NCBI GenBank assembly: GCA_003427395.1
Contig: BFEA01000012.1
Location: forward strand, 3,768,753 to 3,828,473
Direction of reading: 5' to 3'
Length of the DNA: 59,721 nt
Source: Chara braunii
Taxonomy: Eukaryota; Plantae; Charophyceae
In this document: one piece after another, positions 1 through 59,721 of the stretch
How the letters are laid out: every line of letters starts with the position of its first letter
Position numbering within the stretch: the first letter of the stretch is position 1
Program-made: the position numbers and the translations under genes
The notes under the pieces: model-generated
Seen by the model: only the letters and a program-made list of their open reading frames with translations
Databases searched by the model: none
Told to the model about the DNA's origin: nothing

Positions 1-133
1 AACCCCCCTCCCTGATTTGCGGCGGCATCGACCGAAAGTTCTCGGCCGGCCCGGCCGAGGCCGGGGTGGGTCCCGGCGTAGGCCGCCGGCCGCGGCCTGG
101 GCCGAACCAAGCCGCGGCCACCGTGCAACATAG
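1..133. mobile_element. Possible right end of a GC-rich hAT-like MITE, truncated by the window edge
   Basis: A GC-rich, GGCC-rich tract ends abruptly at GCAACATAG (125-133), resembling the MITE termini GGTAACATAG/GGTAACCTAG seen at 40002 and 17554. The other end is not visible. Confidence 0.3.
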
Positions 134-349
134 ATTCGGACTACCCCGATGATTTCACTATCATGCATTGGCATTGAGGGGTAAATACATAGGAAAGGAT
201 AAGTAAACAAATACGTCTGAAGTCACCTGTAGACGTACTCGCAGGGAACAAGTAAGAAAAACTTTAAGTTGCGCTTTATAGGGCAAATTGAAATTTGATC
301 CTGAAATCACACTTAAAAAAAAATCTGACTATGGGTTTTAGTCTAAAGA

Positions 350-1133
350 TTGAAAGAGTTCTCCCTGTATATCTTAATGAGAAACTCTATGTATTTTAAA
401 ACCATATCAACAAATTTCAAGAGGAGAAAATCACAGTAGCATGATCTTTTCATCAGACCAAATCAATTATATTAAACATTGTGGTGTGATTTCACAATAA
501 TGATTGGTGAGATGATTGACTGAAAGGATCACTTCTTATACATATGTATTTCTTTATTAAGGACTCGTGTGAGTTCGCCTTGATAAATTATATTTATGGT
601 TATGTGGGTATTGTATATGTGGGGCTAAAGTTGAGTTGTAGGTTTCGTGCTTGGTTGAGACCGCCCTAGTCGATCGGCGTACGCTTCATCCTTGAGAGAT
701 CAGCGCCCTAAGTGACGAACGACGTTCGGGTTCAATAGGCGTTTTAATCGCTTATACCTATACTATAGCGAGCAAGCAAACGCCTTCGACTGACTCACCT
801 CTGCAGTTGCACGTAAAAGTTTTCGCACGTGGGTTAGTAACTCGGTGGGGATACGCCCCTAAGGGTGGTGACAACCCCTTAGGGAAAAAAAACTTATGCC
901 GCACGGGAACCTATCCTGTCGTAGGGGACCGTGGGATGTACAGTTGATGCACCCAGTTAGAGAGACGAAGGAACGATGCGACTGTGGTCGCTGCCGCCTC
1001 TGCGGCCCACAATATTATTTATGCGTCGTCCCTTAGTTGTCTCTAATCTTGTTTCGTTTTAACTCCTGCGTGACATGGTCGAGAGGGTTCCCGCTCCTTT
1101 GCGATAAAAAGACGGGAGTCGATGCGCTCGACA
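350..1133 (+). repeat. Copy 1 of a diverged terminal-repeat (LTR-like) family containing a structured-RNA core (663-950)
   Basis: Colinear similarity to 12050-13060 and to the reverse complement of 27155-28030: CCTAGTCGA, AAACGCC..CACCTCT, GCACGTGG.TTAGTA.CTCG, GATACG, AAGGG..TGACAAC, CCTATC.TGTC.TAGGG, TCCTGCGTGAC, GCGCTCGACA. Confidence 0.8.
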
Positions 1134-1890
1134 ACGTGCATGGGAAATGGGGCATCGTCCTACTATCCTCCCCCACTCCGCCCTCAACCCTCTTCACTTT
1201 CTACTCTTGAATCATCCATGCTAACTAACGAAGATATAGTTAGAATTACAGAAACCCTGGGCAAGTGCTACATTGACGGGATTCTACTCAAGCATTTAGC
1301 ACCTAATCAGATAGAAACCGTAACTGATTATGTTCGAGTTCTTCGTAACCTTGAGTTATATAAAGTCAAAGTCTAGTGGCTAAAGCAACATGTGGTAATT
1401 ATTTTTTTTGAAAATGAGTCAATGCCGCTCCCCATCGGCCCATCGAGGTTAAGAAGACGTTGGTACACATATGCGAAGATGGGTGGAAAATGCTCAACGT
1501 TCCTCCTAAGAGAGGGCTGTTTCAGTACGAGGAAAAAAACCTTGATACTTATGCCGCCTCATCGCCAGATATCGCCTGCTAGTAGATAATGACGCATTCC
1601 AAAGAACAGTTTGAGATTGAATTAGACAAGTACAAATATACGTTTTTGTTACTTTGCATTTTTTATTATTGATGTCTGAAAAACAACTTACTGATGAATG
1701 ACGCGACACTATGCGTTTTTCATATTTATGAATTCGGTGCCTATAGATCCCGGGCACGACGATGCCCCTATTAGAAATGCCATGAAGGATGCCTTTCGGG
1801 ACATCTTGAAGTCTCACCTACTTTTTATGTCAGAGGTTCAGATGGTTCAGAGCAGAAGAGGAATAAGGTGGTGGTTCAGGTGATACAGGA
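1122..1890 (+). pseudogene. LINE ORF1-like remnant (stops and frameshifts)
   Basis: Protein-like text continues across frames (WLKQHVVIIFFENE / IEVKKTLVHICEDGW / KRGLFQYEEKNLDTYAASSPDIA) and lies upstream of the APE domain. Confidence 0.45.
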
Positions 1891-3699
1891 AGAGGGTTCA
1901 GTCTCAGTTGGAGACATAGAGATTGATAAATCAGCTAATCCACCCCCCTCCTCCCTCTCAACCTTCCCCTCTAAAGGACAGAGAAAAGGTAAAAGGCTTA
2001 AATGACGAGGTGGTGGTATTATAAAAAAAAAAAAAAAAAGGTAAAAATTAGAAAGGTCTTTCTCACGAGGAGCTGGAAATTATATCAGAAGATGAAAATA
2101 TCAAAGTCGGTACAAAAACAATTATGATAAGGAGTGAAGAACACTCGAGCCAGGCGATGAAGTAGTAGCTGCCAAGTTGAAAATATAAATTTTATGGTGC
2201 TTACATAAAACATGAGGAAGAAGACAAAATTATGCACGAGTCACAGCACGCCGATTTCCTAAAAGAGGAGGAAGAAAAAGTTAGTGATATGTTGGACCAC
2301 CATAGTGAAGAAGATGGAAAAAAAAAACAATACCTTGTGAAAAGATAACGATGTACCTAAAGATAGCGAGTGTGATGCTTGCAGAGAGATTTTTTCACCA
2401 TTGGCTCACAAGCGGAAGCATACCCCCCAAAGAGAAGCACACACCCCATTCTCAGAATATGACTTAGAGTCAAACTCTGAGAGTGATAAATTGACGTGCT
2501 TCGACCATTTAAACTTTTTTTTTTAAGGTCTCAGAAAAGGGAGTCTTACTTTTTGATAATTTTATATTTTTTTCATTTACCTTCTCTTTCCCAAAGTGCA
2601 GACGGAATCCCCCTCCCCCCACAGACTGATATTATTCCGAATGGGTTCCCTTGAACTTAAAAGTGTCGGATGATCTGGTATTGCGGGTTGAAAAAAATGA
2701 CTCTATTGATTTTGAAGAGGGTTCTAGGATGTGTTGTGTCGTATACAAGACGACTGGGAAAGAACCCAGCCAGAGGAGCTAAATATTAACCTCGTGGGGC
2801 CACAACTTTCAAGAAACAACACTCGAGAGTTTGGATTTTCAGCCATACCCAATGAGAAACAAATACACTTTCTGGCTACAAAAGAGAAGATGAAAGATCA
2901 TCAGAGTTTGGCCCGTCGAGAAGAGGAATAAATCCATTCCGAGTCCCCTGTTGATCCTTCCCTGACAAAAAACTCGTAAAGGAAGAGATCACAAGTGATA
3001 AACTCAATTCATTGAGCGCTTAGCCTATTGTTAGAAGCCTGAATGAAAACCTTGTCGAGACCAAGAAATCAACAGTGCAAACCTCTAATCTACTGACTTT
3101 ATTCATTCCGGCAAGACGTAATGATCCTAACAAAACGTTTAACGAATGATAAGTTGGGGTTGCCCTCTTTTCGGATTCAGAGACAACCTTGAGAGGCCAA
3201 AGTCCATGAGTTGACGAATAAGTTGTCTTTGAACCACATGGGCAACGGTGACATCGATCTTGAAGTTGAAATCACATCGTTATTTGTCTTGTTACCTTCA
3301 GGAGATACTACACTTCGACACACTGTTATTTTCTTTGTGGGCTTTCAATCGATAATTGAATCCTTTAAGAGGTAAAGTAACCTAAGGGTGCAAGAAAACC
3401 CATTGGAGGACTTTTTTTCCTATAAAAGTGAGGCAGTATGTGGGATTACGTTAGCCTCAGACCTTACGAGAAAAAAATTATAGCCGATTCAATCAAATAT
3501 GTTAATCTGCATGATAGGATGACATCTTCATTGTTGGTGCAAAAACTGTATGACCTAAGAGCAAACATATAGGTCGTCCTCCCTTTGTTAAAGTCAAAGT
3601 GAGTTTAATCCAACCCGAGAACAATAAGGACCTGCCTAATGGTCTTACCTAATCAAGTATGGATTGTTCCATAAAATATCAGATGATTTGGTGAGACAA

Positions 3700-4345
3700 C
3701 CAATAGAAAAAAAACAAAGGCTAAGGGTATGACTACATTTGAATGCTTTGCACGTACTAAGTCACCTTGAGACTAAACTAAATTCTGACAAAGCTTCAAA
3801 ATATGCTAATTGGTGGGAGGGGTCACAATTTTGGACCCCAACAAATTGCATGTGGGGAGGAACAACAATGTTGATTAATAGAGAGTTTGACTGTCAGATC
3901 TTCAACACCTTCTCAGCCCATGGTGGAAGATGGGTTTGGGCGAAACAATGTATTGGCTCGAAGAGTTTGACACTTATGTCTGTTTACACCCTAGTCGGTT
4001 ATAATGCAAGAATAAAGTTTTTATTACTTTTTACCAACTTACTTGTCATCTCCAAGATGCAAAGAATTTGATCTTAATAGCCGATTGGAATGCAACCCTC
4101 AATCTCATACTAAACACGTTGACTTCTTCCTTCATCAAGGAAGATACTCAGATGTTAACTATATTGTAGACTCACAATGATCCTTGATTGATGTTTGTCG
4201 AACAATGAACCTTGACAACCACGGATTCGTGAGTCTTGTCGAGGAAAATACTAGATTTCGTGGCAAGAGGCAGTCCATCGAACCGTTGTATTTTGCCAGA
4301 CTTCACTTACTCCTCTCTCTAACCACTACCCACTAGTAATGAATA
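3700..4345 (+). pseudogene. LINE ORF2 APE-type endonuclease domain, decayed
   Basis: Motifs in order: LETKL (QETK), GGTTML, GRW, LMSVY, ILIADWN (GDFN), LIDVCR..N (DxWR), LDF (RLD), SNHYPL (SDH). Confidence 0.85.
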
Positions 4346-4974
4346 TTATATTATAAGAAGTTATAAAAAAACATACTCACCTTTCATTGAATATAAACAA
4401 TTTAAAAGACAAAGGACTTCTAAAATGGTAGAGGATCAAATCATAGTTTGATAACAGGGAAGAAGAATGGTCTGAAGTAAACCTCAATATTGTGAAAACC
4501 AATTTGATTGTTTTATCCTGAATAAAGGCAACAAACCAAAAATGGAAAGAATACAAATTGTTGAAGGAAATAGAGGAAGGAGAAGCTAATATGGGAAGGG
4601 ACCCGCTCTCATACTATTTTTGGTTGAGAAGAACAACATCCCTAGCCGGATAACCACACCTGTATATCTGACCGATTCATCGAGCCTCCAATTTATCTGG
4701 AATTCCGGATAAACCGAAAATTATCATAAAAAATATTTATTTGTTTATTTATTTTACGTGTGGTTTATTTGCGCTGGGTATGGGGTACCCGAGATAAAAC
4801 AAATAGTGGTGTTTTCGCCCGTATACCGCCTTACTCCTCCTTTTCCTCCTCGTCTGCCTCCTCCTAATCCTCTTCTTTTTCCTCTTCCTCCTCTTCCTCC
4901 TCCTCCTCCTCCTCTTCCCCCTCTTCCTCTTCCTCCTCGTCCTCCTCATCATAGTTCCAGTCCTCCTCGACAAT

Positions 4975-4975
4975 T

Positions 4976-5027
<52 letters not shown>

Positions 5028-5185
5028 TGTCAATTAATCAATCGTTCTAATCGAATCGATTGATTCGATTGGATCTTGATTTTCATTTAATGAAGATCCA
5101 ATCTGACCAATTGATTCGATTGATTGATTGATGAATGGATGGATGGATGAATCAATCAATTGATTGATTGATTGATTGATTGATT
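4975..5185. repeat. (AATC)n - core hairpin - (GATT)n palindromic microsatellite module, copy 1
   Basis: Core GATTGGATCTT..AAGATCCAATC flanked by complementary tetranucleotide arms. Confidence 0.85.
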
Positions 5186-6369
5186 AAAAAAGAACAAAAA
5201 TAAAAATAAAAATAAAAACGCAGGGGGTGGGTCGATGTCCACGTCGACAGTGTCGTTGTCGCCCCCCTCCTCCTCCACCTCTTTCTCCTCATCCCCCTCC
5301 TCCTACTTGTCGTTGTCCCCATCCTCCTCCTCCTCTTCTTCCTCCTCCTCTCCCTCCTCCTCCTCCTCCTCCTTCACATTGTTCTCTCGCTTTTGGTGCG
5401 AAAATTCTTACAAGGGTATCCACCCTGGTTTGTGCAAGTGATAGAAAATAAGTTTGAACTTGAAAACTGAAGGCACCGCGTGAGTCGCGGTTGTATTCTC
5501 CTTCACTCTCATTGAATGTGAGACAAGAAGTAGAGTGTGTGTGAGTGCGTAGTTTTAAAAGTACATGTGATCTTTCTTCTTTGATATTGACTATAAAGAT
5601 GACATAGTTGTCGACAAAAGCTTGTTTTTAATCAAACTAGGATTAAGTGATATGTTTTCTTTGACTCAGTATGTGTAACGGCGGCGCGTGCACGCGTGTG
5701 GAGGCAGCATCGCTATGGTCGACATCAAACCTAACCACCGGTGTCACGAAGATTTATAAAGGTGACTGTTTAAAACTTTGTTTAAGCCATGTAGCACACG
5801 ACACAGTAAGGCATTCTGATTACCCGTATGGCGGTACGACTTTGGCATGGTGGGCGGTTTGTGCGATGGTTATGAGCGAAGCTCGGTCTCCGTGTGACTT
5901 ATGTCGGCGCTCGGCGACCGTGGATTGGGTTGGTAGGTCAAGGTGTGACCTTGGGGCTTTTTGGTAGGCCCCTCACTGTGCCGTATCCATGTATATGGAG
6001 GTTTGCAGGGCTGATCCTAGACTTGGGCCTAACTGCTTTAGCACCATGGGTTACGGTGCCTGACTTCCATGCTGTAGTTATGGGGATCGAAGACTGCGGA
6101 TGGTGATGCAAGAGTTTTGGAACATTATCAAGGAAACAATGGGTTGATGGTCCGACGGGGCTATCCCCCTCAATTTTGCATTTTGCACTGATCGTAAGAG
6201 CAACTGGTGGGACAATAGGGGTGACGACGGTTCTTCCCCCTCGGTACATATTTCGATGTTTCTCTGTCCCTACTCTTTTTAATTTTCGTTTCCCTTATAT
6301 TTGTTGTTTTATTCTATTCTTCATAAAGTCCGCTTCCTTTTGGGATATGGGTCAGTATCCGTGCCCAGA

Positions 6370-6468
6370 CCAGCATCGAGACCCAAGGGCCTAACTTAGT
6401 TGGTAGACCCACGAACTGTTGAAATACGGACCCGAGCCCAAGTGTAGATGCCATTAGGTGAATATAAT
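6370..6468 (+). other. tRNA-like / SINE-head remnant a
   Basis: A-box-like TAACTTAGTTGGTAG. Paralogous to 6728-6830. Confidence 0.45.
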
Positions 6469-6604
6469 CAAATAACTTTGAATTGCCTGCGGCAGACAGA
6501 TCAATATTGAGATCTCAAGGCCGTCACGACACTCACAGACGTTGAGAGCGCACTTGTTTCACTTGGTCCGTTACGATGCCTGCGTGTTCGGGATGTTGGC
6601 GAAC

Positions 6605-6725
6605 TTTCCCTATCATGCTTATCGTGATACGTGGACCGGGGAGTTAACTTATGTGTTGGCTCGTGGGTATTTAGCCCACGAGATGGAAGAAAGGTAATCG
6701 CTTGTGCACCTCCCAGGCTCCCACC
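6605..6725 (+). pseudogene. Possible degenerate 5'-truncated U2 snRNA remnant
   Basis: TATCATGCTTATCGTGATACGTGGACC resembles plant U2 TATCAGTTTAATATCTGATAYGTGGGCC. TTAACT-TATGTGTTG resembles the Sm-site region. Weak match from memory. Confidence 0.3.
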
Positions 6726-6727
6726 AA

Positions 6728-6830
6728 CCAGGCGTTGAGGCCAAGTGACTGAGCTCAGTTGGTACAACCCCAAATTGTTGAAATACAGACCCAAGTTCAA
6801 GTCCAGATACGATGAGATGATCATAATATA
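6728..6830 (+). other. tRNA-like / SINE-head remnant b with A and B boxes
   Basis: AGCTCAGTTGGTA (A box) and AGTTCAAGTCC (B box) at tRNA-like spacing. Confidence 0.55.
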
Positions 6831-6893
6831 ATAAATTATGAATAATGTGGGGCCAACCAACTCATATATCTCAAAGCCGCTGCTTGCAACTTA

Positions 6894-6960
6894 GTCCTTC
6901 AGGAAATCTGTTAAAATTGGAATGGCACAGAGAAGATTAGCACGGCCCACTGCGAGGGAG
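6894..6960 (+). pseudogene. U6: U6 snRNA 5' fragment (~nt 1-65)
   Basis: GTCCTTCAGGAAATCTGTTAAAATTGGAATGGCACAGAGAAGATTAGCACGGCCCACTGCG matches plant U6, including the invariant ACAGAGAAGATTAGC. Confidence 0.92.
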
Positions 6961-6962
6961 GC

Positions 6963-7216
6963 GCCTGAGCAGGGCGAGGCCAAAGAAAACTCTGGTGGGT
7001 AGTACGGTGTAGAAGTATCATGCAAATCGAACGTAGGACTTGCGTATAGGGGCAAAAGGCCAAGCAGGCTGTCTAGTAGCAGGTCTCCTTGAAGTTTGAA
7101 AGCAGGCCGTCTAGTAGCACGTCTCCTTGAAGTTCGAATGCAGACCGCTTAGTAACACGTCTCCTTGAAGTTCAAAGTTTCCCGTAGAATAGCGGAGCTG
7201 TTGAGCAGTTTTACCG
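6963..7216 (+). pseudogene. 26S (LSU) rRNA fragment fused to U6, with an internal ~38-bp triplication
   Basis: GCCTGAGC..AAACTCTGGTGG..TGCAAATCG..GTATAGGGGC.AAAG..TCTAGTAGC..GAAGTT..TTTCCC..ATAGC.GAGC..AGTTTTA follows the LSU consensus. The GTCTAGTAGC..CTCCTTGAAGTT segment occurs three times. Confidence 0.9.
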
Positions 7217-7799
7217 CACCGTTATGCAATCGTGCGCTACGACGGATGGCGTCGGCAAGGGAACAAGGGAGAAAGTGATGAAGGCGAAAACGAGGAAAAA
7301 GGTCATAGGTAGGAGGACGAAGAGGAGTAAGCGAAGAAGAAGCACCGGAGGAAGAAAAGGTCGAAAGGGAATGAACCGAATTTAGGCGTGGGTACGCGCA
7401 AGGTATATTCAGGAAAGGAAGAAGCGGGGATGGTAGAAAAACGAGCATGGCACAACTGTTTTTGCTTAGCTCACTCGGTTCTCAATCATATCGAGTAAGA
7501 CAAGACGCTAAGCGAGGGTTTTTCACCCTGGCGAGCTTAGTGGTTGTTTTAGTTTTTGCGTTGGAGTAGCAACGAGAGAGTTAGTAAGAGAATTGGGTGC
7601 GCATAGGTCAAGTGAAGGGAGGAGATGAAAAAATTAGAGAACGGAGATCCCATCCTCGATGAAATCAGGTGAGGTAAGAATATAAACTTAGGTTTTGGGA
7701 GGTGGAGAATACCTTGGTGAAGATATATTGGAAGGGGGAGCAACAAAATATACGGTACGGTGTACAGAAACTACGCGAAGGAGAGAATACAAAGAAGGG

Positions 7800-8095
7800 A
7801 AGTGTATATTTCCTTGTTCTAGTGGAAGATTTATTCCGATTTTGCTCATCCTACCGATGAACGTAGCCCCTCTCTAGCTCTTTGCACGCATGATTGGAAA
7901 TTCAGTGTATATTTTCATGTCTGACCAGAAAACTCATTCTAATTTTTCACATCCTATCGATGGAAGTAGGCTCTCACTTTGCCGTTGTGCGCATGACTGA
8001 AGCACTGTGTATATTTCTGTGTTCTAGCGAAAGATTCATTGCGATTTTGCTCATTCTGCCGAAGGAGGATCTCCCTCTTTTTCTCGCGCGTGTGA
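7800..8095. repeat. Degenerate tandem repeat, ~103 bp x 3
   Basis: GTGTATATTT starts at 7802, 7905 and 8007 with colinear downstream similarity. Confidence 0.8.
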
Positions 8096-8234
8096 GTGCT
8101 CACCTCGACGGTTGCATCTGGCAACTCCTTAGTCCATACTCACAGCGGGATAATTTTTTTTCAATGTATTTGACTGTCGTGGTGTATCTTCCTATGTTCT
8201 TGCGGAAGTTTTCTTCTCACTTTGCACATTTGTA

Positions 8235-8295
8235 GGCTGCTAAGTTGATGCATTTATGAAACTGTCAAATTGAAGACTTTAGTTCAAATCCTGTG
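8235..8295 (+). other. tRNA-like remnant c, just upstream of the 18S fragment
   Basis: GCTAAGTTGATGCA..AACTGTCAAAT..GAC..AGTTCAAATCC aligns with copies a and b. B box intact. Confidence 0.45.
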
Positions 8296-8316
8296 GCGAT
8301 TGCTAGTTACACACGC

Positions 8317-8570
8317 CACCTAGTCGATCCTGCCAGCGACCATATACTTGCCTCAAATACTAAGCCATGCATGCCTAAGTATGAACACTTTGGACTATGA
8401 ACTGCGAATGGCGTATTAGATCATCTTCTTTTCTTTTTCTTTTTTATCTTACTTTTAATTTTATTGTCAAGTGGTTTCTTTACCACTTGGATACTATGGT
8501 TATCTTAGAGCTAGTACATGAAGTGTATCCCGACTTCTGGAAAGAATGTAATTATCAGAAAGGGTCGATC
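8317..8570 (+). pseudogene. 18S (SSU) rRNA 5'-end fragment
   Basis: ACCTAGTCGATCCTGCCAG..CATATACTTG.CTCAAA.A.TAAGCCATGCATG..TAAGTATGAAC..ACTGCGAATGGC..TAGAGCTA.TAC..CCCGACTTCTGGAA matches the 18S 5' end. A T-rich insert is present at ~8425-8470. Confidence 0.92.
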
Positions 8571-9835
8571 CAAACCCACCTTGAGTTATCCGTATCTGAT
8601 TGCGGTTATGACCAAGTCCGGTGAAAGTGGGGCATCGACGAAGGAATAGAAAGGAAGCTTGTTTCCGGTCGTTTCAAATGTATTGCGACATTGAGAGTTG
8701 GAGCATGTTGAGCTTCCGTGCGTGGTTCATTGAGTTGCAACTTTTATTTTCGCTACTGCTGAACTGAAGTTTGCAAGAGTACTGTTTATCTTGTTGAGTT
8801 GTTGGCACAACTGCCATTCAAGGGCCCACCGTTTTGTTGCTGAATGAACCTCAGTGATTCAGGTGCAACTGTTGTTTTTAGTGGTTGGTGAGCTGCTTGA
8901 GTTTGCGCAAGGGATTTGGATCTATCAACCTTCAGTGTGAGTTTTGTGTTGAACTCTCTTGCGCACATTATTGTGTGAGGAGTGTGGTGATCTCGCGATT
9001 CAAAGGGTGAGTTCGTGAGTGCTTTAGCAAGTGATCGAGAGAGTGAAGGCGGCGAGTTGTGTATGACTGTGCTCTGTCACTAGGTATTGTTGTGCACTGC
9101 TGCTGAACAGTGCTGCAGTGTCTCGAGGTTGCGCACGACTGTTGTGGGTGCTGTGTTTTGCTGAAAATTGTTGCGTTTAGCCTGCATCTTGAATAGAGCA
9201 CAACGGGGATGTGCACTTTTCGAACGCAAACTTTTCAGGCTGAGTAGTGGGGGCGCTAGTTAGAAAGTGAGATGTTGTGACTTGAAGGAATAACCAGGCT
9301 TTGAAGGGGAGTTACCACCGTGACTTAGAGGTCAGTCAGGGTGCAAGGTATCAAGGCCCTCTCACGTGAGTTTGAGCGCACCTCTCTTGTATCTGAGAGA
9401 CTGAATGATTCATCTTCTGTTTTGCAAACTCTCAGTTTAGTCTATTTCATTAAGAGAGGAAGGTGGCAAGCACAATTGGAAACCCGTAATCCGTACCAAG
9501 GCCTCTGTGGGAGGTTCACCCCACTGATTGCGGGAACTCTGTCGGAATTTAGGTGAGGTTCTGGAGGCAGATAACTGTCAGATATAACTTTCTTTGCCTA
9601 TGTGAACCCACTATACCTCTACCATTACATCTCTCTAGTTTGTTTGAGAGGTATGTGCGTGTTCCTCTATGATTTTGTTTCCTTTTCATAACTTTAATCG
9701 GATTAACTAAAAGGAGTGCATGCGTGAATTTCAGTTTCATTTTTCTCTGACTGGAATGAGACTAAGGGATAAACTAGCGGAAGGTGAGAGGAAGGTGGTA
9801 TTGCATGCGTTTGACTGAGTCGATCAAAGGTTGGG

Positions 9836-10600
9836 CATTGTTTCTAAGCTGAATGACACAGTGTTATGTTTTTTGTCTGTTTTCTGAAGGACCAGACATT
9901 GTTTCGAAGATGAATAGCCTCGTTGCTATGTTTATTTCTGTGGATTTGCCTGTCTAACTTTTGAGGTTAAACATTGTTTCTAAGATGAATGGTTTGGCCT
10001 ACCTGTTTCTTTTGGAGTTTCTGACTGAAGTTTGACATTCATGATTGTTTTCAAACTGAATGGTTTAACTTCAAGCTTTGTGTCACTTGGGATAGACTGG
10101 ATATTGTTTCTAAGCTGAATGCTTCAGTCTCTTGTTTTATTTTGAGGGAAACTTTCGTTTGGTGAAAGACTAAGCATTGTTTTTATGTTGAATCGTTTAG
10201 CCTGAAACCATACACTAAGCACAAATAAGTACAATTGAAAATACTTTATTTATATTTGCAGGTGAACAAACAGCTTGACATTGTTTCCGAGGAGAATGGT
10301 TCAACTTCATCCTATTACTAAGAAGAGAGATAAAGTCTAAAGTATATTAATTGGAAATAAACTGGTCAAGCTAATCATTGATCTAGTAAGTTGAATGACT
10401 TAGTTCCCTGCCCATATTTTGAAAATAAGTCGTAGAGTTATTAACTTTTAGATATTAAAATATTTCAGGGTGACTAGACAATGATTCTAAGCTGAACGAT
10501 ATAGTCACATGCCCAAAGACGAAATAAGTAATTGTGCAACTTGTTCGTATATAATCTCAGACGTGTTAGGCGTTGTTTCTAAGTTGAACGATCTAGCGTC
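9836..10600. repeat. Ten copies of a ~25-30 bp motif (CATTGTTTCTAAGNTGAATGR) with variable spacers
   Basis: Starts at 9836, 9897, 9972, 10043, 10102, 10175, 10279, 10376, 10479 and 10571. Confidence 0.8.
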
Positions 10601-10859
10601 ATGCCATATGTAAGATGGGTAAAAGAGATAATTATCTGGAGGATCAATGAACTATTTTATGTAGAAACAACTTGAAATTTTTTGTGAGAGTCCTTACCCA
10701 TTGTGGTATGGACTTGCATGTGGTTGAGTGTAAACTCTACTTAGTCAAAGTTTCAACTTTGGTAGGTAGTTGCTTTAGATGCTCGTCATGTGCTGAAGCT
10801 GTAGGAGTTAGTTCAATTTCTGCATTTTATGAGTTAAGTTTAATTCTCATACTTGATTT

Positions 10860-11480
10860 TGTATAAATTTTGGAAAGACACTTTCGCTAAGGGAAGTGAT
10901 GCCTAAATTTTTGCAAACCCAATTTTTTGTGTTCACAAATTCAACTTTTTGTTTGAGTTTTATATTTGGCTTGGTAGAAATCTGGAAAGTGTGTTTTTCT
11001 AGGGGAAATGCTGCCCAATTATTTTACTTAATCAGTGAGTTCGACAAAATTCGGCTTTGTAAAGTCCTAATTATTTTTAGATTTTATATTTAATTTTGTA
11101 TAAATTTTGGAATGACACTTTCTCTAGGGAAAGTGTTGCTAACACTTTTAAAAATATAAAGAGTTATTTAAATTTTATCTTGGCAAAATTTGAGTTTTAT
11201 CTTGAGGTCATATCCGACTCAGTATAAATTTGAGAAACCTACTTTTCTAATGAAGATGCTGCCCAAATGTTTACTGAATCGGAGAGTTTGACAAAATTTA
11301 ACTCGTAAAGTTAAAGATCGTTTTCAAATTTCATATTCAGTCAAATATAAATTATAGAAAGACACTTTCTCTAAATGGAGTGTTGCAAAAAATTTCTTGG
11401 TTTCGAGCATTAGATTATATTTTGATAAGAAAAGTTTTGGCAATTCACCCTGTGTAAGGGAGATGCTGTTAAAATGTTTT
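10860..11480. repeat. Degenerate ~120-bp tandem repeat with alternating (dimeric) units
   Basis: TATAAATTTTGGAA.GACACTTTC.CTA.GG.AAGTG.TGC-like units at ~10862, 10976, 11099, 11224, 11347 and 11432. Confidence 0.7.
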
Positions 11481-12049
11481 CTATTTTCTTAGCACTCACT
11501 TGAAGGTGAATTTAGGTTTAGTCTTGGAAAACATTTGGGTGAGATGTGATATGGGGGTTTATTCTTCATGCACTTATAGCTTAGTTTTGGGAATTGGCCT
11601 ATGTTGTGTTACAAGTTCTTTTTCGACCATTTCGATTCAAGATTTGACTAGTTTCAGCCCGATTCTACGAGGATCATCTTCTACTGTCTTCTTAAAACAG
11701 ATTAGTTGTAAATCTTTCGGTTTTCGCCTCAACTCTAACTCATTATCGCTACTCAAGCTAAAGGCCTTAGCCCCTATGGGTTGAATTCTTCTCATTATAT
11801 TTTTACGCGGACTTTATCAATTGGCCATTTAAAAAGGACAAAGTATTTTATTTTGGAAGGTTGGATAAAGGTTGGAGCTTGTGTGGATAAAGCAAGCGGA
11901 ATGAATGCAGAGAGTGGTTAAAGTTGACCTCGTGTGATGCGTTATTTGCCAATGTGAAATCTGTAATATGATTGCATGTATGTTTGTGGTTCGAACTCTG
12001 GATTTAACTTGTCTGCGATCATGTGTATATTTTGAAGGAAGTCACACTA

Positions 12050-13060
12050 TAATTGTGAGAGTAATCGTTCTGTATCTTATAACCCTTTTATATTTGTATT
12101 TTGTGTATTCGTGCGGTTCATTATGAGTATGAGAAAAAATCAAGCAGATCTGTATTGAGAGAAAAGGAAAATTCTCTTTTACCTTCTTCTTCTTAGCGAT
12201 TTTTTAGTTTGACATTAAGGTCTGTGGCGGCTATCAAAGTCAAACCCCTTGACCTGTTTTCAGAACCTGGATAATGGAGCCTTATGCACAGAGTCGGATT
12301 TGTTTAGTCCCCACAAAGGGTCAATGCCCACCTACCACTCTCCTATGCAGGGTGCAGAAGATGGCAGGATGCTCTGTCCACTTATGCGTTCGCTAGTGAA
12401 TTGACCCCTTAAACACATGAGCGTCGAATGCAATCCCATGACTTAATGTGGGTCGCATGTTTATGAGCACTATATATAACTTTGTTGTCACGATTGGTCA
12501 CGTATTCACGCAGGATTGATCACTTATGATAGATGTTTATTTGGCGACGACTATTTATGTATAGTTTCATACGTGCAACCTTTGCGCATAATTATGAAAA
12601 CAATTATGGGGCGAATACAAAAAGGGACTAGGCGTGACTTATGTGAGAAACTTGGTTTTATTTTTGTGTGGCGTAATGTGTGGTTAGATAGACTCGTCCT
12701 AGTCGATCGATGCTGAACCCCGCTTGGGACATCATCGCCCAGAGCGTCGGTTCGCGTACGGGTCCGTTAAAGGTGTTTGACCGCGCGTACCCCCTATGCT
12801 ACAACGTATGAGAAACGCCCTCGATTGGGCCACCTCTACGATTGCAACTGAGAAACTTTTGCACGTGGTTTAGTAGCTCGACGGAGATACGTCTGTCCAA
12901 GGGTGATGACAACCATTGGGCAGAGATACGTTGTGTCTCACGTGACCCCTATCATGTCATAGGGGTTCGTGAGAGGTGCGGTTGGAGCACTGGAGCGGCA
13001 AAAGCTCCACTGCAATAAAAAATCCTGTAAAATCCTGCGTGACCGATGCGCTCGACACCG
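12050..13060 (+). repeat. Terminal-repeat family copy 2 (structured core 12696-12990)
   Basis: Homologous to 350-1133 and to 27155-28030 (minus). Ends GCGCTCGACACCG. Confidence 0.8.
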
Positions 13061-13094
13061 CTGCTGCTCCTCCTCCTCCTCCTCTTCCTACTTT

Positions 13095-13282
13095 GCAGAC
13101 TTTGGCTTCCATGACAACCGTCTAGCTGTCTGTATCAATCAACACCCTTTGTGGTGTTTGGGTCAGCGAGCAGTTAGGCAGCGTAGCTCCACTTTCGGTT
13201 CATCCCACATCGCTAGTTCTGCTTACCTTAAATGACCCACGTGAACCTTTCATTGATCCTCAAGGTTCGCTTAAGCAACCCC
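13095..13282 (-). pseudogene. 26S rRNA fragment (antisense on +)
   Basis: CTTCCATGAC.ACCGTC..GCTGTC..AACACCCTTTGTGG..GGTTCATCCCACATCGCTAGTTCTGCTTACC is the reverse complement of conserved LSU sequence. Confidence 0.9.
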
Positions 13283-13309
13283 TTTCCTTAATTGTTTTTT
13301 TTCTTCTTA

Positions 13310-14772
13310 ATTCAATCAAACAATCAATTAATCAATCAACCAATCAATTATTCAATCAATCATTTCAATCGAATCGATTGAGGATCTTGATAATAATTCA
13401 ATCAAGATCCAATCAAATCAATCGATTCGATCAGAATGATTGACTGATTGATTGATTGTTTGATTGATTCAATCAAGCTATCATGAGGGAAACTTAAGAG
13501 GGAACCAACTACTAAACGGTTCAATAAGTATTTCGCCCATATACCATTTAACTCGTCATCATCCTCGTCCTCCTCTTCCTCCTTGTCTGCCTCCTCCTCC
13601 TCCGCCTCCTCTTCCTCTTCTTCTTCGTCCTCATCTTCCTCATCTTCCTCCTCCTCTTCCTCCTCCTCGTCCTCGTCGTGTACTTCTTCTTCCTGCTCGC
13701 CTTCCTCATCATCGTTCCCCTCCTCCCCAACAATCAACCAATCAACCAATCAACCAAGCAACCAATCAACCAATCAACCAATAAACCAATCAATCAATCA
13801 ATCAATCAATCATCCCAATCGAATCGATTCGATTGATTCCATTGGATCTTTATTGTCATTCAATCAAGATCCAATTTAATCAATCGATTTGATTGATTGA
13901 TTGATTGATGGATGGATTGATTGATTGATCGATTGGTTAAAAAAATAAAAATGAAAATAAAAAAATTACAATGGGGAGGGTCAACGTCCGCGACGACAAC
14001 GTTGTTGTCATCCCCCACGTCCTCCTTCTCCTCCTCGTACTCCTTGTCATGGTCCTCCTCCCCTTATTCATAGTCCTCCTATTCCTCCTCATCTTCCTCC
14101 GCCTTCTCCTCCTCCTCCTCCTTCTCTCCTTTCTCTTCCTCCTCCACGTTGTTCTCCCACTCCTCCTCCTTTTCCTCCTCCTCCTCCACATTGTTCTCCC
14201 ACTCCTCCTCCTCCTCCTCCCCCTCCTTTCCACCAGAAAGCTCCTCCCCCTACTCATCCTCCCTCTCTTCGTCAGAAAGTTCCTCCTTTTTCTCGTTTCC
14301 TCCGCCTCCTCCTCCTCCTCCTCCTCCACGCCTCCTCCTCCTCCCCCTCTCTACCAGAAAGTTCCTCCTCCTCCTTGTCATCCTCCCTCTCCTCCTCCTC
14401 CTTGTCATCCTCCCTCTCCTCCTACTCGTCGCCGTCTTCCTCCTCTTCCTCCTAGTCCTCCTATTCCTCCTCATCTTCATACCCCTTCTCCTCCTCCTGT
14501 TCTTCCTCCTCTCCCTCCTCTTCCTCCTCTTCCTCCTCTTCCTCCTCTTCCTCCTCTTCCTCCTCTTCCTCCTCTTCCTCCTCTTCCTCCTTCATGTTCT
14601 CCCCCTCCTCCTCCTCCTCCTCCTCCTCCTTCCCCTCTCCGCCAGAAAGGTCCTCGACAACCAACCAACCAACCAACCAACGATCAATCAATCCAATTGA
14701 ATCTTGATTTTTATTCAATCAATATCCAATCTAATCAATCGATTCGATTGATTGATTGATTGATTGATTGAT
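13310..14772. repeat. Three more (AATC)n-core-(GATT)n hairpin modules (13310-13470, 13730-13935, 14660-14772) interleaved with (CCT/CTT)n tracts
   Basis: Cores GGATCTTGAT..ATCAAGATCC, ATTGGATCTT..AAGATCCAAT and a degenerate third copy. Confidence 0.85.
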
Positions 14773-15114
14773 TTAGAAAAAAAAAAAAAAACGCAAGGGG
14801 CGAGTCGACGTCCTCGTCGACAGAGTCGATGTCGTCCCCCTCCTCCTCCTCTTTCTCCTCCTTCTCTTCCTCCTCTATCTCCTCCCTCTCCTCCTACTCA
14901 TCGTCCTCCTCCTCCCCCTCCTCTTCCTCCTATTCCTCCTCGTCTTCCTCCGTTTCCTCCTCCTCCTCCTCTTCCTCCTCTTTCTCATATTCCTCCTCGT
15001 CTTCCTCCACCTCCTCCTCTCCCTCCTCCACTTTGTTCTCTTGCTCCTCCTCCTTCTCCACGTCCTCGTCTCCTACTCCTCTTCCTCTTCCTCTTCCTCC
15101 TCCTTTTCCTGCTT

Positions 15115-15421
15115 TTCAGATTTCGGCGTCCATGACCATTGTGCTGCTGTCTGCATCAATCACCACCCTTTGTGGTATCTAGGTTAGTGCGCAGTTTGGG
15201 AGCGTAGGCTCAACTTTTGGTTCATCCCACATCGCTAGTTCTGCTTACCAGAAACGACTCACTTGGAGCTTTCATTGATCCTCAAAGTTCGCTTGAGCAA
15301 CCCCGAAATCTTACATATTTGAAGTTTGGGAACAGGTCGAGGGTGCTTCACCTCGGAGGCCGCTAATTAATCGCTTTACCCGATAAAACTTTTAAACAGC
15401 TCCAACTACTATCATGGAAAC
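15115..15421 (-). pseudogene. 26S rRNA fragment (antisense on +), longer paralogue of 13095-13282
   Basis: CCATGACCA..ACCCTTTGTGG..AGGTTAG..GGTTCATCCC..CTGCTTACCA..CACTTGGAGCT..TATTT.AAGTTTG.GAA.AGGTCGAGG..CGCTTTACCCGATAAAACT. Confidence 0.92.
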
Positions 15422-15424
15422 GGA

Positions 15425-16027
15425 TGACGCGGCAGGGCGAGGATGAGGAGGAAGAGGAGGAGGGCGGGTAGGGGGAGGATAGGGAGGATAGGGAGGATGA
15501 AGAGCAGGAGGAGGAGGAAGAGGAGGGGGAGAAGAGGGAGGAGGTGAAGGAGAAAGAGGAAGAAGAGGAGGAGGAGGAGGAGGAGGTGGAGGAGGAGGAG
15601 AGGAGGAAGTAGAGGAGGAAGTAGAGGAGGAAGTAGAGGAGGAGGGCAACACGAACACGATGAGGAGGGGGAGGTGGACGAGGAGGAGCACAAGGAGGAA
15701 GATGAAGAAGTAGAAGACAAGGACGAGGAGGAGGAAGAAGAGGATGAGGGAGAGGAAGAGGAGGAGTAGGAGGAGGAAGAAGAAGAAGTGGAACTGTAGA
15801 AGATGAGAAGGAAGAAGAAGAAGAAGAAGAAGAAGAAGAAGAAGAAGAAGAAGAAGAAGAAGAAGAAGACGAAGAAGAAGAAGAAGAAGAAGAAGAAGAA
15901 GAAGACGAGGGAGGAGGAGGAGGAGGAGTATGAGCAGGAGGAGGAGGACGATGAGGAGGAGGACGAGGAGGAGGAGGACGAGGAGGAGGAGATGGAGGAG
16001 GAGGAGCAAAAGGTGGAGGAGGAGGAG

Positions 16028-16059
<32 letters not shown>

Positions 16060-16090
16060 GGAAGAGGAGGAGGCGGAGGAGGAAGAGGAG

Positions 16091-16125
<35 letters not shown>

Positions 16126-16291
16126 GGAGGACGATGAAGAGGAGGAGAAGGTGGAGGAGGAGGAGGAGGAGAAGAAGGTGGAGGAGGAGGAGGAAGAGAA
16201 GAAGGTGGAGGAGGAAGAGGAGGAGGAGGAGGAGGAGGAGGAGGAAGAGGAAGAGGAGGAGGAAGAGGATGACGAGGAGGACGAGGAGGAC

Positions 16292-16323
<32 letters not shown>

Positions 16324-16396
16324 CAAGGAGGACGAGGAGTACGAAGAGGAAGAGTAGAAGGAGGACGAGGAAGAGGATGACGACAAGGAGTACGCG

Positions 16397-16437
<41 letters not shown>

Positions 16438-16620
16438 GGAGGAAGAAGAAGAAGATGATGATAATGATGATGATGAGGAGGAGGGCGACGACGATGTGGA
16501 CGGCGACGAGAGGAAGGAGGAGGAGGAGGACGAGGAGGAGGAGGAGGATAACGAGGAAGAGGAGGAGGAGGAGGTGGAGGTGGGTACCTAACCTTGTCGC
16601 CGATGGAGGAGGAGGACGAG
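15425..16620. repeat. (GAG/GAA)n polypurine low-complexity tract
   Basis: Visible directly, including a near-pure (GAA)n run at ~15810-15905. Confidence 0.95.
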
Positions 16621-17187
16621 GCTCCCAATGGTGGTTCCAACAGTTGAACAGCGGCCCAGTGGGGCATCAGGCCGTTAGCGCCAACGCACAGGAGGTGAAC
16701 AGATGGCAGCACGACAACGAGGCAGTCGGTCGTTGGTAGGGAGGGATGGGGGGTCGGGCCACTACCTACACGCAATCCGAAACGCACTGGCGTGATTTCA
16801 AATTAAGAAATGGCCCGACCTGGGCTGTTGATCTTAGTGGATCGACGACCGAGATCGCGGAATTTTTTTTTCGAATTCCGTTGGCCCCTTACCAGATTCG
16901 TCATCGCAATAGGGTCCCAGGGGTTGATTAAAAACCCTTGGCGTCCCCAAATCTCTGAAAGAACCCCTGCGCCTATTTTGCACAAGCCCCAGAATAGTTA
17001 TTTCCGGGTCCTTAAGGGGTTATATTTTCCAGCCGGATATACCTGATGGTCAAGGGTCATCCAGATATTCAAAAAAAAAACCTATGATTTTTTGTATGAA
17101 AAACAAAAGACCAGTCTCATCCAGTAGGAGACACTTAGAGTCTAAAATAAGGCAAAATGGATTAAAGCGAATTTAAAGAGTTAAAAC

Positions 17188-17289
17188 CTAGGTTGTTGGA
17201 TCGGACGTCCGGGACCCCTCTGACCGTCCGGGATGTCCGACCGGACGTCTGGTCGGACGTACGACCGGACAGGGGTTGTCCGACCTACC

Positions 17290-17325
<36 letters not shown>

Positions 17326-17554
17326 GAAAAATCTGAAAAAAATATATGTTATGTAACATAACAATACAAGCAACTTTTGCCTTGGAGTCATGTTCAAATT
17401 CGCAGTCAATCATGAGTTAAGAATCAAAAACCGAAAAAAAAAATTATTTTTTTTTTACAAAAAAAAAAACTTTTTTCCTGGACGACGGGGGTACCGAACG
17501 TATGGGGGAGACGTCCGGGGGAGACGTCCGGCCCCTGGACCATTGGTAACCTAG
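17188..17554. mobile_element. hAT-like MITE, copy 1
   Basis: Termini CTAGGTT..AACCTAG and a perfect 8-bp TSD GTTAAAAC (17180-17187, 17555-17562). Subterminal GTCCGG motifs. Confidence 0.9.
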
Positions 17555-17829
17555 GTTAAAACTGAGTTTTTTTTTTTTTTTTTAACAATCTAATAACGAA
17601 AGTCATTTTTCGTTCGTTATTGCTTTGACAAAAAAAAAAAAAAAATTTAAAACTCTCTTCATGTTTTCCTTTTGCACTCGACACCCCCAAAACAACAAAC
17701 AGAATAAATGTGTTCCTATGCTTTGGACTACGTAAAATACATTGTCACTACAAAGCATCCATTTGATTCATTCCATACCGATCTTTCATGAATACTTCAT
17801 TTTTTTAGCCACTCTCAAATTCGGATCGC

Positions 17830-19300
17830 TCAGGTTGCCGATGAGGAATTGAATCGCTCATTCACGACATTGAAACTAGAGACGGTGGTAGACCAGATGG
17901 TTAATGGTAATACCCTGACCTTGACGGCCTGCCAGTCGAGCTCTTCCAATGTTGTCAGGAGACCTTTATTCTTGTGCCAGATGTACAATCGCATACTCAA
18001 GACAGAAACAATTGCCGAAGGATTTGGCAGCATCACTCCTCTAAAAAAAAAAAAAGCAACAAAATAGAAGTGAAAAACAATCGTCCGATCTTTATGTTAA
18101 ATGTGGTTTATAAAATCCTTGCGGCGACCCTTCTCTTGCGCCTAGTTGAGTCCCTCCTGACTTGGGAGGTTGGAAACATGGTGCCTTTATGATAGGATTT
18201 TGTATCTGAGTCTTCGATAACATTGTGACGAGAGTATTAGCTTTAGAAGTAATTGGGGTTGATAAATATCAAATAGAAATGTTATTATTAGATATGGCTT
18301 ATGTTAAGGTAAGCTAGACTTTTGTCTCAGCTATGCTATTGGAAATGGGTTTTGGACCAATGTTCATATGCACAGTCAAAACCATGTTCTCACAAACCAC
18401 TTTGTTGGTACTCTTAAATGAGAAACTTTCATATGAGTTTCCATTAATGCCCTCCCTTTGCCAAGGGTGTCCTTTGGCACCTTTGTTGTTCGTCCTCCAG
18501 TTGAAGACCTTATTAAACAACATAAGATATAATAAAAATATAGATGGGTTGTAAGTTTCTTTTTCACTTTATTGGAAAACAGATACTATCGATAACAACC
18601 TCACAGTAGTCCGTGAGAATTTCTAACAATTATTGTCGGTCACTGCTCTTAGGGTAGTCTTGGATGTTTATTGTGATCTTTATGGAGCGCCAATCAATTG
18701 GGACAGATCAATATTATTTTTGACCCTCCCCCTATGTTTTGTTCGTGGCTTTGGGTCTACGTTAAATCCCGCTTTGTGTTGTTTAAGACTTAAAGTATCA
18801 CTGCTAACTGTGCAGATACACAAAACAATTTATTCGTTGACCGAGTTACAACAAGAGTGGTAAATTGAATCCATATTCATAAACTTTCTCTCTTTGGCAA
18901 AACCTTGGTGTTGACTTCGGCGACCATCTCACTTTTGTGGTGTCTATTGTCGATCCATTACTTGGGAGAAGTTGCTTAAACAAAAATCAAGCATGTGGCA
19001 ACACACTATTTATGGAAGTTAATACATCACCAATCCAAGGATTCATATTCAAAGTTGTTTGGGAGGCTATCTCACTGGTTAGATCATTAGGGGGCTTGGG
19101 ATCTTAGACCCCCATGAACAAAACCATGCTCTTTTAAGTAAGTGGATTGTAACGGCTCAAAGTTTTGGGTAAAATTTGCAGAGTATCTTCTACGCAATAG
19201 GCATTGGCAGATACTTCTAATATGACATTGTTTGTTAGTTCCCTCATTTGCCAATAGAAAACCCATATCAAAAGTCAGGTCTACCATCTTGCTAGCCTGA
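17830..19300 (+). pseudogene. LINE ORF2 reverse transcriptase and post-RT region, decayed
   Basis: EVKNNRPIFMLNVVYKILA, MGFGPMF, QGCPLAPLLFVL, DNNLT (ADD site), GAPINWDRS, WEAI..GGLG/ILDP. Confidence 0.9.
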
Positions 19301-22300
19301 AGTTAACTTCAGTCAGGACCAATGAGAGAACCCTCTACCTATATAGAACTTATAAATTAATTTATTTTTGAAAATCCTTACATTATGAACTCGGAGGGAA
19401 CTGCCTTTGGGGCCAATATTGAGAAGGGGAATTTGGGGAAATAATGGATGGAAAAAGGAGTAATTTTAATTAAGGATATATGAGACACAAACTTTTCAGA
19501 CTGGATATCGCTTGGAGAGTTGAAACTTTTACTGCGAAAAAATTGGAATATGGACAACAATTATGAAGCTCTTCTTTCAGCGATTGCACTCTATGAAAAA
19601 AAATTGTTAGATGAGTATTTTAATGCACCATCGACATATGATTATTCACAACAACCCAGGGTAATCAGAATGGAGGAATAATAGGCCTTGAAACTGGAGA
19701 TGGAATGAGAATGGAGATGTGGACTGTTATAAATACCTCGATGAGTCCTAATTGTTTATTTCCTGTAAAGAGGAGGTTATCCCCAGTACAGTCGGTCTCA
19801 GTGAGGCTAGAGTTTAGGAGAACAACGTAGCATGTCCGCCCAGTTTCATGGTGGTTAGGGATGCAACATAAGACTTTGTCATGAAACTGTTGTTATATGG
19901 ACTAAAAATCCGAAAGGATTATACTGCTTTCCCCTCATCCAGTACAAGACGAAGGTGAAAGTTTTTATTCAGAGACAAAAGGTTAAAAAACAACCAATTA
20001 TGCTTCTGGATCAATGCTTCAATCAACAGACTACACCCAATATACCTAAATCAAAATTTTTAAATATTTGACACTAGAGAAAATATAATTCCACTGGCAT
20101 CTACATGCGGGGATGATTTGACTATGGACAATGCAAGTCACGACATTGGTAGTATGGATGAAATGGAAAGATGTATGTATCGACATGATTAACAAAGTTG
20201 AAAAAGCACAAAGTACAAGTACGAAGTTAAAAAAGAAATGAAAAAAAAAAAATGATGATTTGGCCATAGGCGATGCAGGTCACAGCATTAGCAGTATGAC
20301 TGCAATCGAAAGGTGTACCTCCCGGCATGATTAAACAAAGTTAAAAAGACACAAAGTACAAGCACCAACTTGAAAGGTATATCATCATAACAAGGAAAAA
20401 AACATAAAGTACAAATACCAAGTTGAAAAAATAAAAAGTGAAAAAATAAAGATTGATCATGAGCCTATGACAAAATGTTTTGTCAAACTTGCACCGACTT
20501 ATCAAGAAGATGAATCCTCCATAATCTGCAAAATCCCGATATTGATGCTTTTGGGTCATTAACCCTTTAACCCTTGTTGAAAGCATACTGTTGGCAAACA
20601 ACAATGCAAGTGGAGTATAGCAGCAGACAAGGACTCAGCGAAGCACCAACCAACGTTGTTGGTGCAACCCAATTACAAAGCGTCAAAGTTAATTGCATGA
20701 ACGGACCGCAAAGCAACAACACAACGAAGCGCAATGCAGCACTACAACAACGATAAAATTGCATGTCACACAAACAAAATGTACAGGACAACAAGGCACA
20801 TTGATGGACAGCAAGGAAACCACGAAACGAAGCATAAAGCAACACAAACTTGAACAAGGCAACACATTGTTCGTTTAGTTGCCTTGTCCACAAATCCAAC
20901 ACAAAGCAAAGTCATCCAAACCTACTCACACCACAAGAAGAACCTTGTAGACTATAGGTTTTAACCACCTGCTGAGTCAGGGGAACACTTAAACGAACGT
21001 TTCAAGTTGTCTTTGTCATCACCCATGGACGCACAAACATCCCCAACAAAGCTCCCCGCCTAATAGTGTTGTAGGCACTCCAAACAAGGAACAACCAACT
21101 ATTTGGCATAATCAAAATGCGCTTAATTAAACAACCAAAAAAATATTAAAAAACATTGGAGTTCAGGGCGTCCAATGACATAGCAAGGTTGGTGCCTACA
21201 GATGTCCATATGGTGAGCTCCCTGGAAGGGTTGCAGATAAGAGTAGCTCTATCCCTGGGACTTAGTGGGATGCTAAGATACGGTGTTGTGAGGCTCAAGT
21301 TGTGATCTGCTGTACGAGACTAAAATAAGAGAAAAAATGATGTTTTATGGGGGACAATCACAAGCGATTTTGCAACCATCGGATCCTCTCGTGACTGAGT
21401 ACTTCAGGTTGTCTCTCGATGCCTCACATCCACCCTCTATTACGACTTGGACTTTCATGAGGAAAAAAAAGATATAAAAAAAGAAACAGAAAGGAAGACA
21501 TACGAAAAACTGATTGTATGTGTGTGTTTTCAAGGAACCCCAAACTCTCTCTTGTTTTATCCATAAATCATCTATAAAATAGAAAAAATATAGATAGGCA
21601 GTATAGTAGAAGATGCAAGGTTGGCCACATTTTTGTGGTTAAACCGCTAGTACACGACCCCAACCTTGCCGAAAAGAAACTCGTCGCCTATCCAGAAAAG
21701 TCGGCGTCAGCGCGCCGTAGATAAAAGAAATTAGTGCCCGACGTCTCTTTTCGGCCTCTTGCACGACCCCATGACCGATGTGAGACATGTACTGGTGGTT
21801 TAAGCGCCAAGTCCCCACACACCCGTCTGCTACAGCAGCGACACACTTCAAGTTGCACAAATGTATGTATATATATATCTTGTCACATATGTATGAACTA
21901 AAAGAGCACACTTTGCGAAATAATCGCCAAAGATTAAAAATAAGACAAAGATGATGGGCACACTTAAACCATTCATTTTTCTCATTCTTCATTTAACTCG
22001 CCTTTCACCATGCCACTCACGTACAAGGCTCGCCACGTTGATGAAGTTGAACGCAAGCTACCCGCATTCCCATGTGCCATAACGACCCACTTGTATGTTG
22101 TGAGAAAAAGGCAGAGTAAGGGGGAAGGTGATAAACACAGGGAAGAGAAATGCAAAGAAGACAAACAAAGAACAAAAAAGGGAAAGTAAGGATAAAAAAA
22201 GGCTCAAGAATGAATACGACTTTAACAACAAAAAAGACATACATGTACAAATGAGGTGGATGGGCACATGGAAGACCTAGCTGAGTATTCTCAGCAAAAT

Positions 22301-22399
22301 AATTGCCACAACGGCTGACACTGAGGATACCCAACATACACTCCCGACAAATAGCATGTAGATTGCAGACCAAAATGAAGGAAGAACGCTCACCACAAA

Positions 22400-23910
22400 A
22401 GACCATGCATTCAATATAGCGCCAATGGCTGCAAAATGAACATATAGTGTCAGAATGTGGAAGGTGCCTGCAATCAGGAACGGAGGGACAATCCTTTACA
22501 TACATAGATGCAGAAACCATGTCATTATAGTGATTGTGATAGAGACGATGGTGGCTACAACTGAGTGTGACAGTGCCTGTAGTTGTGCAAAGAAAAATGT
22601 CGCAGAGTGTCGATACATTGTTCTAGTGCAGCACAAGGTCAAAGGAATGATGTTCGATTTTATTTATTTATTTATTTTTTTTAACAAAACTTGCGGGAAC
22701 TGTCAGGTGTGGTGATAAGAGCACCCAAACCTAGTAGTCTTCGCTGGTAACTCCATTCTATTGGTGGTGAGATGCACCTTCTGCAAATCAGGTCCAGCGT
22801 TCCTGATACATAAGTTTAGATTGACCAATAACCAAGTTTGCAGATTGTTACCGGCCTCTTCAGTCCTCACCGGATCCCCAGATATGCCATGCAACCAGAC
22901 TATTATAAGCCTTGTTGTCTTTAGCGTGAACTTGAAACCAAATGGTACTAAATCTAACATAAAAGTTGATAAAACTGAATCTTATCAACAAAGGAAAGTT
23001 TTTTTTTTTTTGGATGATAGTCTTGTACTTATCAATGTTTTGACTGCACTCTGTACAATGTGGTGGGGTATTCTTGTAGCTTGTAATCCCTGACCCTGAC
23101 CGCAGTGAGAACGAAGTCCCGATAAACCCTATCCCTTAACCCCTCTCCCTCTTGCCTAAACCCTTTCCCCACTCTTATTTTCTGCTCTTCGCATGAGACA
23201 CACCTCCATTCCCCTTTTCTAGGTGGTTCCATACCCCGAAGGTCGTCCTATCCGTCCTTTCATATGTTCCTCCGTACCAAGTTACTACCAACCCATCTCT
23301 ACCAAACAATTTGACGGGGGGGGAAGGGGTCAGGGAATGATCTTCAACATAAAATAGATTGCATACAATTTGGTGTGGCAAGAAGACAACATCATTATGT
23401 AAGAAATCAGTAACATCGGTCATGACATGGACCATGATGCCATTGTTCCACAACTCTCAATGGTCAGAGGTACGTACAATGATCATGGGGCGACAGGTTT
23501 GTGCACAATGCAAGCAGAGATGTGTGACGAAGGATTAAACCACTTACATCCTCGAGCATTGGGTAGCTCAAGTTGGCGGTCCCTCATTAGTACTTGTGGG
23601 AAATCGATGGTAAAGCCTCTTTCCCTAATATAATTACAATCCTCTGGCTGTAGGCGCGGGAGATCGACATCTCCCCGAAGGGCGATTGGAAGCAAGTCTG
23701 ATGTTGTATAAAACATGCAGTGAATGTGAAGACATATATTAGTTGCAGTCAGACTGCAGAGATTGGTGAGGATCTCAAGCTCGTGTGTCAGATGCTGGCC
23801 AACAATTTGCAGACCACCCAGTTGGTGTTGCAATCCCAAAATGTCTTGGGTTGCTTTCTGGTTAGTCATTTTGCAGATCACCCATGCGGTTTGGGCGTGG
23901 CGGGGCACAA
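22400..23910 (-). pseudogene. Highly decayed ORF remnants, possibly a Ulp1-like protease and PHD-finger pieces
   Basis: DLPRLQP..IDF..CKWFNPS..LYVPL..SWS resembles the C48 motif order. PPRKGEWRCVSC and ICSFCSHWRYIEC resemble PHD halves, but they occur in the wrong order for a single finger. Confidence 0.3.
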
Positions 23911-24439
23911 ATTTTGTGGCTCATCCAAACGATGTTGGTCGACCATTAATAAATCCCCCATGTATTTTTCGCCTTGTCGGGTTAATTGCAATTCGGGTTG
24001 ATCATGTTTTAATCCCTCAATGTTTGGGGCCGCATCCTAAGTATGGACTGTCCTTGGAATCAGGAGTGTACTCTGGGCAGGGACCACATCCAGTTGTACA
24101 AGTGAGTCATGAATTTCTAATGTTGAAAGGCATAAAAAATGGTGATGTGGTTGCCTGCAAGCAATTGAACTGTCTATAGGAGGCATAAGAGCGGATATTG
24201 TAGTTTAGAACAAAGGTATAGCAACAACCTGTGGAACAGGCACAAAAAGAATTGGGCCAAACAAAAAAACAAGCTGCTGATCCTCGGATAAGTGACAACG
24301 TCGAACATGTCGTCGATGATATATATATAAAAAAAAAACAGTGGTATTGCAAATAGACGATGAACATGTCCCTGACAACCAAGGTGGAAAAATGGAAACA
24401 ATGGAAACCGGAGAGTCTGTTCTCAAGCAGTAGAATCCG

Positions 24440-25285
24440 CCATGAACTTAGCCTCCAATATAAGAAGAGGAGGAACTGAAGATCGAAGGAGCGCAAACCT
24501 TCTTCTTTGTGACTATGGCCCCGGGTCATACAACCACTCGTACACACACACCTTCCTTACCCTGGTACTGGTGATCCCGGCCGCCACATACCAACCTCAC
24601 CCGACAGTAATGGTCACCCCGCCAACTCATCTTCTACACCCACTTGCCTAGATCCCTTAGTCTGTCACAGCCACCCGGCGCACAACCTTGCAAAACTACA
24701 ATCGGCTCATGAAGACTTTTCGACTCGTCGTAAATACGCATCATCTAGCCACGACTTCCCGGAAGCTGGCAGATGCTCGCAGTTCGTCGCGGCTACCTGA
24801 CGCATAACCTTGCAAAATTACAGTCAGCTTGTCAGGACTTTTCGACTCGCCGTACATACACATCATCTAGCCACGACTTCCCGGAAGGGTACTAAAACAA
24901 GGTAGAAGTTGTGAGCACACAGGTAGATCTAAGAACCAAAATCGGCTATCCACCATGAACTTAGCTTCCAATATAAGAAGAGGGGGAACCGAAGATCGAA
25001 TAAACCTTTTGCTCTTTGACGATGGCCCCGGGCCATACAAGCTGATACAGCCACTCGGACACACACCTTCCTTACCCTCGTACTGGCGATCCCGGCTGCC
25101 ACATACCAACCTCACCCCATAACAAGCGTCACACCGCCAACTTAACTTCTACACCGACTTGCCCAGATCCCGCAGTTCGTCGCAGCCACCCAGGGCACAG
25201 CCTTGCAAAACTACAGTCAACTCGTTAGGACTTTTCGACTCGCCGTACATACACATTATCGAGCCACTACTTCTTGAAAGTTGGA
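24440..25285. repeat. Direct tandem duplication (~510-bp period) with an internal ~120-bp sub-duplication
   Basis: CCATGAACTTAGC.TCCAATATAAGAAGAGG at 24440 and ~24953. CTTTTCGACTCG occurs three times. Confidence 0.85.
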
Positions 25286-27141
25286 AGATGGGTTAAGCGA
25301 GAGTTGTACGGATGCGCGTGTGGATTTATAGTTGCGAAGAGGAGGATAGAAGATGGGAAGGAGCGGGGTGGAGGTAGGAGAGGGGGGAAGAGAGAATTCG
25401 GGTAAATCGCCTAGGGAAAACCCTATCGATCCCTGCGGGTTCCTTGCAGCCAATTAGATTACAACATGAGGGGAGTATCCTCCTTACATGAAGTCGTCTG
25501 ATGGTTTGAATACCCTGAGGGGGGGGATCGGTAGGGAGTTGCTAAAGGTAGGAAGAAGGAAAGCGTGAAGAGTAGTGCGGAGCAGCACCGAGATTCAGTG
25601 GGGGAGAAGTGTGTAGGGAGCGGGGATGGAAAACAGTTACAGATGGAGGAAAGAAGGGGTGAAGAAGAAAAAGGCGAAAATGGGATGGGGATGGTGGGAA
25701 GCGAGGGAAATTTGCATACATGGTGCTGGCAAAGAAACAAAAGACACCAAAAACAGTTACGTTCCGCCCATCCTAGTGTTTTTCTTTTTTTTGGGGTGCT
25801 CACAGGACCCAACCCATTCCTACCTCAACGTTCTTTTTCCTTAATCTAACCCCTGCTTCTCCATCTACTGGGGGAACTGTTGACCCTTACCTCGTGTATA
25901 CCGGACATCGTTGCAGGCACCGACGCTAGGCCAGGACGACCCCTCCCAACCCTAGTTGAAGCACTATCGGGCGAGCCTAGTCATACGGGGCACTTCAGTC
26001 ACCAAGCATGATCGTTAAAACTAATTCAAGATTGAGAAATTCAAAAATGATATCCACGAATGAGATTGGGCGAGGGAAAAATCCTATATTTATTCAGATG
26101 CTGCTGAAAATTTACAGAGTCTTCAAGGACGAATTTAGGAACATTCATTTGCAAGAAAGAACATATCTGCGTGAAACGCGGCCACAAATTCTGGAATTCC
26201 CAACTGCCGATCCAAATTCCTAGCGTGCTTACTAAGGCGCATGTAAGTCCTACGTAACTTCGTGGATCATCGGAAAGAAATTGCGAAAAAGTCCTCAAAA
26301 GAAAAACGACAAGTTTTACAAAGTTTGAGGGCCTCATTAGCCGTAGAGCCCATACATACCACCAACTTAAACAGAAGGGAGATTGAACAAGCGCGGGTAA
26401 CAAAACTCTAGGCTTCGAAAGTTCGCTCAAGTACAAAAGTTGGTACGTCACATCTTGACGGATATAGAGGACATAACTCATGTCGATGGCTATATCACAA
26501 AGTTCCCCCAATTATTGGGGAAACGGGATGTCTCTCTGTTTGTAGTGGTAGAATGGGACCCCAAGTTCCCCTTACCCATCAACAACGAATAGAGATACTC
26601 CCATGAGGGCAAGGAGTTTTCGGTCCCCGTTAGCCACTCTCAAGCTATGTGGTGCTATGCTTGCAAGTTGCAAACATAGAGGTCACTTGTGCACCCCAAT
26701 GACTCATGTCCAAACAATAAAAAAACAAAGATGGAAGGAATGGTCATTCCTCACCCGATTAATGAGAAAGTTGGTTCCTGGAGGAGAAAAAGTTGGAAAT
26801 GGCTCTTCACAATACATGAAGACGGTCGGCCTGGGAAATGGATTTGGCAGGGGACAGGCCAGTTGTTAGCCTTTCCATTCGGGTCCAAGATTCGGATCAG
26901 TAATGGCCAAAAACATAAAGGAAAACAAGGGACCACGCCGGAATACGCAGAGTGTAGAGACAAACCCAAGCATGACACAACCACCGTGGGCACATAACGC
27001 GCCATTGAGGGGAGGTCCGGGTCGTGAGGAAAAAGCGGAGGAAGACAAAACAACACGATGCTCTCCTCTATCCCGACGGATGCTAACGCTGCCTGGACTC
27101 TCCAAAAGATGCATCCCTCCCTTTGCCCGCAAGGACAATAA

Positions 27142-27152
27142 GCTGGATGCCA
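27142..27152 (-). promoter_or_regulatory. Putative primer-binding site TGGCATCCAGC
   Basis: Begins with TGG 2 nt after the shared repeat end CACCG. Partial match to the iMet PBS TGGTATCAGAGC. Confidence 0.35.
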
Positions 27153-27154
27153 AT

Positions 27155-28420
27155 CGGTGTTGAGCGCACGGTCCTTGCTGGGGGGACCTTCGCGGCTGCG
27201 TCACGCAGGATTTGCAAATTCACGAGTCGCTTCACGTAAAGGGAAGTGGCGGAACCGCACCGGTCGAGTGCGCCAGCTATACCTCCATCGAGTCCCTACG
27301 ACAAGATAGGGTCTCACGAGGTACATCTTACCTCTACCCGCAGGAGTTGTCACCATCCCTTGGGTGGGCGTATCCCCACCGAGCTACTGAGCCACTTGCA
27401 GAAGCATTTTCGTGCAATCGCAGAGGTGGCTCAACCGAGGGTGTTTCTCGTGCTCTGTAGCATAGGGGGTCCGTGCGGTCCACGCTTATCTCGGACCATG
27501 TACACGAGCCATCGCGAGGGGTGTTGGTCTCCCACACGCGTTTCGACGTTGGTCGACTAGGACATCCCAACTTAACCACGCGACACACAACGAAAAACTA
27601 GAAAAACTAACTCAAACAACCATGTAAGCCCCTTTTTTAAAGGTTTTTACCCATTACTCGAAAGAAGTTAAACTGTATGAGCGAGGCTCGCGCAAAGTTG
27701 CATAAAACGAATGCGTGCTCAAAGGGGCCCATAACGCTCAGTCATGTGTACTCACTTGATCGACTATCATGGCGACGGTTCATGCGTTACCCACAACCGC
27801 GCAACCTCTTATGGGTTTCAGGGTTGTGCACGACACTCAAATGTCGAAAGCGAAATATCATGAAGGGACCCTCCTTCACAATATTGAACAACAAAGGATA
27901 AGTCGTTCAGCCATTGCGCACCCCTGTCTTCTAGGCAGTGGATGGCAATAGGCAAGGGGCGTAGGTCCGGCTCGTGGGGGAAACTCTTTTGTGCGCGACC
28001 AAAACCTGGGATGTCCTGGTCAAGGACCTCTAATTCCAAGCTTGGACCAATGTCCGGCTAATAATCTAAAAGCAAACATGTTTAAGATGGGGTTCACTCG
28101 TTCCTCCCCTGTGGAAAGACAATAGTGGGGACACTAGGGGTTAGTTCCGGTCTTAGTGGGCAATTCACCTTACCCGAACCGAGTCTAAGTCTAGTCGAAG
28201 GTCGAGCGTTAAACCTTGCGCCTGACCACTCCTTCCTTTTCGCTAGATGCGTGCGGCAGGAGGAAGTGTAAATAAAAAGAAAAAGGGAGGTCTCAAAGAA
28301 AATCGGGGAGAGTCATTCTCACAGCCGCAGTTGAATCTTATCACTCACACGCCGCATTCAATCATCATAATCATCCTCAATTTAAGAACGAACCCTAGCT
28401 CCTATATAAACATGTTATTC
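27155..28420 (-). repeat. Terminal-repeat family copy 3 (structured core 27563-27265)
   Basis: The reverse complement reads GTCCTAGTCGA..CCCCTATGCTAC..GAGAAACACCCTCGGTTGAGCCACCTCTGCGATTGCA..GTGGCTCAGTAGCTCGGTGGGGATACGCCC..GGTGACAAC..CCCTATCTTGTCGTAGGG..AAATCCTGCGTGAC..GCGCTCAACACCG. The upper boundary is approximate. Confidence 0.8.
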
Positions 28421-28848
28421 GTTAAAACAATACATTATTGTGTGTACTATTTTCAAACGAATTTAGGACATATTGTATATTTTGGTGTAGTATTCGAGAT
28501 CCGGACACATCCGGAGCAGGAGTAAAATCACTTTTGAGTTTGAGGACCGCAGTCGATATGTGCAAAGACACAGTCAGAGTTACTTTCGAGTCGTACTTGG
28601 AGTTTAACATCGGACTCATCCGAATCAGAAAAGTATAATGACTTGAACTCACGCGTGTGAGGAGCACATTGCGTTGACGCTCTTCACAGACGATTGTGTA
28701 GATTTGAAGGCCGTTGTTATTGAACATATTCCAGCATAGATAATGTTTCGCATCGGACATATCCGACTTAGAGGAGTAGGATAACTCATATTTATAAGTG
28801 TGAGAAGCAAAATGAAGTGCGGTTCTACACCGATGATTGTGTACGTTT

Positions 28849-28850
<2 letters not shown>

Positions 28851-28939
<89 letters not shown>

Positions 28940-29069
28940 NNNNNNNNNNNNNNNNNNNNNNNNNNNNNNNNNNNNNNNNNNNNNNNNNNNNNNNNNNNNN
29001 NNNNNNNNNNNNNNNNNNNNNNNNNNNNNNNNNNNNNNNNNNNNNNNNNNNNNNNNNNNNNNNNNNNNN

Positions 29070-29102
<33 letters not shown>

Positions 29103-29650
29103 CGTAGCAAACAGCAAATGAGCACTTCACACAGCCGGGAGATCGACAAGACAAGCATCGTACCATCATCCGTCATAATTCATGTTTCAGATGCATCCGA
29201 ACTGTTGAATCAATAGAGTCGTTTTACTCTCTTATATGTACATTGGTTTGGGGTACGGTTCAATCTGCAAATGATTCTAGAAGTTTTTTCCTGGAAATTG
29301 AGGCCCTGTCCAATCATCCAATTTCGTTTTGTTCAGTAGCGCTAGCTTAATTCAAATTTCGTTAGTTTCTAGTACCAATCGGCGCCGCCTTTCGGGGTTT
29401 CCTTCCTTCGCAACATTCAATATTTTCATTGTATTGCCTAATACATAGGAACCAATTAAGAAAGAGAGAGAGTGTGTACAAATGACTGTACTGAATTTTC
29501 TTCCATGTCGATACATCGCACAGGAGACACAAGGTCGAAGAACACGCGAATACCAGAAACCCCGATTTTAAAAGCATTGTGGATAATACGAAGAGAATCA
29601 AGGTATGCGACAGGTGAGGGCAAGCCAAGTTCGGATGCATCCGAGATGAC

Positions 29651-29721
<71 letters not shown>

Positions 29722-30045
29722 CATAGCAAACAACAAATAAGCACTCCACACAACTGAGAAATCGATAAGACAAGCATTGTACCATCATCCACCATATGTC
29801 GAATCAATAGAGCCGCTTTAGTCTCTTATGCCTGTGTTGGTTCAGGGCACGGTTCAATCTACAGTTCATTATCGAAATGTTTTCTCGAAAATTGAGGCCC
29901 TGTCCAATTATCCAATTTTTTTTTCACTAGCGCTAGCTTAATTCAAATTTCGTCACTTTCTAGTACCCATCGGCGCCGCCTTTCGGGGTTTCCTTCCCTC
30001 GCTACATTCAATTTTCTCATTGTATTGTCTAATGCATAGGAACCG
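28851..30045. repeat. (GA)n microsatellites heading a duplicated ~330-bp unit (29101-29452 and 29720-30045); assembly gap 28940-29069
   Basis: TCC.TAGCAAACA.CAAAT.AGCACT.CACACA.. follows each (GA)n, and both units end ..TAGGAACC.ATT. Confidence 0.9.
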
Positions 30046-30668
30046 ATTGTTTGAAGGTTCATTAATGCATAGGAACCGATTGTTTGAAGGTTCATGAAGA
30101 CGGGGAGCCTTGACAACATTTAATGTTGGAAGCAGAAAGCACTGAGCACGGAGGACCAGACCGGCAACCAAATGTAGAAAGAGGCCCGTGCGTTTTTTTT
30201 GCGCTCTGTTTTGCCTCACAATCTTCAAAGTGGAAATGTATAGACGAGTCGAGACAACGGGGGATAGGTGGGATAAAACCATAAAAGATAAAATTAGTAG
30301 GAGTTCGGATGCATTCGAGGATGGTGACAAAACATCACAATGATCACACCACACAAGACATGAAATGACGAAAGCAAGAGAGACAATTATGAAATAGCCG
30401 CCCCAACAATGGGGAATCGTCGGGGATGTTGGTGATAATTGAGAGTCAATTTAGAAGCACAACAATGTGGAGCACAAGCGCGCTGGGGACGTGACAATTC
30501 CACCCGGAGATATCCTGGCAGCGTCAGCCAGTTTACCTCTGAACCAATGCGAGAATACCTACCAGACTCTCGTGAAAAACCAAAAGGAGAAATCAGCGTC
30601 TGCAAAAGACCGAAATGTTCTTCTACACCAACCCTTCTACACTACGTGAACAACAAATAGCTAGACAC

Positions 30669-31315
30669 TCACCTACCAACACTGCAAATCGCCAAAGCTA
30701 GTCTAGTTCTGATAGACGAGACGTGTCTATGGGAGAAACAAAAAAGTGGACGTAAACCTCTCGCTAAACAGGAAGCGAACATCAACAGGAATAGCCCACA
30801 ACGAGCCCCGTCTTGCTGCTGAGGGACACCTTTCACGCGGACCTCGAGTGTGAAGTGGTCGAAAGTGTGACCATCACCGGCGACAATTGCCACCGTGTTA
30901 AAAAAATCAACAGTTTTATCGAAAGTGTCACTAATGAACACGAGAAAAAATCGAAGGTTTCCAAAACACATCTAGACAAGTCAATGGCCAAAAGGCTCCA
31001 GTGTGCCTCGTCCTTGTGCACTGGTGCCAAGACGAGGTTTTGAGATAGGAGGTCGACATCTTTAGCCCATCTGCTGACACTTGTCGGACCTTGCAGCAGC
31101 AATGTAGAGGCGAAGAAAGAGTTGAAGGTGTACATCTTTATGGCATGGGCAGTCCGACCGCAGTCGTCCAGTATCATCGCCATGTAGAAATTGACAACCT
31201 CATTGTTTAGCGCCCCGTATTCATCCACGAGTGTGGCGATGTCCTTGACTGAGACCTGTAAATTGTGTGACGGCAAACGCACAGCGATGAAAGTGAGCGG
31301 CAATCGATAACGCAT
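30669..31315 (-). pseudogene. Ulp1/SENP-family (peptidase C48) protease domain, one frameshift near 30950
   Basis: LNNEVVNFY, TFNSFF, VSRW, APVH..HWSLL, ETFD, PQQQDGARCGLF. Catalytic H, D, Q and C are all visible. Confidence 0.92.
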
Positions 31316-31499
31316 AACGTCTTCAAAGACTGCTCTTCCATCTCGAGGAAACCAGGTTCAACACAAAGCAAGCACAAAGGACAGAGGACTATGAGAAAAT
31401 GTCGCCCTAGTGACCAAAGTCCGACAAACTGCCACTCTGCGGCCCAAAACTTTTACGCATAACGACACCCCTACTTTTTGGACTTTCTATACACAGTTG

Positions 31500-34400
31500 A
31501 TTATGAACTAGCACTGTCCTTCTTTATATCCTTGCAAGCTTCGAGAAGGATTTCCTTGCAGTCCTTCTCGGTAACACCAATTGCCTCTGCAACGAGTTTC
31601 GCGCGTGGACCTATTATGGGCACAACCACCCGTTCGGGAGGCCCCCGAGGCTTCTTATCCCCATAAAGGGAATCAGTGACATCGCCACGTCTAGTGCCTC
31701 CCGCAACCAGGACTGACAACTTCATGGGCGCAGAAGGCTCCTGCAACATGTGCGTTTCTCCACGAGTGCATCAACCTGTACAAGAAATAGCACATCATGT
31801 TCGACTACAATAAGCATCGGTTAAGATATCCACCGATAACGTTCAGTTGGCGGCTGACAACACAACTTCGCAAGAGTAACGAAGCAAACAGCACCTCACG
31901 AACCCCACCGGTAACGTTCAGTTGGCGGTTGTCTATACAACTTCCCGAAAGCAACGAAGTAAACAACACCTCACGAACGGGTTGACGAGCGGGAAGCAAG
32001 CAAAGAAATTCAGTGCTTACCAGGCTTAGCTTCCACGTCACCAGAGTCCACCGATGGTAGTCCCAACACGATTGGCGAACGTCTGCGCGTCGACGCCGCA
32101 ACGACGTGCTCCAAACCACCCGGGAAACGTGATAGGTTTGAGATGTTGGTGTCGATGATCGGAGACGGCATAACTTCTTCCCGATGATGCAAATCCTCTA
32201 TGCCCGCGACAGACAATTTTATTCCGCTCTTCTCCGGACTTAGCGAGTCGAGGTCTACAACGTTAACATGTTGTGATTTCTTCCCAGTGTCGTATTGTGT
32301 CGGGCTCAAGGTCCCATCGATGTCCAATAGCACTTCTTCCCCTTCGAACTTATTGTCCTCGTGCGCAGTGTCTTTGTCGTCCTCACTTAAATACAACAAA
32401 CCATCTTTAACAGCGTCGGAGGCCTTCTTCAGAATATTCTCTCCTATAGCCACATCGTGAAGGCCAGAGTACAAGGGGTCCTCGTAACCCGACACGACTC
32501 GTTGGTCCAACCCGACGGGCCGCATCTCATATCCTGAGTAGTGGGGGGCATGCTCACGTCGCTGGGCTTCGGATCAATCCGAGCCCCAGCGGAATGCAGT
32601 GGCGAGTACCCGTTCGCTTTGTCGAAAGTCGTGACATGTCCACAACCCTTGACACCGTGCAGTTCGAGCCCATCGTCTGTCTGCTTCGGATGCATCCGAA
32701 TTACGACGGTCTCCAAAGCACCATCATCGATCGACATGCTCACGTCGCCCAGGTTCGGATTCATCCGAGTCCCGACGGAGTCTAATGGCACGGACGTGTC
32801 CGCTTTCACCGCAGAAACTGCCAACGAAGCGCATACTGTAACAGGGCATTCCTCTCCGAGTGTGCGGGACTCGAGAATGGAAGTGGGCGCTAACTGACCC
32901 TCAAGGGACTCCATGGCATTGTCTTGAACACCGACTTCAAAACACGAACGGTCTTCCTGCAACTCCTTGGGGACTTCCACACACAACATCTCGGCATCCT
33001 TACACCGATCGGTCGTCGTAGTTGTCACGTGCTCCTGGTTCGGATGAATCCGAATTTCGCCGGCAGGGTGTTCGGAAACCCGACCCGTCCATTCGAGTTT
33101 CGTAGACCGGTGTGCTGTCCTGACGGTATTGGCATCCATGTTCGGATTAATCCGAACTTCCTGATGCGGCGGAACGGAAAATGGTTCTTGGTTGTCGCAG
33201 TTGGACCCGAGGTATGTTGTCGTCTCGCTTCCCACAAGGCACTTAGTTCCAGACAACGACGTCGTTTCCGTGGTTCGGAATGATCCGAGACAATCCACAA
33301 TTTGCGTTTGGACCTGAGCAGGGCAAGTGCCATCTGTCGCAACAACTGTCCCGACAACCAAAGCGATAATATGTGTCGCACTGGCGGAGCTAATTACAAA
33401 GTCCTGTTCGCCAGGCCACGGAATCCACCCAGGCCTAAAGTCATTTCCCGTCTCCATTGAGGTGCTGCGTGTTACCGCCAATGTCGCACCGTCCTCATCC
33501 CCGTCGACGTTGGACCTCTGCCCATCTCCGCTATGATGCCTTTTCTTCTCTCCGCTGTGAGGCTTTTTCTTCTCTCCGCTGCCCTTTTTCCCCTCTCCGC
33601 CACCTTCGTGCTCTGGAGACCGCCGTTTCGCCGAGCGTTGTTCACTCCCCCCCCCCGATCCGTGTTGACCGCCACCATGACCATCCCCTTCGTCGTCCTT
33701 TCCGTGAGACTTGCGCTTCACAACTCTAGCCGTCGGCGTAATCGCAGACAACTCCCAACATGCGTGACATTGTTTCAATGACGGGCTCGACGGAAGGCTG
33801 TAGAACGCAGAGGATACTTCCAACCATTTATTTGACTGCAATAATTCGAACAACGTGTCCGCGTATGCCCGCAGAGCAGGGTCCTCCTTGTGTCATCGAT
33901 TGGCCTCACCCAATTTCTCCAATACCGCCTCGTAGGCTTGAGACTTGAAAATAGCAAGGTCCCAACGATCGTCATATTCCCACCCTCCAGTTATGTCCCT
34001 CACAGCCACTGCCCATTCACCGTCAAGAAGGACTGGCTGGAAATGGTCAGGGTGCTACACGATATCATGGCCCCAATCTTCGACTTTGGAAAAGGTGTAT
34101 TTGTCGCCCATGTGGTAGGACCGTGCAGTATTCAACAAATGTGGATGGTCAGGAGGAGCTGGTTGGCCGGGTTGTAGGCGTTCATGGTGCAGTGTGAGAC
34201 GTAGTGACTCCACCGACGAACTCCTCAGACGGGATAACCCACCCCTCTTGACACGCGCTGAGGAGGACATGGGTGTGGGACCGCCTGAGGTGGGTGTAGC
34301 GAGCAGTGTCCCCGGTTTGCATACTGAGGGCGACTCAAAAATGACTTGGGCGTTGAAGATGGCTAATTGGCCGTCGAAGTCGAAGAGGTCGTCCTCAGCG

Positions 34401-34612
34401 CTCTCCTCCTGCTCAGTGTCGATATTGAAGTCATCCTCCTCGCCAAATGCCAGCCTGTACTTGTCCAAAGTGAAGTCAGCCGGATCGTCCAAACCTTCAT
34501 TGAAGATGACGTATTCCAACCTCTTCATGAAGTCCACTGCGCAGGTCCGACTCGCCCCGTGGTGGCCCTGGAGGACTGCAATGGCGACTTCCTTTCGCAT
34601 CACGTAGTCCAC
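31500..34612 (-). pseudogene. Disordered linker ORFs between the MTase-like and Ulp1 domains
   Basis: Consecutive minus-strand ORFs (34055-34612, 32444-33853, 32010-32525, 31501-31749) with low-complexity charged sequence and recurring R-x-x-P-N/K peptides. Confidence 0.55.
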
Positions 34613-34678
34613 GTCTACTCTCCACTTCGGTTGATGGCTGAAAAGAAAGGAGTAGAGTTGGCGCCTTTTCTTCGGAGT

Positions 34679-37643
34679 CTACTTGAAGAACATGTCCTTA
34701 TTCGGGTTATATACGGGCTCGACGGTAACATGGTTGAAATCGCACTCGTAAGCCCCAGACTGGACTTCATGGGCAACAAACTGCATGGTGTATTCAAGTT
34801 GCGTTGAGTTCCCCTCCACCGCTAAGACACGCCTTCCGCTGTGAAGCAGATTCCACACCACCTGCGCGTGCAGCTTGCCAAGAAACAACACGGCATCCAC
34901 CACACCACAAAAGAAAAGAAGTTGACTGCATAACTGATTAGGATTGCTCTCGCAGTCCTTGTACACAGTCCCCCCCTGACTGAGGTTTCCAATGTCTGCG
35001 AAATTCAAAGACTTGAAAGGGTTCTCCACAACATCCGTAGGTGTCACTTTCTGTTTCCTCCGGAGAGCGGCAGTATCGTCTTCGGCAACAGCTCCCTCGT
35101 ACACTGGGTGAGTCAGTAGCTGCGGATCCTCGCCTTTGAAAAGGATGTGCATTACATCCGGCTTCTCCCACACGCTGTTACTGAACTGATGGGTCTTCTT
35201 CGTTGGCATCTTGCACACTTACTTCCCCGTGTAGCATCGGGTGGCCCTAAGCGCAGACAAAGATGTCATGAAGGAAAGGTTCCACAGGCAGGGAACGAAT
35301 ACCACCAATGTCCAGTAGTCCCAACTGCCATTTCGTCAAAATGGACATCTTTTATTTTTTAACAAAATTGAAATTGAGTTTTTTGGCCGAAAACTCGTCA
35401 AAATTTGTTGTTCCTGAGGGTCCGACGTTTGTAAGATGCTGGACCCCCTGGCTGTACATGGACCCAGCTTGAGACTAGGTACCTCCAGGCAGTCCTGCCT
35501 GGAGGTGCCTGGTCTCAAGCTTGGTCCATGTACAGCCAGGGGGTCCAGCGTTTTACAAACGGCGAACCCTCAGGAACAACTAATTTTGACGAGTTTTCGA
35601 CCAAAAAACTCAGTTTCAATTTCGTTCAAAAAAAAAAAAAAGTCAATTGTGACGAAATGGTCGTTTTTTGATAAACGAAGCCCAGGAACTCAGAGACGCG
35701 AATGCCCCCAAATCCCAGCGCGCCCGATCCACAGTTCCGCACAAGTCGAGCACGCAAGTGTGGGAGCGTAACTGATTCGTCAGTTTCCTTAGCGCGCCCT
35801 TATCATCCAAGGCATTCAATGGGTCGACGACAAACGTGGCTAGCGTCGTCACGACTCACGACGATTGTCTTCCTCCACAAAATGTTGATGCATTTATCAA
35901 TGCCTCGAGGACCTGTTTTGCTCTGCGCTCGCTCTCCAGTGATCACCGATAGGAAATGTTGGTCGTTCATGAGGGTCACAGTCTTCTTGACATTGATGTC
36001 ATGGGAGCACCCTAGATACTGAGGGTACTTGTTGACGTAGGTGGTGTCATTGAAAAACTTTCTGCTCTCGTTCCGAAGCTTGTCGTCAAGACCTTTGTCC
36101 GTGGACTCTTCAAACAATTTTTGAAGAACGAGGATTTGACATTCCACTCCTCCTTACCCATTTCCTCGTACTCGAACTCCACGCAGTGTCACAGCCTGAG
36201 CATAATCCGATCGATTTTTATTATGTCGACCATCTCCTTGACATTGAACTTCCCCTGCTCGACCAACTTCTTGCTACTCGTTTGAACCCACAGGACGGTA
36301 AGGTTCAAGACGCCCTGCAACAACCTTCTCTTCTCGTCGTCCGTCAAGTCTGCCAATTCCTTCCAGCAGTGGACATCAGGCTCAGGAACTTGGACGTAGT
36401 AAGTTTTCTCCTCCGCACCTTTCTTTGGCTTGCCCTTGCCCTTCTTCAACGATGGGTCGTCCACCTTAACGTACCAGACGTGTTTTTTCAGTCCCTGGTT
36501 GTCAGTCACAGTCGATAGTCCTGGCTTGGCCACCTCCGCATGGGTCGGTGACTTTTCAGTCCAACGCTGACCGTCGAAAGCCATAAGTTTTCCTTTCGAC
36601 CATTAGTCGTAGACCTTCTCCGCCAACTCGAAGACCGACTCGTCAGCCATGGCCAGTGGGAGGTAGTACCGAAGTTTCTCGGCCCATTCCTTTTTCTTCT
36701 TTTCTTCCATTGACAAGCCCCACAAAGGGGTGTACGGTGTCTTCTTCATTGCTAAGCCCATGATCTGAGTCCACTTACGCACCTCCTCCTTTTTCTTGGA
36801 CGCATTACCGAGGATGACACGCGGTCTCCCCTGAATTTTCCAGATATTGCGAATGTCCTGCATGGACAAAATCTGCAACCTCGGTGAATTATTCTTGTCT
36901 TTCAGGTTGTCTTCGCAACTGACATGGGCGTAGCCGTCGAACTCGTCATCTGGGAAGTAAATTGGTCTGAATGGCCATTCACAGAAGGTGTAGTAATTGA
37001 ACACGGTATGGTCTTTCACCTTCATTGCCGCTCTCGCGTTATGCTGACCACACACAGGATAATACCAATATTTCTCGGGGTGTGAGGCGTCGAAGTCTTG
37101 AGGCAGCACTCGCACAACAGGTTTGTCCTTCACCAGTGGCGTGACGATCGGTGCCAAAATGAAAGTCGACTTTGTATATCTCATGTCTTGACGTTCGTAG
37201 TAGTCGATCACAGCATCCTCGATGGTATCCACGAGGAACTCGTCCAAGGATCGGTGGTTGTATGCGTCTTCCAAGTCTGGAATATGCAAGATTTTTTCGG
37301 GATGGACATGCAACACAACGTCCTTTTGCACCCCCGTCTTCATCTCCAGGAAGAACACTTTGTCGAGGTTAAATGTATTTAGGTTCAGTTCCATGCCATC
37401 ATCCCCCTCCCCGGTGTCGCCCTCATCTGCTTTCTTCTCCTTCGTCGACTTCAACCTCTTCGCGGAGGACTCACCGGTTCTTCGCCATGTCGAGGAGTCT
37501 TTCAGCGTATTATCCCCCCCTCCAACCCTTTTCCTCTTCTCAACGGAACCGCGCTCTTTTGTCGTCGACGTCCGACCACTTCCTCCTTCCCTTCTTTGCC
37601 TTTTCAGGGTCGCTCCTCCCCCCCGCACTTCGTCAACCGGCAA
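34679..37643 (-). pseudogene. ParB/Srx-like domain followed by a divergent beta-class N4C/N6A DNA methyltransferase fold
   Basis: YNHRSLDEFLVDTI..YPVCGQHNARAA is ParB-like (GxHR..A). Then CVLDLCG, WTLVVF, GK*VCK..HILFKG, NPNQL..LLFFC..DAVLFLGK, GRRVLAVE follow the beta-class motif order IV-VIII, X, I, II. Broken by stops and a palindromic insert. Confidence 0.6.
35328..35660. mobile_element. Near-perfect 333-bp palindrome (foldback/MITE-like) inserted in the MTase-like region
   Basis: CCATTTCGTCA..GGAGG-arm symmetric about GGCAG-TC-CTGCC (35493-35494)..TGACGAAATGG. The ORF track gives near-identical peptides on both strands. Confidence 0.9.
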
Positions 37644-38217
37644 ATTGCGCTTGCCTCATGACTGAGTCATTTCAGGCGAGCTTTGTCGAATTGCCCCCAA
37701 CTCGAGTAGCTCCTCGTCACCGGCGACGTTGCCACCTACCTCTCGTTAAGGGCCCACCTCCGTCTGCAGCTGTATAGGAGCAGGGCGGCCCGACCGAGTC
37801 GTCTCGTCCACCCCACACACCTCTCCAACCTGCGAGCTACCCGGTCGAACGCCCGTCTACTCGACCACCTTTCTGCCACGAACCAAATCACCGATCATGT
37901 CTACGAGGCGACGGGGAGACTTCGATCCCGAGGCCTTTTCCAACCATTCGCAACCCCGCCACCAAGCAACGTCGGAAATGGCGACTCCCCAAGCAAACCT
38001 TCGCGGCGAGATCCCTGCAAGCCGGGTTTCAAAGGCGCACACGCACGCTCGTCCTCCGAGTCATCCGACAAGCCCACTGGCGGATCATGAGGCGTACCTG
38101 CAGTCCACACTCCCCTCCCACACCTTCGCCAAAACGGTATCCTCCCACGAACCCAACAGGACCACTTATCGATGTCCCAGGGTCCACGTCTATGCCATGG
38201 CTAGGGCCAACTGTACC

Positions 38218-38733
38218 TTACCAAACCTCGAGGAAGTCTTTCACGTGAACGGCTTCGTCGTGGCTTGGTGCTAACGGGACGAAGAAGGGCAAAGCCATCA
38301 CACTCTCGCCGTACCCCCCGAACATCTTCCCAGAAACCTTGCATCCTTTTGCCGGTTCGTCAACGGACCAATCACTTTGGTACAGCTTCCGCAAGGTAAA
38401 CCGTATAATGTCATCGCCTTCGTCAGCCCACTCGACGATGGACCCTGCGAGACTCGTCGTATTGCCGCGACCGACGAGGAACAAGACTGACCCGCATCGA
38501 GGTTTCACTGGGTTGGAGGCATCCTGACAGGCCCAGTCCACATACCAGACACGCTTGTTGTAGTCGCACCACAAGTTTTGAGCCCTTCTTTGTTCCTCCC
38601 CACCGAGACCTCCCCGACTAGTAGCCCTGACCGGTGTCAACGTCGTCCTTCGAGGTTCTTCCCCCAGCGGGGCGGAACCACCAGGTGAGTGGGCTTCTCC
38701 GTGAGTATCAATTCCCCGAAACACGCGAAGCAA
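38218..38733 (-). CDS. Hypothetical globular protein segment upstream of the ParB-like ORF, probably part of the same decayed gene
   Basis: 171-aa ORF with protein-like composition, on the same strand and immediately 5' of the ParB-like ORF. Confidence 0.45.
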   Translation of the reverse strand: MLRVFRGIDTHGEAHSPGGSAPLGEEPRRTTLTPVRATSRGGLGGEEQRRAQNLWCDYNKRVWYVDWACQDASNPVKPRCGSVLFLVGRGNTTSLAGSIVEWADEGDDIIRFTLRKLYQSDWSVDEPAKGCKVSGKMFGGYGESVMALPFFVPLAPSHDEAVHVKDFLEVW

Positions 38734-39620
38734 TTGAACACACGTCTACTCAGCACACCCAACACACACAAGACAGAGCGATCGAGAACTTGAGCACGTC
38801 CTAACATAAACCTCGACCCACAGCACCTACGATGACCACCATCCATCGGGACCTGAAAGACGTGAAGTTCAGTGATGGTTCGATGTCAGTGGACCACGGG
38901 CCTGATCATGAAGGAGGGCAACTGCCAGTTTCGGATTAATCTGAACCATGGACAAGGCTAGGCATTTCCAGAGAGAAAGATCGGGCAAGTGAACTCGTCA
39001 TCATCACACTTCTCTTCACAGAATGCAAGGTCGCACAGGAACACAAATTGCCAAAGGAGCGTTCTGCCGGCAGAACGACGGCTTAAAGGCACAATGACAG
39101 GAGGCAAGACGTCTTGAGGAAAGCTTGTCTATGCGAGAAATCGAAAATCATGTGACTCATGTCTATTCATTTAGAAAGACGCATGATCGAGCAGGAAGAA
39201 AACTCATTGTAGAAGAAGATCGTCAGAAGGTCCGACTGCATCCGAAATTGACAGGGGTGTTCAGTGGTACGGCTGAGTTGCGTGAACAGATTACCAAACC
39301 GTTGATTCGGATGGATCTGAACCTGACAGCAGGGCAAGGTCGACGTTGTATTTCTTCGTCATTCGTATCGACCGGAGTCGGGAGTCCAAGAATACGTCAC
39401 AATTCCCCAGGGCGCCGGACCATCTGATATGCCTCAATTTTTTTTCTTTTTTTTTTTACCCTCGGATGTATTTTGACGGTACTTTACGATGAGATACATC
39501 AGATGGTCCGGAGTCCGCAGAACGTGGGACCATCAATGGTCCGATGTCGTGGGCACAAAAACACACTAAAAAACTCAGTTTTTTCTTGGATGCCCGATTT
39601 TGTGAAAATAGTAAAAAATG

Positions 39621-40002
39621 CTAGGTTACCTAATCGAAAGTCCGGGACCCCCCTGACTGTCCGGGGTTGTCTGCTCGGACAACCGGTCAGACATCCTCCC
39701 TTGGCAGACTGTCCGAGTCCGAACGACAAAAAAAAAAAAAAAGAAAAAAAAAAAGGTCATCAAAAAAATCTTAAAAAAACCTATTTTATGCATAAACATA
39801 AACTGAACAACTTTTGCCTTGGGATCATATCAAAATTCGTTGTCAATTTTAAAATAAAAAATATAATTAAAGGCACCCCCAATTTTTTGTTTATTTTTTC
39901 GTGCATTTAATTGCTAGAAATGGAGTTGTCCGGGCCCATACGTCCGGGACCCCCCTGACTGTCCGGCCAGGACGTCTTGCCATCGGACAACTGGTAACAT
40001 AG
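39621..40002. mobile_element. hAT-like MITE, copy 2
   Basis: Termini CTAGGTTACC..GGTAACATAG and an 8-bp TSD AAAAAATG (39613-39620, 40003-40010). Internal homology to 17188-17554 (GTCCGGGACCCC, CAACTTTTGCCTTGG). Confidence 0.9.
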
Positions 40003-40069
40003 AAAAAATGTCAATTTTAACGAAATGCTAGTTCTGTTTTTTTTTTTCCTTGTTTTTTTTTTCTTTTTC

Positions 40070-40082
40070 ATTGGTTGATTGG

Positions 40083-40139
<57 letters not shown>

Positions 40140-40182
40140 GGGGAAGGAGTCGCCCTTCCCCTGCGAGCACACACACACACAC

Positions 40183-40231
<49 letters not shown>

Positions 40232-40654
40232 CGCGCGCACGTATGGGTCCAACCCACTGTTTTTTTTTTTGCTTTTTTTTTTTNNNNNNNNNNNNNNNNN
40301 NNNNNNNNNNNNNNNNNNNNNNNNNNNNNNNNNNNNNNNNNNNNNNNNNNNNNNNNNNNNNNNNNNNNNNNNNNNNNNNNNNNNNNNNNNNNNNNNNNNN
40401 NNNNNNNNNNNNNNNNNNNNNNNNNNNNNNNNNNNNNNNNNNNNNNNNNNNNNNNNNNNNNNNNNNNNNNNNNNNNNNNNNNNNNNNNNNNNNNNNNNNN
40501 NNNNNNNNNNNNNNNNNNNNNNNNNNNNNNNNNNNNNNNNNNNNNNNNNNNNNNNNNNNNNNNNNNNNNNNNNNNNNNNNNNNNNNNNNNNNNNNNNNNN
40601 NNNNNNNNNNNNNNNNNNNNNNNNNNNNNNNNNNNNNNNNNNNNNNNNNNNNNN
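40070..40654. repeat. (GATT)n and (CA)n microsatellites, followed by an assembly gap (40284-40654)
   Basis: Visible directly. Confidence 0.95.
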
Positions 40655-41827
40655 TTGATTGTTTGGGTTACTACATAGGGCTATTCATTTTTTTTTTTTT
40701 TTTTTTTTTTTGAAAAACACTTCATAATCCAAAAACAAAAATATTGGGTTGTAGGTATTTTCAAACCCTACAACCCCATATATATATATATATATATTTG
40801 GTATTTATTTAATAGGAAAAACAAATATTACAAAATCGGGACCGCGCCCTCCAGCCCGCAGCCGACCTCAGCGATCGAGATCCAGACTGTGGGCCGAGAT
40901 TGACCCCGCGGTCATGACCGCGGGGGATTCATAGGATAAGATCGTGCGTCGTCGACAATACCCTCTGAAGTTTAGATAAATCCGAACTTAACAGCGTATG
41001 TTCAAGATTTTTTGTTATTGCCATTCGGATTGATCCGATCGTTCGTGCATTCGACTGACCTTTGACCTCGAGTGGTGACGGGAAACACTTTGTCGATAAC
41101 GGGAAGGGAAATGTGAAGTACGTCGTGCATTTTTTAGCGTAAACCCTATCTTACGATGAGCGAAACACGACAAAACAGAACGAGTTGTGTCATCATCACA
41201 TATGAGTTGTTGTCCTCGCCCATTGCCACGCCAGCGAAGAATTCCGCTCATGTTCGTGCGGCGATTGACTAACGGGTCGTTTGATAGGGTTTAATGAATT
41301 GCAAACAAAAACAGTCGCTTCATCAAATTTGAAATGTTTCATTGTATGTGCAATCACGGATCTCCTGTTCTGAATACTAACACGAAATAGAGAACGACAA
41401 GAAGACGAGTAGACATGAAAGTGAGACAGAGAGAGATAGAGAGAGGCTCTTTCGCTCTCTCCTCTCTCTCTCTTGCCCTTTCTTGTTTTCTTGAAATTTT
41501 TGTTCCGCATTTCGAGTCGTACATGAAATCTTCATTCACTTCAAGGGGACGCACGTTCTTCAACGTGTCATGTGATAGGACAGACCGAGGATGGTTGTGC
41601 ACGTGTCTGCAAAACTGCAAAAAAAACACGAGAGTTCAAAACAAATGTGCATGAACGACAGTTCAATTTTTTTTATCACAACGTCATCTGTATCCATCGA
41701 TTGCAATTCGGGTTGCCTACATCCATAGAAACGCCGCGATCATGAACAAGGACGACAACGTGATGACAAAGACAAGATTCGTCGTTCACTGCTAGTTTGA
41801 TCCCCGAGTGCGAAGATAAAAAAAATT

Positions 41828-42234
41828 AACGAAGCTAGGAGAAAAACAAGGAAAAGATGTGCGAACACGAATAAGACGAACGAAAATGTTGAACGAAAAA
41901 AACGGACAGAAAAGACGAATGAACAAACCGATGAGTCGAACGAAAAAGTTAAACAAAGAAGACGAATGAAAAAGACGAAAAAATCTTCAAAGAAGAAGAA
42001 CATGCTCGAAGCGCGGAGTAAAACATGTGAATCCTGTTTTACTCCGCTCTTCGATCTTATTCTTCTTCTTTGCAAATCTTTTCGTTTATTTCATTCGTCT
42101 TCTTTGTTAAACTTCTACGCTCGTCTTATCGGCTCGTTCGTTTGTCTTTTACGTCCACCTTCCTTTTCTTTAACATTTTTGTTCATCTTATTCGTGTTAG
42201 CACATTTTGTCATAGTTTCTCTCCTAGCTTCGTT
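41828..42234. repeat. Imperfect inverted repeat, ~200-bp arms, 9-nt loop
   Basis: Outer pair AACGAAGCTAGGAG / CTCCTAGCTTCGTT. Inner pair GCGGAGTAAAACA-tgtgaatcc-TGTTTTACTCCGC. Confidence 0.88.
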
Positions 42235-42742
42235 CGTCTTTTTCTTCTTTGCAGACCTTTTCGCTCGTGTTCTTCTTCCATCTTCGTCTTCGTCGGTTGT
42301 CTGTCTCCATTCGTTCGTTTGTTTTTTGCGTGCGTCTATTTCGTCCGCCTTCTGTCGTCGAACTTTGTGTCGTTCCTCTTCCTTGTGTTAGGAGATCGAC
42401 ACTTGCGTTTGGTTGGACAAAAATATTCAGACACGACGCAAACAACTGACAAATGGAAGATAAAACTTCCTTCCATCACACGTCCTGATTCGTTGTTGAC
42501 CACTCGCCCCGATCACACGCCCCGGTCATCGCTTCCGTCACACGTCCCGGTTCGTTGGTGACCACTCGCACGCCCCGATCACACGCCCCAATCATACGCC
42601 CCGGTCATCGCTTCTGTCACACGCCCCGATCACATGCCCCAGTCACACGTCCCGACAACACGTCCTCAACATCTGTGGGCACGCTGATGGATGCGGGATG
42701 AAGCGCGCCTTTGCACGAACGCAGAATGACGAGTCTTTTTGA

Positions 42743-42794
<52 letters not shown>

Positions 42795-45700
42795 TACCTT
42801 TTTCGGCCTTCGATTAGAAGCGGTGCGGGATGACGACAGCGTTGACGACGTGGGTGCTGATCGCGACGTACAAAATGACGGTGCAGATCGCGACGTACAG
42901 GAGCGGGAGATGGCAACGCGAGAGATGGCGACGTGGGAGATGGGGACGTGGGAGATGGCGATGCAGAAGATGGCAACGCGAGGGATATGGCGACATGAGG
43001 GATATGGCGAAGGCAAGGAGGATACAGATACTGAAATGCTTGGCGACGTGATGGCTATGGCGATGGCAAGGGCGGATGGTACGGGAATGAGAGTTTAATT
43101 GTCCACTGTACGAGTTGGCGACACCTGCAATTGCCTGCGGCTACAGCGTTGTGGCGTGGATTTGCCGAATGGCTTATTCGAAAGGCGGATGCATCCGTGT
43201 GGGCCCTGAAAAAAAAAGGTGGGCGGAAAAGTTTCCGCCAGCCGGTTAATCGCGGTCGTCGAATGAGCGAGATCTGGCGGTTGGAACTGACCAGTCGTCT
43301 CGAAATCACGGGCCACCCTCCCGTAATGGTTACAAAAAAAGATGATTTCCAGATTGGACGGTCCGCGAAAAATAAAGGCCCACCTGACGCACCTCGCTGA
43401 CAAAACGGCCCCCACCCCGACTCTCCGCTAGGACTGCCCGTATGGCAGCCAGCGCAACCCCCCCTCCCCCCTCCCCCCTTAGCCATCGTGCCACAAAGCC
43501 GCCCCTCGTGGTTGTCAACCACATCGCCAAAAGACGCCCGCCATCATATCGCAGGCCACCACAACTTTTAGGTCGTCGTTCTTCCATGAACTCGTCGTTA
43601 GCGGGGGGCACTTCCGTGAACGGCACATGAGGTACGACTTTGCGTGTGAACGCGCTCGCGCTTGGCTCTTCTTACATGCGTTTGAGGTGTTTATCGGGCC
43701 TACGTCCTCTACTCAGCCCACTAACTCTTCCAAGGCCCGACGTCTTCTCGTCGCCCATCCACATCTTCTTCTACCCTAATTTCCGGTTCAACTTTCCCCA
43801 CCTTTGTGAAGAGATCGGAACACAGTGCTCCGTCACATTCCCCACCATTTACACGTCAGTCCGCGATCTTGACAATGCCAAAACCAATCGCCATGCGACG
43901 TTATACACACGTCAGATATGTTCGCCATGTGCGTCCACTGATCGCAACCACGAAAACCGCGAGTTATTGACATATGCTGACGTCATCATCCTCTTCATGA
44001 CGTCTGCATATGGCACTAGCTTGCGGCTTTCGCGGTTAAGATCGCTAGACGTGCCTGACGAACACATCTTGGGCGTGGACGACGTCGCAGGGCCATTGAT
44101 CTTGATGTCCTCAAGATCGCGTGACGATCCGCTTGTTGATCATGTCTGCCTATCACCTGTCTTGACATTTGTCGGATCTTCTGCCGATCGACTTGGTGAT
44201 CCCATATGCCTATCATCGGAACGCTGCGCGCCCAACTCTCACAACACATGCAACTTCCATGAATATTTGCCACGCGTCAAACTTCTTTTTTGGGTAGACC
44301 CACCTCGCACCGCCAAGACCCATCGCCCCGTCCCCGGACGTCACACACCTCACGCGCACCGGCGACATTTCGCGAAGACTCATTGCGCACGTCCAAGAAG
44401 AACGTTCCATCACACACCCACACCATCCTCAGAGCACCGCCATTCATGCAGTATCCCATCGCGAACACCAATATCGAGCGTCGTGCATCGTAACGTCCAT
44501 ACCCAATGTCCGCGCAGTGGACGCTTCGTAGATTGGATTGGAGAGTTGCGCCATCAAATTGAAACAAAGGGAAAGGAAAAGTCACAATGACACTACAACT
44601 TAAGGTCACCTATTCACTTCAGGCGAAAATAGCGAACTGTCTCGAGGATCGGACTCGACACGCGAGTCGAATTCCTCTGCAACCGCCACGAAGGCACATT
44701 GAGGGCACACCATGGGTGATGGCCTGCGAAAGTGATATGTCGAGCAACAAGGCACTGCTTGTACAACCCACCAGATCGCCACAATTGCGCATCCGCGAGA
44801 ACGTCATAACCACACCATAACTTCAAACTTACCCATCAAACTAGTCTTCACGAAACCTGGAGTACTTCTAGCTAGAGCAACACTACACGACGTGGAGGCT
44901 ACATCGCGAAGTCATTCGAATATGCTACACTCTGACGTGGACATGGTACGCGCAGACGACGGCAAAAAACGTCGCTAAACTACATCCATCGAAACCGCGT
45001 GTTCACTTCTTTGTTGAATGAAGACATTAATCGAATCATAGAATGATCAGATCTCAATCCCCGATGACTACATTTCGATCCGGATTAATCAGAGCCATGT
45101 TTTTCGGACGTACTGAGGGGGGCGTGGGGGTCGGGTATGGGAGCGGGAGGGTGGAAGGGTGTCGTGGGGAGGGGGGCGCATCGGGAACCCTCCGGGGGAA
45201 CCTGGCTGGAAGGTCTGACAGAAAGGGGCCATCGACTTCCACTTAACGAACTTTCAAAACATGATATGGGATTTTCGAAATTCGCAGCTCCCCCCTCTGC
45301 TCCTTCCTTTTTCTTTGGTTCAGATGTATCCGAACTACAACCGATGATGAGCACGGGCTGGCAATCTCGGCTGTTGTGCGTATTTTTTTCTTGTCGAAGG
45401 GGGAAGGCAATCATCTCACAGAAAGGTTGTGCATATTTTATTCTTGTCGAAGGGGGAAGGCAATCATCTCACAGGACGTTTTACTTTCGCCTCATCCAAA
45501 ACTTTTGATGTAGTTCGGATGAATCTGAATCACATCACTCGGTGCGGCGAGACGTCTCAGCCGGAACGGGTAACGAGGGACAGGGCATCAACTTTCGATG
45601 AAGGAATTCGTAAATTATGAAATCATCCATCCGAACTAGGCTCAGATGAATCCGAACCACATCCCTCCCAACGAAGCTAAGTCTCATGGGGAACGGATAA

Positions 45701-46529
45701 CGACGGGACAGGGCATCGACTTCCAATTAACATCTCGACAAATTATGAATCGGATGCATCCGAACTAGGCTTCTTGACATGAAATTGAACTTTGAAAAAT
45801 CGCAGCACGGAACAGACGTGGAGAACGGAATTCTTTCTGCGTGCTCCCCTCTGCTTCTTCCTTCTTATTAGGTTCGAATGTATCCAAACCACAACCCAAG
45901 ACGAGCACGGGATGGTACTCTCGGTTGTTGTGCATAATTTTTTTGTGTCGAAGGGACGTTGTAAGGACCGGTGGGTCCCGAATAACATCCCGTCACTCGA
46001 GAGTCTGTATATAGCCAAATTGTGTACAACAGAGAAATCTGGAGTAAGGAGGCAAGAAAAAGAAGAGACAAAGGACTAGGCCACCGGAAGGAGTGATGCC
46101 CTGGGTTGAGAACCGCAGGTGGAAAAAACCGGCGACGACAAGGAAGTAAGCGTGAGGACATGGGCGCATACGAACATAGCATGAGGCCAAGAGGGCTACT
46201 GGAATTCAGCAAGACTAAGGCCGAGGGGCATTGACTTTGCAAACATGGCACGACAAGCGACAAGAGAATAGGGGAGCCGAGAGGTGGGCGGCCCCGGTCG
46301 CGGTGAGACGCTAGAAAATAAGGGCCCAACATGAGGGGCGCCTACGACAGTTAACGGGAGCCTCAGATTGGAGGTCCCACGGCCGGAGAAACCGGCGCAC
46401 ACAAGGCCCAAGAAAAAACACGGGAAAGGGGTCGTCGTAGGCCGGTAGACGCCCAAAGAACGTGGGACACCTTGAGGGAAGGCACTAGGGACCACGTGAG
46501 ATCAAGTAAAAATAACGATATTCGGGATA

Positions 46530-46700
46530 AAATATGTCAGGGGCCACAGGCAGGACAAAGTGTCGGGGACCACCGGCAAGATAAAGTGTTGGGGACCATC
46601 GGCGGGATAAAGTGTCGGGGACCAACGGCGGGACAAAGTGTCGGGGACCACCGGCGGGACGAAGCATCGGGGACCACCAACGGTACAAGTAGCGGGGACA
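46530..46700. repeat. 26-bp minisatellite x ~6
   Basis: AAAGTGTCGGGGACCACCGGCGGGAC-type units at 46557, 46583, 46609, 46635 and 46661. Confidence 0.9.
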
Positions 46701-49700
46701 CGTGAAGGTCCCAAGAGAAACGGTGGAGTGGCATGAGGAGAAAATAATTAGAACAAGACGGCGGAAACGCACCGTGAAGATCGACATCTTGACGGTCAAA
46801 AATATTAGCACCACTAGTGCAAGTAGCAAACGGGGAGGGCAAAAGGAAAAGAAAAAGTAAAGAATCATGAAGCAGGAGGCATGGGAGCAATCCGAAAATC
46901 TCGGATTAGCCTCCCCCAAGAAAATGGAGTCAAAAGAGGCTACATGTGAAAAATAGACCTCCGGGAGAAAATCGAAGTAGGAGGGGCTACTGTGGGAGAG
47001 AGATAAAGGAAAAAGGAAGCTTTCATGGGCACGAGGGAGCCATTATTGCAGTCCGAGATGTAACGGACTGCACCATGGGCATAGGGAGGGCCAAAACTAA
47101 GAGGAAGGTCCTATAAAAGGGTCTTAACGACCACTTGACACTTCACATGCTAGAAAAAGAAAGAAAAGAAAAGAAAAATGTGGGAGAACAAAACAAAAAG
47201 AGTGAGAGGGAGTGAGTGAGTTGGCCGTCAGTAGGGACTGCCACAAGTAGGGACTGGCAGGTCCCTACTGTCCAAGAAAGGAGAAAAAATAAAATTAAAA
47301 AAAACAAAAAAAAAAGAAAAGAAAAAAAAACCTTAACGGTAAAAAACGGTCACTTGGGGAGATACATCCGTGACCAGATACATTATGAAATATGGTGGTT
47401 ACAAAGGATTTCGATTTTTTTTTTATTTTGCGGAGAAAATCAAGAAAAATAAAAGTCCTATGCGACCGAAATACAACGGATTACGTGGGGGAGGAGAAAC
47501 ACATGTTTTAAATGCATCCGGGGCCAAAATTGAGCCCGGATTCATTTGGAAGTTTGTCGTTTCTTTTTCTTACAGCTGAGGGCTAGTTGTGGGGCAACGG
47601 GGCTAGAAAATTTACACCAATTGTAGTCCGAGTTACAACGGACTGCATGGGGAAGGAAAAACACATGTTTTAGGTGCATCCGGGATCAATATTGAGCCCG
47701 GATGGACTTGAAAATTGAGCGTTTTATTTTCTTTCAGTTCGGGGCAAGTTGTGGGGCTGGAGGACTAGGAAAATGACCATAATTGCAGTCCAATATCGGA
47801 CTGCATAAGGATGCCTAGGCTAAGAGAAAATGGACCATGGAAAGCCCAAAAGACTAGAAAAGAGTGATTTCATCATGGGGCAAATAAGGACGGTAAACGG
47901 CAACCGTGAGATGAGATCTCGCGGCCAAGAATAATCGGCACATTTGGGGCACCTAAGGAAGGGATATTGGAACCACCAAGGACAAGGAGGTTCCAAAATA
48001 AAAATGGGACATCATCCGGGACGTCGCCGGAGACTAAGTGGGTCCAAATAACAATAGTCGAAAAAAGGGACACGCGTCTGCGAGACTACTGGTGGGACAA
48101 AAAAGATGGAATTAGTACGGGGAAAACGGCGGAGAATTGAGTTGTCCCAAGGTAACCATGAGCCAACATGAGGAATGGACACGCAAAGCAAGCGGCACCG
48201 TCAAGATCTAAATCTAGACGGTGAATCTAAATATAGACGGTGAAAAATATTAGCACCACTAGTGCAATCACTAGTGGGATCAAGAGGGAGGACCGTGAGA
48301 GAAAAAAAAGCAAAATAATGGTGTTGGGAGGGCTATCCAGCAGTCCGAAATATCTCAGACTAGCTCGGCATAAGAAAATAGAGCCTCTATAAGCTCAACG
48401 TGAGAAAAAGGTTGTCCAAAGAAAATCAGAGCAAAGGGGGTTTAAAATTGGGACTTACAGAGACAAAATGAAGCCCCCTATGAACATGGGGGTGTCATTA
48501 TTGTAGTTCAAGATACAACGGCCAACTGCTGAGTCTGAATCTGGCCATGGATGAGGATCCATGACCTAGAAAAAGACTCAACAACTACTTGACACTTGCC
48601 ACACCAGAAATAAAAGAAAGGAAAAGAAAAATGAGAGAAAATGGAGGGAGAGTGAGACAAAAAGGGAGAAAAAAGTGGAGGAGAATGTGCCGGCCTATTG
48701 GGACCTGCACAGTAGGGACTGGCAGGTCCCTACTGTGACCTCATCCCTCCACATTTAATGGAGGCCAATCCGGAATGCAGAGATATGGCCCTTGAGGCAA
48801 TATCTCCACAAAATTTGAATTAAAAAAGAAAAATCAAGAGAAAATGCAAAGGGAAAATGATCGGTTTTCTTTTGGACCATGAATATGAGATTGAGATCCA
48901 TGGAGTAGGGAATATAGTCGTTTTTTATGAGGCTTACCCAAACGACTAACTCCGGAATGAGTTGGCAACCCAAAATGGAAAGAAACAAAAGAGAGAAAAA
49001 TACAAAACTGTGTATTTGGCCCAAAAAGAGGGCAAGATGCACCAAAAATTGAAAAGGAGAGCTTAGGGGTTCAAATTTGAAGCAAGGACTACTTGGGGGT
49101 AGCACGGAATATTGTAGGCCTTGGATCTCAGCCAGATCCAAGGCTGAAACAACACCGAGGAATTGGAAAATACCTCGGTCTACAAAAAATGGGGTAGAAA
49201 CTGAAAAAATTGAGAAAAATACTCACTAGGTTTTTTTCTCTCAACTGTGGTTGCCCCTTGGGCATTAGGACCCAAGGGGGCAACATTTTGAAAATGAAAA
49301 GGAGGCTGAAGGAGACCAGGAGGCAATCTGAGTTGGTACCAACCACTCGGACTGCATGTACTTGGCCAAAATGAGGTCCGGGTACCTCCGGAAGGGCCTA
49401 GTGGTGGAATTGTGCCTTGGGGGTACCTCGGTTCACCTCAAGGCACATGGGGAGGTCCATGGGCTGGCCAGAGTGCTGGTTTTAGCCTACATAAGTTGAG
49501 GATTCAATCCACCACACTCACATTTACATGAGGAGTGTCCATGCTGCCCAAGTGAGCTCATAAGAGCATTCTTTCACTTGGAGAGAGGAGAGGGGAACCC
49601 CTGCTAGTTTGAGAGCTTAGAGGAGACTGTGAGCTAGTGGAAGGAGCTCTAGAGGTTAGTGGTAGTGAGGCTGACCTAGGGAGGTGGTCCGCCATAGCCC

Positions 49701-50431
49701 CCAGGCTGTGAGGAAGGGATAGAGCTAGAGAGAGTCCCATTAGTCCTCCTAGAGGGGAGGACTCCATAGCCATAGTGAGAGAAGCTTGCCATAGCTTGAG
49801 TGAGGTTAAGAGAGGAGGAAGAGACGAGTTTGGGGAATGAGAAAGCCATAACCAACATGATTCTTGTGCAAGGAGGGGGGAGGCTTCATTAAGGTTGGTG
49901 CTTTATCTTCAAGACACTAAGGAGGTGAGCGGAAAGGAGAAGATTCTCCTTTTTTTTTTTTTTTTTTAATTTCAAAGTTCTCTTTCAATTAAATCAAATA
50001 GAGTGTAAATGGACTTCTCTTTTTTTTGAAAAAACAACCAGTGTGTTCGTTTAAACTGTCTGTTTTCTAGTAGTTGGATCACCAAGTTTTTGAAATATTC
50101 CAAATTCAATTTGAGAATCAATATCAGGATCAATACCAAATTTTTTATTTATTTATTTATTTTTCGTCTTTTTTTTTTTTTTTTTCTTCCTCATCATCTT
50201 CCTCTTCTTCTCCTTCTTCTCCTTCCTCCCCTATTTTTCTTCTCTTCTTCTTCTTCTTCTTCTTCTTCTTCTTCTTCTTCCTCTCCTTTATCTTCCTCCC
50301 CTTCCTCTGCTTCTCCTACTCTCTCTATGATCTCCCACTCTCTTCTTCTTCACCCTTTCTCCATAGAAACTTTCATATGGTTAGAGTAGATAATAGGGAT
50401 CCTCCTCACTAGTAATGATCTTCTCATGGGC

Positions 50432-51100
50432 TCTTTCTTCACTCTCATGTGAATCGTCACTTCTCCCCTTGTGATTTCATGCATTTGGGTGAGTTACACT
50501 CACTCTATTCTCATTTTCTTCCCTCTTCTTCACTTAGGAGAAAATCGCAACTCTTGTCTTTGCTTAATTTAGTGTTTAGCTGATGATTACCTCTTGTTTA
50601 GTCCATTTCTTCACTCCCATGTGAAGCGCTACTTCTCCCCTTGTGATTTCATGCATTTGAGTGAGTTACACTCGCTCTATTCTCATTGTCTCTCCTCTGC
50701 TTCACTTGGGAGCAAATCGCAAGTCTTGTCTTTGCTTAATCTAATGTTTTGATGGTGATTATCTTTTGTTTAGTCCATTTTTTCACTCCCATGTGAAGCG
50801 CTACCTCTCCCCTTGTGATCTCATGCATTTGAGTGAGTTACACTCACTCTATTCTCGTTTTCCTTCCTCTTCTTCACTTAGGAGCAAATCACAACTCTTG
50901 TCTTTGCTTAATCTAGTATTTAGATGATGATTACCTTTTGTTTAGTCCATTTCTTCACTCTCATGTGAAGCACTACTTCTCCCCTTGTGATTTCATGCAT
51001 TTGAGTGAGTTACACTCACTCTATTATGATTTTCTCTCCTCTTCTTCACTTAGGAGCAAATCGTAACTCTTATCTTTGCTTAATCTAATGTTTTGATGGT
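50432..51100. repeat. 172-bp tandem repeat x ~3.9
   Basis: TCACTC.CATGTGAA at 50439, 50611, 50783 and 50955. Confidence 0.95.
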
Positions 51101-51127
51101 TCCTTTCACCTACCTTGCTCATTTTTT

Positions 51128-51782
51128 TCACATGGTAGCATTCTGTTGCATTCTTGGTTTATATTCATGAGCTTCAAACATGTGTTTAAGCAAGTCTCAC
51201 TCACATGCATGACTCATCTCTCACATGATGACATTTCGTTTCGTTCTTGGGTGCATTCATGAACCTCAAGCATGTGTTTGAGCAAGTCTCACTCACATGC
51301 ATGACTCAACTCTCACATGATGATGTTCCATTGCATCCTTGGTTGTACTTATGAGCTTCAAGCATGTGTTTGAACAAGTCTCACTCACATGCATGACTCA
51401 TCTCTCACATGATGACATTTCTTTTCGTTCTTTGGTGCACTCATAAGATTCAAGCATGTGTTTGAGCAAGTCTCACTCACATGCATGACTTAACTCTCAC
51501 ATGATGATGTTCCGTTGCATCCTTGGTTGTACTCACGAGCTTCAAGCATGTGTTTGAGCAAGTCTCACTCACATGCATGACTCAACTCTCATAAGATGAT
51601 GTCCCATTACATTCTTGATTGTATTCATGAGATTCAAGCATGTGTTTGAGCAAGTCTCACTCACATGCATGGCTCAACTCTCACAAGTCGATGTTCCATT
51701 ACATTCTTAGTTGCCTTTTTGGGCTTCAAGCATGTGTTTGAGCGAGTCTCACTCACATGCATGACCCTTCTCTCACATGAAC
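51128..51782. repeat. 92-bp tandem repeat x 7
   Basis: CATGTGTTT at 51179, 51271, 51363, 51455, 51547, 51639 and 51731. Confidence 0.95.
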
Positions 51783-53183
51783 AGTGTTCCGATTCAACAC
51801 TTGGCTGATCTACTACTCATATACTTGTGCTTTCACTACTCACACTCTCGTTTTGTCAAGTTCGTGCCTTTGGTAGTGTACGGTTTCACACTTGGCTCAC
51901 CTTGTTCTCATACACATGTGTTTTCACCACTCACACTCTCATTTTGTCAAGTTCGTGTCTTTGGTAATGTCCCGTTTCACACTTGGCTGTTCTACTACTC
52001 ATGCACTTGTGCTTTCGCTACTCACACCCCTGTTTTGTCAAGTTCATGCACTTAGTAGTGTTCCGGTTCACACTTGGTTGATCTACTACTCATACACATG
52101 TGCTTTCACCACTCACACTCTCATTTTGTCAAGTTCATGTCTTTGGTAATGTTCCGTTTCATACTTGGTTGTTCTANTTGGTAATGTTCCGTTTCATACT
52201 TGGTTGTTCTACTACTCATACACATGTGCTTTCACCACTCACACTCTCATTTTGTCAAGTTCATGTCTTTGGCAATGTTCCGTTTCACACTTGGTTGTTC
52301 TACTACTCATGCACTTGTGCTTTCGCTACTCACACCCCCGTTTTGTCAAGTTCATCCACTTAGTAGTGTTTCGGTTCACACTTGGCTGATCTACTACTCA
52401 TACACATGTGTTTTCACCACTCACATTCTCATTTTGTCAAGTTAATGTATTTGGTAATATTCCGTTTCACACTTGGCTGTTCCACTACTCATACACATGT
52501 GCTTTCACCACTCACACTCTCATTTTTGTCAAGTTCATGTCTTGTAATGTTCCGTTCTCACTTTGTTATTCTACTACTCATGTACATGTGCTTTCACTCT
52601 CATTTTGTCAAGTTCATGCCTCCGGTAGTGTTTCGATTCACACTTGCCTGTTCTACTACTCATGCATTTATGCTTTCACCACTCACACTCTCATTTTGTC
52701 AAGTTCATGTCTTTGGTAATGTTTCGTTTCACACTTGGTTGTTCTACTACTCGTACACATATGCTTTCACCACTCACACTCTCATTTCGTCAAGTTCATG
52801 TTTTTGGTAGTGTTCCGGTTCACACTTGGCTGTTTCACTACTCATGCATTTGTGTTTTCACTACTCATAGTCTCACACTCTCAATTTGTCAAGTTCATGA
52901 CTTTGGTAATGCTCCGCTTCACAATTGGTTCTTCTACTACTCATACACTTGTGCTTTTACTACTCACACCCTCGTTTTGTCAAGCTCATGCAATTGGTAG
53001 TGTTCCGTTTCACACTTGGCTAATCTACTACTCTTATAGATGTGCTTTCACTACTTGCACTCTCAAATTGTCAAGTTCATGGCTTTGGTAATGTTCCGTT
53101 TCACACTTGGCGGTTCTACTACTCAAACATTTGGGCTTTCACTACTCACACCCCCGTTTTGTCAAGTTCATGTATTCGGTAGT
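51783..53183. repeat. 91-bp tandem repeat x ~15
   Basis: GTCAAGTTC at 51855, 51946, 52037, 52128 and onward to 53161. Confidence 0.95.
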
Positions 53184-53929
53184 AAGAAAAACAAGGGTTT
53201 GTCCTTTCAGTGTAACAACTTTGAACGCCGACTGTTTGACACTTCGTGAAGGTTGTCATTTCCACCCGATGCAGAAGGTCGTGATCACTTCCATCGCTTG
53301 TATACGTGCCGATCGGTGCTCAGCGTTGCGTACATGTAGTACTATTGGCCTCCGTTGCAGTCGTCTAATCCCACGGGACACAAGTGTCTGGGATGCATAC
53401 GACATAAGGACCTCACACGCTGCAGATATACAAATACCATGGTGCATAGGTGTTTTGGATCCATCCGACTTTACAATCTGAGACGTGAGTGCGCACCGAC
53501 CATTAAGAGTGGAAACATGCATGAAGGGTGCCGAGCAAGGTTTCCCATTCCATTCAACGCAGGCTATACACGTCAATGGTCATGTACTTATCCACCCTCT
53601 TTCGAGTCGGTGCGTTTTCGTGTTGTTTTCGTTGCGTTGCCCAGTTTCGTGGTTCTCAATGGGTCGACGCATCTATGTTGCTTCTTTATTGGTAAAGTCC
53701 AACAACTACCTCGACTCTGATGTAGGTCACCGTCTGTTGTTATGTTCGCAGGGAGAGATCGAATGCTTCTCGACACATGCTTGACAGGTGTGTTGCGACG
53801 ACGGTCAATCAGGATTTCACTCTCACGCTAGTTTGGTTGCCGTTATGCTTCCGACGGTAATAGGCAAGGAAGGGATTTATTATGGGCGACGAAATTTGAA
53901 GCATTACCGATAGTACTTCGCCTCGACTC

Positions 53930-55308
53930 GTGCCATGTACTTCCTCTGCAAAAAGATTACGTGACTTAGACCCTCAGCATCGACGAAAGAGAATACAGTT
54001 GTCCACCTCCACCACACATTCATACATATGTTCTAACATGCTTGAAGTCCACATTAGGACTGGAATCGGGGGTCTGCTTCCTAGTGTCCATTGTACATCC
54101 CGTGTTACTTCGGCATGTTCTGAAATGACCGAGATTGGGATGTCGAGCTCCGCACTCGGGGGGAATCTTGGTGAATGTAGTTATAGTGGAACGAAATACG
54201 TGAATAGTGTGAATAACTGCACTCCTGCCGCTTCATCGTTGGGAGTTATCGATGAGGGTGAAAGGGTTTCCTCATCTACCCCCCCGCAGTCTCAGGAGAG
54301 CCAAGGACAGTCTACAGATGAAACCACTAACTACTGCTATTCACAAGATAGTCAGACCTCGCGCTGTCTGTCCGGAGAAAACCGACACATACGGTACATC
54401 TTGTCGGCGCCCATGCCCAGTGAAAGAAGACCCTATTCTATGACAAACAGAACACTGACCAAACAGACACCGCATCGTCGAGCTATGGGCAAACTCAGGA
54501 TGCAGTCTTTTCAAGCAGTGCGAGGGATGCTCTGTTATAGGCGGATGTGTTGCGCTGAACTGACAGCGGAAGATGTCAGGCCGGTGCGGGAGGTGTTATA
54601 CTCGAAAATTTACACTGAAAGGACAAACTGGTGGTTGCAAACCATACATGACTTCACGGTTATGGAAGGTGGTGCTGAGCGGGTCAGCCTGTAGCTTGCA
54701 AACAGAAGATGTGCGTGCAGGCGTACTGTAATATACTCGACGTTTCTCGTAACACCTTCTATGTCTACAAAATAATGTACGGTAATGGTGTTGTCATTAA
54801 CGAGTACAGGCACTCAAGATTGTCTAAACCATCCGAAAAAGTCGTTACAAGGCTTGAATTGTTGAAACGATTCATCAACGACCACGCCGATAGTATGCCG
54901 AATGACATGGTCTGGAAACACGGAGTGTGTCATCCGCGTTGTAGGATTCCTGCGGCCTTCACAAAACGAGCAATTTATGAATCATTGCGCTCTGATATCT
55001 TCATGTGTCACACCGAAGTTGTGTTGGAGTCGACTTTCTACGCTATGTGGAGTAATCACTTCTGGCATGTCAGTCTCGCTATATCAAACACATTCATGAA
55101 GTGCGCAAAATTTATATTCTTCAAGCCGTGCATCGCTAAGTCGAAGTACGAGAGGGACCGTAAGAAATTCAAAGATAGGATGCGGAAACATCAAGAGCTG
55201 CAAGTCAACCACAGGCTAGACTATAGTCGATGCAAAATGGATTCCATCTTGCGGCAGTCCGAGTGTTAGTGCATCATTATCGACGACATGGATCAAAAGA
55301 AAACCACC
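53930..55308 (+). pseudogene. Sola-like DDE transposase pseudogene, truncated just after the first catalytic Asp motif
   Basis: C.RRMCC, MCVQAYCNILDVS, ADSMPN, IPAAFTKRAIY, STFYAMW..F..V, FMKC, H..LQ..HR..Y, and after an in-frame stop CIIIDDMDQKKT (IIIDGMDQ-type motif). The superfamily assignment is from recalled motifs. Confidence 0.65.
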
Positions 55309-55719
55309 TCTGGTCGCTCCCAGTTCCTTACCCTTATCGAGCCTGATGACATGTGTCTCCCTGTCATTTTGTGTGGATGCCCTTAGGAGTTATCGACCCC
55401 TAGGCTGCATTCGCCACCCTCAAAGCTTCGCGACACACTTCTATTGTGACATATGGTTGTTTTGTTGTTGCTTTGTTGTTCTCAAACTGAGGCTACTGCC
55501 TCTGACATTCTAGGATTTAGTTGTTTTGTTTTTGTTGTTCTAAGAACTTATACACTAGTCAGCTGTTTTGAGACTAAGGCTACCGCCTCCAACATTATAA
55601 GGTTTAGTTGTCATTACTTTCTACTTTCCTAGGACATGTATGCTAGTTAGTTGCTTCTGCTTTCACTTAGGCTGTTAGCTCTGACATTGCTGTTTCTGTG
55701 ACATTTTATATCCTAGGTT

Positions 55720-58038
55720 GTATCGCATGGACTCAGCATGGAGCTTGCTCCGCATCCTAGACTACTCAGGTTTTCTTTCTCTTTGCTAGAGTTCTGCTTC
55801 TTGGCGGAAGCATGCTTGTATCTAGGCGATCCATCACAGGCCGAGAATCATGTAGCGGACCTCTGGTTGGCCTGTGAGACCAGCTCCTTGGCCTGTTCTC
55901 ACAGGCCTGTGTTGTATTCGGGTTAGTCCAGTCCAAGTCGGTACCTCTGTCGGTACCAACCAGTCCAGTCCAGTCCATTCAGTCTGCTGGGGTATACCCC
56001 AGCTGTTGTCTGTTTTCCGATCATTCTACATTCACACATTTTGGAGTACGTGCGTTGGAGTCCAGCATGGGAGCTGCGCTGTGCCATCTCGCTCCCCCTT
56101 CTTCCTTCATCTCCATCTCTATCCCAAGCGGAGCACCACACCTGGTGCCATGCTGGTGGGTCTGCCACAATTCCTGTAGAAAGGGAACAGCAAGGCTCCA
56201 CACGCAATCAGTTGGATGGCATGAGACTCCGTAATCTAGTTTAAGGCTAGGGGGGGCTTGGGATTATAGACCCTGCTACCCAACTCCAGGCCCTCAGCCT
56301 GAGATGGATTCAGATGCTGATTGTTTTGCCCTCCTCTCCCTGGTCCCCGCTGGCCCTGGCACAAATAGGAGACCTCGCCCCAGAGATGCACCCTGAGATT
56401 GACCCGCTGGTGTGGCTCGAGGACAGATTCTGGTGCATACCACACAAACAGAGGAATGGAGAGCCAGTGGAATAATTTTGGCCATGTCTCCTAAAGACAT
56501 GGAGAAAGCTCTCTCTACCAATCAGTCCGGCGCCAGATAGGTGGGAGGAAGTCTTCGGGCAGCTCCTATTTGGTAACAAATGGATCGCCGACTCCCGAGG
56601 ACAGGTAAGATGTAGTTTTGACTCCCCATGTAAGGGGTGGGTGAGGCACGGGGTGCTTCGCGTACGGGACCTGTGAGACGTGAAAGCCAGGGATTGGAAA
56701 GAATGAGGAGGTGGCCGCACTACTGCCACCGGACCCAGGAAGCCTTGGAAGAATTAATAGAGAGCTTCCCGCTGGCATGGTATACCATTTTAAGGAATCG
56801 CCCCCGCCTGGAGGAACGGGACTGTGTAGGATTGGCAGTGATGACAGACCAGGTGGGTCGGGTTCACCTGGCGAGGCAAGAGAAGGTGTTGGTGGAATAT
56901 TTTGCGAAGGGAGGGGACGACCGCTTAACTGGGAGCAGGCAATTATTCGTATGGAGGGAGAGAAGGGAGGTCTACCGCATCAGGGTTTTGGAGGAGAACC
57001 CGGGGTGGGAGGCTTTCAGACCTAGGACTTCTATTGCAGAGCTGCCCCTGGACCCAGAGGAATGGAGGTGGAGGCAGGGTAACTCAGCGGTCTGCAGAGG
57101 GGGAGGGTCTTAGACGGAGGTGCAGTTAGCCAACTTGAAGGCAAAATCGACGTGCAGGATGCTGAGAACCAGGAGATGCCCTCCAGACATAGTGGAGGAC
57201 AGGTGGCAGCGCCAGCTAAACATTGACATGGGCATGCTAAAATCTATAAGATGGTTTCAGGAGTATATTAAGTTAAGACCAACAAAAAATTCGTCTTCGA
57301 TGCCTGCCCACCAACGATTGGCTGATTGACCATACACATTTGGAGCAGCAAGGCAGGGCTTAGCCATGGTGTCGAAGATGTATGACCATTTTCCCCCCAC
57401 AAAAGCGAGTGGAGACGGTGGAACATATCTTTATGCAGTGCCCATCGTCGGTACTGCTGTGGCGGTGGTGGGNTAGGATTTGGCAGCGGATGTTCCCTCA
57501 TCTTCCGTGGCCATGGGACTGGAGAGGAATCTTGCTAGGACACTGCCCAAACTTCCCGAAAGGTGGGTGTGCTTGGAACCTCTTCCGCCTTGGTAAAAGA
57601 TCCATACTATGGGTTATTTGGTGGAGAAGGTGTGTGTTCGAAATAGAGGGAGCCAGGGTGGAAGAGGGGGAGGTCACATAACCTTTCAAACAACTAGTAC
57701 AGGCTGAGATTATCGTCCGTTGGCAGGTTGTGAACAAGAAACTGGACAGTGTGCACTTCAGGAAGGATGCGGACCGGATTATCTCCCAGTTCGGAGACGA
57801 ATGGTTAAGGGGGAAGAGGGGGGGCTGGATAGCCAATGTGACGTGGCCGGAAGACGAGCGGATGAAACAATGTATGGTGGAGGAAGAGGTCCTCCCCACA
57901 GACGTGAAGAGGGACTACAGGTTGTTGTTTCGAGAGTGGACGACCATTGACCCGGGGATTCCTCTCAGACCGTTGCAGGACTTTGGAGGCCCCTTCCCGC
58001 CCCACCCGCTGTCAGTGGTGGAAATCCTAGATGCTTAG
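55720..58038 (+). mobile_element. 5'-truncated LINE: post-RT region and zf-RVT of ORF2, decayed
   Basis: YLGDP, QFL*KG..ISW, GGLGIIDPATQLQALSLRWIQ, ETVEHIFMQCP, LWVIWWRRC. Confidence 0.85.
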
Positions 58039-58052
58039 AACATTGGTTGTCG

Positions 58053-59540
58053 TCACAACTCTTGCCATCTCAGCGGGGGGGGGTTTTGTATTGGCCCCAT
58101 CTGTCTCCACAGTTCCACCATTGTGGTCCAGAGGGGGTCATTCTTAAGATCCCATTTGGTCTTGTTCCGGGGCGATCCATCCCTCTTGCTCCTCGGGGGG
58201 CTCGGTAATGACCATGCTGCATTGACCAGCCAGGTGAGGGGGTGAATGTGGTGGTGAGGGGGAGAGGGAGGAGCCAGGTGTGACAGTTGGATATACGCCA
58301 GGGGCTGCCAAGGGACGTCATTGGCGAGCAGCAGGTGAGTAATTATTTTAAACATCAGCGCTCTGATCTCATCACCCGGGTCGAGGATACCCTATCCCCC
58401 CACTGCCTTCGGATGGGTAATATATTTCCATGTCACTCTTTTGATGCATTTCGTTTTGGCATCATCGTTCCTCCATAAGTAGGCTGCCAATGTTTCTCGT
58501 AGGTGCGCCAGTTGCTTCACAGGGATCTGCCAAAACGCTATTTTGTACCGTATGGAGGCTAGGATAGCGTTATTTATTGCAAGCGCCCTTCCTATTAACG
58601 AGGTGGGCAGGCCATCCCATTTGGCCAGTCTTTGCAGGGTTGTTTGGATCAGAGCTTGTCCATGGTCCAACGGGGGTCCCAGGGCTGTAAGACGGACACC
58701 CAAGATCCTGATTGCCTCCTCACGAGTTCTCCAGTTGACCGGCGGGTCTTGCGGGGGTTGGGTGTTTTGTGGAGAAAGCCACCTGGTCCAGCCTTCTGTC
58801 TTTGTCCCTCAATTGACCTTCTTGTCCGCTGCTATGGCGAAGGTATGAATTGTGTCTGTCAGTGCTCTAAGGGATGCCTCCGAGGCGTTAATGAGGACCG
58901 TGAGGTCGTCGGCGAACAGGGATGTCACCAGTATGAATTGCATGGGCAGTTCTGGAATGTCTATTCTTTCAATGTTTTGGTTGACCCTGATCATCGCTAC
59001 CAATGCTTCCATCACTAGCACAAAGAGGAGCGGGGCCACCAGACCTCCTTGCCTCACCGATCTTTGGAGAGAGAACGGGGGGGAGAGGTGACCATTTACC
59101 ATGATGTTCGTTGTGGCGGACCTGTGCATGGTGGACACCCATGCTCTGAAGGTGGTCCCAAAGTTCATTTTTGCAGACAGGTATCCATGAAGTCCCAGTC
59201 CACGTGGTCGTAGGCCTTTTTGAAGTCTATGAACAACATGACCGCCTCGTTTCGATGCTGCCTAACATATTTAATTGTCTCATTCACGAGGAGGATGTTA
59301 TCCTGAATATTGCGTTGGGGCATGAATCCCGTTTGGTCTTGGAAGATCAGGTGCCTCATATGTGGTAGTAGGCAGTTCGTCAGTGCTTTGGACACCATTT
59401 TGTAAGGTAAGGGGAGGAGCGTGATTGACCTATAATTTCTAATTTCAGCTTTATCCCCTTTTTTGTACAGCAATGTGGTCACCCCCTGGGAGATCAGACC
59501 GCCAAAGGATCCTTCTGTTTGAACCACTTGCACGTATACC
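58053..59540 (-). mobile_element. LINE ORF2 reverse-transcriptase fragment (frameshift and stops)
   Basis: LLYKKGD..RNYRSITLL..YKMVSK, QTGFMPQRNIQDNI, IDFKKAYDHVDW, VRQGGLVAPLLF, LFADDL, SLIGRAL, W..ITHPKAVGG. Confidence 0.95.
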
Positions 59541-59541
59541 T

Positions 59542-59542
<1 letters not shown>

Positions 59543-59574
<32 letters not shown>

Positions 59575-59625
59575 AGTTTCTTTTTTCCCCCTTCTTTTCT
59601 TTCCCTTGTTGTCCCTCTCCCCCGA

Positions 59626-59721
<96 letters not shown>
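59543..59721. repeat. Poly(A) run and terminal poly(T) run
   Basis: A-run 59543-59573 and T-run from ~59640 to the window end. Possibly the tail of a minus-strand retroposon lying outside the window. Confidence 0.7.

Follow-up and report, generated by a model that had tools for sequence, protein, structure and literature searches.

Three diverged stretches in a 59,721-nt window of the Chara braunii genome (the window being the whole stretch of DNA analysed) form the hairpin-rich 3′-terminal ~450 nt of longer, ORF-less mobile insertions. They belong to a very abundant dispersed repeat of C. braunii, share a sharp 3′ end and have a stable sense-strand consensus fold, and one of them ends a 7.67-kb insertion that is flanked by a candidate 4-bp duplication (Table 1). 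We tentatively identify them as the promoter-proximal, R/U5-like end of giant (7–9 kb) LTR-type repeats, with a probability of about 40%; the transcription start and any RNA-level function are likewise putative.

The three dispersed, diverged copies described in the original prediction are real, with an identity far above chance in blastn, nhmmer and cmsearch. Between copies, identity is 67–72% over 200–384 nt (blastn, E 1e-21 to 1e-50). Both nhmmer and a covariance model (cmsearch) returned exactly three matches in the window and nothing else, and a 22-base gapped core pattern matched the three copies only, with 0 matches expected. Homology between copies 2 and 3 sets in at a TATA-like, A-rich box (12619 and 27637) that precedes the invariant CCTAGTCGA by ~77 nt, and their blastn alignment covers 12619–12998 of copy 2. 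On the 3′ side of the core, all three copies carry AAyTCCTGCGTGAC, a variable inserted hairpin and then GmTGCGCTCrACAmCG, and they stop at a sharp common 3′ end, the motif GCGCTCGACA(C/A)CG, which a motif search places at 1136 (copy 1), 13060 (copy 2) and 27155 (copy 3). Beyond the unit limits, the flanks show no relatedness among copies at the DNA or protein level (including by tblastx), and no conserved reading frame was found across the three copies; a protein-coding reading was rejected on these grounds. The possibility that copies 1 and 2 are the LTR pair of one element was also rejected, as the two share only 67% identity and show no relationship in their upstream parts. Upstream of copies 2 and 3, the 3′ motif has an inverted partner, degenerate in copy 3, which in copy 2 completes a perfect 12-nt inverted repeat and forms the closing helix of the MFE fold; these partners fit either a long-range RNA helix or DNA-level inverted repeats.

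Table 1 Coordinates of the repeat copies and of the insertion that ends in copy 2.
Feature	Position	Strand	Basis
Copy 1, conserved core: 5′ hairpin domain and multi-branch domain with stems A–D	656–964	+	nhmmer E 2e-91; cmsearch 293 bits
Copy 1, 3′ terminal module: AACTCCTGCGTGAC, variable inserted hairpin, GATGCGCTCGACAACG	1061–1136	+	Sequence reading, motif search
Candidate 4-bp target-site duplication CGCT, left copy	5388–5391		Sequence
ORF-less 7.67-kb insertion, last ~450 nt = copy 2; candidate giant solo LTR	5392–13058 (/60)	+	Empty-site paralogue
Copy 2, upstream inverted partner TCACGCAGGATT	12505–12517	+	Partner of 3′ motif AATCCTGCGTGA at 13031–13042
Copy 2, full conserved unit: A-rich TATA-like box, core 12689–13001, 3′ motif 13031–13060	12619–13060	+	nhmmer E 4e-98
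Candidate target-site duplication CGCT, right copy	13059–13062		Sequence
Copy 3, full conserved unit: TATA-like box near 27637, core 27570–27256, 3′ motif 27212–27155	27155–27637	−	blastn; nhmmer E 2e-96; DNA depth profile
Copy 3, degenerate upstream inverted partner of 3′ motif, 2 mismatches	27780–27790	−	Motif search

The family is large. DNA contigs of one Chara run were aligned to 23000–28400, and depth summed over contigs reached 111,484 on the core of copy 3 (27344–27524), compared with ~12.5 for single-copy contigs. Depth was 13,400 on 27163–27343 and dropped to 22 below 27162. The 3′ boundary is crossed by a single-copy contig (26130–27289), and the single-copy depth just past the 3′ end supports a terminal position for copy 3 as well. 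Upstream of copy 3, a further 1.2 kb has a depth of 240–4,166, and alignments of other genomic copies extend to 27909. Hundreds of distinct contigs match only 27413–27479 and then continue as recognisable but diverged relatives; together with the contig depth, these many partial matches indicate a family size of the order of 10^3–10^4 members. A hyper-conserved centre of 66 nt and an abrupt 3′ limit characterise the family, and some members at least continue far in the 5′ direction. Oligo-dT RNA reads map to the core in both orientations (depths of 39.7 and 84.5, run X8); most are <90% identical and so derive from paralogues, and in this poly(A) RNA they show no preferred starts or ends. Another high-copy repeat, on which summed DNA depth peaks at 13,673, lies at 23362–24266; Pfam matches none of its ORFs, and it is clearly expressed, with strand bias, in poly(A) RNA (depth 243 versus 28, run X8).

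No copy turned up (nhmmer, cmsearch) in a further 138 kb of Chara DNA, two Gypsy fragments among it, so the three copies within 27 kb represent a local cluster. These loci had been chosen via relatives of the window's 469-aa ORF, which is 97% identical to C. braunii CBR_g8621 and whose relatives are all from Chara. Two gapped-pattern scans of JGI metagenome contigs gave 0 matches, and translations of spurious ORFs of the element gave no match in a word search and an exact look-up. The sole HMMER match (P0013) was rejected as a relative, being an unrelated tandem-repeat ORF on a metagenome contig, and an association with the neighbouring Sola-like giant transposon was rejected because its relatives (L001–L005) carry no copy. 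One soil metagenome run (of runs X5 and X6) holds 22% of the sampled 31-mers of 27100–27700, which points to near-identical Chara-type DNA in an environmental sample. A literature search for descriptions of Chara SINEs or transposable elements found nothing specific.

The position of copy 2 can be read from an empty site. A CTC/CAAT-rich unit occurs in three paralogous copies (4800–5391 plus 13061–13290, 13300–14100 and 14300–15304), the first of which is split by the 7.67-kb insertion, making an empty-site comparison possible. The parts of this unit left of 5391 and right of 13061 align continuously with the paralogous unit near 15040–15090, which lacks the 7.67 kb. The inserted block is 7,667 nt long, with a longest ORF of 119 aa and no Pfam matches. 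The CGCT/CGCT duplication fits the empty-site paralogue, although CG, the first two letters of the right-hand CGCT, also follows the end of copies 1 and 3, so that the exact end and the duplication are ambiguous by 2 nt. Paralogue and duplication together support the placement of copy 2 at the terminus of a mobile insertion. The block starts with TTTGGTG and ends with GACAC(CG), giving termini TT...AC (or ...CCG), with TG 2 nt inside the start and CA about 1–3 nt inside the end. Its first bases, GGTG-CGA, resemble the reverse complement of its last bases, GGTGTCGA, an imperfect and weak similarity over 8–9 nt. Left-end relatives of the block were found neither in the window nor in the other Chara loci examined.

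Several further features of the window were recorded. Inside the block, in the same orientation as copy 2, a U6 snRNA-like sequence (6894–6993, +) covers the full model at 39.4 bits (E 3e-7), just below the gathering score of 44, and is likely a retro-copied or captured U6. Downstream of copy 1, between it and the CTC-rich unit, the ORF at 3739–4071 (+), within 3739–4336, resembles an AP-endonuclease (Exo_endo_phos) by language-model features (0.95, 26/30 matches), with no match in Pfam and homologue searches; it is the only endonuclease-like ORF found and probably a decayed LINE fragment. Tandem satellites with 172-nt and 91–92-nt periods lie next to each other at 50434–53293, with 75–91% identity inside the arrays, and short tandem arrays lie at 46509–46714 and 7062–7177 (a 26-nt unit repeated at least six times and a 38-nt unit repeated three times).

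On the sense strand, the RNAalifold consensus comprises 11 helices totalling 87 pairs, with 90% of cells paired, laid out as a 5′ hairpin, two closing helices, a small hairpin, stem A, stems B and C, and the long stem D. As originally proposed, stem A forms 10 of 10 pairs in every copy, including a column that reads C-G, G-U and G-C (helix table); it includes eight G-U pairs and none of the A-C type. Every copy also carries the described stems B, C and D, with the loops GAUACG, GRUGACAA and CNUGUC invariant. The long arms of stem D differ between copies yet pair within each copy, and invariant letters are concentrated in loops and junctions. Consensus energy is −70.6 kcal/mol for the sense strand (z −4.4 against column shuffles) and −57.5 for the antisense strand (z −2.1). 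Folded singly, copies 1, 2 and 3 have z-scores of −0.5, −3.7 and −2.1 in sense and −0.1, −2.8 and −2.3 in antisense, copy 1 having the weakest fold, no better than shuffles; a longer stretch of copy 2 (12500–13056) reaches −5.0. No known family had been recognised in the element, and none emerged from Rfam. A gathering-threshold scan of the whole window returned only psbT-asRNA at 50070, and permissive per-copy E-value scans gave chance-level matches only, with no tRNA, SRP, RNase P/MRP, snRNA, ribozyme or R2_retro_el among them. The psbT antisense RNA match (50070–50107, +; 50.9 bits) lies in nuclear-looking T-rich sequence and may be a small plastid-derived fragment.

Retroviral and LTR-retrotransposon 5′ leader (R-U5) RNAs, among them the HIV-1 leader and the 5′ UTR structures of Ty1 and Ty3, are promoter-proximal and hairpin-rich and lie at the 3′ end of the LTR; they are better conserved than U3 and end at the integrase end. 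The Chara module, if read as part of an LTR, is similarly promoter-proximal, hairpin-rich and at the 3′ end of its unit. An LTR-type repeat is the most economical reading because it accounts jointly for the sharp common 3′ end, the conserved TATA-like box and the fact that the DNA upstream of copy 3 is itself repeated. Transcription would start from this A/T-rich box, ~80 nt upstream of CCTAGTCGA, and the next hairpin-rich ~400 nt would form the 5′ leader of the element RNA, with a 5′ hairpin, the multi-branch domain with stems A–D, and a terminal hairpin ending in GCGCTCGACA. The last bases would be the integrase end. Such a module may have been kept across families whose U3 parts diverged beyond recognition because the leader and the end would carry cis functions in strand transfer, packaging or dimerisation, and integration.

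Several results count against the LTR-type reading. Unlike R-U5 leaders, the Chara copies have no linked primer-binding site, second LTR or gag-pol, and the unit that hosts copy 2 is a 7.7-kb ORF-less block with a putative transcription start and function. No second copy of the block, gag-pol or tRNA-complementary site was found beside any copy in the window, and neither a polypurine tract linked to a copy nor a conserved polyadenylation signal was seen. The absence of a second block copy and of gag-pol in the window is compatible with solo LTRs. The termini of the block are not the TG...CA with a short inverted repeat that marks LTRs, RNA is found on both strands without a start or end, and covariation is at chance level in non-circular tests. 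The blurring of the duplication by CG, the weak fold of copy 1 and the lack of copies in the other 138 kb of Chara DNA weigh against the reading as well. The original placing of the sequence on a retroelement, near its terminus, is borne out for the terminus of a mobile insertion (copies 2 and 3) and not for the retroelement: none of the copies has a reverse transcriptase, gag, a primer-binding site or an LTR pair linked to it.

A sharp 3′ end common to all copies, homology reaching different distances upstream and a very high copy number would also suit a non-LTR retroposon, with the module as the terminal recognition region at its 3′ end, belonging to a stringent-type LINE (in its 3′ UTR) or to a non-autonomous, SINE-like partner; reverse transcriptase would bind the structured 3′ end and prime on the target, leaving variably 5′-truncated copies. 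Stringent LINEs and their SINEs (eel UnaL2 and UnaSINE1) have common 3′ tail stem-loops, and the R2 3′ UTR is structured. The Chara element resembles these in being structured and high-copy, with a sharp 3′ terminus and a variable 5′ extent; its terminal hairpin with a variable insert also agrees, and the endonuclease-like LINE fragment and the U6-like retro-copy point to past LINE activity in the region. It differs in having no upstream reverse transcriptase ORF and no repeat or A tail, and its multi-branched ~300–450 nt are far larger than known LINE or SINE tail hairpins. Upstream of the copies there is neither an ORF nor a Pfam match of the kind expected beside a LINE 3′ UTR, ORFs near the copies contain no Pfam domain, and the 7.67-kb block is ORF-less although copy 2 itself is well preserved. 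SINE hallmarks are absent too: no tRNA, 7SL or 5S head was found (no tRNA, SRP or 5S matches at E up to 10; 0 genes by ARAGORN), the copies have no common A-rich or simple-repeat tail, and internal TTTT runs in copies 1 and 2 speak against transcription by Pol III. A tRNA-derived head was rejected, the GGTTCG word being a helix strand and not a T-loop. We consider a non-LTR origin doubtful, though it is a serious rival.

An origin as the subterminal end of a non-autonomous DNA transposon is likewise doubtful, though a serious rival too. The palindromes would then be sites for a transposase or another protein at the DNA level, and the RNA fold would be incidental. Subterminal regions of such transposons and of MITEs share with the Chara element a conserved end, a heterogeneous interior, inverted partners and a short duplication. 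The upstream inverted partners in copies 2 and 3, the inverted similarity at the block ends, the short fixed-size duplication, the partly strand-symmetric hairpins (antisense z −2.8 and −2.3 for copies 2 and 3) and the equal numbers of G-U and A-C deviations reported below all agree with a DNA transposon. However, only one end of the Chara element is conserved, with no left-end relative of the block found in the window or the other loci examined, and the 11–12-nt inverted partners are internal and degenerate rather than terminal, and copy 1 has none. The consensus fold of the sense strand clearly surpasses that of the antisense strand, and stem A, with its G-U and without A-C pairs, also speaks against a purely DNA-level role. 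A canonical Helitron end (5′-TC, 3′-CTRR) was rejected, as none was seen on reading the ends.

The stems had been said to be conserved by compensatory mutations, and here the controls bear on whether any structure was selected at all. Against a fixed structure, the alignment has 15 double-change pairs compared with 7.5±2.0 in shuffles, a circular comparison since the structure was derived from the same three sequences. When column-shuffled alignments were refolded, they gave 12.4±2.8 double-change pairs, and 18 of 100 reached at least 15. In a leave-one-out design, with the structure taken from two copies and the third tested, pairing was kept at 29 of 82 informative positions (35%), the level of slid controls (33–37%). 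The antisense strand folds differently, into 81 pairs with as many ‘compensatory’ pairs, and only 18 pairs are common to the folds of both strands. Compensatory evolution is accordingly undemonstrated. So is RNA-level, strand-specific selection, for which the many G-U pairs had been cited: with strand-neutral helices, defined without wobble pairs, deviations to G-U and A-C number 72:71, and the G-U excess of the sense consensus fold (41 versus 10) is no evidence because the antisense fold has a mirror excess (33 versus 9) on different helices. The proposed GACA/UGUC kissing loop involves only invariant letters, on which covariation is uninformative. Dead copies gather neutral changes after insertion, so three copies have little power either way, and they cannot show the preservation of an RNA shape.

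These results would suit a core without any selected structure, which would simply be the slowest-evolving part of an old repeat, its promoter or its end, with stems of the kind expected from any three-sequence alignment of 300 nt at 55% G+C. Shuffled alignments that give nearly as many compensatory pairs, leave-one-out pairing at chance, the z-score of copy 1 and the 81-pair antisense alternative all favour such a reading. We nevertheless judge it rather improbable, given a sense alifold energy 4.4 s.d. below shuffles, the long arms of stem D and the placing of invariant letters in loops and junctions. The greater stability of the sense consensus relative to shuffles (z −4.4, compared with −2.1 for antisense) is the remaining support for the fold, and we regard an RNA structure as plausible rather than demonstrated. 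If the copies were small non-coding RNA genes in their own right, each driven by a promoter upstream, this would explain the conserved A/T-rich box at ~80 nt on the 5′ side and the compactness of units whose flanks are unrelated, but such a gene family is very improbable given thousands of copies, no Rfam family match, no terminator, no discrete RNA ends, reads on both strands and the inclusion of copy 2 in a 7.67-kb insertion.

Of the functions first suggested for the sequence, nothing points to a ribozyme or an IRES, and nothing shows a packaging signal. The sequence observation itself is real and its interpretation partly right on position; on mechanism it is unsupported. A more specific proposal, which we consider unlikely, is that the ~300-nt multi-branched RNA domain is previously undescribed, is conserved across diverged giant-LTR (or other) retroelement families of charophyte algae, with its invariant loops GAUACG, GRUGACAA and CNUGUC and a possible loop–loop contact, and serves as a dedicated platform for packaging, dimerisation or reverse transcription.

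If the fold is not real, the sequence is the ordinary conserved end of an abundant repeat, and it would mainly serve as a marker in the annotation of these elements and of where exactly they end on the 3′ side. A real fold would mean a large structured cis-RNA of which thousands of natural variants exist, and hence a ready-made covariation data set, in the closest algal relatives of land plants, and it would offer a handle on the transcription, packaging and integration of Chara's unusually giant, ORF-less terminal repeats.
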